NCBI GenBank assembly: GCA_002269645.1
Contig: NIVC01000197.1
Coordinates: 248,001 to 312,000, forward strand
Origin: Macrostomum lignano
Lineage: Eukaryota
Reading direction: 5' to 3'
Length of the DNA stretch: 64,000 nucleotides
Below the pieces are notes generated by a model. It had not been told where the DNA came from. It did no database searches and saw only the letters and a list, made by a program, of their open reading frames with translations. The number at the start of each line of letters is the position of its first letter. The first letter of the stretch is position 1. Of the stretch, positions 1 through 64,000 are shown piece after piece. Position numbers and translations under genes: made by a program.

Positions 1-287
1 TTTTCACACTGCCCCCGCCCCACCCTAATTTTTTTGCCTTTCTCGGAATTCCAGCCTAAAGCTGCCATGTACATTTCAGTGAACTGGCTAATGTACATTA
101 TTGCTGAACCAATTAGCAAATTGTTTCCGCCTGCAAGCTTGGGCTTCTAAACTTATCAAAGCCATTTCAGCTGCCTTATTTTTTTAAAATAGCTTATGTA
201 TTCTTCATTGCTACTGAACTGAAAGTAGAAAGCTGTTTCTTAAAAGTATATATGCCTGAGTGGCCCATCTAATTATTCTAGTATCTG
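1..287. mobile_element. Right part of a non-autonomous TIR element (MITE family A), truncated by the window edge
   Basis: Near-identical to about 14500-14773. Its end ATCTAATTATTCTAGTATCTG matches the reverse complement of the left end at 14329 (CAGATACTAGAATAACTAGAT). Confidence 0.7.
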
Positions 288-376
288 TTGTTAAGAATTT
301 CAATATAAAAAATATTAATGTCTGTACCCTACCCTGATAGCTTCAGAAGTCAGCTCAGCAGTCTCAGTGTTTTCAG

Positions 377-581
377 ACTACTCAAAGTTGACAATTAATG
401 GAAATCTCGGATCCGAATTCAGAATGCCAAAAGTACGGTCGCACGCTATGACAGAAAGCCTTGTTCCTTGGCATAAATAAACAATAAGTGATTATTAAAT
501 GAACTTTAAATTATTTACCCTTGTATATTTCAGAATCCACCGCCGTCTCCGTCCCACGCTGATGAGAACATGATGGATTAG
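377..581 (+). CDS. Probable last two coding exons (377-432, 534-581) of an unidentified upstream gene
   Basis: TTTCAG acceptors at 376 and 533 and a GTACGG donor at 433. The phases join into xYSKLTINGNLGSEFRMPK-NPPPSPSHADENMMD*. No family recognised. Confidence 0.4.
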
Positions 582-1731
582 CCTAAATTTGTCTGCAATG
601 AAAAATTGATACAAGTTTAAAATGTTTATTTATCGTGAAAAAAGCATTTTAGACTAGACTACTTATCGTTATATGTTTTGTGCAGACTTTTGACTAAGAC
701 AGGACATTGCTTATCTTGATTGATATTTCCTTTTGATGTTGTACAGTTTGTGCTTTCAAATCGATGAATCAATGGTAGGTACTTGCACTTGAATTTAAAT
801 TTTTTATGGAAGTTGACTTATTTTAATTTACTGCTATATTAGGAAAGTAATAAGTTGCAAGAATATGTAAACCCAGAAGTAAGCTTTTGCTATATTCAGA
901 TTTGCGTACAGTTCCTTTTTTGTCGCAGTTCCTCCTTTTCTTCACCCTTTGACTTTAATGAGTTTTGCTACTTGCAGCATCAGCGTGAGCTCTATTTAAT
1001 CTGTTACATATTTACACTCAGAACACCAAAACAGCAGCAGCCCATTATTTGCAGTGTTACACTTTCCGCACTCTGTTATTATTAGCCCCATTCACCTTCA
1101 GATATGACTCCATCACAATAGCTTTAGTTAGATTTTGCCAATTCTCTTCATCAGATCCAATGCTAATACCAAAATATATATTCACAATTTGCCATTTTTT
1201 GTGAAGCTGATTCAACAGCTTATACTAACTTGACTGCTAGAGTTTCATTCATTTATTATGAGTATTTTTAATTTAGCAGAATGAAAACTTTAGGTACTGC
1301 GTTAACCATCCTATTACTGGATAACTAAAAACTAGAAGTAAAATGAGCTCCCAAAGAATTTGATTTGAAAAATTCTGAAAAATTTTTTGATTTAGATCTC
1401 GATCAAAGTTAGAATCCCAATGCCGCCCGATCCCAAAAAAGTTTGATCCCATCTTACCTCTAAAAACAAATCGATTCTTGCCCCTACGATATTTGATCCC
1501 TATCTAAACCTGTCGTCGTGATAACAGCTTATGACCTTGTTATGAAACAAAATAAAACAATAAATGCAATGAAATAAATCAAAGTAATATTTTATTTTCT
1601 TGTCGACTAAAGTTACAACTAAACTAAAACTAAGCTGAACAAACTAAACAAGCTAAACTAAACTAGTTGCTCCTTTCCAATCTGTTTTGATTTTTGTAAT
1701 CTTCGATTGCTTGTACAAATTTTCAGCTCCA

Positions 1732-4727
1732 ATGATCGGTACTGGGTCCGGATCTTCACAAGAAATACCGGAAACTGTTGGGTAAGCCTTATGTGTATAT
1801 AACTCAGATTTACGTCATATTAATATTCATTTAATAATTTTTATTAAATAAAAATATGCATATGCCTTTTTCAGAAATGAGTATGAACCATTCCGCCTGT
1901 ACTTCACCGGATTTCCGTACACATTTAACGAGGTGAGTTTTATCTTCATTATCTTTTTTCTTTATTAGTAGAGGATAAACACTTTCAAGACAAAAATATC
2001 TACGATTTTAAATTATCTCTGTTTTAGGACAATATACGATGCCTTTTCGAACAGTTCGGACAGTTATCTGACGTTCGCATCGTCAGGCCTCCGAATGGCA
2101 CTTGTATTGCTTTCCTTACACTCGGTAGAAAATCGTCCGCTCTGAAGGCCATTGAGGCTTTGAATGATAAAATGTTTGGCCATCAAAAGCTAAAATTATG
2201 CAAAGCGCGACCGGAAACGAAGCGTGAACACCAATTTCAATCCAGCAGTTCCAATACGCTATCGTGGCGACCGAATGTCGTCTCTGAAATTGGTAATACG
2301 ACTAGCACAGAACAACAGGACGCAGTTGAGCAGAGCGTGGAGACAGACAGAGTCCCGGTAGTTAAAGAGACTCAATCGATAGAAGAAAAGTGTTCAACCG
2401 AAGCAATCGAACAAAGCCACGATCATGAGAAGCCGCGTGAACATTCGCAAATTGTTCAGGACTTCATATCAAATGATAAATTTGAACGGAAACGTAGTGA
2501 CCGTCAGGGTAGTTCTCGCACAATTATTAACCGGAGTAATTCAGAGCCCGAAATCGAAATGGGACTTTCCTGTAACGATGTCGTTGATGTTGAGGTGACC
2601 GAATTCGAGTCCGCTACCCGCTTCTGGGTCAAATGGCAATATCAGCCGGATTCAATGTTTGATTTAAGTGAGGCTATGCGTGAATGGTATGTTCATCCTG
2701 GCTCAGTGGTGACTGAAGTAACGCTTAATAGACCGTACCTTGCTTTGATTGACAACGGCATTACTCGAGTGCAAGTAATCGACAAGGCTGATGAAGAAAA
2801 TTACTACCGAGTGCTGTGCGTGGATCTTGGATACGAAAGCGAGGTTGATCGGTCTTGCCTGCGCACTCTGCTAAAATGTCACTCAACACTGCCTGCCAAT
2901 GCTGCGCTGGTTTCGTTTCGGGGCATCACGGCGCAGGACTTGCAGCTCACGACTGTCAATGAACAAATTGGCCGTCTTTTGGAGAACAATCATTACACTA
3001 TGAAGATTCAGAAGTGCACCTCTACTTCCATCAATAGCCATTTTGGCTTCAAAATTACACCAATTGTCATTGTGGAGTCGAGTTTGCAAAACCTTGGTAA
3101 CGAGAAATTTGTGTCTGACAGTTCTTATACAACATGCCAACTAGACAAATCAACATTAAGCGCACCTGTTCAGGTAGGTGTTATTCAGACAGTTGAAAAT
3201 TGCGACTATAACCACAAGTCTGACAGCAAGCTGGCAACACAAGGTGCAGCTCTAAACAACCATGCCGAATCTGAATCGCGAGACCAGTCTCCATTGCAGA
3301 CCGTCGTTGGATTCACCGAACCTCCGCCTTCACAGACAGCCTCACTCAATAACTCAGATGTCTGTGAGTCAGGGCAACTAAATCATGAAAACTGCATTGA
3401 GTTTGACAACTCTCAATCGACTACTGACTTGCTTTCTCAGGATATGACATCCTCGACAACAAAACTCAAGTTTCCTACCACTTCAAGTGGAAAATCTGTC
3501 ACCACTGTCAACGACAAATCGGCAGCTCCGGCTTTAAGCCAAAGTAAATTTGAGTCCCATATCGAGCAGCCAGCAGCCAGTGTTGCCTTTAATTCGGCTC
3601 CGCAACCTAATGAAACTCTTGATTTTGATAGCCGTGAATCTATAAATCAAGCTTGTTCTGACAAGCATTTGCGAAGCAACTCCTTTTCACCAGAGATTGT
3701 GCTTAACAATATGTCTATTACAGTAGACAGATCAAGCCAAAAGCGGTATGTTCAATTACAATGCATGACCTTTAAGCTAACTCGTGAAACTTTCCGTGAT
3801 AGTACAGAACTTCTAAACAGCTCTGAAAGAGATGAAAGCAGCAGATGCAACAAGTTGACAAGATCTGTGCGCCCCGGGATCGGACTATGGCAAACTCGAT
3901 TTCAACGGAAAGTCCAACCTACCTCAGATGGCAAAGTTGACCGCAATATCACTTCAGCAGCACCTGCTCCTAAAAGCGCATCTACTTCCCCTCTAACATT
4001 TAACTTGCTAGATTCAATCGATGAGCTTGCGGTGTCTCAGAAAAGCTTGACTGCTTGTAATCCTGTGATTACTGAGGCAGATAATCTAGTGGACAGCTCA
4101 AACCAACGCGTGAACAGCACTCAAGCAGAGCGAATTGAGTCCGATGTAAAGCGGTCACTTCCTGAGCAATTTCTGGCGGTAGGTTCGCCTATTCGAGTAG
4201 CGATTGTTCAGCAAGATGGCAAAAACTTTAAAAGTGACTTCTTTGTCGTGGTGCTACTCTACAGCGAAGAATTCGCTAAGGCAGCAGAGACTGTTGCAAA
4301 GTTCAACTCACTGGATCGAGAATTTATTGAATCAGTTTTGTGTCGTGTCCATGTACCTCGTGTTGGTGATTTTTATCTTGTTGAACATAGCCCAACATCC
4401 AAGTTTCATCGAGCGCAGCTTATCAGTTTGGATCCTAAGAACAGTGACTGTCAGGTACTCTTTGTTGATTTCGGTGTTACACTGTCAGTAAGCTCCGATT
4501 CTTTATTTGCTATTCCAAATCAGCTAGCTAGTATTCCGCCACAGGCCTTCGCTTGTTGCCTTCTTGAACCGATGTCCGAGTCAGTTGAGAAGAAGGTTGC
4601 TGCTGAACTCAAAACCAATAATCCGTGTTACGCTGTTTTCACATCCAGTTATAAGCCCGGAGGCGTCATTCGGATTGTCCAGAAGATTATTACACCTCAT
4701 TTAGATAGCGATATTTCTGCTATCTAA
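1732..4727 (+). CDS. RRM + two extended Tudor domain protein (about 935 aa), Vreteno/TDRD10-like architecture
   Basis: Exons 1732-1781, 1875-1932 and 2028-4727, with consistent phases. RRM: RLYFTGFPYTFNEDNIRCLFEQFGQLSDVRIV...CIAFLTL...AIEALNDKMFG. Tudor-like segments include RVLCVDLGY (about 2575-2930) and KFHRAQL...QVLFVDFG (about 4180-4560). Confidence 0.8.
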
Positions 4728-5305
4728 ACTTTCGTAGCATCTGCGTCCTTAACACCAAGCGTGAAATTTACAATACGGCTGTTTGTTTATTGTTTAAGTT
4801 ATTATCGACTAAAAACCTGCATTTCTCATTCATCTTTGATGTCAATCAAGTCTGTCATTGTGTTTGTCAGACGAAATAATAAGCGAGTGGTTTTTATTAA
4901 AGGCTCTGAAAGCTTCTACAGTGACTAGACAGAAAAATGTTTCTTCTGAAATCCAACCTTCCCTGATAATGTGCGGAATTTTTCGACTTTCTTCTGAATT
5001 ACGAAAGTTTGGTCTGCTGGGAATAGCGGCAAAGAACCATTATTGACAAAATGTAAAAAATTGTTAAATTTCATGCATCGATTTGTGTAAAATAAAATAA
5101 ATGTTCAGTCATGCACTCGTATGTACCAGGTATGTATTGAAGACTGCAGCTTTGTATTATACTGTAAGTATTTAAAATGTTAATTTTAACTAATTTCATG
5201 ACTTAATGTCACATTTGTGTACATTTTCTTGTTTTTATTTCTCTATGTATGTTCGGATGTATGTCTCTTCTCTATGTATCTACTATATGGTTATTGTTAC
5301 ATTAA

Positions 5306-5375
5306 GTTTTCAACGTTGTGAAAGTGGCTGCTATTTGAGTTTTCGATGTGAAATTTCGACCTTGTGAAAGCACTC
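5306..5375. mobile_element. Solo arm fragment of the foldback-like element seen at 6825-7234
   Basis: GAAAGTGGCTGCTATTTGAGTTTTCGATGTGAAATTTCGACCTTGTGAAAGCAC closely matches the reverse complement of about 6880-6945 and ends like the TIR at 7234 (GAAAGCAC...CCCC). Confidence 0.65.
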
Positions 5376-6545
5376 CCCCCCCTGATGGCACAGAAAAAAT
5401 AATAGTGCACAGAACATTCACAACCCATAATTGCAGGCTGGCAAGCCATCGCTCCCTAAAAATAAACGGCCACTGTTCGCCATCATATCTGCCAAAACTA
5501 GGGTCCCGTCTGGCGTCTATGCTATAATAAGGGGGTTGTGCAGTTTTGCTTTGCAACTTGGCTGAGCGACCGAATTCTTGTTTAAATCCACAATTTGGCT
5601 GGTAGAGGGTTGTGAAATGTATAAATAATGGGATCTAAACGCTATGATATCAAAAAGCTGTCTGCGACAGTTAGACAATGGAAAACGCCCGCAATGATTG
5701 ATTGTTTTGTATCGCATGTTTTGTTGTTTTGTTTCGTTTGCTGCCTTTCAATAATAATATAGTTTAAATTCATCAGTTTACCAATGCTATTCTGGTTTTT
5801 GTTCCTTTATTATTTCTATGCTCGAATCGCTTTAGTAGCTCAGGCAATACCATATCTAAATAAATTTCACAATTCTTTAACAGGTACAGGTAGGGCTGGT
5901 AGGCACTTTATGATAGGATAGGAAACAATTTAAATCATTTTTTAGGTTTTTTATAGAAGAGATTAAACTAAGGCTTCTCTTATCAGAAGTAAGAAATAGT
6001 GTAAAAATGCTGTTATTATCAAAACGCTTCGATCGGATAAACCTCTTTATTAAGACTTACTAAGCAATGGGGATTGGGGGGAGGCAATGCAGATTGCAGA
6101 CTAAATGGCTAAATGGCAGGAAAAAAGCATTGCGGGCAAACCTCCGCACGACAAAACTCGGCAGGCAATTCGTCTGCTGGCGATTATCGTGCTCCCTTGT
6201 AGGACAAAATCGGCTTGTGACTATGCTAGGCTTGAGCTGTGTGTACATGGCTAGCGTTGGGCTGGAGGGGTGGGTTAAAGTATCGATCGCCTCCACAATT
6301 CCTTCCCCCAAGCCTAGTTCCAACCCACCCCCCACTCACTCCAAGCCTCCAGGGCCGACCTCAAACTGTGTGGGGCAGTAAAGTCGGGAAGGCTTGTAAA
6401 GATAAGTTAAAATCAAATTCGCGCTAGAGGCATTAAAGATAACTTTAATGCGATACCATACGATACCACTAATGATAAACTCGATTTGTTTTTAACTTCA
6501 GATTCAGATTTCTCCAAAAGAGGACTATTTTAAACCACAAACAAA

Positions 6546-9500
6546 ATGGCTGCTTCTGATCCGTCGCCGAATCTATTCATTGTGTTTCGCAGTGCCGATA
6601 CCGTTTCTGAGGATGATGTTCGAGCCTTTTTAGAATCTTTTGACGCACCCGAAACGCTTAGCGTTCCTAGGCGTAAGGAAGGCGAAAGTCGACTCTGGTA
6701 AGTGGATCAAACAAATTTATCACTTGCGTGCTAAATAAACAAGCACCAAAAAGTACATATCTAATAAAATATTAAAATCAGAATCAGGCAGTGGTCAGCT
6801 GAAATCAATGGGGGGCGGCAGAATGGGGGGGTTTCACAAACTCGAAATTTCACAACGTCGAAAGCACCTTCTTTTACAAGGTCGAAATTTCACAAGGTCG
6901 AAATTTCATAACATCGAAAACTCAAATAGCAGCCACTTTCACAAGGTCGAAATTTCACAACATCGAAAATTTTAGCCAGAGACTTTATAAGGTCGAAATT
7001 TCATAAGCTCGAAATTTACACAAAGTAGAAAACTACTGTATGGTTCTTGATATATAAAATTTTCGACTTTGTGAAATTTCGAGTTTATGAAGTTTCGACC
7101 TTGTGAAATTTCGACCTTATGAAGTCTCTTGCTAAAGTTTTCGATGTTGTGAAATTTCGACCTTGTGAAGTTTCGACCTTGTGAAATAGTTTACTTTTCG
7201 ACGTTGTGAAATTTCGACCTTCTGAAAGCACCCCGGCAGAATCAGGCAGTGGCCAGCAGAAGTCTATCGTGAGGGTGGGGGGCGGCAGAATCAGGCAGTG
7301 GCCAGCTGAAATCAATGGGGAGGGTGGGGGGGCAGAATCAGGCAGTGGCCAGCTGAAATCAATGGGGGCGGCAGAATCAGGCAGTGGCCAGCTGAAATCA
7401 ATGGGGGCGGCAGAATCAGGCAGTGGCCAGCTGAAATCAATGGGGGGGGTGGGGGCGGCAGAATCAGGCAGTGGCCAGCTGAAACAAATGGGGAGGGTGG
7501 GGGGCGGCAGAATCAGGCAGTGGCCAGCTGAAATCAATGGGGAGGTTTGGGGGGCGGCAGAATCAGGCAGTGGCCAGTGAAATCAATGGGGGCGGCAGAA
7601 TCAGGCAGTGAGTGGCCAGCTGAAATCAATGGGGGGTGGGGGCGGCAGAATCAGGCAGTGGCCAGCTGAAATCAATGGGGAGGGTGGGGGGCGGCAGAAT
7701 CAGGCAGTGGCCAGTGAAATCAATGCGGGCGGCAGAATCAGGCAGTGAGTGGCCAGCTGAAACCAATGGGGAGGGTTGCTGGCGGCAGAATCAGGCAGTG
7801 GCCAGCTGAAATCAATGGGGAGGGTGGGGGGCGGCAGAATCAGGCAGTGGCCAGCTGAAACCAATGGGGAGGGTGGGGGCGGCAGAATCAGGCATTGAAA
7901 TGAGATTTTTTATTTCTAGAACTTGTGAAATATTTTTTAGCTTCGCCACATACGAGTCGGAGGCCAAGGCCACGTCCGTAATGAACGCCATCATCGATTC
8001 CGGCGCCAATTTAAAAGGCGAACGCCCGACTGTGCGGTACAACAATGGTCAGAGAGATAACCGGCGCCGAACTGTCGGCGGTGCTGGCGGTGGAGGCGGC
8101 CCCAGCTCAGTGAGTAGTTTTGGGCAGCGCCGCGATGACGCCAGGATGGGATCGCAGAGCTCGCTGAGCAAGTCTGGCTTTGGTGGATTTGGCAGCGGCG
8201 GAGACACTGCTGCCAGGTCGGCTTGCCGTAGCTCTGGCGCTGCTGCTAGCCAGTTCTATGCTAATAAGGACATAGATCTTGCCCGTCTGGTTATTAAGTA
8301 AGCTTTTTTGTTTGTTTATTAACCCTTTATTAACCCTCTTAGAAAAGAGGGTAGAGGAGAGAGGAGAGAAGAGGGTACAGGGGAGAGAATAGGGTAGAGA
8401 AGAGGGTAGAGGAGAGAGGAGAGAAGAGGGTACAGGGGAGAGAATAGGGTACAGGGGAGAGAATAGGGTAGAGAAGAGGGTAGAGAGGAGAGAAAAGTGG
8501 AGAGAAGAGGGGAGAGAGGAGAGAAGAGGCGAGAGAGGAGAGAAGAGGGAAGAGAGGAGAAAAGATTGGAGAGGAGAGAAGAGGCGAGAGAGGAGAGAAG
8601 AGGGAAGAGAGGAGAAAAGATTGGAGAGGAGAGAAGAGGCGAGAGAGGAGAGAAGAGGGGAGAGAGGAGAAAAGATTGGAGAGGAGAGAAGAGGGGAGAG
8701 AGGAGAAAAGATTGGAGAGGAGAGAAGAGGCGAGAGAGGAGAGAAGAGGGGAGAGAGGAGAAAAGATTGGAGAGGAGAGAAGAGGGGAGAGAGGAGAAAA
8801 GATTGGAGAGGTGAGAAGAGGGGAGGGGGGAAAGACGAAAAGAGACACCAAGCTCAAGCACATACATGCGCAACCTCCAAAATTCGGTCGGCCATGCGAC
8901 TTAGTTTTAACAAAAATGCGACTTACATGTAAAAAACCCTAAAGCAAAATTAACGCAACTTTGGGTAAACGGCAGGAGTAACTATGACTGTCTTATTAGG
9001 TCAAAATGCCTCGTCAGCTACTTAGTACTACTACTTTAGTATTTTTTCCGGTGGGCATTTTTGCGACCTCCTTGGTTTGGTTGGCCGTCAAATCGGTCGG
9101 CCGGATCGGCCGACTCGGCCGACTATTGCGCATGTATGCTCAAGCAGACTGGATTGCTATTGCAAAGTGTTGAAAGACCCGAGGGCCGGATAGAGAGGCT
9201 TCGCGGGCCGCATGTGGCCCGCGGACTGGACTTTTCCGACCCCTTCTTTAAGGTTTAAGCCATGGCTTTACCCTAACTCTTCCTTGATTTACCTTTGGTT
9301 TGGCCTACCAACAACTTTTAATTGACCCTTGGCATCAGAAACCTCCCTCTATGAGCCACAGCATTTCAGAAATTTCTATTCTCAACTCAATTTATCAATC
9401 AACATCCGCGCAGAGTGGAGACTGGCAACGGCGTGCGTCACATCGAATGCCAGCCGGATTGTTTCAATCTGATGAGGCAGTTCATGGCGCCGGATGAGGT

Positions 9501-12500
9501 GGACACCGGAATTCGGGCCTTTGCCATCTCCGCCAATGGTGGCGGGGGCCAGCAGGCGCCAATTCCAATCAGAGCTGAGCAAACCGCGCCAGTGTTGACC
9601 AATGGCCAGCGGCAGCACAATAACGGCGGTGGCCTTCGAACTTCTTCAAGTCCGCAGCAGCTGATGCCGCCGCCGCCACCGCTTCGGCAGCCGCAGGCGC
9701 CGCCTCAGACTGTCGTCCCAGAGGCTGCGTCAACCGTGCCTAAACCAGTAGCGCGCTTCGAGCCCAGACGCCTGGCACCGGGTGAACGCCTGCGGGCCCA
9801 GCTAATTGAATTCGATTCAGTGAACCAGTTTACAGCTGTTGACATGAAGCTGGGCGAGAAGTACCAACAACAGGTGGAGGTTTTGATTGATCGGCTCTAT
9901 AATAATGCCAATGGTCTGGCTGTTAGGGAATCTGCTATCGATGCTAAGGTGGGCGACTGCGTGTGCGCCATGTGGGACTCCGACAGCAAATACTATAGGG
10001 CCGTGGTGCGCGAGGTGTCCGGCGGCCGGCTCACTGTGTTCTTCTTTGACGAGGCCTCCATCGATGGCGTGCAGGCTGCCAAGGTGCGGATACGTTAGTT
10101 TTTAATAAAAGTTAATACCCTCTGGGGGCCTGGGGAGAGCTGAACACCCTCTGAGGGGGCCTGGGGATAACTGAACACCCTCTGGGGGCCTGGGGAGAGC
10201 TGAACACCCTCTGGGTGCCTGGGGAGAGCTGAACACCCTCTGGGGGCCTGGGGAGAGCTGAACACCCTCAGGGGGCCTGGGGAGAGCTGAACACCCTCTG
10301 GGGGCCTGGGGAGAGCTGAACACCCTCTGAGGGGGCCTGGGGAGAGCTGAACACCCTCTGGGGGCCTGGGGAGAGCTGAACACCCTCTGGGGGCCTGGGG
10401 AGAGCTGAACACCCTCTGGGGGCCTGGGGAGAGCTGAACACCCTCTGGGGGCCTGGGGAGAGCTGAACACCCTCTGAGGGAGCCTGGGGAGAGCTGAACA
10501 CCCTCTGAGGGAGCCTGGGGAGAGCTGAACACCCTCTGGGGGCCTGGGGAGAGCTGAAAACCCTCTGAGGGGGCCTGGGGAGAGCTGAACACCCTCTGAG
10601 GGGGCCTGGGGAGAGCTGAAAACCCTCTGAAGGGGCCTGGGGAGAGCTGAAAACTCTCTGAGGGGGCCTGGGGAGAGCTGAACACCCTCTGAGGGGGCCT
10701 GGGGAGAGCTGAAAACTCTCTGAGGGGGCCTGGGGAGAGCTGAACACCCTCTGAGGGGGCCTGGGGAGAGCTGAACACCCTCTGAGGGGGCCTGGGGAGA
10801 GCTGAAAACCCTCTGAAGGGGCCTGGGGAGAGCTGAAAACTCTCTGAGGGGGCCTGGGGAGAGCTGAACACCCTCTGAGGGGGCCTGGGGAGAGCTGAAA
10901 ACTCTCTGAAGGGGCCTGGGGAGAGCTGAACACCCTCTGAGGGGGCCTGGGGAGAGCTGAAAACTCTCTGAGGGGGCCTGGGGAGAGCTGAACACCCTCT
11001 GAGGGGGCCTGGGGAGAGCTGAAAACCCTCTGAATGGGGCTGGGGAGAGCTGAACACCCTCTGAGGGGGGCGAGGGAGAGCTGAACAGTCACCCTCAGAT
11101 GCCTCAATGATAGGCAGGAATGTGGATGCTTTGATTTATAGTCGCGAGTCGCATTCCCATTTTCCCTATCAGGTTCGCATAATTGCTCCCGAGCTGATTA
11201 GCCTGCCCAACCTGGCCCTGCTATGCCGTCTTGACGGTGTGCAAGATTCCGAGTTTAACCGCCTGCGTAACAAACTAGCTGCTGCCGGCTTTATCGTAGA
11301 CTTAGAGATTGTACAATGCAACGGATTCGAGTGCTCAGTTCGAATGTATCTGGGCGGCGAGTGTCTTAACAATGCCCCGGCTGCTGCCGCGCCCGCTTCT
11401 CAAGCAGCTTCGTCGCTGCCTGTTCGCAGCGTCGAGCCCAACCGCGAGTACCCAGTGGTGGCTATTGAAGCCGCTTCGCCCGCCGAGCTGGGCCTCATGC
11501 TGATTGAACACGAGACCGACTACCAGGCTGTGGCCGCTCTGCTTGCTCAAATCAATGCCAACAATGGCGCAAATCTGGAGCCTCTGCCCGCTATACCGCC
11601 AGTTGGCTCAGCCTGTCTGGCCAGGTGGGCCCAAGATAATAATTTCTATCGGGCCAGAGTTATCCAACTAGTCGGAGACAACAGGTGCCGGCTGTTCTTC
11701 CTCGACGATGGCAACACCGACATGGCCGACTTAGAACAGCTCAAACAACTGCCGGCCGAGTTGACAGCAAAGCCGCCTGTGGCGCTGCGCTGTCGCGCCG
11801 TCAACGCGTCCGATGCCCGCCTGACCAAGCCGATCCCGACCAACTGCGAGATGCTGGCCGTCTTTGCCGCCGGGGGCGCCGGCGATGCCGAAGTTTGTTT
11901 CGACGCTTCACTTGTTGGCCTTCAATTTGCGGCCGATAAGAGTGACGCGTTAATAGTGTCTGTTCCGGCTGCTTCGTCAGCTTTACCCGCTGCTCCTGCA
12001 GCTGCCGTCCCGGCGTTCTTGGCTTCTGTTAACAATATTGATCAGGGCGACGATTCGCGCGAAGTTCGCATCGTGCATATGGACTCACCGATAGATTTCC
12101 TGGTGCAGCGCACCGATATGTAAGCGCTCTAAACCATGAGTTTCATTGTATCTTTTCTATTCCCTTTCCCTCCGCTTCTCGCTTCCCCATCTCCCCATCC
12201 GCTTCTACCTTTTCCCATCTCCCCATCAACTTTTCCCTTTTCCCCATCTCCCCATCCACTTCTCCCTTTTCCCATCTCCCCATCAACTTTTCCCTTTCCC
12301 CATCTCCCCATCCACTTCTCCCTTTTCCCATCTCCCCATCAACTTTTCCCTTTCCCCATCTCCCCATCCACTTCTCCCTTTTCCCATCTCCCCATCCACT
12401 TCTCCCTTTTCCCATCTCCCCATCCACTTCTCCCTTTTCCCATCTCCCCATGCACTTCTCCCTTTTCCCATCTCCCCATACACTTCTCCCTTTTCCCATC

Positions 12501-13037
12501 TCCCCATCCACTTCTCCCTTTTCCCATCTCCCCATACACTTCTCCCTTTTCCTATCTCCCCATCCACTTCTCCCTTTTCCCATCTCCCCATCCACTTCTC
12601 CCTTTCCCATCTCCCCATGCACTTCTCCCTTTTCCCATCTCCCCATCCACTTCTCCCTTTTCCCATCTCCCCATCCACTTCTCCCTTTTCCCATCTCCCC
12701 ATCCACTTCTCCCTTTCCCATCTCCCCATGCACTTCTCCCTTTTCCCATCTCCCCATCCACTTCTCCCTTTTCCTATCTCCCCATCCACTTCTCCCTTTT
12801 CCCATCTCCCCATTTACTTCTCCCTTTTCCCATCTCCCCATGCACTTCTCCCTTTTCCCATCTCCCCATGCACTTCTCCCTTTCCCATCTCCCCATGCAC
12901 TTCTCCCTTTTCCCATCTCCCCATGCACTTCTCCCTTTTCCCATCTCCCCATGCACTTCTCCCTTTTCCCATCTCCCCATGCACTTCTCCCTTTTCCCAT
13001 CTCCCCATCCGCTTCTCCCCTATCTACCTAGGCACGT

Positions 13038-13068
<31 letters not shown>

Positions 13069-13628
13069 AGAGCCAGTCGTCTGCGATATTGTGGGTGCAA
13101 ACAGCATCGATATAATTAACTGACAATTATCTTGCCAACAACAATTTGCGCAGGGACGCCGAGTTTGGACAGTTTGCCGTTGAGCTGGACGCTCACTGCA
13201 AGCAGGGCGCGAGCCCGTGCCAACCGTCCGACCTGCAGGTCAATAGCCTGGTTGCCGCCCCATTCATGGATGTGTACTATCGGGCCAGGATCACTCAGCT
13301 CCTACCTGACCAGTCTAGTGCCGTAGTCTATTATATAGACTACGGCAATGCCGATTCAGTCGGATTCAACCAGCTATTTAAGCTGGAGCCGGCCCACCTG
13401 GCCAAGCCAGCCTGGGTTAAGCGGGGCCGGCTTAGCCGCATCGCTCCGGCCGCTAGCAACGGCCAGTGGCCCGACAACATCCAGGTCGACGTGCAGACCC
13501 AGCTGGGCGGGGACACCGCCGTGCTGCGCTTCGCCCCGCCCGACGCCTGCGACCTGGCCACTGAACAGTGCCCGTCTCTGTGCCAGGCTCTCGTCCGGGC
13601 CGGACTAGCCGCTATTGTTATCGAATGA
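6546..13628 (+). CDS. RRM + Gly/Ser-rich linker + three extended Tudor domain protein (about 866 aa)
   Basis: Exons 6546-6697, 7941-8297, 9414-10083, 11173-12119 and 13154-13628 total 2601 nt with all phases compatible. RRM: NLFIVF...RLCFATYESEAKA. Tudor cores: WDSDSKYYRAVV...FFFDEAS, WAQDNNFYRARV...FFLDDGN and FMDVYYRARI...YYIDYGN. Confidence 0.85.
6825..7234. mobile_element. Foldback-like non-autonomous DNA transposon with long arms built of about 16-bp subrepeats
   Basis: The left arm (TTTCACAAGGTCGAAA repeats) is inverted relative to the right arm (TTTCGACCTTGTGAAA repeats). The termini are GGGG...CCCC, with GGCAGAAT directly repeated at 6817-6824 and 7235-7242. Confidence 0.75.
7235..7893. 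repeat. About 40-bp G-rich minisatellite, intron 1 of the second Tudor gene
   Basis: Unit GGCAGAATCAGGCAGTGGCCAGCTGAAATCAATGGGG(G)n. One unit also lies at about 6780-6824, left of the foldback element. Confidence 0.95.
8343..8829. repeat. Purine-only degenerate GA-rich array, intron 2
   Basis: GAGAGGAGAGAAGAGG / GAGAAAAGATTG variants. Confidence 0.95.
9172..9244. mobile_element. Possible hAT-type MITE right terminus
   Basis: GGGCCGCATGTGGCCCGCGG...TTTTCCGACCCCT resembles the reverse complement of the CAGGGGTCGG...GCGGGCCACATGCGGCCC ends of many hAT MITEs. No left end was found. Confidence 0.4.
10115..11090. repeat. About 30-bp minisatellite, intron 3
   Basis: Unit GAGAGCTGAACACCCTCT(GA)GGGGGCCTGGG. 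Confidence 0.95.
12160..13071. repeat. Pyrimidine-rich minisatellite of about 28 bp plus (GA)n, intron 4
   Basis: Unit CCATCTCCCCATCCACTTCTCCCTTTTC, with (GA)n at about 13046-13071. Confidence 0.95.
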
Positions 13629-14328
13629 TTGAAAGGCCAAACTTGACGTTGCGTTGCTTGCAAACTTTTCGAAATTTATAGGGAGCTTTTATTTATTTTA
13701 CTATCGTGTCTATTCTGTTCGATTTTGTTTGTTGTATTTGGCGCCGTGAGCCCAGCTTTGAAGTGAAACAGTAATTTTCTATTACTTACAAAGCATTTAA
13801 GGAAACATTAACAGGTGCATTGAGCTGATTCCTGGTGTTTATCATATTGTTTGTTGTGCAATTTCTCATTTATTGTCCCTATCTGTAGTTTTGTGACCAA
13901 TTAGCTTTGCCTTGTAACTTTTAATAGCTTTTTAAACGAATCAGCGTTCAGCTAGCTAATCGCTATAGAAGTCACAGAAAGGCCCGTTTTAGTTTTATTA
14001 CGCTGTGTGTTGTGTCTAATTTTTAACCGTTTCTCCTATTAAAGGTTTTTGTTCTCGCGGCCTATGCCCATATATTATTATTTTCTGTTTAAACGAAATC
14101 AATTTCCTGATAAAGAAATTTTTAAAACCGCCGTAATTCGCCGCCCATTGTCGCTTAGTCATTTCCATCTTTGTGAAATAATTCAAACAATAAATAATAC
14201 CGGCTAAGCTTGTTCGCAGGCTTTTGCTAAAGTCTGCCTTTTTTGATAGAACTGTTTTGTTTGGGCTCGATTTCTTATTGGCTAAGGACCGCATTAGAAC
14301 TGGTGCCAGAGTATCCGGGCTCGCACCA

Positions 14329-14773
14329 CAGATACTAGAATAACTAGATAGGTCACTCAGCACATTTGCGTGTAAGCTACTTTCAGTTCAGTAGTAAGTT
14401 AAACAGAAGCATTTTAATTTAAATTTATTTTTAAAGCCTCATTTATCGCCTCTTACCCCCCCCCCAGCTTAAACCCTCCAACCGCGCCATTCCACACAAC
14501 CCCTCCCCGCCCGCCTCAATTTTTATTGCCTTTCTCTGAATTCCAGCCTAAAGCTGCCATGTACATTTCAGTGGACTTGGCCAATGTACATTATTGCTGA
14601 ACCAATTAGCAAGTTGTTTACCGCCTGCAAGCTTGGGCTTCTAAACTTATCAAAGCCACTTCAGCTGGCTTTATTTTTATAAAATAGCTTATGTATTCTT
14701 TGCTACTGAACTGAAAGTAGAAAGCTGTTTCTTAAAAGTAAATATGCCTGAGTGGCCCATCTAGTTATTTTAG
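14329..14773. mobile_element. MITE family A copy with long imperfect TIRs
   Basis: TAACTAGATAGGTCACTCAG and CTACTTTCAGTTCAGTAG on the left are inverted to CTGAGTGGCCCATCTAGTTA and CTACTGAACTGAAAGTAG on the right. The body matches 1-287. Confidence 0.7.
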
Positions 14774-15104
14774 TCTAAGGCATATTCGTGAGTTGTTTTT
14801 GCTTTTGTCAAACTGCTTTTAACCTGAAGGCTCTGTGGTTCCCTGTTAACCTGTATCTGTGGTTCACACTAATATCCTGTGTGAGTGTGCAGTGTGCCTG
14901 TTGTCGACGTCGTAAAGTTTTCCCAGGTGAATCATGAAGGAACTTTTAATTTTCCATCGACCTCGAAGTTGGTGCTTGACATTTGGGTACATTTAGTGAA
15001 GCAGGGAAGTTTTTAGAAAAATCGCTCACAATTCCTTTTGGTAATGTTTGATAAACAGCCTTTGTATACATATTTTATAATTTGATTTCAGTCCAAGCCG
15101 AAAC

Positions 15105-18100
15105 ATGCTTAACTCGTTAAAGAACTACGTTAACACCCAGCTGTCTACTATTAATCCGTACAAAATTGAAGAGGCCAATCCTGCTAACTTTAACAAGTGA
15201 GTCAGTCGGGCGTGTTGCCTCCATTGTTATAACTAATCAGTGGTTACTTCTTTTTATTTTAGTAGTAATTAATGAGAATTGCAATTTACAGGTACCAGGT
15301 GCACATTAGCGACAATGCGGGCAGCAAATTGTACCGGGTGGCCAATCATTTCGAGATGATATTTACCTATACAAATGCCAAAAATGAGTCTAAGGCATAT
15401 TCGTAAGTTGTGTTTTTGCTTTTGTCAAACTGCTTTTAACCTGAAGGCAGAAACAGAAATGTAGAAGATGGGAAGGGAGAGATGCTGGAGGTGGGAAGGG
15501 AGAGATGCTGGAGGTGGGAAGGGAGATATGCTGGAGGTGAGAAGGGAGAGATGCTGGAGGTGGAAGGGAGAGATGCTGGAGGTGGAAGGGAGAGATGCTG
15601 GAGGTGGAAGGGAGAGATGCTGGAGGTGGAAGGGAGAGATGCTGGAGGTGAGAAGGGAGAGATGCTGGAGGTGAGAAGGGAGAGATACTGGAGGTGGGAA
15701 GGGAGAGATGCTGGAGGTGAGAAGGGAGAGATGCTGGAGGTGGGAAGGGAGAGATGCTGGAGGTGGGAATAGTGAGATGCTGCAGGTGGGAAGAGAGAGA
15801 TGCAGTAGGCAAGGTGATAGTTCCTCAAAAAGCGTGAAACCAACTCAAACCCAGACTGTTCCGGCTGGAGAGCATGTCCGACGCCGAGACCCTGTTCGCT
15901 CACTATTCCTCTCGACTGCGCGTTCTGGAGCGCGTCGAACGGGCCCTGCTGACGCGCAAGAAAGACGTGGAATCTGCCTGCGAAGTGCTGCGCCAGAATC
16001 CCGGCTACACGGCCTGCCACGTTGCTGTGCACCTCAACTGGATACACATGCTGCGGCACCCCGATATGGTTGCCACTGTGAACTCGCCCGACGATGTTAG
16101 CCGAATCACTCCATTCATACTGTCCGTTGTCAATGGCAACATGTCCATTGTGCGCGAATTTCTAACTATGAGCAACGTTGACCTCACCATAGTGGACTCG
16201 AATGGCGATTCCGTGTTTCATCACGCGGCCGGGAAGCCCAGCGAGCTCATGACTGTGAGCCTGACTGATGACTGACTGACTGACTCACTGACTGACTCAC
16301 TGACTGACTGACTGACTCACTGACTCACTGACTAACTCACTGACTGACTGACTGACTGACTGACTCACTCACTGACTCACTCACTGACTGACTGACTGAC
16401 TGACTGACTGACTGACTGACTGACTGACTGACTGACTGGCTGACTAACTGACTGACTGACTGACTCACTCACTGACTCACTCACTGACTGACTGACTGAC
16501 TGACTGACTGACTCACTGACTGACTGACTGACTGACTGACTGACTGACTGACTGACTGACTGACTGACTGACTGACTGACTGACTGACTGACTGACTGAC
16601 TGACTGACTGACTGACTGACTGACTGACTGACTGACTGACTGACTGACTGACTGACTGACTGACTGACTGACTGACTGACTGACTGACTGACTGACTGAC
16701 TGACTGACTGACTGACTGACTGACTGACTGACTGACTGACTGACTGACTGACTGACTGACTGACTGACTGACTGACTGACTGACTGACTGACTGACTGAC
16801 TGACTGACTGACTCACTGACTGACTGACTGACTGACTGACTGACTGACTGACTGACTGACTCACTGACTGACTGACTGACTGACTGACTCACTGACTCAC
16901 TGACTGACTCACTGACTCACTGACTCACTGACTCACTGACTGACTGACTGACTCACTGACTCACAAGCGTTATCACTGTTACTCTAACTATTCAGCTGCT
17001 AATCGGCCGCGACCAGACGATGGTGAATCACGTGAACGACGAGGGAAAAGTGCCGTTGCACCTCACCTGTCAGGCTGCTGACGACTTGGGCACCCTGCTG
17101 CTGCTGCAGGCCGGCGCCGATCCGGCTGGCGGCGAGGCCACCTGCCCGGCCAAGCCCATCCACCTGGCCATGCGGAGCTGCTCGCTCAAGTGAGATCTGT
17201 TCATTTCTAGCTGCCCGATGTAAAACCAGTCCGTGCTTACCATGCCTTGCCTATGTCAGTCTATGTCAGCTATGGTAGGCGCTGTATATGATACAGCCTA
17301 CTGAACAGTAGCGAGCAAGGAATCACGCTCGTAGAAGCTCACACACTGCATACCATAATAACTTTCTGTTTGATTATATTACACAGACACTAATTAGTAG
17401 ATGGACCATTTAGCCATTTTTAATTGCTTGGTAAAAAGCGTTTTCTCTACTTTCAGTTTAGTAGCAAGAAAGCGTGCGTCAGCTATTTTACTCGTATAAA
17501 AATAAAATAAAGGCTGTTGAAATGGTTATTAGACGTAAACAATTCTTGCTATTGGTGCAGCTGTAATGTACATTAGCCAAGCGCCACTAAAGATGTACAT
17601 GTACATTAGCCAGCGCCACTGAAGATGTACATGTACATTAGCCAGCGACACTGAAGATGTACATGTACATTAGCCAAGCGCCACTAAAGATGTACATGTA
17701 CATTAGCCAGCGACACTGAAGATGTACATGTACATTAGCCAAGCGCCACTAAAGATGTACATGTACATTAGCCAGCGCCACTGAAGATGTACATGTACAT
17801 TAGCCAGCGACACTGAAGATGTACATGTACATTAGCCAGCGACACTGAATATGTACATGTACATTAGCCAGCGACACTGAAGATGTACATGTACATTAGC
17901 CAAGCGCCACTAAAGATGTACATGTACATTAGCCAGCGCCACTGAAGATGTACATGTACATTAGCCAGCGACACTGAAGATGTACATGTACATTAGCTAG
18001 CGCCACTGAAGAAGTACATGTACATTAGCCAGCGCCACTGAAGAGGTACATGTACATGACAGCTTTAGACTGGAACACCGAGAACGGCAATTCATTAGAA

Positions 18101-21100
18101 TGATTCTGTGTTGTCCTGTGTCTCCGCATTTATGTACAAAACATAACCTGCTCATCCTCAGGTGCATCGAGATGCTGTGCACCAGAGATCACGGCCTAAT
18201 TAACAGTGTCGACAGCGACGGCAACTCGGTTCTGCACTACGCCCGCGAGAAGGAGATCACCTACACCCTGTGCCACTATCCGCAGATCAATAAGAACTTG
18301 GTCAATACCAAGGGCGAGACGCCGCTGCACTCCGTGATCATCGAGATGTACAAGACCACCGATAAGAAGAAGAAGGAAGACTACCTGGATGTGATCATGA
18401 CTCTGCTAGTGCTCGAGGCCGATGCTAGCATACCTAATATTGAGGGCGAGACTCCTCTGCACTCTGCCGTTCGGGTGAGTTTAATCATCCCCATATTAGG
18501 AGATTTAATTCACTTATCCTCTGAGCGAAGTTAATTCCATTGAATCCTTCAGAATCTCCCCAGTCTCATCCCATGGAATCTCTCACGAATCTTTCTATTT
18601 TCATCCCACAGAATCCCTTAAGAATCTCCCCATTTTATCTCACAGAATCCCTCACAAATCTCCCCATTTTCATCCCACAGAATCCCTTACGCGCTCGTAA
18701 GAATCTCCCCAGTCTCATCCCACAGAATCCCTCATAAATCTCCCCATTTTCATCCCACAGAATCTCCCCAGTCTCATCCCACAGAATCCCTCATAAATCT
18801 CCCCATTTTCATCCCACAGAATCTCCCCAGTCTCATCCCACAGAATCCCTCATAAATCTCCCCATTTTCATCCCACAGAATCTCCCCAGTCTTATCCCAC
18901 AGAATCCCCCAAGAATCTCCCCAGTCCCATCTTACAGAATCCGTCACGAATCTCTTGGTTCATCTCATAAAATCCCTTTAGAATATTTCCATTTATTTTC
19001 ATCCCTGAATTCGCATTTTGTTACTTATTCTGGCACTCTTTCGGGTTGCGCATTCATAATTATGCTAAACATTTGTTCCAGACTCGCAACGTTGACGTAG
19101 TGCGCGCTCTAATCGTATTCGAAGCGGACGTTAACTGTCTGAATAAGCGAGGCCAGACTCCCAGGCACATCTTGTCCAGCGAAGAGGAGGGTCAACCAGC
19201 TTTCGGGTCTGTTTGCTGCGTTCAGTACCTTCAACAGCATTAATTTTATTTAAAATAGCTGTCACCTTAATCTTTAATCGCTGTTTTGTTCTTTGCAGAA
19301 TTTTGCCCTACTTCCGTACCAGCACCCGGGATCGGTGAGCGCTGTTTCAATCTTGATCTGAGGGCATTGAAATCTCTGTTTTTACATGTATGATAAAGGA
19401 CTATTCAATTCGCAGATCTAATATACTGAAAATGAATAATTGAAGCTATAAAGATGAGATTTGCAGATTGGGTTCTAATAGGGTGAGATTTTGCAGATTA
19501 AGTTCTCAGGGTGAGATTTTGCAGATTGAGTTCTTATAGGGTGAGATTTTAAAGATTGAGCTCTTAATAGGGTGAGATTTTAAAGTTTGAGTTCTTATAG
19601 GGTGAGATTTTGAAGATTGAGTTCTCATGGGGTGAGATTTTGAAGATTGAGTTCTCATGGGGTGAGATTTCGCAGATTGAGTTCTTATAGGGTGAGATTT
19701 TGAAGATTGAGTTCTCATGGGGTGAGATTTTGCAGATTGAGTTCTTATAGGGTGAGATTTTTAAGATTGAGCTCTTAATAGGGTGAGATTTTGAAGATTG
19801 AATTCTTAATAGGGTGTGATTTTGCAGATTGAGTTCTTATAGGGTGAGATTTTGCAGATTAAGTTCTCATGGTGAGATTTTGCAGAATGAGTTCTTATAG
19901 GGTGAGATTTTAAAGATTGAGTTCTTATAGGGTGAGATTTTTAAGATTGAGCTCTTAATAGGGTGAGATTTTGAAGATTGAATTCTTAATAGGGTGTGAT
20001 TTTGCAGATTGAGTTCTTATAGGGTGAGATTTTGCAGATTAAGTTCTCAGGGTGAGATTTCTCAGATTGAGTTCTCATAGGGTGAGATTTCTTAGATTGA
20101 GTTCTTTGTGAGAGATTTCGAAGATTGAGTTCTTAGGGAGAGATTTTGCAGATTGAGTTCTTATAGGGTGAGATTTAAAAAATTGAGTTCTTAGGGAGAG
20201 ATTTAGCATAAGGTTTATCAATTTTAAAATTCATAGACTTTAAGAAACTTTTTGCATCACATTCTCACGCAGCGACGTGCTGATCTACACTCTTCACATG
20301 GTCGGCGCCAACCGCTGCTCCAGCAGCACCTCCGGCTGCGGTGACGGCTGTCACTACCGTGGCAAGAACAATGGCACAGTGCCTGAGGCCTGCAAAATAC
20401 CCGAGCTTGAGTCGCACTCGCCCGAGCCCGCTCCGAAATCGAATCCGTTGAGCGGCGCCTCAGCTGTTGCCTTGTTGAAGCGCCTGGACAGCAGTCGGTC
20501 CAGCTCCGGCGGTGTCAACTTTCGCAACTCCTCGTCCAGCAGCTTGAACAGCGGCGGGAACGCGTCAGCCAGCGGCGGCGAGCAGCAGTCGCCTAGCGAG
20601 CCGTGCGTCTACCTGGCGGAGTCGGCCAGCAGTCACAACATTCTGGCTAACGCCACCACTGCCAGCGTCGATGTGCCCGACAGTAGCGAAAGTGACGACG
20701 CTTCGCTGGCGTTGGACAACGCCGAAGGCGACACCCTGCTCTGCCTGGACGGCGGCGGCATTCGCGGCCTCATTCTGGCGCAGCTGATGCGGGCTATCGA
20801 GCGCCGGCTTATTCAACACGAGCAGCAGCCGCAGGCGCAGCTAGTTGACTATTTTGACTGGGTGTCCGGCACCAGCACCGGCGCAATCTGCGCGTTGGCT
20901 CTGGGCGTTGGCAAAACTGCCGCATTTGGCCGCTGTCTGTATTTGAAGCTGAAGGATCGAATGTTTCAGGTACGACAGTGCTGCATTCTGAATGAGTCAA
21001 GGACCCCGAATGAGTCTAGGACTCTGGATGAGTCTAGGACCCTAAATGAGTCTAGGACCCTAAATGAGTCTAGGACCCTGGATGAGTCTAGGACCCGAAT

Positions 21101-22657
21101 GAGTCTAGAACCCTAAATGATTCCAGGACCCCGAATGAGTCTGGGACCCTAAATGAGTCTATAGGACCCTGAATGAATCTAGGACCCTAAATGAGTCTAT
21201 AGGACCCCGAAGGAGTCTAAGACCCTATATGAGTCTGGGACCCTAAATGAGTCTATAGGACCCCGAAGGAGTCTAAGACCCTAAATGAGTCTATAGGACC
21301 CTGGATGAATCTAGGACCCTGAAAAATGAGTCTAGGACCCTAATGAGTCTAGGACCCTAAATGAGTCTAGGACCCTGGATGAGTCTAGGACCCTGGATGA
21401 GTCTAGAACTTTTGTCGCATTACTGTGCTGTACTACTCATTACTACTATGTTAATTTTAACGTAGTTTAATTGGTTCCTACATATCGGCAGGGCTCGCGT
21501 CCCTACGCAGCCGACTTCCTGGAGCAGACGCTGCAAGAGATGTTCGGCGAGAACACCGTAATGACTGACATCCCGCTGAGTCGCTGCGGCATCATGGTGC
21601 ACGCCCTGCTAGCTGACAGATTCCCGCCGCTGCTGCACACTTTCCGCAACTACGATCCGCCTTTGCCCGACCCTAAGCCGCTCAAGTCTTCGCCTGAGGT
21701 GGCCGTCTGCCGGCCCGAGGATCAGCTGGTCTGGCGGGCGGCCAGATCTTCCGGTGCGGCGCCGACATTCTTTAAATCCTGCGATCAGTACCTGGACGGC
21801 GGGCTGGTGGCTAACAACCCCACCCTGGATGCCCTGACTGAGGTCAGCTGTGCTCTATTCTTGCTTCTGTTTGCTTGCAGTGAATGAGTGAGGGAGTCAG
21901 TGAGTGAGTCAGTGAGTGAGTGAGTGAGTGAGTGGGTGAGTGAGTGAGTGAGTGAGTGGGTGAGTGAGTGAGTGAGTGAGTGGGTGAGTGAGTGAGTGAG
22001 TGAGTGGGTGAGTGAGTGAGTGAGTGAGTGATTGAGTGAGTGAGAGTGAGTGAGAGTGAGTGAGTGAGGGAGGGGCAGCAGAGACAGATGCATTGAATCT
22101 ATCCGAGGATATTGCAGCCAAGCAAAGCATCTCCACAATTTTCCTGTTCCCTCCCATCTCCCTCCCCGCAGCTGACCGCCTACTACAAGAAGAACTATAA
22201 CCAGCTGCCAAAGCTGCGCTGCGTTGTATCTCTGGGCACTGGCCGAATCCCAGTGATCCCAATCTCCAACCGTGACGTGTTCATGCCATCCAATCCGGCC
22301 CAGCTGTTGCAGACTTTCCGCGGCATGAACAGCCTGGCCCAGATCATGGTTGAGCAGGCCACTAGCGCCGATTATCAGACTGTACGCCGGGCCCAGGCCT
22401 GGTGCGACTGTCTCGGCGCCCGCTATTACCGACTGTCGCCGCCAATCTCGGCGGACATACCCCTAGACTGCAAGAGTACGTCAATATTGATCCAGATGCT
22501 TTGGGAGACCGAAGTCTACTTGGCTAGGAGTACGGACAAGCTCGACCAGCTGGTTCGGGTGCTCACAGCGCCGCACAGGGCGGCTAAAGCTGCTGCTACA
22601 TTCTCGGCCGAGCCAGGGACGCCTGGGACGCCTAAGACGCCTAAAGTGGCTGACTAG
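15105..22657 (+). CDS. PLA2G6: Calcium-independent phospholipase A2 beta (ankyrin repeats + patatin domain), about 934 aa
   Basis: Exons 15105-15196, 15292-15402, 15855-16254, 16996-17189, 18162-18474, 19082-19206, 19299-19334, 20273-20969, 21492-21842 and 22172-22657, phase-consistent. Ankyrin motifs GETPLH, nucleotide-binding DGGGIRG, catalytic GTSTG and DGG, and N-terminal NPYKI...AYSLFR resembling iPLA2-beta. The donor at 19207 is weak. Confidence 0.92.
15465..15800. repeat. About 20-bp GA-rich minisatellite, PLA2G6 intron 2
   Basis: Unit GGGAGAGATGCTGGAGGTG(G/A)GAA. Confidence 0.95.
16258..16963. repeat. (GACT)n tetranucleotide microsatellite, PLA2G6 intron 3
   Basis: GACT with occasional CACT, beginning a few nt after the donor. 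Confidence 0.97.
17380..18057 (-). repeat. Diverged inverted MITE family A copy whose inner segment is amplified into a 35-36 bp tandem array (about 17563-18057)
   Basis: The reverse complement of 17380-17600 shares TTGCTACT(A/G)AACTGAAAGTAG, AAAATAGCT and TGG(T/C)CCATCTA with family A. The array unit GTACATGTACATTAGCCAGCGCCACTGAAGAT corresponds to the family A segment CATGTACATTTCAGTGAACTGGCTAATGTACATT. Confidence 0.7.
18540..18960. repeat. Degenerate minisatellite, PLA2G6 intron 5
   Basis: CATCCCACAGAATCTCCCCAGTCT / CACAGAATCCCTCATAAATCTCCCC. Confidence 0.9.
19455..20200. repeat. About 30-bp minisatellite, PLA2G6 intron 7
   Basis: Unit GGGTGAGATTTTGAAGATTGAGTTCTTATA. Confidence 0.95.
20990..21408. 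repeat. About 18-20 bp minisatellite, PLA2G6 intron 8
   Basis: Unit GAGTCTAGGACCCTAAAT. Confidence 0.95.
21883..22068. repeat. (GTGA)n microsatellite, PLA2G6 intron 9
   Basis: Read directly from the sequence. Confidence 0.95.
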
Positions 22658-22859
22658 TCCTGAAAACATGCGCTGAATTCGCTGTGCTGGTTTTTGTGCT
22701 ATCAAATTGATCATTTTAAACGCTTTTTAGGTCCCAAAGCTTTCTATATTAAATCACTTATTCACAAGTAGCTACTACTCTACTGTCCATACTACTTAAT
22801 GGACAGTTATGTCCATATACTACTACTACTACTAAAGTAAAATAAGTGATTAAATAGAT

Positions 22860-23070
22860 AAGGGGAGGAGGCTGTGCAACCGGCAGTTCAGCCGTAGGAC
22901 TGGGGGGGGTCGCCACACACCCTCAATTACCCCAGTTAATGCTGGCAGTCATTTTACAGCTGGGTGAACTAAAGCACTGCAGAGTCCAAGTGTCTTTCTC
23001 AAAGGACACAGTTAGTTTTGAGAATCGAACCCCCGACCTTTCAGGTGTGAGTCCGATGCTCTATCCCCGA
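22860..23070 (-). mobile_element. tRNA-derived SINE with a CORE-like central domain
   Basis: The minus strand reads ...GGATAGAGCATCGGACT...GGTTCGATTCT (tRNA-like head with B box), then GTGTCCTTTGAGAAAGACACT and CCCAGCTGTAAAATGA. Confidence 0.65.
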
Positions 23071-23585
23071 GGTTGTGATAAAATAGTTACAATCGGTGGA
23101 CCTCTATAAATTTGATTCTATTTTGATTTCTGTTTGACTGGAGTGATATAATCGATTTCTTCTCTTCTTAATTAGTTTCAAACGGTTTTATCCTTTTTTC
23201 TGCTTTTCTGTGCAATTATTTATCGGATGGAAGATAAGTGTAGAGGTTGAGAATCTACAACTCAAACTAATATGTGAAACAATCTAGTGTATTATACATG
23301 CTCCAGCTAGCATGAAGCTGTGAGTGATTCTGTGGTAACTTTAAAGACTGAGCTTCCTTGTATTGTTGAATCAATTTTGTCACAATAGCCGCCGTTTCAA
23401 GACATTTTTGCTAATGCTAATTCTCTGTTTTGACGTAAAAATTGCTGATAATTAAGTATAGTTTTTGTGTACATTTGTATCGTATGTGTTACGTGATTGA
23501 TATGAAGTAAGTTTATATTAGAATATTGCAACTTTTAGTGCGATTCAAGTAGTGAGAATAGGCCCTTTCGCGTGCGTTTGGTCAC

Positions 23586-23750
<165 letters not shown>

Positions 23751-24060
23751 CTCTAGTGTACTCTAAGTATACATATTTGCGTAGGCAGCCTATACGCACC
23801 TAGTACTCGTAGTAGTTGGCCGCATTCCATAGCTCTAGCTGCTGAGAAATAGTTTGAAAGTTTTTATTGTCAAGTTTATTCATTTTTCAAGCGTTATTTT
23901 ATTTTAAATATTTAACTCTCTCAGTATTTCACTAGCAGGTAGTCATGTCCTGTTTTGGTTCCGGGTGTTCTATGCTCTCTGTTTTTATTCCATCGTTCTG
24001 TGTTTAGTGTAAATATTTATTCCGAGCTAGTTAAACACAGGCATACTGCGGCAATTTTCT

Positions 24061-24830
24061 TGGCACCTCAGAATGCCCACCTGAACCTTGGCATCTCAGA
24101 ATGCCCACCTGAACCTTGGCATCTCAGAATGCCCATCTGAACCTTGGCATCTCAGAATGCCCATCTGAACCTTGGCATATCAGAATGCCCATCTAAACCT
24201 AGGCATCTCAGAATGCCCATCTGAACCTTGGCATCTCAGAATGCCCATCTGAACCTTGGCATCTCAGAATGCCCATCTGAACCTTGGCATCTCAGAATGC
24301 CCATCTGAACCTTGGCATCTCAGAATGCCCATCTTAACCTAGGCATCTCAGAATGCCCATCTGAACCTTGGCATCTCAGAATGCCCATCTGAACCTTGGC
24401 ATCTCAGAATGCCCATCTGAACCTTGGCATCTCAGAATGCCCATCTTAACCTAGGCATCTCAGAATGCCCATCTGAACCTTGGCATCTCAGAATGCCCAT
24501 CTGAACCTTGGCATCTCAGAATGCCCATCTGAACCTTGGCATCTCAGAATGCCCATCTGAACCTTGGCATCTCAGAATGCCCATCTGAACCTTGGCATCT
24601 CAGAATGCCCATCTGAACCTTGGCATCTCAGAATGCCCATCTGAACCTTGGCATCTCAGAATGCCTATCTGAACCTTGGCATCTCAGAATGCCCATCTGA
24701 ACCTTGGCATCTCAGAATGCCCATCTGAACCTTGGCATCTCAGAATGCCCATCTGAACCTTGGCATCTCAGAATGCCCATCTGAACCTTGGCATCTCAGA
24801 ATGCCCACCTGAAACTTGGCACCTCAGCAT
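24061..24830. repeat. Homogeneous 28-bp minisatellite (intergenic)
   Basis: Unit GAATGCCCATCTGAACCTTGGCATCTCA, head to tail with no spacers. Confidence 0.97.
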
Positions 24831-25799
24831 TCCGCATTGATCAAAGTGAGTCATCTCAGCAACTCCCCTGTAATTCTGCTGATCTTGTGGGAAATTTTGC
24901 CGCAGACTAAACCGCATTATTCGCCAATTATGTATATTATCGAAGCAATTCGTTCGTTATTACTGATTAATTCAATAAAATTTGCATCGGCTCTGTTCTT
25001 GCTAATCTGTTGCTTTCGTGGACTTATGGTCTATATATTCAGTGCGACAGATCTTCGCGACCCTAAGATGCAAGGAATGGAAAGTTTGTCTTTAGTCTCA
25101 GTTCCAACACTAAACGTGGTTTTACTGTTGATGTAGTTTTCTGTTGTATAATTCCCGTAGTATCCTGATTTGACGTTTAGATTTCATGTCGAATAAAGTC
25201 GAAATGATGATTTGAATTCTTATTTACAAGCCGAATGCTGTGTTAATATTTCTCTATATACAGTAGTACTATTGTTGATTTGTACACTTAACCGTTCTGA
25301 TGTAATTGGTGCCCCGGATGCAGTGACAATATAAATATGCCATAACAATAATTTTCATTTTTATCGCCTTTCAAAATATTGTTGTTTTTGACTTAAACAA
25401 TCTGCATACTCAAACAGTAATCTTTAGAGTTTATTTATTTCTGTTATTAAAAATTAGCGGAAATTAAAAAAACAGTAGTTAATGAGCATTAGGGCATGAT
25501 GAAGGAACTTCCAATTCCAGTTGAAGAGGAGTCTGGACACAATCTAGTCTAGAATTTGTCAAACGTTTTAAACTTTAAAATGCCGCGGTTCAGTTCAATT
25601 TAAATCCCCATTTATCATTTTAGGAGCAGAAGTTGATTAAAAGCAAAGTACCCAACTTCCCCAAATTATTTGTCAGTATAAACTTTATTTCCCTTGAGCT
25701 TTGGGAATTTTTGCATTTTTATTACAGCTTGGGGGCTGAATTCGTGAAATTGGCTGACTTTTTTATTTCATTAACAAACACCGGATATGTAAGCTTTCA

Positions 25800-26143
25800 A
25801 TTGCCTTCTCACACAAGTCTCTCATCATAAGCATTCGAGGCTATAAGTTTTGTTCGAAACATATATTCTCTTGAATATGCAATTATGCTATAAAAAGAGC
25901 GTTGAAAGAAAATTACCTTCATTCAGCAACTTATTGGGGTCTGTAGTTGACCAGCCATCCGCCTTATTCACCTGATCTGACATCCTGTGACATTTTTCTG
26001 CAAGTCAAAGATTCACCGCGTCAACGGCGCTTTTCAACCGCAGAAGCGGCTGCAGATGCTTTCGATGAGGTGGTGGAGGGGATGTCTTGGTTTGAGAGAA
26101 TGAGGCGCTGCATATAGAGTCTGGTAGAGAGTATTTTGAGAAG
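25800..26143 (+). pseudogene. Degenerate mariner (Tc1/mariner) transposase C-terminal fragment
   Basis: 25956 onward translates HPPYSPDLTSCDIFLQVK...RRFSTAE...WFERMRRCI*, followed by EYFEK in a shifted frame. This is the YSPDLxxxD motif and typical mariner C-terminus, with a stop and a frameshift. Confidence 0.8.
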
Positions 26144-26359
26144 CTCTGAAAAATTCACTTTTAGTTGCTGCTTTTGCTCGAGAAACAACTTTCGTAGGCC
26201 CCCGTAACTGCAGTTTTCTACGGAAGTAAATTTCCTGCTTATAAAAATCACTCGACTCAGTGGATACCAGTGGGCATGTGCTTAGCCGGTGGAGCAAAGG
26301 TTTTGGAACTCCACAAAAAGTTCGCGTAGGTTGCTAGAAATAGCTGGGTCAGCTGGGTT

Positions 26360-27460
26360 GACCATAGACTGTAGCTAGTAGAATAGAAGAGTATAGAATT
26401 TTAATGCGCCACTGTGACCAGCGCTGCTGACCATGCTCAACAGGAAGGGCTTTTTTACCATAGACTTGAAAACATGATCGACAGTTAAGGCCTGAGATTT
26501 AATCCCCGCTTTGGCCCGGCTAGCTGCCTATCTCTGTGTATTTTCATTTCTTGGACTCCAAGAAATAATTGTCTATGGCTAAAAAAAATTCTTTCAGTAT
26601 AAGATAATCCCCACTTGATTTCGCTTCTTTGGCCTAGGAACGGCTGAGGACTGCGTTTCTAGGCCGAGGCTATTCCTCCCTCCCTCGCTGACTCCCTCTG
26701 ACACCCTATGATACAAGACTGCTTATAACTGTTCGTAGTTAGATTTTTCACTTTTGATCCCCATTTGTTGCTATTCAGTGTTGTGAAACCGGTCTTGTTT
26801 CAAAAGTATAACAGCATCTTTGTGTTTCTACCATAGACAATTATTTCTTGGCCTCCAAGAAACGCCTGATGGGAGTCTCAACTCATTTGAAGGAATGTTT
26901 TTTAGCCATAGACAATTATTTCTTGGAGTCCAGCGTTATCCCCGGGCTTCAGGATGAAATCCAGTAGGTCCGGCGAAATCTCCATATCCGGGGCTTCAAC
27001 AACGACAGCAGCAGAGATGTCACCCATATTCGGTACCAAGCTACACACAACTGAAGCTTTTCTGATCTTACACAGAATATTCGGCTTTATAGAGCTTTAT
27101 AGCCAATAGTCTATGGCCGAGGCTTAGTCTCATATCCTCCCGCTGGCTGCGGCAATTAAATATTATAATCCCCACTTGATTTCGTTTCTTTGGCCTAGGA
27201 ACTGCTGAGGACTGCGTGGGGATTATCTTATACTTAATACACCCCTAGATGGGCCACTCCAGCCGCATGGCCGCAGCGCCAAAACCCCGGGGTTACGGCC
27301 GGCCATAGACTGTACGTAGCCTCCGCTTCTCTTAAGAATTTAGCACAGTACTCGAAGAATAGCACTTGAAAAGCATTAGAATCTAACTGATTCAGCAGCT
27401 AGTGTCTGTGGCCCCCAACCCCGGGGGTTTTGGGGTCTCGGAGACGGCCGCTAAATACAT
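26360..27460. mobile_element. Mosaic of short inverted-repeat elements carrying CCATAGAC and TCCCCACTTG motifs
   Basis: About 45-bp inverted pair 26552-26596 / 26888-26932; AGTATAAGATAATCCCCAC (about 26596) inverted to about 27217-27235; about 52-bp direct repeat at about 26606 and about 27166; AAAACCCCGGGG inverted pair at about 27275-27435. Confidence 0.55.
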
Positions 27461-28206
27461 TAGCAAATTTGGAGTGACACATCTAGGTAATATAGAATCT
27501 GCGGTTAAGGCTGTTGATTTAAGGTCAGCTCTGCTTACCATACGGCAGCTCAAGGTTAAACTTTCAGTCTATAATGCGTCTCTAGGTCTTTTGTGTCTAA
27601 GCGTGTCATGACGCATTCACTTTAAACTTGGCATCCTGTGTGCGTCTGGCGCTTAAACAACCTATAGGATGCGACCCCAAGATGCAGTGCTGTCGTTGAC
27701 ATCAATACAGCTTACAATACTCTAGTCCACTAAGTTTTCGTTGCAGATTCAAGGCAATGCCGATTGGGAAAGATACATGGGGCTGTGAGGCATCTGGCAT
27801 CCAGAAGCGTGATGTCGAGCCAGTTTAATTATATATATGAGGCTTAAAATTAAACTTCGTCATTTTGAACGGCATCGGCATTTTTAATATGGGCAAAAAA
27901 GCTGAATCTGGCAAAGCGCCCTAGTCTCGATCCTCATTATAGAAAACAGCTTTTTGCGCGTTCTAGAATCTTGGAGTCAAGCTTCTTAAGTCGCCTGGTT
28001 AAAAGAGCATAAGTACTCGTAACGTCTTACTGTTCACTTTATCATTTTATTTCGGTTATTATCCTTATATTGCCGGTTCCTTATCCAGCAGCTGCTCGAT
28101 AAAATGTATGCAACTTTTCGTTCAGCTAAGATTGCGCATCAGGTTTGCACTTCTATTCAATACAATCCAGTCTGTCTTCATGATCACTACCACAGTGCTC
28201 AAGTGC

Positions 28207-28817
28207 TCAGTACTCCACTTCGTCGGTTTCGCGGCCAAATCGGAACGGCATGTGCACCGTGTCGTCGCGTTTGCCCCATCGGAACACGTTGGCTCGCTTG
28301 CCCCATCGAAACACGTTGGCTCGCTTGCCCCAGCGAAAGACATTCGGAGCCCGCTTGCTCTCTGGCCAGTAGTAATAGACCTCTTCAGTTGATGGCGCCG
28401 GATACTCGCTCATCAGGATCCTGCCAGGCGCCATCCGTTTGCCGCGCTTCAATTCCAAAGCCTGAGAGTCCTCACCTGCGGGTTTTGTATCGAATAAAGA
28501 TAATGAAGGAAGTGCCGTCTTGCGTCCGTCATCTTTGCTGATTTCATTTCAGCCGATTTCCTTAATTAGCAAAAATGGTTCCAGCATCCTAGAGTTGCAT
28601 CCGCGATGCCGAAAATCAATTATGGAAAATATTTCGGGGCCTAGTTGCTGCTAGTGCTGGTTGACAGCCTAAGATTTTCAAATTTCAACTGTTGCTTTGA
28701 TCGGAGACAGAGTGCAAGTTTCGCATATTCACCATTTGCAACGCGCGCGCTCGTTTGCGTAACCATCAGAAAGGCCAAGGCCAGGCCGCAGACCAGCATT
28801 GCTGTGTTTAGAAACAT
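28207..28817 (-). CDS. Neuropeptide precursor (about 117 aa): signal peptide, APNVFRWamide, 2x ANVFRWamide, DDTVHMPFRFamide
   Basis: Exon 1 28817-28733 (MFLNTAMLVCGLALAFLMVTQTSA signal-like; donor G|GTGAAT) joins in phase 1 to exon 2 28475-28207 (CCCGCAG acceptor). The peptides are bounded by KR and end in G-KR or G-R. Confidence 0.88.
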
Positions 28818-31440
28818 TTCCAATCAGACTGTTGGCCAAATACTGCAGGAATGAAACGGTGCGGGATTTACATCGCATGCGGGCTTACAAATAGCTGCGA
28901 TGTTCGTTACAAACTGCAGAGAAATCTTCACTTACCAATTTAAGTTAGAAGGGCTACTTAACTCTGAGCAAATGAGTCAACTGCTGGTTGTAGACTGTCT
29001 GTTACTCAGTGGCGTGCTCATTCTTGATGGAGAGAATCTTTGCTTAAATAGGCTCCGAGTGCGATGAACCAGCTACTTGCTATTCGAATCCCCTGCAAAA
29101 AAACGCGATACAACAACATTGTAGCTGATTGGCTAGTTAAAAACATCATTTTGGGGGCGGACTTGAGCACCAAAAATATATCTTGCCGCTCACTAGCTGG
29201 ACAGTTTGCCTCTGTAAAATAGTCCATTTATGGAATCAATAAGAAGTGACGACTTTTATTGCCATATATGTAGAAGAAAAAACACCGTCGTGTCGTCGAG
29301 GATAAGAATCTGTGTCAACAGATGAATTGCAACGACATGCGCATACATGTACACAATGAATGCCCTTCCATGTATGCATACATGTATACATATATGTATG
29401 CCCTTCCACTTGACGCCCTGCGATTTATGCTATATAATTTGACTATTGCGAAATAACCTTTTCAAAGAAAGCACGTTTTATTTAAAAAACAGAAAAGATT
29501 ATCGGTAGGTATCTATCTTCTAGGTATCCCTAATACTATTTGGGCTATTCAAATATGATATAAGCATCCAACACTCGCAGACTTAATAATCTACGCAAAA
29601 TTGATCGTAACAACCAAACCGATGTTATCGACAGTCGACGTCTCCTCATTGTTTAGCAATTTGACGATCGTTGTTCGCACATTTTTAATGCAGAACAATC
29701 CATTACTACAAACAATGATAGATTGTGTATATGGTTTTGGAGATAGACAATGATAAATTTTTCACGAGTGGCGAAGCCACGAGTGACTAAAATTTATCAG
29801 TCTATGACAAAACCATATACACAAACACATTGTCTCATGAATGTATTTTTAGAAGCCTAAAATAATGATTCCTAAGCGTGGAATAATGAGCGTACAGCAT
29901 GACACAATGCATTGTCTGTAGGATCGTCAAACAGAAAAACAATGCAAAGAATCAGCGGTCGCAGTGCGTGACAACGATTGTCTATGGCTCGCGCTGTAGT
30001 ATCATTGCTGTTTGATATGACAGTAAATGTTAAGACATACAAAATATAGATTTTTAAGATTGGCTAAGGTTGTCATGCAATTAGAGTGATGATGGCTCTG
30101 ATTAATAATGATGAATTTGTATAGATGCATGTACACTGTAGCTACAGTATACAAAATATTTGATTTGAGAGGTGTGTTGCTAAAGTTTCTGTGAACGACG
30201 ACAGCAATGTCGAAATGAGCTGAACTTTCAGTTACAACTCCTTGCACAGCTCCTCTTGAACGGTAAAACTGCAGAACGAGTTTGATATGCTGAGCGAAAT
30301 GGCATTGATTTGGCACCGACAAAAATAGCAACAGAATTTAATGCTGTATCACGAACTTCTCAAGACACAACATTACGCTGAAACTACCTGGACATGAAGA
30401 GTTACGTTACGGTCTTATAAGCAACCTACCGACTAAGCACGTCCAGCCTGAAATTGAATGTGCGCGCTTGATAAATACATGGACTCTATCATTCAGATCA
30501 GTATAAGCAAGTGGTACGTGCGTAGGCACCGTGGAATACCAACCAGGCTAAATACACTGTATGAGTAGTAACTTGAAATGGCCTGACTACATGTACATAT
30601 AAAGCTACGCTCGTATACTAACACATATGACAACGTTGTATAACATGTATTGTATTTTAATCAATGCGGTAGCGAAACCTATTCAATATAAATCACAGTT
30701 TTTTATAAATGAGTTTTCTCTGCTCGTTTATCTTTGCTTTAATCTTTCCTGCATTGAAATGGCATGCAATACATTGTATGCATTATAGTGGCATACATGT
30801 AATATACGCTCGTGTTTATAAGTTATGTGTTTTAAAGTGGTCTTTACAAACTTTGCAAACATGCAATTGTGTCTTTAAGAATAAGAATTTGGCGCGAGAT
30901 TTCAACGCTACGTTTTGCCCTACATTTTGTCAGCACAACACTAGCCCAACGTCAGACCACTTCAATAAAACTTTGAGCGCGCCTAGTACGTAGCAAAAAG
31001 CAGGGTTTTTAATAAACTGAAGAATTATTTCTGACGCAAGCTAATCTCATCAATATTTATCGATTTTATACATTTTAGCGTATTTAATTTATAAACTGTC
31101 TCGGCTGACGTTGGACTGGTGAAATTCTGGTTTCTAATATTGCATTTCCCGCTAAGTTTTTGTGACGTCCCAAATCCGGATACTTAAGGTTTTAAAGTAA
31201 ATCAAATCAATAATTTTAAATTGTGACTATCTAAATATGAGTGCATTTAAAGCTAGTTTTAATGTTTAAGTTTTAGTTCCTTTGTTAAATGTTTTCCGTG
31301 ATCAAATAAAAAACACGTTTCACTAGTAATCAGTTTTCAGATTTAACATAAAAATATCAGAGGCTTTTTTGTGAAAATTTGGAAGATTTGTGGATAGTGC
31401 TATTTTAATCGATAAGGTTGCATAATAAGGGCTGCTCACA

Positions 31441-34400
31441 ATGGCATTTGAGCAACCAGCAACGGTTCCAAATGAATTCAACCAGCTTGATTCAGGTAAT
31501 TAAATATGTAGTCAGTTTATTCAGTTGATTCATAAAGTTCACTTTACTCCTATATTGGGAAAAAAGAAAATTTTGTATGGCAGTATTTTTAGATTATACG
31601 ATAAATTGTCGATAGTGAAAACAATAGGCCCAGGGAAAAAGTTTTTTATTTAGAATAATAATTAGAAATGATTGGTGCCACAAGAATTCAATTAATACAT
31701 GACTGAATAATACTCAATTAATTACTCCCAAGTTCTGAACAGTAGTTGTAGTTGCTCACTTACATCATTTGTAAATTCGAATGTTTTTACACAGATGTCT
31801 GTGTGTGTTACAAGTTAACGTTAAAAATATTTATCACGCTACATGCAATTATTGCTAAAGTTAATGTTAAACTAAAAGCCAATAACTTTATTGAATGATC
31901 TATTGTAAATATAGCAATATAAGTTTCCATAATCTTTCTTCAGTATAGTATTTTAACGCATATCAGAACAAAGAAATAATATGACATGTGCATTAATTTT
32001 TTTATTTTAGAAAGCAATAATTACACCTATTAAACATTGTTTTTTACAGTATTATTTGTTTCCATACGAATTTTATCAAAATTTTCAGTTTTTCAAAAAT
32101 GTAAAAAAATTTATTTAATTTAGACTGGCTATGCTTAATTTATATTCTGATACAATAAGTAAGCAATATTTCAACTAATACAAGCATGTGAGATGTCTGC
32201 TGTGTAATTGTTAGTGAACATTAGCATTAAAATTAGCATCATAAAAAGCATATCTAGTAGATAGATACATTTTTTGTGAATTTTGGATTTAGTTCACAAA
32301 AATAAATAATTAATTAATTCTAAATTTCTATGCGTTGAATTCATATAAAAGGCTTGTTAAATTCCCTTCAACAACGCCCCATAGGCAACAGCGACGAGGA
32401 GGCCAACGAGGAGGGCGTGGTTGGCAACGTTAGCAAATTCTGCGTCACGCCGCCCAGCTACACGGGCAAGCCGAAGAAGGGCCACCTGGTGTTTGACGCC
32501 TGCTTCGAGGGCGGCAACTTGGGCCGGGTGGACTTCATCAGCGAGTTCGAGTACGACTTGTTCATCCGGCCGGACACTTGCAACCAGCGCTACCGGGTCT
32601 GGTTCCACTTCTCCGTGGAGAATGTCAAAGCCGACCAGGTTGGTGCTTGGCTATACACCAACATCACTACTTTATGTTGATTCATTCAGATATTGAGTCT
32701 GGAGAATGTCAGTTAATACCGGTTACTGCCATTTATAGCTACAGGAATAAATATGCTAATGATGGCTTTAGCACCAGGGGCTTTAGCACCAGCGGCTTTA
32801 GCACCAGGGGCATTAGCACCAGGGGCTTTAACACCAGGGGGAATTAGCACCAGCGGCTTTAGCACCAGGGGCATTAGCACCAAGGGCTTTAGCACCAGGG
32901 GGAATTAGCACCAGGGGCTTTAGCACCAGGGGCTTTAGCACCAGCGGCTTTAGCACCAGGGGCATTAGCACCAGGGGCATTAGCACCAGGGGGAATTAGC
33001 ACCAGGGGCTTTAGCACCAAGGGCTTTAGCACCAGGGGGAATTAGCACCAAGGGCTTTAGCACCAGGGGGGCATTAGCACCAGCGGCTTTAGCACCAGGG
33101 GCATTAGCACCAGCGGCTTTAGCACCAGGGGCTTTAGCACCAGGGGGCTTTAGCACCAAGGGCTTTAGCACCAGGGGGCTTTAGCACCAGGGGGAATTAG
33201 CACCAAGGGCTTTAGCACCAGGGGCTTTAGCACCAAGGGCATTAGCACCAGGGGCGCCTGCACTATTATAAATGACTTATAAATTTTTCGGCAAATCAAT
33301 AACTAAACTTGTCTATTGTTAATTTCAGCGAGTGATCTTCACCATAGTGAACTTCAGCAAGACCAAGTCTCTCTATAGAGAAGGCATGACGCCTGTTGTT
33401 AAATCCACAAGCCGGCCAAAATGGTGCGCTCCATCAACTTTGTTGGTTTTTATTTTTTAATACAATCGATAATTTAAGGGCTTTGATTACTTTATAATTG
33501 ACCGATTCTTCCTATTCTACTGTTAGTAAAGATGAAAGTAGGCGACTAGTAACTTTTTATTTTTTGTCATAAACCACCCCCTCAACCCCAGGGTCCGGCT
33601 GCCCCCTAAGCACGTGTACTATTACCGCTGCCCGGAGCACCGCAAGAACTACGTGCTCAGCTTTGCGTTCTGCTTCGACAAAGAGGACGACGTCTACCAG
33701 TTTGCCTACTGCTACCCGTACACCTACACCCGGCTGCAGGCCTATCTGGACAGCCTGGAGCGCAAGGGCCTGGACTATGTGCAGCGCGACCTACTCGGCC
33801 TCAGCGTGCAGCAGCGGCGGCTCGACCTGCTGACCGTCAGCCACCCGGACAACCTCACCGATGAGGCACAGAAGCGAGTGGTCTTCATCACCGCCAGGGT
33901 TCACCCGGGCGAGACCCCGGCCTCTTTCGTGTGCCAGGGCCTCATCGACTTTCTGGTCAGCTCGCATCCCATTGCAAAGCAGCTGCGCGACTACCTGGTG
34001 TTCAAAATTATCCCCATGCTGAACCCTGACGGCGTCTACCTGGGCAACTACCGGTAAATTAAAGACTGCAGCTTCCCGGTCGATTCCACAGTCCCTTCCC
34101 CGGTTCCTTCCCCGGTTCCTTCCCAAAATTTTTGTCCGGTCTCTTCCCCGGTCCCTTCCCCGGTTCCTTCCCCGGTCCCTTCCCCGGTCCCTTCCCCGTT
34201 TCCCTTCCCCGGTTCCTTCCCCGGTTCCTTCCCCGGTTCCTTCCCCGGTTCCTTCCCAAAATTTTTGTCCGGTCTCTTCCCCTGTTCCTTCCCCGATTCC
34301 TTCCCAGAATCTTTGCCCAGTTTCTTCTCAGGTTCTCTATCTGGTTCTTTCCCCTGTCCTTCCCGGGTTCTTTCCCCGGTTCCTTCCTCGGTTTTTTCTC

Positions 34401-37400
34401 CGGTTTCTTCGTTGCTCTTTCCCCGGCTCTCCGGTTCTTAAACCAGTTCACTCTCCGAATCATCCAGCTCCTTTTTTGTTTCCCTGGTTTTCACCAGTTT
34501 TAGCCCGGGTTCTTTCCTTCCTTAGCAGCTCCTTGCCCTGACCATTAGACGCTCTAAAATCTCTAAAAAGCAAGTCTCACAGCGTAAACATTGAAGACTC
34601 TCACCTCTCACCCGCAGCTGCTCTCTGATGGGTTTCGATCTGAACCGGCACTGGCAGGAGCCCTCGCCCTGGGCTCATCCCACTATCTATGCCTGCAAGA
34701 AGGCCATGATCGATATGTACAACTCCAAGGTATGAGTGCTTCTGTGCGTGCGGCCTCGCCTTTTGAAAGTGTTTTAGTCGTGAAATTTTAACCTGCCAAA
34801 TATTCTTAGGACCACGATATCGACTTTTTCTGCGACCTGCACGCGCACAGCACCCTGATGAACGGCTTCATGTACGGCAACACTTTTGACGATCCCGACA
34901 AGCAGGAGAGGCAGAACGTCTTTCCCAAGCTGTTCCAGCAGAATGCCGAGGATTTTAGTTTGACTAACACCAACTTTAATCGAGACGCTGTGAAGGCCGG
35001 AACTGGGCGAAGGTTGGTTCTACTTGAGTGTGATGTACTTGGGTGCTATCGTACTTGGTGCTATCGCACTTCTGCACTTCAGTGCTATTGTAATTGGGTG
35101 CTTGCGTACCTGGGTGCTTGCATACTTGGTTGCTTGCGTACTTGAGTGCTGTGCGTACTTGGTTGTGATCGTACTTGGGTACTATCGTACTTGAGTGTGA
35201 TCGTACTTTGGTGTGATCGTATTTGGGTGCATCTTACTTCGGTGCTATTGTACTTGGGTGTGTTCGTACTTAAGTGCTTGCGTACTTGGGTGTGATCGTA
35301 CTTGGGTGTTATAGTACTTGGGTACGACCACACTTAGGTGCTTGCGTATTTGGGTGTTATCGTACTTGGATGTGATCGTACTATTGTGGTACCAGCGTAC
35401 TTAAGTACCAGCATACAATTAAATATACAAACAAAGTACTTAACGCAATTTAGTACTGACGTATTTGGGTGCTAGCTTACTTACAATATAGCAATTGTAG
35501 TTCGTAGCATACTTGCGAGCAGCGTACTTAATGCACTTAAGTGCTAGCGTATTTTCGTAATTGAGTGTTAGCGTACTGCAAGAACTTGTAACGCCCTAAG
35601 TTCACCTTAATACTGCAATTACTGCGGAATCTTTATCTGGTTTTATTCTACGAGTATATTCATATTAAAATTGCCTCTAAACTTCAAAAACCGAACAGAG
35701 CCCTTGTTGGCATATTTGACGACTCCGTGCTGTGCTACACTCTGGAGGTGTCGTTCTTCAGCTATATGGCCAACAGTTCCGGTGGCACACTGCCCTACAC
35801 CGAGGAGGGATGTGAGTGTGCTCGATGTGATCTGGCTTGTTTGTGTGTGTCAATCTAGTGAACTGCCACATAGGGTACATTTTCAGCCTCGGTTGGTAGC
35901 TATAGTTGAGAATTTAGGCAAGCGTACCTGAATCAAAGTACTGTTAAAGTGCAAGCGTACCTGAACCAAAGTACTGTTAAAGTGCAAGCGTACCTGAACC
36001 AAAGTACTGTTAAAGTGCAAGCGTACCTGAACCAAAGTACTGTTAAAGTGCCAGCGTACCTGAACCAAAATACTGTTAAAGTGCAAGCGTACCTGAACCA
36101 AAGTACTGCTAAAGTGCAGGCGTACCTGAACCAAAATACTGTTAAAGTGCAAGCGTACCTGAACCAAAGTACTGTTAAAGTGCAGGCGTACCTGAACCAA
36201 AGTACTGTTAAAGTACAACCGTACCTGAACCAAAGTACTATTTAAGTTCGAGCGTACCTAAACTGAAGCCCATATTTAAGTGCACTCGAACCCAAACGCT
36301 TTGCAGACGCCAAACTCGGCCGAAACTTGGCGCGCACATTCCTGGACTATTATAAAGTTCAAAGCGTCATTCCTTCGATGCCAGTAGCAGGTGCTACTGG
36401 AAAGTCAAAAGGCGGTGGCAGCGGTGGCGCCAGCGGAGGAGGCGCGGGCGGCAAGGACAGCAGCTCGCGGTGAGGCTGACCCAGAGCTTTGCTAATTACA
36501 TGCACGCGACTGATTGGATTCGGAAAGAGAATGATGAAAATTTTAACAAAAGTAAAATATTTTTGTTGATTTCTTCCAGTCTGCAGCTGCGCCCCTGCTC
36601 TCGTTACTCGACCAGAAATCGCTGGATCAATGTAAACCTCTGTTCCACTTGCAATGACCGGGGTAACCCCTTTACAGCACCCGACAATGGTCTCTATTGT
36701 GCATGCTCTGCATGGAGTCCACTTCTTCTAGTCTTTCTCGGTGCTCTTGTCCCTCCCTGCCTCCATTTATGTCCATGGGAGAGATATTCCCGAGTAGTTA
36801 AAGTGCCTAATCCAATTAAATTATTGCATTACTTATTATCTTTCGGCATGCTTAGTCTATTTGATTAGTTCAATAATGTTTGGCTCTGCATTGTCAAGAG
36901 GGAAATTACTGCCTGCATCACAACATAATCATCGTCTTTTAAGGCCAGTTAAAATACGTTTTTTTGGCATGTTTAACTGAGCAAATGTTTACTGTTTATT
37001 ATTATTAAGTTTACACCTGTTTATTAGGGCGGCCACCTTGGAAAAATGAGTGTCTGGCAACAAGAATTTCACTGCTGCTTGCGAGTTGCCTGAGATACGG
37101 GCAGACACACAGGCAGACACACAGGCAGACACACAGGCAGACACACGGGCAGGCAGACACACAGGCAGACACACAGGCAGACACACGGGCAGGCAGACAC
37201 ACAGGCAGACACACAGGCAGACACACAGGCAGACACACAGGCAGACACACGGGCAGGCAGACACACAGACACACAGGCAGACACACAGACACACAGGCAG
37301 ACACACAGGCAGACACACGGGCAGACACAGGCAGACACACAGGCAGACACATAGGCACACAGGCAGACACACAGGCAGACACACGGTCAGACACACAGGC

Positions 37401-37899
37401 AGACACACAGGCAGACAGGCAGACACACAGGCAGACACACAGGCAGACAGACAGACACACGGGCAGACACACCGGCAGACACACAGGCAGACACACAGGC
37501 AGACAGGCAGACACAGGCAGACACACAGGCAGACAGGCAGACACACAGGCAGACACACAGGCAGACAGGCAGACATAGGCAGATACACAGGCAGACACAC
37601 AGGCAGACAGGCAGACACACGGGCAGACACACGGTCAGAGACACAGGCAGATACACAGGCAGACACACAGGCAGACAGGCAGACACACGGGCAGACACAC
37701 TGGCAGACACACTGGCAGACACACAGGCAGACACACAGGCAGACAGGCAGACACACAGGCAGACAGGCAGACACAGGCAGACACACAGGCAGACACACGG
37801 GCAGACACAATCCGCACCACTCCGCACTGCAGATACTTGATGGGAGAGGCGAGCAGTAGCGCCGGCAGGTTCGGCAGCGGCGGTGGCCGAGCGAAGTGA
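31441..37899 (+). CDS. AGBL4: Cytosolic carboxypeptidase 6 (tubulin deglutamylase, M14 family), about 507 aa
   Basis: Exons 31441-31495, 32385-32638, 33329-33423, 33592-34053, 34618-34729, 34810-35012, 35699-35811, 36307-36469 and 37833-37899. Motifs KKGHLVFDACFEGGNLGRV, RVHPGE, MLNPDGV, GFDLNRHW, DLHAHS and YTLEVS. The first and last exons are less certain. Confidence 0.92.
32762..33254. repeat. About 15-bp minisatellite, AGBL4 intron 2
   Basis: Unit TTAGCACCAGGGGCT. Confidence 0.95.
34075..34440. repeat. About 12-bp pyrimidine-rich minisatellite, AGBL4 intron 4
   Basis: Unit TTCCCCGGTTCC, decaying to the right. Confidence 0.9.
35020..35400. repeat. Degenerate minisatellite of about 16 bp, AGBL4 intron 6
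   Basis: CGTACTTGGGTGTGAT variants. Confidence 0.85.
35920..36260. repeat. 33-bp minisatellite, AGBL4 intron 7
   Basis: Unit GCGTACCTGAACCAAAGTACTGTTAAAGTGCAA. Confidence 0.95.
37078..37808. repeat. CAGGCAGACACA-type array, AGBL4 last intron
   Basis: 12-bp core with 8-bp variants. Confidence 0.95.
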
Positions 37900-38024
37900 G
37901 CAGCCAGTCTTGGAGCGCGGTGACTCAAAATCTGATCAAAACCTGAGCACTGCGGCCGCCCCTTTCAACTCGCTCGCGAATAAAACTTGTATCATATTTT
38001 TGGTTCTGCTAGTTTTCAGCTCCT

Positions 38025-38039
38025 GTTTCCCCTAGCAAC
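38025..38039. promoter_or_regulatory. Candidate RFX X-box
   Basis: GTTTCC-CCT-AGCAAC fits the GTTNCC-N(0-3)-RGYAAC consensus and lies about 2.1 kb upstream of the CCDC89 ATG. Confidence 0.4.
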
Positions 38040-39087
38040 CCTGTAAGACTTTGCTTGTCACAGATCCACAGCCTTCAGCATAGGATAAAGAGTGAGACTT
38101 GCTCAGCCTATCAAAGAGTAACTGCGTGTCCTGTACATAGAGCTCACCATAATATTAGTTTTTTTCCTTTGCTTTTAAGTGCAACAGTCTAAAGTTCGGC
38201 AAGACTTAGCTATTTTTACTGTTTATTACTTTGCTAACAAGATTTTGAATAATTGTCACAAAATTTTAGATCACAGCAGAATAAATTTGATACACTGACC
38301 GATAAAGATTTTGTCGGGATTTTTTAAAAGCAGCAGCAGCTGAAAGTAAAGTTTAATTATTTTTTTCATCACCCATCTTAGTTAGCTTTAGGCATTAGGG
38401 ATTAGGACAAATGATAGGCAGTGAACAAAAAGGCAGAACATTATCCGTGCTGTATTACTAATGGCAGCATAGCAAGTATTTTTGTGGTTTGTTTTTTATG
38501 CGTATATTATTTTTGATTGACTTCTTCAAGACAGGTTATGAAAAATTTATTTATGATTTTTAGAGCCCGATACACCTATGCAGATCCGATAAAATTTTTT
38601 CAATGTTTTCCTACTCTTTTATTAAAATTAAGGAAAATACGATTGGACAAGCTTCTTGCGATGTTAGCTGCACCCTCTTTTTGTAGTTCAAGGATGGTAA
38701 GCAATTCATAATTATTTTTTTAGTAATCAGCAGGCTGCAATACATGAGTAGTGGGGCGGTGTATGTTGCATAGGTAAAGCAGAGGGGTTAAGACTGCTAT
38801 TTTTCAAAGCCCTCTTTTTCATTGATTTATCTGGCCTTTTTAATAGAGACGGTAAGGTTTGAATTGCCAGGCGGAACACAATTATATAGCAACGGTTTTT
38901 AATCGACTAATTCTTGCCCAATGAGAAATGCTTGCATCTCTCAATGCTTGAATCATTTCTAATCAAATTATTTATGAATTTAATAATGTCACGTGGTAAG
39001 TTCTAATTGTATACGAGAGTGCACCGGTGCTATTTTTTCTTATATTTATTGGTCCCCTGTCCAATCACAGGCTGCAGCAAAGCTGCG

Positions 39088-39460
39088 TGTATTTATTCCC
39101 CACTTGGGCCTGGCCATAGACTACAGAAACGTTTTTATTTGGAGTTTTATTGCTCCAGGCCAAATAAATGCGTTTCTGTAGTCTATGGCTAGGCCAAATA
39201 AAAACATTTCTGTAGTCTATGGCTAGGCCAAATAAAAAAATTTCTGTAGTCTATGGCCAGGCCAAATAAAAACATTTCTGTAGTCTATGGTCAAGCCAAA
39301 TAAAAACATTTCTGTAGTCTATGGCCAGGCCAAATAAATAAATTTCTGTAGGCTATGGCCAAGCCAAATACATTTGTAAATACGTTTCTTTAGTCTATGG
39401 CCAGGCCAAATAAGTACGTTTCTGTAGTCTATGGCCAGACCCAAGTGAGGAATAAATACA
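39088..39460. mobile_element. TIR element (about 45-bp TIRs) with an internal tandem array of about 33 bp
   Basis: Left TGTATTTATTCCCCACTTGGGCCTGGCCATAGACTACAGAAACGT is inverted at the right end. The internal unit TTTCTGTAGTCTATGGCCAGGCCAAATAAAAACA copies the inner part of the right TIR. Confidence 0.7.
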
Positions 39461-39849
39461 TTTCTCCCCGCTGGCTTCACATACGCCCGCTACCACAATA
39501 TTCGCGACCATAATCAATTAAACAAGCGGAAAAATGACTTATACCTATAATCTGTCACTTCAAGCCTTTATGATGCGCACAAATTTTATTATTCACTTCT
39601 GCTTCACATTATTTTGCGAATTATGCGTCACTTGTTACTAACACAAACAAACTCACAATATTCCAGCCTACGCGGCTACAGAGAGCTCACTTCACCTGCT
39701 GAAAGTGCCAGCGTATTTTCTGCTAATTTACAGCCCCTTTTAGAGTTATTAGGAAACCCTAAGTTTGGAGTAATTTTGAGTGACAAGTTCGATTTTAGAT
39801 TGACAAAACTAGCAAGTGAAAGTGCCAAGCTATTCGATAAGAGTGACAA

Positions 39850-40101
39850 GTTGTTACGTTAGAGTGACAAGTTATTGAATTAGAGGGACAACATATTGAA
39901 TTAGAGTGGCAAGTTGTTGAATTAGAGTGACAAGTTATTGAATTAGAGTGACAAGTGATTGAATTAGAGTGACAAGTTATTGAATTAGAGTGACAAGTGA
40001 TTGAATTAGAGTGACAAGTTATTGAATTAGAGTGACAAGTGATTGAATTAGAGTGACAAGATATTGAATTAGAGTGACAAGATATTGAATTAGAGTGACA
40101 A
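39850..40101. repeat. 21-bp minisatellite immediately upstream of the CCDC89 coding start
   Basis: Unit GAATTAGAGTGACAAGTTATT. Confidence 0.95.
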
Positions 40102-40125
40102 GTGAGTGCTTTCGGAGTGCCGAGA

Positions 40126-42745
40126 ATGTCACGCCAGCAGCAGCAGCAGCCGCCACAGCTGGACGTGGCCGACCTGGCCGGCCTGGCTTCGCACGCGCCG
40201 CTGGACTCCACAGGGCAGCCGGACGCCGAGCTGCAGCAGCAGCTGGGCCGCCTGCGCCACCTCGAGCCGGAGGACAAGTCCGAGCTCGGCCTGCTGCGCT
40301 CCCGGGTCGAGGACCAGTCGCACCTCATCATGATGCTGAAGCAGCGCTCTGACGAGAATCTGATGCGGGCGCAGACGCAGGAACGACTCAACAAACAGCT
40401 GGAGGAGGCGCGCGCTGAGGCTGAGCAGCGGCTGGAGCGGGAGCTGCAGCGGTTCCGCGTGCTCGAGGACCAGTTCGAGACGCTCAGCTCCAACCATGAG
40501 CAGCTGATTCAGTTCAACAATGAGCACAAGCAGCAGAAGGAGTGGCTGCAAAAGGTTGGTGTCCGAGGCCACTGTACACCCCGTGTGATTCATTTCCTTG
40601 GCAACTTAACCTCAGAAAGTTCAATTTTTCTAATCGCGCTGAAGCTCATCGAGGTTCATCTTGACGGTCTTGAATACTGAGTGTGTGTGGATAGGAAATC
40701 TCAATTTTGTAGTGCAAATAATTGTTTTCTCTACATATCGGGCATCGGTTGGCTCCACTGGGATTCAGGAACTTCAAAGGAATCTGCTGCATGTTAGAAT
40801 TTGTTATAAATCACAAAATTTTCCGGGATTTTTTCAAACGCGCAAAATTAAACGCATATTTTAATCAGTAAGACATACACTACTGCAGCTCATCAGTAGG
40901 CAGTAGCGAATATTTATGCTCGGATTTTAATTTAAAAAATCCTAACTGGCCCACCGACTCAAGGAGAACACAAAACTGCGCGACCACTTCGAGACGCTGG
41001 TGGCCGCCCGACTGCGGGAGCGCGACGCTGAGACCAGCAGGCTGACTGAGCGACTGGCCACGGCCGAGCGGCAGCTGCAGGAGAGCCGCCAGGAGGCCGG
41101 CCAGACCGCTGACCGGCTGAATGCCCGCCTGGCAGAGCTGTCCGCCCGGGCGGAGCGGCTGGAGGCGGACGCGGCCGCTGCGAAGGCGGCGGTCAGGGAG
41201 CGGGACGCCCAGCTGGACGAGCTGCGGGCGGCGGCGGCCGCGGAGGGCGAGTCCGGGCGGACCAAACTGGCTGAGCTGACCAAGTGAGCCAGGACTCCCT
41301 GCTGTCAGACACCATAGGCACACGCCAGACACCATAGGCACACGCCAGACACCATAGGCACACGCCAGACACCATAGGCACACGCCAGACACCATAGGCA
41401 CACGCCAGACAACATAGGTACACGCCAGACACCAGAGGCACACACACACTAGACACCATAGGCACACGCTAGACAACATAGGTACACGCCAGACACCCCA
41501 AACCCACACGGCAGACACCCCAAACCCACTCGGCAGACACCCCAAACCCACACGGCAGACACCCCAAACCCACACGGCAGACACCCCAAACCCACACGGC
41601 AGACACCCCAAACACACACGGCAGACACCCCAAACCCACACGGCAGACACCCCAAACCCACACGGCAGACACCCCAAACCCACACGGCAGACACCCCAAA
41701 CCCACACGGCAGACACCCCAAACCCACACGGCAGACACCCCAAACACACATGGCAGACACCCCAAACCCACTCGGCAGACACCCCAAACCAACACGGCAG
41801 ACACCCCAAACCCACACGGCAGACACCCCAAACCCACACGGCAGACACCCCAAACCCACACGGCAGACACCCCAAACACACATGGCAGACACCCCAAACC
41901 AACACGGCAGACACCCCAAACCCACACGGCAGACACCCCAAACCCACACGGCAGACACCCCAAACCCACACGGCAGACACCCCAAACACACACGGCAGAC
42001 ACCCCAAACCCACACGGCAGACACCCCAAACACACATGGCAGACACCCCAAACCCACACCGCAGACACCTTAAACCACACGGCAGACACCCCAAACACAC
42101 ACGGCAGACACCCCAAACCCACACGGCAGACACCCCAAACCCACACGGCAGACACCCCAAACCCACACGGCAGACACCCAAACACACATGGCAGACACCC
42201 CAAACCCACACCGCAGACACCTTAAACCACACGGCAGACACCCCAAACACACACGGCAGACACCCCAAACCCACTCGGCAGACACCCCAAACCAACACGG
42301 CAGACACCCCAAACCCACACGGCAGACACCCCAAACCCACACGGCAGACACCCCAAACCCACGCGGCAGACACCCCAAACCCACACGGCAGACACCCCAA
42401 ACCCACACGGCAGACACCTCCCCCCGCAGAGAGAAGGACTCCCTGCTAACCCTGTCGATGGAGCGCGGCCGCCTCTGCGAGGAGAAGCAGCGGGAGCTCA
42501 AAGCTGCCCGAGAGCGGCAGGAGGTGGCGGAGCGCCGTCTCCGCGAACTGCAAGACCGCTACAGCCGGGACACCGAGGCGGTGAGCTCCGACGCGGCGGT
42601 GAAGAAGCTTCGAGCCGACTTGGAGTTTCATCGGCGCGCTCTGGCCGACCTTCGCCAGGAATTCTCCGCCTACAAAGTGCACGCTGGCAGTGCGCTCAAG
42701 CAGGAGAAGGAGATCAACGCCCGTCTGCGTAGCAACATCGCCTGA
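40126..42745 (+). CDS. CCDC89: Coiled-coil domain-containing protein 89 homologue, about 354 aa
   Basis: Exons 40126-40554, 40964-41283 and 42430-42745, phase-consistent. LLRSRVEDQSHLIMMLKQRSDE, FETLSSNHEQLIQF, EKDSLLTLSMERG and KQEKEINARLR match the CCDC89 pattern as recalled. The start codon is uncertain. Confidence 0.8.
41305..42420. repeat. Two adjoining minisatellites (20 bp then 22 bp) filling CCDC89 intron 2
   Basis: AGACACCATAGGCACACGCC, then CAGACACCCCAAACCCACACGG, running to the acceptor. Confidence 0.95.
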
Positions 42746-43455
42746 GAGTTCCGGTTGCTAAGGACTCTGCCAACCATTAGAGCACTAAAACATTGCTGCA
42801 GCATCTCCAGCGGCTACTGTTTGAGATTAAAAACTTTCATTTTTGGCATAGAGAAAGAAATGGGGGGATTGATGTGAGGATTAAGGTGCTAGCATGCCGA
42901 CAATCTCGGACAGACATGGCAACGGTAAGCAGTGTTCCAATTTCTTATCGCCTTGTCAAACAAGCAGGCAGATTCCCAGCTTGAATTACAAGGACTTTTA
43001 TCTGTATAAAGCACCTGGACTGGACGCGCCGCTCATTAGTTTTTTTAGCCTCGCAAAGATGTTATTTGCCTGACGATGTTAGACATCCCTGCGGCAGACA
43101 GGGAAAGGCAGACTATGCCTATAGAAATTGTGTAAACATTTTATGGCTTTTTCACATTTACTTTCAATGATTAAAGCGTTAGCCGTACCGTTTTTTTGTT
43201 TTAATTTTGTTACATCTTTTGTTTTACTGTCTACAGTCTGTGATCTGGTTTAAACTGTTTTAAGCATGCCGTTTTGCATTCTATTCAGTGAGTCTTTGTT
43301 CTCATCAATAATTGATCGAATTCTCCAATGTGGCTCTGCAGTTCTGGCTTTGAGCTCTAGAAGTATTGAATAAAAACATGCTGCTCGTGATCTGAGTTTT
43401 AACTGCTTTTTTTAACCTCACGGCTTCAAAATGACATATTTTGACAGCCTAATCA

Positions 43456-43890
43456 GGGTCTGTGCCAGTCCACTCAGTTGTGGGTCTGTGCCAGTCCACT
43501 CAGTTGTGGGTCTGTGCCAGTCCACTCAGTTGTGGGTCTGTGCCAGTCCCGTCAGTTGTGGGTCTGTGCCAGTCCAGTCAGTTGTGGGTCTGTGCCAGTC
43601 CACTCAGTTGTGGGTCTGTGCCAGTCCAGTCAGTTGTGGGTCTGTGCCAGTCCAGTCAGTTGTAGGTCTGTGCCAGTCCAGTCAGTTGTGGGTCTGTGCC
43701 AGTCCAGTCAGTTGTGGGTCTGTGCCAGTCCAGTCAGTTGTGGGTCTGTGCCAGTCCAGTCAGTTGTGGGTCTGTGCCAGTCCAGTCAGTTGTGGGTCTG
43801 TGCCAGTCCAGTCAGTTGTGGGTCTGTGCCAGTCCAGTCAGTTGTGGGTCTGTGTCAGTCCAGTCAGTTGTGGGTCTGTGCCAGTCCAGT
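43456..43890. repeat. About 26-bp minisatellite downstream of CCDC89
   Basis: Unit GGGTCTGTGCCAGTCCAGTCAGTTGT. Confidence 0.95.
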
Positions 43891-44619
43891 CTGGCCCTGT
43901 GGCTTTACGTGGGATTTAGTGCCTCCACAACGGCCAGCTCCCAAGGCACACAGAGTGCACATGCCTGTCGATTAAAAGTCAGGGCTGCTGTGCACCCTGT
44001 ATGAGCGGGTTCAGGCTCAGGGTTGGCGGAAGGGGCCTGAATGCTTGCGCAGCAACCAGCCAGTCAGCTCACCATCAAGTCCGCACTCACCATGGCTACA
44101 CACAGGTGGAGCAGCTCACAGAGCGCAGTTTAAACAGAAAAAGCAAAACAGAAACGCTCAGAATTGTCTCCAAAGCCATGCCTGAATTGTTTTTCGAGTG
44201 CTCTAGCTAGCAGCGTGTTGCTTTTTGAGGCAATTTGCCTGCATGCTCAACCCTTCTGAAGGCGGCAGAAACATTTTCAATAATGAATTTCTCGCGAGAG
44301 AATGGCAGGTGCTGCGCGACGTGATTTTTTTTTGTTTCGTTTTCCCAACCAGCCATCCGCGCTTCAATTGAGCTGGGAATAAACAGCCTCGTTTCCCCCA
44401 TTGTCTTCGCCTGATTGTTGATCATTCCCATTGTTCCGCTCCTGCAGTCGCTTATGGGCTGGCATTACGGGGGGGCAATTGTCATTGGCTGAGAGGCGGA
44501 GTGCTCGATTCTGTCCTCTCCTTGCTTTTTTGCAGAGAGGAAATTTCTATATTTGCAACCTATAGAGATCTATCAGTTAGCTTGACTCCTAGAGCTGGGA
44601 GAGGAAAATCGAAGTCGCC

Positions 44620-44860
44620 AAATCAGAAGCAGCAAAAGCAGAAGCAGCAAAAGCAGAAGCAGCAAAAGCAGAAGCAGCTAAAGCAGACAGCTAAAGCAGA
44701 AGCAGCTAAAGCAGAAGCAGCTAAAGCAGAAGCAGCTAAAGCAGAAGCAGCTAAAGCAGACAGCTAAAGCAGAAACAGCAAAAGCAAAAGCAGCAAAAAC
44801 AGAAGCAGCTAAAGCAGAAGCAGCTAAAGCAGAAGCAGCTAAAGCAGAAGCAGCCAAAGT
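44620..44860. repeat. 15-bp minisatellite just upstream of the small membrane protein ATG
   Basis: Unit GCAGAAGCAGCTAAA / GCAGAAGCAGCAAAA. Confidence 0.9.
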
Positions 44861-44911
44861 AGCAACAAAAAGGTAGCAACAGCGAAAGCGAAACATTTTT
44901 CGTCTTAAAAA

Positions 44912-47900
44912 ATGCCTCAAAGACAGCAAAGTCAGGTGTTTCTAGCTGTCGTTGTTATCATCGGCCTTCGGCTAATTCAATCGGCCGCGGGCACTACCAG
45001 CTCCGGGACTCTGTGCTACAAGGACAACAACCCCAGCAACCCGGACCCCTACAACAAATACACGTGCGAGGACAGCGCCAAGCCAAACTGCTGCCAGGAA
45101 GGCGACCTCAGCACCTGCTGCGACTATGACCCGACTCAGCGGACCATGTGAGCGGCTCTGGGAGATCGAGTTTGCGGCTGAATCTTACACCAGATTCTCC
45201 CTGACACCCGATTCTCCCTGACACCCGATTCTCCCTGACATCCGACTTCCCCTGACACTCGATTCTCCCTGACACCCGATTCTCCCTGACACCCGATTCT
45301 CCCTGACACCCGATTCTCCCTGACACCCGATTCTCCCTGACACCCGATTCTCCCTGACACCCGATTCTCCCTGACACCCGATTCTCCCTGACACCCGATT
45401 CTCCCTGACATCCGATTCTCCCTGACACCCGATTCTCCCTGACATCCGATTCTCCCTGACACCCGATTCTCCCTGACACCTAATTCCCCTGACACCCGAT
45501 TCTCCCTGACACCCGATTCTCCCTGACACCCGATTCTCCCTGACACCTAATTCCCCTGACACCCGATTCTCCCTGACACCTAATTCCCCTGACACCCGAT
45601 TCTCCCTGACACTCGATTCTCCCTGACACCCGATTCTCCCTGACACCCGATTTTCCCTGACACCTAATTCCCCTGACACCCGATTCTCCCTGACACCCGA
45701 TTCTCCCTGACACCTAATTCCCCTGACACCCGATTCTCCCTGACACCCGATTCTCCCTGACACCTAATTCCCCTGACACCCGATTCTCCCTGACACCTAA
45801 TTCCCCTGACACCCGATTCTCCCTGACACTCGATTCTCCCTGACACCCGATTCTCCCTGACACCCGATTCTCCCTGACACCCGATTCTCCCTGACACCCG
45901 ATTCTCCCTGACATCCGATTTCCCTGACACCTAATTCCCCTGACACCCGATTCTCCCTGACACCCGATTCTCCCTGACACCTAATTCCCCTGACACCCGA
46001 TTCTCCCTGACATCCGATTCTCCCTGACACCCGATTCTCCCTGACACCTAATTCCCCTGACACCCGATTCTCCCTGACACCCGATTCTCCCTGACACCCG
46101 ATTCTCCCTGACACCCGATTCTCCCTGACACTCGATTCTCCCTGACACCCGATTCTCCCTGACACCTAATTCCCCTGACACCCGATTCTCCCTGACACCC
46201 GATTCTCCCTGACGCCCGATTCTCCCTGACACCCGATTTTCCCTGACACCTAATTCCCCTGACACCCGATTCTCTCTGACACCCGATTCTCCCTGACACC
46301 TAATTCCCCTGACACCCGATTCTCCCTGACACCCGATTCTCCCTGACACCTAATTCCCCTGACACCCGATTCTCCCTGACACCCGATTCTCCCTGACACC
46401 CGATTCTCCCTGACACCTAATTCCCCTGACACCCGATTCTCCCTGACACCCGATTCTCCCTGACACCTAATTCCCCTGACACCCGATTCTCCCTGACACC
46501 TAATTCCCCTGACACCCGATTCTCCCTGACACCCGATTCTCCCTGACACCTAATTCCCCTGACACCCGATTCTCCCTGACACCTAATTCCCCTGACACCC
46601 GATTCTCCCTGACACTCGATTCTCCCTGACACCCGATTCTCCCTGACACCCGATTCTCCCTGACACCCGATTCTCCCTGACACCCGATTCTCCCTGACAT
46701 CCGATTTCCCTGACACCTAATTCCCCTGACACCCGATTCTCCCTGACACCCGATTCTCCCTGACACCTAATTCCCCTGACACCCAATTCCCCTGACACCC
46801 TGACAGGCCTGACAGTGCAGACTCCTTGCTTTGCAGTCGCCTGTCTGACAATTGGTCTCATTTAGCCTATCAATTAGCCCTCTGAGCACTCAACCTGTCC
46901 CCTGGTTCCCTCTCTCCATTTTCCGAGGCAGACTGTCAACTGACCGAAAAGGATTTTCTTACTCTCTGAGCCGGCAGGAACACAAATAACAAATAGCAAA
47001 GCAGCAAAAAGTAAAACACTTGAATAAGCAGAAAAGGAAGCTTTGCGTGCACCCCAGCTGTTCGTAGCAACTATACAGCTGGTAGTCCGCCAGAGACCAA
47101 CATTAAAACTAGAAAGTGGAACTCTCCCTCTTTCAAATGTTTTTTCCTCTGGAGGAGAGGGGTCGTTGCGAAGAACTGTATGGAATGATAAGTCAAGTCT
47201 GGTTGCCCCAGTTCCGAGCCAGATAGAGAGGCTAAGCAGGATTCTAGAGGGGAGGGGGGTGAGGGGATGAGAAAAATTATCCCGATGGCACGCAGCTCTG
47301 TCTGATTTTGCTTATTTACGCTCGTAGTTACGCCAATTCCGCTGAGTTTTTTAGTTTATCGGCTCAGAAATCATGATCAGCAAGGTTTTTCGCCGCATTT
47401 GATCTCCATGATTCTCAACATGCACTTCTCAGCTGTCAGCTCTCTTGGAATGTAGAGCTCACGGCCTTTGGGTGGGGAGTATAAAGAGGAGGGGGAATCT
47501 AGAGAGGAGGGGGACTCTAGAGAGGATGGGGAATCTAGAGAGGAGGGGGACTCTAGAGAGGATGGGGAATCTAGAGAGGAGGGGGACTCTAGAGAGGATG
47601 GGGAATCTAGAGAGGAGGGGGACTCTAGAGAGGAGGGGGACTCTAGAGAGGAGGGGGAATCTAGAGAGAATGGGTAATCGAATCTAGAGAGGATGGGGAC
47701 TCTAGAGAGGATGGGGACTCTAGAGAGGATGGGGACTCTAGAGAGGATGGGGACTCTAGAGAGGAGGGGGACTCCAGAGAGGATGGGGACTCTAGAGAGG
47801 AGGGGGACTCTAGAGAGGAGAGGGAATCTAGGGGGGATGGAGAATCTAGAGAGGATGGGGAATCTAGAGAGGATGGGGAATCGAATGTAGAGAGGATGCG

Positions 47901-50900
47901 AACTTTAGAGCGGGGGTGGACTCTAGAGAGGAGGGGGAATCTAGAGAGGATGGGGAATCTAGAGAGGAGGGGGAATCTAGAGAGGATGGGGAATCTAAAG
48001 AGGAGGGGGAATCTAGAAAGAATGGGTAATCGAATCTAGAGAGGATGGGGAATCTAGAGAGGATGGGGAATCTAGAGAGAATGGGTAATCGAATCTAGAG
48101 AGGAGGGGGACTCTAGAGAGGAGGGGGAATCTAGAGAGGATGGGGAATCGAATGTAGAGAGGATGCGAACTTGAGAGCGGAGGGGACTCTAGAGAGGAGG
48201 GGGAATCTAAAGAGGAGGGGGAATCTAGAAAGAATGGGTAATCGAATCTAGAGAGGATGGGGAATCTAGAGAGAATGGGTAATCGAATCTAGAGAGGAAG
48301 GGGACTCTAGAGAGGAGGGGGAATCTAGAGAGGATGTAGAATCTAGAGAGGAGGGGGAATCTAGAGAGATAGGGAATCTAGAGAGAATTGGTAATCGAAT
48401 CTAGAGAGGATGGGGAATCTAGAGAGGATGGGGAATCTAGAGAGGAGGGGGAATCTAGAGAGGATGGTGAATCTAGAGAGAATGAGTAATCGAATCTAGA
48501 GAGGATGGGGACTCTAGGGAGGAGGGGGACTCTAGAGAGGAAAGGGACTCTAGAGAGGATGGGGAATCTAAAGAGGAGGGGGAATCTAGAGAGGATGGGG
48601 AATCTAGAGAGAATGGGGAATCTAGAGAGGAGGGGGAATCTAGAGAGGAGGGGGAATCTAGAGAGGAGGGGGAATCTAGAGAGATAGGGAATCTAGAGAG
48701 AATTGGTAATCGAATCTAGAGAGGATGGGGAATCTAGAGAGGATGGGGAATCTAGAGAGAATGGGTAATAGAATCTAGAGAGGATGGTGAATCTAGAGAG
48801 GATGGGAAATCTAGAGAGGAGGGGGAATCTAGAGAGGATGGTGAATCTAGAGAGAATGAGTAATCGAATCTAGAGAGGATGGGGACTCTAGAGAGGAGGG
48901 GGACTCTAGAGAGGATGGGGAATCTAAAGAGGAGGGGGAATCTAGAGAGGATGGGGAATCTAGAGAGAATGGGGAATCTAGAGAGGAGGGGGAATCTAGA
49001 GAGGAGGGGGAATCTAGAGAGGATCTTAGAGGATGGGGAGTCTAAAGAGGAGATTCCCCCTGACACCCAATTCTCCCTGACACCCGATTCTCCCTGACAC
49101 TCTGACACCTGACACCCGATTCTCCCTGACACCCGATTCCCCTGACACCCATTTCTCCCTGACACTCGATTCCCCCTGACACCCGATTCTCCCTGACACC
49201 CAATTCCCCCTGACACTCGATTTTCCCTGACACCCGATTCTCCCTGACACTCGATTTTCCCTGACACCCGATTCTCCCTGACACCCGATTTCCCCTGACA
49301 CCCGATTCTCCCTGACACTCGATTCCCCCTGACACCCAATTCCCCTTCTTGAAGAATGAGGGTCAGAGAGAGTGGGTGAGCAAGAGTAGGGGCGGAGGCT
49401 TCACGCAGATTTTTACCTGCCACTTCAAATCGCAGATTTCACTTCGAGACCTGCCCCGCTAGTCAGTCGTGAACAGAAAAAACTGACAGCCCTGACATTA
49501 AACAGACAAAAGCCACGGCAAATTCGCAATGATGCTATTTTATACAAAGGGGAAGGGGTAAACAGGGGGACAGGGTTGCCAAGAGCAGCAGGCGGAGATG
49601 CAGCAGAATGGCTGAGCTGTACAGACTCTCGCTGAAAAAAATCAAATAAATTTGAATAATTAAAAACAACAGCAGCGTCATCTGCATTCTCTTCTCACCT
49701 CATCCCGATTCCCCCAGCTCTGAGTCCACTCAAGCCCCGTCTGAGCATATGCAGGCTGTTGGGAGTGCTTATAAACTGGAGTCGAATAGAGAATTGATTT
49801 GATTATTCGGTTCGCTCGGTAGCTGAGAGAGCAGTGTCAGCAGAGAAGCCAGGCCTATCCGGGACCTCTTCGCCTTGTCGTGCCCCTGACTTAGAAATCA
49901 GCTTTAGTCTGAGATCGTCCTGGCAGCCGGGTCACCGGTTTTTTCCTTCTTAGAGACAGCTAATCCGATTTTGGAGGGAGAGAATTTAATCTGCGGATTA
50001 GAGAGGAGAACAATTGGGTGTCAAAAATTGTGTTGCTTTTTAGCGTCATTTTCTAGAAATATGATCCGAAAATAATTGAGCAGTTCGTGTCATTGGGAAC
50101 TGATCCCGCTTGGTAGAACTGCTGGTGGGGTAGCAGCGACAGCTCAGGGAGTTACCGGTTGGGAGCTCAGGGAGTTACCGGTTGGGAGCTCAGGGAGTTA
50201 CCGGTTGGGAGCTCAGGAAGTTGCCGGTGGGGAGCTCAGGGAGTTACCGGTGGCAGTTCAGGAAGTTACCGGGTGGGAGCTCAGGGAGTTACCGGTGGCA
50301 GCTCAGGGAGTTACCGGTGGCAGCTCAGGGAGTTACCGGTGACAGCTCAGGGAGTTACCGGTGTAAGCTCAGGGAGTTACCGGTGTAAGCTCAGGGAGTT
50401 ACTGGTGGCAGCTCAGGGAGTTACCGGGTGGGAGCTCAGGGAGTTTCCGGTGGGAGCTCAGGTCGGAACCAGGTGGTGGCCATGTGCCTCAGTCAAACCA
50501 CTGCCAATCCCGCAGCCTGCAGCAGCTGGCCATCTGGGGCCTGCTGCTGGCCACAATGGCAGGCCTCATCATCATTTACCTGTGCTGCTTCCGGTCCCGG
50601 AACAGCAGCGGCACAGAGATTCACCCGCTGGACGAGCAGGAGAGAGCCGGCTGTTGCCCTTTGTAAGACAGATTTTTTTACCGGCAGACTAACGCCCTGG
50701 GGTCTACCATAGAGATGGCCTGACATTTCCCAAATACAGCTTTGCGATTCCCCTGCAGTAGCAGCTGCAGGCATGTGGCAAGTTTCACATGTTTGATGAA
50801 GCAATGTCTAGCAGCAGTGGCAGCTCTGCAAACAGAACTGAGCTGCGTTCTGGGCGAATGGGATTAATGGCTTGAGCCAGTCAGTTTCTTGGGTTTGAAT

Positions 50901-51397
50901 ACATCTGCTAATGGGCTGAAGTTGGCGCCTCTGGTGCTGGCGCCTCTGGTGCTGGCGCCTCTGGTGCTGGCGCCTCTGGTGCTGGCGCCTCTGGTGCTGG
51001 CGCCTCTGGTGCTGGCGCCCAACCCAGTCAAATAAAACGACGCTCCCTCAATTCGCAACCCATCCACTGAAGAATCCCAAGCTACGACCCTTAATTACAC
51101 AACCTGTAGTCTGAATTATCACATGGCTCTTGGCATCGGCGGAACCAATGCAATGATTGAATGTCTTGAAGGTTTCCTAACAACTTGAAAGTTAATTGCT
51201 TTATTTCAAACACGGGTCAGGCATTCTTGTCGCAGGAAATTTGCATGTCAATCTACTTTAAGTAAAAGCAGAGCCAGCGAAGCAGTTGCACTGCCGCCTT
51301 CGCCCCCTCGCTTAAACCCCCGTTCAGTTTGAAAAAGTGCGGCAAAGAGGACCAACAGGAGGAAGGCAATCGCTACCAGAAGGACGACCGGATGTGA
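44912..51397 (+). CDS. Small type I membrane protein (about 150 aa) with a six-Cys ectodomain, Shisa/WBP1/VOPP1-like pattern
   Basis: Exons 44912-45147, 50516-50662 and 51328-51397, all phase 2 junctions. Signal-like VFLAVVVIIGLRLIQSAA; C...C...CC...CC ectodomain; TM LAIWGLLLATMAGLIIIYL followed by CCF; short charged tail ending KDDRM*. Confidence 0.7.
45190..46800. repeat. 16-17 bp minisatellite A
   Basis: Unit GATTCTCCCTGACACCC / AATTCCCCTGACACCT. Confidence 0.97.
47490..49045. repeat. About 18-bp purine-rich minisatellite B
   Basis: Unit GGGGAATCTAGAGAGGAT / GGGGACTCTAGAGAGGAG. Confidence 0.95.
49053..49345. repeat. Second block of minisatellite A
   Basis: Same unit as 45190-46800. Confidence 0.95.
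50140..50460. repeat. About 21-24 bp minisatellite before exon 2 of the membrane protein gene
   Basis: GCTCAGGGAGTTACCGGTG core. Confidence 0.9.
50925..51018. repeat. 15-bp minisatellite, last intron of the membrane protein gene
   Basis: Unit GGCGCCTCTGGTGCT. Confidence 0.9.
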
Positions 51398-51629
51398 GGC
51401 GTGATTGTGAAGGCAGCTCAAAATCGCGGCATCGAGTACTCAATAGACTCTCGTATTTGTAGACGGCTTTGCCTGTGTCCAAATAGTGCATATTTTATGT
51501 CTGGTTTGAGTTTTCGTTGAAGAATGCGATTGGTGAGGTGGGAAATGTATGGGATCCTCTGAAGTATAATTGAAGAAAGTGTGAGCCGGATCCGAGGTTT
51601 GTAACTTGTTCAGTTTGGTTCCGTTTGAG

Positions 51630-51855
51630 TCAATCCATTGTAACGTAATCCAGTTCAAGTTAATCCAGTTCGAGTTAATCCATTGTAAGTTAATCCAGTT
51701 CAATTTAATCCTGTTCAAGTTAATCCAGTTCGAGTTAATCCAGTTCGAGTTAATCCAGTTCGAGTTAATCCTGTTCGAGTTAATCCAGTTCGAGTTAATC
51801 CATTGTAAGTTAATCCTGTTCAATTTAATCCTGTTCAAGTTAATCCAGTTCAAGT
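51630..51855. repeat. 15-bp minisatellite
   Basis: Unit TTAATCCAGTTCGAG. Confidence 0.9.
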
Positions 51856-52456
51856 ACATATAGTTTAAAACTGCTCCCCAATACGTTTCGCACCTGCCTC
51901 CAATAAAATCAGCGCAGCTTGGCAGAGCTAAATGAAGTTTGCTTCTTAAGTACAAAGCAAGTTAATCGTGGCGTTTAACTCACTCTGTTTATCGGAAAAT
52001 TAAATTTATATCTATTTTTTCTTTCTCAATCAACTTGTATGTATTACTCTCACAATGTAATATTCTGCGAGCTAATCTTATAACTACTGTTTTATAATAC
52101 GTAGCTGTTTTGGTCCGGTATTTACATGTACATGTCACAAAAATATGTACACTTTCTAGTAGTAATTTACGTCTTCTGTTACAATATTATCAACTCGTTC
52201 CGTTCCTTCAATTCCAAGACTTAATTTGCACGACATTTTTAAGTTTTAAATTTGAGTTTTAAAAAAACTTAATTACGTATTCTTCAAGTCTGCAACAGCA
52301 TACATGAAGACGTTGCAAATACTCTGCACTCTCCTGTTTTCGTAATATTTTTTAAACAGAATTATAACCATAATTATTGCAGGTGAAACTGGCCCTGTAC
52401 TTCTGGCTAATTCAATAACAGTGGGCTAGACATTCATTCCGTTTGATCTCGCCGTT

Positions 52457-52622
52457 GATTGGTTGAACTGTTAAGCCAATCAGCAGTAGCCTCAGCCGAT
52501 TTGCTAGCCCAGTTTTAATTTGTTAAAAACTCTCAACCAATTAGAAATGAGTATGCATACACGAACTTTCTGCGTGGCACTGTTCTAATTGTTAACAGAA
52601 ATTTTTTAAACTTAACGATTGG
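52457..52622. promoter_or_regulatory. Cluster of four CCAAT/ATTGG boxes, possible promoter
   Basis: ATTGG at about 52458, CCAAT at 52476 and 52537, ATTGG at 52618. No transcript evidence. Confidence 0.2.
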
Positions 52623-52796
52623 ACGTTGGAAAGTCCGATGTATTTTTACTTGTATTTTAATTGCTGATTCTGTTGCCATGTCTCTCTATCAGACTATATG
52701 TTGCATAGCGTTACATATGCAACTTAACTACTTCTTCAGAAATATACTATAGTAACTGTGATACTTTAGCAGGCGCTTTTTTGTCTAAGTAGTGTA

Positions 52797-54966
<2,170 letters not shown>

Positions 54967-56736
54967 CTATACAGATTATACAATATTTAAGCTACGAGTC
55001 GAAAATTCCTAAATTAATTGCCTTCTCTTGAAGCTGCTGTTTTGAAGTTCAGCTACATGTACTTTCTGCTACTACTCGTACATGTATAGCTGGATGCTCG
55101 TTAAGCGATATATAGCAATGAATTTCAGTCAAGAATTTTCGGAGAGCGAAAAATTTATTTTATGCAGCTAATTATATTTTGCATGTAGAAGTTAGAAGCT
55201 AAATTGTATAATTGGAAATTGATCTGCATGCTACAGAATTAATGCAACCAAACTGTCCTGGCCTAATCGTATCAAATAATACTGGCGTAAAGAAAATAAT
55301 TAATTAAATGGGTAAAATGCTGAATCATTCTTACATCTAGTATTGCCTGTGATGATGAAGCGCGATCCGTCGGCTTGCCGGTCCCGTGGCTTACGCCTAA
55401 CTAAGGACCACTATAATCAAGGACTAGTTTATAAAGAAGTATTTGTCATGCTTTAGCCCTTGGCTAAGCGATTCGATCCATTCGACTAGCTTGCACATGT
55501 ATTTCGTTTAAGATGTCGGATTTTCGGTGCTACATGTATATCTGAAACTACTACTCAAGTGTTTTAATTCAGAGTAGTCTGCATACATCATTAGGTCTGA
55601 AATTCAATGCATTATGGGTATGCACATTAAGATGCACTGCAATAGTGTGGTCGGAGATTTGTGTCACCTGCACGGCCTGTTGATCATAATTGTGACAGGT
55701 TGGCTGATGGTAAGTACGATTGACGGTGAGTACATTGACGGGTACGGTGAGGGCAAATATGTGTCATTTAATAGCACGAAGTGCGCATGTAGAATTTGTG
55801 TCAGGATGACAATTATTCAAGGACCATTGAATATACTGTACATGTACGCTCGTATATACATGTTAGTCAGTGGTCCTATGGCAATTATCTTAAGACATAT
55901 TCTGCAGGTAGTGCGTAAGAAATCAACTAAAGAAATGGTCATTGGTTGAAACTGTGTTGTGTATATCTGCCGCCGTTTTTCTCAAGAAATCTATGAGTAC
56001 ATGTACATGCAGCTACTTGCATGACATGTTACTCTGGTTGGGATAGGAGCTTAACATAATAAATGCAAAAGCCTCCATTTTTTAAAACCAATGCCCATTT
56101 CCGTACCCTGTGACACAGAGGCATCATTGCATCAATCATACATGTTAACATGTACACATTATACACTTAGTTTGTTCTGTACCATTACAGTTTCTAAATA
56201 ATTTATTTTTCATGCATATTTAAAATATGAGCTTATTTTGCATAAAAAGTCACGAAATATGTTTATTTTTATGGTCGATTTTTTCATTTAACTAATGCTG
56301 CTATACCCTTTTAGTTATATTTGATTTAGTATTTGAACTCGTGTTAAAGACGATAATTCACTATAATTTAATTTATCAACGCTTTCCTGTCGACTGACGA
56401 CTTCTTGTTATTGTGCTAGCCAGCCTTGTAGCAGTCCATAAGTCTGTATAGCCCAGAACGACAGTAATAGCAATAGGAACAGAAAGACTGCATTTGTGAG
56501 CTACGGCAATTGGTATTTCGTTAGGTTTAAAGTGTAAGTTATACCTGATTTTTAATTTCAAATCGGTGCATCCCGTCCAGGACCAGGCCGTCCTCTGTTC
56601 ATTGGAATTAACAGAAGTGTTCCTGCGATACGTTAATCTGTGTTCTGCATTCACCTTCTTTTTAAATTACTCTTATTACACTGTAAAATGGCAGCTACTT
56701 CCTGTCTGTTTCTGATAACTGGTGAATGTCTTACAG

Positions 56737-59700
56737 ACGATGATATTGGACCCTTGTCTGAATTAATTATACTAGGTAAGGTGATACAACTTTGCTTTTC
56801 AGCTTAAAATTCTTTGTTAATTGGCCTTGGTTTAAGTATATTTTATTTTCTAGGAATGGATTGTTTCTATTATAATGTTGACATCAAAATCAAAGTTAGA
56901 CCCAGGGCCAATGCCTACTAAGTTTAAAAAATAGAAAATTAGAAATTCAAATCAAATGTTCATTTATCAATGTTGTTTAGTAGACTTGTATGTATATTAT
57001 ATTTCAACATTTAGGTCTAGATATATTATTTGAATTTAATATTATACATGTTTATTAATTTAACTTACCAAAAAAATAATTGAATAGGCTCTAGTCAAAA
57101 GATTGATAGTTATTTTGTCTGCTGCCAGTTCATCTGCTATTCTTTTGTCTAGAAAAATATGATGCATTCATTTTGTTTGCTATATAATATTAAATATAAT
57201 ATCAGTATTTATTGTGTATATAATAATATTAAAATAGAGAAAATTGAGTGCTATATAATATAGAAGGCAGTGCTTATCCCCACGGTACCGTAGGAATAAT
57301 TTCTGTCTTATTCCAACGGTACCGTGGGGATAATTTTCTGCTTATCCGCACGGCACACTGACGAGATAGCTGCCTATCTTCTACATATGCCGTGGGTTCA
57401 TAATTTAGTTTAGTACTTACGGTTTGAGTGCAATATAACAACATAACTTTGCTTGGCTATTATTTTGATAGAAGTAAAGATTTAATGGCCTTTTTACGCA
57501 AAAAAACACTTTTTTGTATTTATGACGTATGATTTAAGATGAATTGCTCTAGTAATCGTTTACAATCTAAGAACTTTTAGCAACTAGTCTAATCCCGACA
57601 TCCCCGAAAAGTCCATTGCCGCTGCTTCTGTAGACTTCTTACTAGACATGTAAATTCTCAATTTGTTTGTATAGATTATTGCATTGCTTCAACAATTCAC
57701 CCGTGCGGATAAGCAGAAAATTATTCCCACGGCATATGTAGAAGATGGGGCAGCTATCTCGTCAATGTGCCGTGCGGATAAGCAGAAAATTATCCCCACG
57801 GTACCGTTGGAATAAGACAGAAATTATTCCTACGGTACCGTGGGGATAAGCACTGCCAATATAGAATGCCAACCACTAAAGGAATGCATAAGGCAAAAGT
57901 GAAACTGATTTCACTGCAAAGCAGGTCACTCTCTTTTGGCCTTAGACAAATATTTTCCTCAAAAAGCAGATACATATGCAACAATTCTCTCAATAATCTA
58001 TTTTGAGCTTAGTAATTTGCCACTGCTTTCAGCAATTATTTATTAGATTCAAATTACTGTTTCTGGTCTAAAGGCAGGTGACCAGATAAAAATATTGCAT
58101 GCAAAAATGGGCTTCATTTTCTCATTGCTCGTTGGCATTCTATTTATAGTGCTCAATATTCTCTATATTAAAAGGAAATATCTATGTATCTTAAAATGCA
58201 TAAAATATTAAAGATAGTAAATTCATTTTGTTAGAAGTATAAACAAATCTAGAAATAACATTTCCCAAACAATCAAAATGTAAAGTCATCAACATTATAT
58301 GGCTATACAACTATAGTGTAACTTGTTTATAATGAATAAATTTTGCAATTGGGATATCAATGCATTTATCAGTAGATAAGGCCTAGGCTTATATTAATGC
58401 TTATAATAGTTAGCCAATTTTATTGAACTCAAGAATTGCAATTGCAAATTTAGCCTTCAATATATATACATGTATTTATACTGTCTAGTCTAAATTTGTC
58501 AAAAATATTAACAAATGTTCAAATTTTATATTAAATTTTTTTGAATTTGAAATATTGCAATAAACAAAATCACACATACAAAAAGTAATATCTCAATGTA
58601 AATCTTTGCATGACTCAAAATATCTTATAGAAAACTAGCTTTATATAAGTTTTGTAACTGATTTTATTCTTTTTTAAAGTCATTTTATCTGCTAGCAGAC
58701 AAAAAAGTGGCAAACAAAATGACTGCACACCATCAAAAGTAGGAAATGATAATACTTATTCCTAATTTATATTTTGAATTAAAGCCTAATATGAAGTCTA
58801 TTATTAAATAATATAGGCTATACTTAAAAATTTATAAACTCCAAATTTCTCACAACTATATAATATTATATAGGATACTAGTTGTTTCAGTGACAAGTCT
58901 TTTAAACAAGAGAAATTTTAGTAACAAATAGTTATAAGTTGAAGGTCCAAGCAAAGAGTTTGATTCTCTTGACTCCATCTACTTAGAATGGTTTGTATAT
59001 TTGAACAAAAAATGACCATATTGCTTTAGTTCACGTAGCTATAAAATTAATATGGGTCAGTATTAGCTAAGATAATTTAAGGATATTATATAGCAACCCT
59101 CTTAGTCCTTAGACTAAATAGCCATATATAGCTTTTAGATACACTATGCAATAGCTTTACCTAAACTACTATTTATTGCACATCTTCTTATGGTAATGAT
59201 TAGGCTTAGTATAATCAATTATTATTATTATTTGTCAAGTATTTCTATAGTTTAAACCCATTACTTATTAACAGTGTTTTAGTTAGTATTATACAAAAAT
59301 AATGGCCATGACTGAATTTGTATGAACTTTAGCCCCCCCCCCCCACCACACAATGTGCACATGGCATTTGAACTAGAAATGGGGAATGTGTTCCCATAAC
59401 CATATTTCATATCTGTATGTTCTGCCTAAAACCTCTGTATCTGTAACCACCCATATCTGTATCCACAGCTACAGCGAAAGTTTAGAGTTTTGTTTCAGAT
59501 TAATATTTGACGATCCTAATAAGGGTACTTTACATTACTATTAGGGAGTACTGCTTGTACTTGTGGACAATTAGCATAGTTTTGACTAGTCTCGCAATCC
59601 CTCCAACAGGTGTGCACGCTTGGGACACCAGCTCCTTGGGATTGGACATTAATGAAGAATTGAAAACATTCGTTTCGTCTAACCCCAGCCCGCAGAGCTA

Positions 59701-62700
59701 CAATCAGAATGAGAAAGGTAAGCTAAAAATTGTTTTGTTTATTTCCTGTTCCCAGCGCTGCCAAAGGTGTCAACATGGACTGATATCTGTGCGCAATGTA
59801 TAATATGGAAAGAAACAAGGCGTTTAATTTGTATTGCACACGCATCGATTAGCTTGGCTTGTGTACAGAATCCAATGTATATTTTTACAAGCCGTTATTG
59901 GTTCACAGAGATATTACAGAGTTCAATAGAATTCACACGAAATCTAAACAGCTGTATATACAATCTGTACCAGCTAAGGGTGCGTTTTATTATAGAAGAC
60001 TAACAGAGCGGCTTGAGAAAACGTGAATAGAGAGAGAGAGAGAGAGAAGCATTTGGCGAGGGTAGTGTTGCCTTCGGCAAAACTCTGGCTTGCTTATATT
60101 GCCTCAAATGAGTCATTCGTATAATTGTTTACGGCCCGCCGAGAGTTCGCTTCGATGCATTTCTATGTTGTTCTTCTTTTTCCTTACACTATGCATGTAT
60201 GAGTGCCTAGTGAAACTGCGTATGGCTGTGTATCGCACTGCAGACGAGATGTCTGTGTACAAGTAGAGACTCTCATAGTGCAGTACTGTCGTAGCTCTTA
60301 TTCTCTCGCCTTACCATATTGCCCTCTATTGTGGTGGCTCTGCTATCTGTCTGGGGCCCGGCTCTGACAGCAGGTGACCCCGACTGTGTTTGCCAAGGCA
60401 ATGCCCGACCTGACTCTGTGTAGCTCAGTGTGCTTAGTCTAATAGGTATATTAACCTCTGATAAAAACACACATACATATGCATACAGTCCTGCGAGTTA
60501 AAGAAGTATTGTTCACACAGCAATGATAATGATCTCTTTAATCAGATTATCGCTTTGTATGAGTTATTTGAAACTAAATCTAGTTTAAATATTCTCTTTG
60601 TGCGGCCAAAGCATTTTCACAGCTCAGTGCCTCAGCCGAGAGCAAGTACAGGAGAAAAAATCAATGATTTCTCTTAGAATTATGGCATTCTCCATATACT
60701 CAACTAGAGGTAGAGAAGTGAGGATTTATTGTGCGTGTTAAATCCCAAATCCCATGATTTAGGAAAATACTTCTTTTCAACTCTAGCTGACACGAGTGCA
60801 TTTGGTTCCAAGCTATAGTTTTTGTTTTGTAAGTTCGAGGGTAAAGTTGGAAGTTCAGCGTTTTGAGGCATGGATTTCTAATGATTAAAATCTGGATTGG
60901 AAATCCAAGACTGGTGCATTTTAACATGGAGGCTTAATCTTATTTGTATTTGGGCTTTAAACAACTGCTCACGGGTTGAGTTGAGTTCATTGATCAACTT
61001 TGAGTCTTTGACCCTGGAGTTTCCTCTCCAGAGTGTGGGTTTAGAATGCTTTCATTCAAGCAATGTGCTAAGTTTGGGGTTGAGTGAGTCAGCTTGCTTG
61101 TCTGACTGTTTGCAAGGATTAATTAACTCGGAATGAATAAGGCCAGGACCAGGTGTTTTTCTTACTGACTTTTTTGGCGTCCAATCAGACTTTTTGAAAG
61201 ACTGCTGTGCTCACAGCCTTTGAGCAGGATTAGAAATTCCATGTCTATTGTTTCTTTAACTGCTGGCTCCAACAGTCTCATCGAAGTTCTTTCCAATGCG
61301 GGGGTCGCTTTTACCCCCTTGCTGGTCACGCCAATGTCAAGGCTTGTGAAGATTCAAGCTTGTGAAGATTCGAGCTTGTGAAGATTCGAGCTTGTGAAGA
61401 TTCGAGCTTGAGGATTCGAGCTTGTGATGAAGTTTCGAGCTTGTGAAGATTCGAACTTGTGATGAAGTTTCGAGCTTGTGGAGATTCGAGCTTGTGATGA
61501 AGTTTCGAGCTTGTGAAGATTCGAACTTGTGATGAAGTTTCGAGCTTGTGATGAAGATTCGAGCTTGTGAAGTTTCGAGCTTGTGAAGATTCGAGCTTGT
61601 GATGAAGTTTCGAGCTTGTGATGAAGATTCGAGCTTGTGAAGTTTCGAGCTTGTGAAGATTCGAGCTTGTAATGAAGTTTCGAGCTTGTGATGAAGTTTT
61701 GAGCTTGTGAAGATTCGAGCTAATGAATATTCGAGATTGTGAAGATTCGAGCTTGTGAAGATTCGAGCTTGTGAAGATTCGAGCTTGTGAAGATTCGAGC
61801 TTGTGAAGATTCGAGCTTGTGAAGATTCGAGCTTGTGAAGATTCGAGCTTATAAAAGTAACAAGCAAGATTTTTCACGATTTTGAAAATTAACCGCAGCT
61901 GTGAGAGAAAACAGGTGCATACGGAGTTTAAAAAGAAATTTACAAAGTTTTAACGAGAATTTTTTTCATACACCGATGAGAATCCAGAAACTTTGCGAAA
62001 CCCAGATCTGAATTCGCCTCATTTTTAACGAAAGTAACTTGATAAAGATTCAATCTTGTGAAACAACCCTCTTCCGTGACGCAATTATTACGATGAGATA
62101 ATGAGAGTTTGTATTGTAAAATGTTTCTACTTGAAAGTTTGTAGCGATTTGAAGATTCTCACAGGGGTGAGTTTGATTCCGCCTGAGTTTGTTTTGCTTG
62201 CTAGACCGACTCTGTTAGTTCTTTAATTAGCTGTTTTTTCAGTTTTAATTTGCCCCAAGCATCGCAGGTAGTTGGTGCCGGAGTTTTGTGTGCTACTTTT
62301 TTCTCAAAGTTTCATAAGTCTGGCTTTTCTTTTGTGGGTCAGTGTTTTTTTGCTAGTCGGTAAATAGGCTGTTTTCCTATGCAGAGCTGTTCAGTGTCAC
62401 CTGCTGCTCTTGTCTAATCTATAGTCTAGAACTGTTTCGTCTGCATTGGGCTTTATTATCGCTAACTGGTTTGCTAAGCAGAAAAACAGTGCAACTTGAA
62501 ATGAAGAAAGTAAATTAACACCGTGTGTCTGCTTCCCAATCTACAAGGCTTTTAATTTACCTCTAAACTGTTTATGATCAATATCTGACAGATCCCATTT
62601 GATTTGATCCCTACAGCAGATCCCAATCTCATTTGATCCCTACAGCAGATCCAGATCCCATTTGATTTGATCCCTACAGCAGATCCCGATCCCATTTGAT

Positions 62701-64000
62701 TTGATCCCTACAGAAGATCCCGATCTCATTTGATCCCTACAGCAGATCCAGATCCCATTTGATTTGATCCCTACAGCAGATCCCGATCCCATTTGATTTG
62801 ATCCCTACAGCAACAACAGATCCCGATCCTATTTGATTTGATCCCTCCAGCAGATCCCGATCTCATTTGATCCCTACAGCAGATCCCGATCTCATTTGAT
62901 CCCTACAGCAGATCCCGATCTCATTTGATCCCTACAGCAGATCCCGATCCCATTTGATTTGATCCCTACAGCAGATCCCGATCCCATTTGATTTGATCCC
63001 TACAGCAGATCCCAATCTCATTTGATCCCTACAGCAGATCCAGATCCCATTTGATTTGATCCCTACAGCAGATCCAGATCCCATTTGATTTGATCCCTAC
63101 AGCAGATCCCGATCCCATTTGATTTGATCCCTACAGCAACAGCAGATCCCGATCCTATTTGATTTGATCCCTACAGCAGATCCCGATCCTATTTGATTTG
63201 ATCCCTCCAGCAGATCCCGATCTCATTTGATCCCTACAGCAGATCCCGATCTTATTTGATCCCTACAGCACATCCAGATCCCATTTGATTTGATCCCTAC
63301 AGAAGATCCCGATCTCATTTGATCCCTACAGCAGATCCAGATCCCATTTGATTTGATCCCTACAGCAGATCCCGATCCCATTTGATTGGATCCCTACAGC
63401 AACAGCAGATCCCGATCCTATTTGATTTGATCCCTACAGCAGATCCCGATCCCATTTGATTTGATCCCTACAGCAACAGCAGATCCCGATCCCATTTGAT
63501 TTGATCCCTACAGCAACAGCAGATCCCGATCCTTTTTGATTTGATCCCTACAGCAGATCCAGATCCCATTTGATTTGATTTGATCTCTACAGCAGATCCC
63601 GATCCCATTTGATTTGATCTCTACAGCAGATCCCGATCTCATTTGATTTGATCCTGACAAGAGGGTTTAAAATTAGTTGTCAAGGACAAGCCCAGTTACA
63701 TATGATCGAACCAGGAACACAGATCCCCACTCTCCATCCTCTTTGATGAAATTTTCGTGTTTTCATTCAAAGCTAGCATCAGTAGTTACTGTTAGCTCAA
63801 TTATCCTTCATGCACAGGATTTATGCCAGAATCTCTAATCTGCCAATTCCCAGGCGAGTCCGTCATCCGCGTATTCTCCGACAAGCTCTGCGTTGCCGCT
63901 CTCATCAACCCGGGCCTGTTCACCTTGGCCAGCCAGCTCGAATGGCTGCTGCAGACGCCATTCATCAACCGGCATCTGGTGTTCGCCGGCCGCCAGTCCG
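56737..64000 (+). CDS. N-terminal exons of a MAP1/futsch-family microtubule-associated protein (partial; continues beyond the window)
   Basis: Exon 59610-59717 (GVHAWDTSSLGLDINEELKTFVS) resembles MAP1B GIRSWDTNLIECNLDQELKLFVS. Exon 63854 onward (GESVIRVFSDKLCVAALINP...HLVFAGRQS) resembles MAP1 SDVLETVVLINP...KLLVLTGQ. Both junctions are phase 1. The upstream 39-nt exon 56737-56775 is tentative. Confidence 0.7.
57266..57857. mobile_element. Mutator-type (MULE) MITE, 592 bp
   Basis: About 130-bp near-perfect TIRs starting GGCAGTGCTTATCCCCACGG, flanked by the 9-bp direct repeat AATATAGAA at 57257-57265 and 57858-57866. Confidence 0.85.
61340..61852. repeat. 16-19 bp minisatellite resembling the foldback subrepeat
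   Basis: TGTGAAGATTCGAGCT / TGTGATGAAGTTTCGAGCT, versus TGTGAAATTTCGACCT at 7060-7230. Confidence 0.9.
62590..63655. repeat. About 30-37 bp minisatellite in the MAP1-like gene intron
   Basis: Unit GATCCCGATCCCATTTGATTTGATCCCTACAGCA. Confidence 0.95.

What the first reader, a model, noticed from the sequence alone, without database searches (positions are those of the whole stretch)
28207..28817. Compact neuropeptide precursor co-encoding three NVFRWamides and an MPFRFamide
Seen: joining two ORF fragments across an intron gives a signal peptide, an acidic spacer, KR-APNVFRW-GKR-ANVFRW-GKR-ANVFRW-GKR-DDTVHMPFRF-GR and an acidic tail. Known: G before basic residues yields C-terminal amides. RWamides (luqin-type, cnidarian Antho-RWamide) and PxRFamides (GnIH/RFRP-like) are normally on separate precursors, and this one lacks the C-terminal cysteine pair of luqin precursors. 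Inference: a possibly undescribed peptide family or an unusual FLP-like precursor with an F-to-W switch, perhaps signalling through two receptors.
Basis: partly seen in the sequence, partly recalled or inferred. Interest (0 to 1): 0.75.

Follow-up and report, generated by a model that had tools for sequence, protein, structure and literature searches.

The report
Flatworm sNPF/LFRFamide-type neuropeptide precursor gene
This is a real two-exon neuropeptide gene of the flatworm Macrostomum lignano, but it belongs to the known LFRFamide/short-neuropeptide-F family of molluscs, annelids and planarians (NPP-4), where short FRF/FRY/FRW-amides plus one long ...PFRF-amide on one precursor is the normal layout.

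Summary
On the minus strand, exon 1 (28817-28733) and exon 2 (28475-28207), joined across a 257-nt GT...AG phase-1 intron, encode a 117-aa secretory precursor. It gives APNVFRW-G, two ANVFRW-G and DDTVHMPFRF-G, each flanked by basic cleavage sites.

The window is Macrostomum lignano scaffold NIVC01000197.1. The gene is already in GenBank as the RNA-derived model BOX15_Mlig013963g1, "hypothetical protein", with the same splice but one repeat unit too few.

The "undescribed family" reading is not supported. An exhaustive HMMER scan found 82 relatives, nearly all multi-copy x(L/V)FR(F/Y/W)-GKR precursors. Of the 84 collected, 37 end in the same H-x-P-(F/W)RFG tail. Fifteen of those (one being this gene's own GenBank model) also carry RWamide units, including Platynereis "RYamide"/sNPF and Owenia. 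Planarian Smed-npp-4 (SSVFRFa, GSVFRYa), published as a putative LFRFa/sNPF orthologue, matches at 41% identity.

It is therefore a new, apparently unnamed member of a known family. Two details are modestly interesting: every short peptide ends in Trp, and the ancestral terminal PFRFamide that planarian npp-4 lacks is retained. Processing, amidation and the receptor (probably sNPF-type) are inferred, not shown.

The parts
28733..28817 (-). Coding exon 1. It holds the start codon (28817-28815), the signal peptide and four further residues, and ends after the first base of the Gly29 codon (phase 1).
   Evidence: The junction is identical in GenBank protein P0001.
28746..28817 (-). Predicted signal peptide, residues 1-24 (MFLNTAMLVCGLALAFLMVTQTSA), with cleavage after T-S-A.
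   Evidence: Hydropathy and the -3/-1 rule, judged by inspection. Not run through SignalP.
28476..28732 (-). Single 257-nt phase-1 intron, GTGAAT...CCCGCAG.
   Evidence: The paralogue Mlig026077 has an intron of the same position and phase, and so, by inference, does the annelid-type locus L004.
28207..28475 (-). Coding exon 2. It holds the propeptide spacer, all four peptide units, the acidic tail and the TGA stop (28209-28207).
28327..28350 (-). APNVFRW-G unit (residues 71-78), flanked by KR on both sides. Predicted product APNVFRW-NH2, [M+H]+ 888.48.
28300..28320 (-). ANVFRW-G unit, copy 1 (residues 81-87). Predicted product ANVFRW-NH2, [M+H]+ 791.43.
28273..28293 (-). ANVFRW-G unit, copy 2 (residues 90-96). 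One such 27-nt unit is missing from the GenBank model, though which one cannot be told.
28234..28266 (-). DDTVHMPFRF-G unit (residues 99-109), followed by a single Arg and the acidic tail ETDEVEY. This is the family's conserved terminal peptide. Predicted product DDTVHMPFRF-NH2, [M+H]+ 1263.59.
28046..28051 (-). AATAAA, a likely polyadenylation signal about 155 nt downstream of the stop codon.
   Evidence: This is a sequence motif only.

Best explanation
The locus is the Macrostomum lignano gene BOX15_Mlig013963g1. It is a two-exon precursor gene of the lophotrochozoan LFRFamide / annelid "RYamide" (sNPF-type) / flatworm NPP-4 neuropeptide family.

Shown here:
- The gene structure and the encoded 117-aa product.
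- An RNA-derived gene model with the same splice.
- A second genomic copy that encodes the identical protein.
- Homology in the repeat unit, the terminal peptide and the overall architecture to named molluscan, annelid and planarian precursors.

Inferred from established prohormone biochemistry:
- Signal peptidase cuts after Ala24.
- Prohormone convertases cut at the KR pairs and at the single Arg after FRFG.
- A carboxypeptidase removes the basic residues.
- Peptidylglycine alpha-amidating monooxygenase converts each C-terminal Gly to an amide.
- The products would be one APNVFRWamide, two ANVFRWamide and one DDTVHMPFRFamide.

Inferred by analogy with oyster LFRFamides, which activate an sNPF-type GPCR, and with planarian NPP-4 peptides, which have been proposed as ligands of Smed-NPYR7-10: the peptides are released by neurons and act through sNPF/PrRP-type rhodopsin-class GPCRs, probably in feeding, energy or reproductive control.

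The C-terminal Trp is a lineage variant of the F/Y/W position. Annelid members already use W in some copies.
For: - Identity of the locus. Window 18207-38817 is 100% identical to NIVC01000197.1, and the annotated gene spans exactly 28207-28817. The annotation is RNA-derived.
- Second copy. The gene on NIVC01000606.1 differs only at two synonymous third positions in the CDS and at two intron positions.
- Breadth of relatives. phmmer against 1.84 billion representatives gave 82 hits at E<=1e-3, and nearly all are multi-copy x(L/V/I)FR(F/Y/W)GKR precursors. The best stretch to Mytilus P0009 covers query residues 6-114, so the match is not confined to the repeats.
- Terminal peptide. 37 of 84 relatives end in H-x-P-(F/W)RFG plus an acidic tail, within 17 residues or fewer of the C-terminus, as this product does (VHMPFRFGRETDEVEY). 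Fifteen of these (one is this gene's own GenBank model) also carry RWamide units.
- Named anchors: Platynereis AEE25645.1, Owenia CAH1772730.1, Mytilus XP_071152755.1, Nucella KAL8614997.1 and Sinanodonta KAL3836908.1.
- Planarian link. Smed-npp-4 (SSVFRFa, RGVAFRFa and QSVFRYa seen by MS; SVAFRFa and GSVFRYa predicted from the precursor) aligns at 41% identity over 69 aa, pairwise E 1e-10, and the alignment extends into the ...YP... spacer.
- Published view of the family. NPP-4 is called a putative orthologue of molluscan LFRFa (PMC9071130). Its peptides are nominated as planarian sNPF-type ligands (10.1101/712687). LFRFamides activate the oyster sNPF-type receptor.
- Gene structure. The phase-1 intron a few residues after the signal peptide is shared with the paralogue Mlig026077 and, by inference, with an annelid-type gene.
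Against: - No peptide, amidation or receptor data exist for this gene.
- Similarity rests on short repeated motifs, so full-length scores are driven by copy number. Local reciprocal phmmer ranking does not single out this gene over the paralogue Mlig026077 as the Smed-npp-4 counterpart.
- The spacer alone finds no relative outside M. lignano.
- The -3 residue of the short peptides is Val, as in the planarian, not the Leu of molluscs. The tail has V-H-M-P where trochozoans have P-H-(T/V)-P.
- A phase-1 intron after the signal peptide is common among neuropeptide genes and discriminates weakly.
- No Pfam model covers the family, so no curated threshold could be applied.
Confidence: 0.85

Rival explanations
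1. It is a member of the separate annelid-type "FRWamide" family (Urechis unicinctus FRWamide MT162138; Capitella teleta ELT90794.1). These are FRWamide-only precursors, distinct from the sNPF/RYamide precursor.
For: Urechis FRWamide is the best named non-Macrostomum hit in the word-indexed search (E 8e-11). All short peptides here end in FRW, as they do in that family.
Against: Members of that group share an N-terminal C-x3-C-x(7-10)-C-x-C motif (seen in P0002, P0013, P0017, P0038, P0061 and P0082). This product lacks it: its only Cys lies in the signal peptide. None of those proteins has the H-x-PFRFG tail that this product has. The two groups may in any case be paralogous branches of one superfamily.
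Confidence: 0.07
2. It is a previously undescribed, lineage-specific peptide family that converged on RF/RW-amide C-termini.
For: No paper in the searchable library names this gene or ANVFRWamide. Pfam finds nothing. The spacer has no detectable homologue outside M. lignano.
Against: Convergence would have to reproduce four things together: the VFR(F/Y/W)-GKR unit, the position and sequence of a single terminal H-x-PFRF-G-R-E-acidic peptide, the precursor layout, and the intron phase.
Confidence: 0.04
3. It is the FMRFamide/FaRP gene orthologue, or a luqin/RYamide-type or GnIH/NPFF-type PxRFamide precursor.
For: The C-terminal RFamide and RWamide motifs superficially fit. NCBI names some relatives "FMRFamide-like neuropeptides 7" or "FMRFamide-related peptides type HF-4-like".
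Against: M. lignano has a separate FMRFa/YMRFa propeptide, Mlig001796.g3 (PMC9234716). Luqin precursors carry one peptide next to the signal peptide and a C-terminal Cys pair, and neither feature is present here. The NCBI names are automatic labels on proteins that have the LFRFa layout and tail.
Confidence: 0.02
4. It is not a functional gene. On this view it is a chance ORF across one of the many tandem repeats of a repeat-rich genome, or a pseudogene.
For: The region is full of tandem repeats. The raw motif count is not above shuffles. The GenBank model disagrees with the DNA by one repeat unit.
Against: There is a signal peptide, canonical splice sites and an RNA-derived gene model. The open frame is kept identical in two genomic copies, with only synonymous changes. 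Homology crosses phyla.
Confidence: 0.02

Closest known systems
Flatworm NPP-4 (Smed-npp-4 of Schmidtea mediterranea; GNFFRFamide of Moniezia expansa is the classic FRFamide that Collins 2010 relates to npp-4)
   Same: Same phylum. It is a small precursor of about 110 aa with a signal peptide. The repeated unit is x-V/A-F-R-(F/Y)-G-KR, against N-V-F-R-W-G-KR here. There is a ...YP... spacer before the repeat block. Identity is 41% over 69 aa. Some Smed peptides were detected by MS, and they are proposed as sNPF-type ligands.
   Different: Smed-npp-4 ends in F or Y, never W. It has an extra copy directly after the signal peptide. It lacks the terminal H-x-PFRFamide and acidic tail, ending at ...QSVFRYG. 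One-to-one orthology against the paralogue Mlig026077 is unresolved.
Annelid "RYamide"/sNPF-type precursor (Platynereis dumerilii AEE25645.1; Owenia fusiformis CAH1772730.1)
   Same: It co-encodes xFRWamide units and a single terminal ...PHVPFRFamide followed by acidic residues, on one precursor behind a signal peptide. An annelid-type gene, locus L004, has a phase-1 acceptor at the equivalent position.
   Different: Annelid precursors are longer (140-250 aa). FRY/MRYamides predominate, with only 1-2 LFRWamide copies. The tail is P-H-V-P, against V-H-M-P here.
Molluscan LFRFamide precursor (Crassostrea, Sepia, Mytilus, Lymnaea, Aplysia)
   Same: Several short xLFRFamides are followed by one long C-terminal ...PHTPFRFamide in bivalves and cephalopods (Sepia PHTPFRFa, Crassostrea SVDNEPTHPFRFa). 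The ...FRFG-R-E-E ending is the same. In gastropods the ending ...FHWGRETDE even shares GRETDE with this product. These are experimentally established ligands of an sNPF-type GPCR in the oyster.
   Different: Molluscan short peptides end in RFamide, with Leu at -4, and none ends in Trp. Gastropods replaced the PFRF tail with ...GFHWG.
Annelid Cys-motif FRWamide precursors (Urechis unicinctus FRWamide; Capitella teleta ELT90794.1)
   Same: Multiple xxFRW-GKR units, and significant similarity (E 8e-11 to 2.5e-11).
   Different: They carry an N-terminal C-x3-C-x(7-10)-C-x-C motif and no PFRF tail. This product shows the reverse pattern.
Arthropod short neuropeptide F (sNPF) and deuterostome PrRP
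   Same: They are the proposed bilaterian orthologues of the LFRFamide system on the basis of receptor orthology (PMC7314547, PMC6389622).
   Different: The peptide motif is xPxLRLRFamide. No direct sequence similarity to this product was detected here.

Membership tests
Lophotrochozoan LFRFamide / RYamide (sNPF-type) / flatworm NPP-4 precursors | Secretory precursor with several tandem short peptides of the form x-(L/V/I)-(F/L/M)-R-(F/Y/W)-Gly flanked by dibasic sites | tested here: met
   There are three NVFRW-G units between KR pairs, behind a signal peptide. The same unit is seen in 82 HMMER relatives and in Smed-npp-4.
Lophotrochozoan LFRFamide / RYamide (sNPF-type) / flatworm NPP-4 precursors | A single longer terminal peptide ...H-x-P-(F/W)-R-F-Gly, followed by a monobasic site or none and a short acidic C-terminus (the bivalve, cephalopod and annelid state) | tested here: met
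   This product ends in DDTVHMPFRFG-R-ETDEVEY, 8 residues from the C-terminus. Of the 84 relatives, 37 have the motif within 17 residues or fewer of the end. Literature examples are Sepia PHTPFRFa and the oyster peptide. The motif is absent from Smed-npp-4 and from gastropods, so it is not universal in the family.
Lophotrochozoan LFRFamide / RYamide (sNPF-type) / flatworm NPP-4 precursors | Significant sequence similarity to named family members beyond a single motif | tested here: met
   Whole-library E-values are 1.6e-11 to Mytilus P0009 (query residues 6-114) and 4.6e-10 to Nucella P0011 (residues 27-99). Pairwise E to Smed-npp-4 is 1e-10. A caveat is that the spacer alone finds nothing.
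Lophotrochozoan LFRFamide / RYamide (sNPF-type) / flatworm NPP-4 precursors | Gene structure: the signal peptide lies on exon 1 and all peptides on one downstream exon | tested here: met
   Exon 1 is 85 nt with a phase-1 intron. The paralogue has an 88-nt exon 1, also phase 1. The annelid-type locus L004 has a phase-1 acceptor at the equivalent residue, but its exon 1 was not found within 3 kb. This feature discriminates weakly.
Lophotrochozoan LFRFamide / RYamide (sNPF-type) / flatworm NPP-4 precursors | Peptides activate an sNPF/PrRP-type GPCR | not testable with these tools
   This has been shown only for oyster and abalone LFRFamides. It is proposed, not tested, for planarian NPP-4.
Lophotrochozoan LFRFamide / RYamide (sNPF-type) / flatworm NPP-4 precursors | Mature amidated peptides present in nervous tissue | not testable with these tools
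   No M. lignano peptidome was available. In the planarian, NPP-4 peptides were detected by MS.
Luqin / RYamide (luqin-type) | [quoted passage not shown] | tested here: not met
   Here there are four peptides at the C-terminal end. The only Cys is residue 10, inside the signal peptide.
Annelid Cys-motif FRWamide precursors (Urechis, Capitella) | An N-terminal C-x3-C-x(7-10)-C-x-C motif, only FRWamide copies, and no PFRF tail | tested here: not met
   The motif is absent from this product. It is present in P0002, P0013, P0017, P0038, P0061 and P0082. This product also has the PFRF tail.
FMRFamide (FaRP) precursor | Multiple F(M/L)RFamide tetrapeptide copies | tested here: not met
   There is no FMRF or FLRF unit. 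A separate M. lignano FMRFa/YMRFa propeptide, Mlig001796.g3, is reported.
Cnidarian Antho-RWamide | pGlu-x-L-R-W-amide peptides with an N-terminal Gln, and cnidarian-type processing | tested here: not met
   The units begin with Ala after KR, so no N-terminal Gln is available. The organism is a flatworm.

The most novel reading that the evidence does not exclude
The long terminal peptide (DDTVHMPFRFamide here, ...PH(T/V)PFRFamide in annelids, bivalves and cephalopods) may be a separate signalling molecule with its own receptor, distinct from the sNPF-type receptor used by the short FR(F/Y/W)amides. The precursor would then be an ancient two-ligand, two-receptor unit, conserved at least since the common ancestor of flatworms and trochozoans.

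Three observations are consistent with this. The tail is far more conserved across phyla than the short peptides. It always occurs exactly once and always in last position. The review cited here reports receptor activation for only three oyster peptides from the precursor, although the table in PMC4208409 lists four.
Probability: 0.2. Interest if true: 0.55.

Novelty: new member of a known kind. Interest (0 to 1): 0.3.

Why it matters
Practically, it gives a name and a corrected product to a Macrostomum lignano "hypothetical protein". The product is 117 aa with three NVFRWamide units, not 108 aa with two.

It also supplies predicted peptide masses for a transgenic, regenerating flatworm model in which neuropeptide function can be tested.

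For evolution, it is a flatworm precursor that still carries the terminal H-x-PFRFamide of annelid and molluscan LFRFa/sNPF precursors. Planarian npp-4 has lost that peptide. This strengthens the proposed NPP-4 = LFRFa = sNPF orthology, which has so far rested on short C-terminal motifs and receptor trees. It also dates the terminal peptide to before the flatworm-trochozoan split.

Finally, it shows that the C-terminal aromatic residue (F, Y or W) is freely exchangeable in this family, which matters for motif-based neuropeptide mining. None of this overturns current views.

Tried and rejected
- Luqin, Antho-RWamide, FMRFamide and GnIH-type assignments. Defining features were tested and not met (see the membership test).
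- Pfam scan of the product and three relatives. No family was found.
- Rfam scan of 24000-33000. Nothing was found.
- Reciprocal word-indexed search from Smed-npp-4. It was too coarse and returned only Smed-npp-4 itself and a cephalopod LFRFa-type protein.
- Local reciprocal phmmer ranking to decide which M. lignano paralogue is the Smed-npp-4 orthologue. This was uninformative because scores track repeat number.
- Explaining the 9-aa deficit of the GenBank model by a second intron. Rejected, because none of the 55 possible 27-nt deletions has GT...AG ends.
- The neighbouring Peptidase_M14 gene as a possible neuropeptide-processing carboxypeptidase. Its Pfam hits include Pepdidase_M14_N. From my own knowledge this marks cytosolic carboxypeptidases rather than carboxypeptidase E, so I see no functional link. 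This was not tested further.
- The two key flatworm catalogues (McVeigh 2009, Koziol 2016) are not held in the library. I therefore cannot exclude that an EST-based Macrostomum npp entry for this gene exists there.
- The third Macrostomum propeptide, Mlig032062.g1 (GRTNNKNVFRWamide), was not retrieved.

Full report
**1. What is in the sequence**

- Reading the minus strand of 27900-29100 and listing ORFs shows the 83-aa ORF 28207-28458. It ends ...KRAPNVFRWGKRANVFRWGKRANVFRWGKRDDTVHMPFRFGRETDEVEY*.
- Upstream there is an ORF beginning MEMFLNTAMLVCGLALAFLMVTQTSARVANG.
- Joining 28817-28733 (85 nt) to 28475-28207 (269 nt) removes a 257-nt intron, GTGAAT...CCCGCAG. The result is an in-frame 354-nt CDS encoding 117 aa.
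- The intron is phase 1 and lies five residues after the likely signal-peptide cleavage site (T-S-A, residue 24).
- Hydropathy of residues 7-18 is 2.6, and the rest of the protein is hydrophilic.
- The window has 45.7% GC and a CpG observed/expected ratio of 0.65, so it is eukaryotic.
- The four hydrophobic-R-[FWY]-G-[KR] motifs are the only ones in any frame of the 64-kb window. The count itself is not above shuffles (4 against a mean of 2.1). What is non-random is that they cluster in one frame behind a signal peptide.
- The coding repeat appears as a 27-nt, 3-copy tandem array at 28271-28358.

**2. Where the window comes from, and evidence that the gene is real**

- The 117-aa product finds GenBank protein BOX15_Mlig013963g1, a "hypothetical protein" of Macrostomum lignano, at E 6e-64.
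- The encoding scaffold NIVC01000197.1 (assembly Mlig_3_7, GCA_002269645.1) is 100% identical to window 18207-38817. The annotated gene spans exactly 28207-28817.
- The GenBank protein carries the same exon junction...RVANGEDSQ....
- The Mlig_3_7 annotation was built only from RNA evidence: StringTie/TACO on RNA-seq, BLAT-mapped de novo transcripts, and TransDecoder (PMC5730564). The model therefore counts as transcript support for the splice.
- A second copy lies on NIVC01000606.1, where the surrounding 5.7 kb is about 98% identical. It has four differences in the 611 bp: two in the intron and two at synonymous third positions (Phe84, Asn91). Both copies therefore encode the identical protein. 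This fits the duplicated chromosomes of the DV1 line.

**3. An annotation error**

- The GenBank protein is 108 aa and lacks one ANVFRWGKR unit, although the DNA is identical.
- None of the 55 possible 27-nt deletions that would give that protein has GT...AG ends. The gap is therefore a collapsed repeat in a mapped transcript, or a copy-number allele. It is not an intron.
- The paralogue Mlig026077 shows the same problem. Its DNA encodes seven (Q/P)SGVFRW units and the model has five.
- P0004, a 947-aa model from another source, starts in exon 2 and then runs out of frame. It is an artefact.

**4. What family it belongs to**

Literature first:
- LFRFamide precursors of molluscs combine several short xLFRFamides with one long terminal peptide. 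Sepia has three GNLFRFa plus TIFRFa, NSLFRFa and PHTPFRFa. The oyster has GSLFRFa, SSLFRFa, GALFRFa and SVDNEPTHPFRFa (PMC4208409).
- Annelid counterparts contain LFRWamides. Examples are Capitella LFRWamide and the Platynereis "RYamide" gene, which encodes LFRWamides and xxRYamides (PMC6389622).
- That Platynereis gene has since been re-interpreted as sNPF (10.1101/2021.03.03.433790).
- In flatworms, Smed-npp-4 encodes SSVFRFa, SVAFRFa, RGVAFRFa, GSVFRYa and QSVFRYa. SSVFRFa, RGVAFRFa and QSVFRYa appear in the MS tables (PMC2953531 supplement).
- The Smed-npp-4 peptides have been nominated as ligands of the planarian sNPF-type receptors NPYR7-10 (10.1101/712687).
- NPP-4 is called a putative orthologue of molluscan LFRFa (PMC9071130).

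Computation:
- BLASTP of the product against Smed-npp-4 gives 41% identity over 69 aa (E 1e-10). The alignment includes part of the ...YP... spacer.
- phmmer against 1.84 billion representatives gives 82 hits at E<=1e-3. Nearly all are multi-copy x(L/V/I)FR(F/Y/W)GKR precursors.
- Of the 84 collected proteins, 37 end with H-x-P-(F/W)RFG followed by acidic residues, within 17 residues or fewer of the C-terminus. This product does the same (VHMPFRFGRETDEVEY). Fifteen of those 37 (one being P0001, this gene's own GenBank model) also contain RWamide units.
- Named members are Platynereis AEE25645.1, Owenia CAH1772730.1, Mytilus XP_071152755.1, Nucella KAL8614997.1 and Sinanodonta KAL3836908.1.
- The gastropod ending ...FHWGRETDE shares GRETDE with the Macrostomum tail.
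- The gene architecture (signal-peptide exon, phase-1 intron, single peptide exon) recurs in the M. lignano paralogue. By inference from the acceptor TTTTTTCCAG|AA and the full-length relative P0043, it also recurs in an annelid-type locus.

**5. What it is not**

- It has no C-terminal Cys pair and its peptides are not next to the signal peptide, so it is not luqin-type.
- It has no FMRF units, and M. lignano has a separate FMRFa/YMRFa propeptide.
- A distinct group of FRWamide-only precursors (Urechis "FRWamide", Capitella ELT90794.1 and several unnamed proteins) shares an N-terminal C-x3-C-x(7-10)-C-x-C motif and lacks the PFRF tail. This product shows the opposite pattern.
- Pfam has no model for any of these proteins.

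**6. Mechanism**

Shown:
- The gene structure and the product.
- RNA-derived support for the splice.
- Conservation of the protein between the two genomic copies.
- Cross-phylum homology.

Inferred from standard prohormone processing:
- Signal peptide removal.
- Convertase cleavage at the KR sites and at the single Arg after FRFG.
- Carboxypeptidase trimming of the basic residues.
- Gly-directed amidation.
- The expected products are APNVFRW-NH2, two ANVFRW-NH2 and DDTVHMPFRF-NH2, with masses given.

Inferred by homology:
- Neuronal release.
- Action on sNPF/PrRP-type GPCRs.
- Likely roles in feeding, energy balance and reproduction, as described for oyster, abalone and insects.

Whether the long tail peptide uses the same receptor is unknown for the whole family. 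The source read here mentions receptor activation by only three oyster peptides.

**7. Novelty and verdict**

- The gene is a new and, as far as the searchable literature shows, unnamed member of a known family.
- Two details are modestly interesting. All short copies end in Trp, and the ancestral terminal PFRFamide that planarian npp-4 has lost is retained.
- McVeigh 2009 and Koziol 2016 could not be read, so a prior catalogue entry cannot be excluded.
- Interest is scored at 0.3.

Noticed in passing
window 28271-28358 (and L005/L006 5001-5560): GenBank models of M. lignano neuropeptide genes under-count tandem peptide repeats. Mlig013963 has 3 NVFRW units in the DNA but 2 in the model. Mlig026077 has 7 xSGVFRW units in the DNA but 5 in the model. 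No canonical intron can explain the gaps, so they probably reflect collapsed repeats in mapped transcripts. The same error may affect other repeat-containing genes in this annotation.
   Followed up: yes
L005/L006 (NIVC01004577.1, NIVC01001908.1), gene 5001-5560: A second M. lignano FRWamide precursor, BOX15_Mlig026077g1/g2 (PAA47094.1, PAA62704.1). It encodes GTTFRWa plus (Q/P)SGVFRWa copies and has the same phase-1 intron after the signal peptide, but no PFRF tail. A third propeptide, Mlig032062.g1 (GRTNNKNVFRWa plus AYGSMPWa), is mentioned in PMC9234716 and was not retrieved.
   Followed up: partly
proteins P0002, P0013, P0017, P0038, P0061, P0082 (not in the window): The Urechis "FRWamide" precursor was published as having no orthologue outside Urechis (PMC7737342). 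It has clear relatives, including Capitella teleta ELT90794.1, that share an N-terminal C-x3-C-x(7-10)-C-x-C motif. It therefore appears to be a wider, at least annelid, family.
   Followed up: partly
window about 31441-37899 (+), = L002 919-7377: The neighbouring gene has Peptidase_M14 and Pepdidase_M14_N Pfam hits and a 507-aa product. From my own knowledge this combination marks a cytosolic carboxypeptidase (CCP/Nna1-like), not a prohormone-processing carboxypeptidase E. The adjacency to a neuropeptide gene is probably coincidental.
   Followed up: no
window up to about 22657 (+), = L002 16161-20611: A neighbouring gene encodes a protein of about 938 aa with ankyrin repeats and a patatin domain (a patatin-like phospholipase). 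It is also present next to the duplicated copy on NIVC01000606.1.
   Followed up: no
window 18542-18954, 19455-20208, 20988-21406, 24059-24827, 32764-33255, 35918-36263, 37100-37809: Many long tandem-repeat arrays, with periods of 12-59 nt and up to 63 copies. One example is a 28-nt unit with 27.5 copies at 97% identity (24059-24827). This fits the reported figure of about 15% simple and tandem repeats in the M. lignano genome. Some of the arrays lie inside the annotated span of the carboxypeptidase gene.
   Followed up: no
protein P0006 (ENA contig, unknown organism): A precursor with nine NNVMRW-GKR copies. NNVMRWamide resembles ANVFRWamide, and the protein has neither a PFRF tail nor the Cys motif. 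The source organism was not identified.
   Followed up: no
window 28359-28475, product residues 38-42: An extra KR-G-KR lies inside the propeptide (…ALEL-KR-G-KR-MAPGRIL…). It would release only a lone Gly if both sites are cut. It could be the degenerate remnant of an N-terminal peptide copy like the first SSVFRFG unit of Smed-npp-4, but this is speculative.
   Followed up: no
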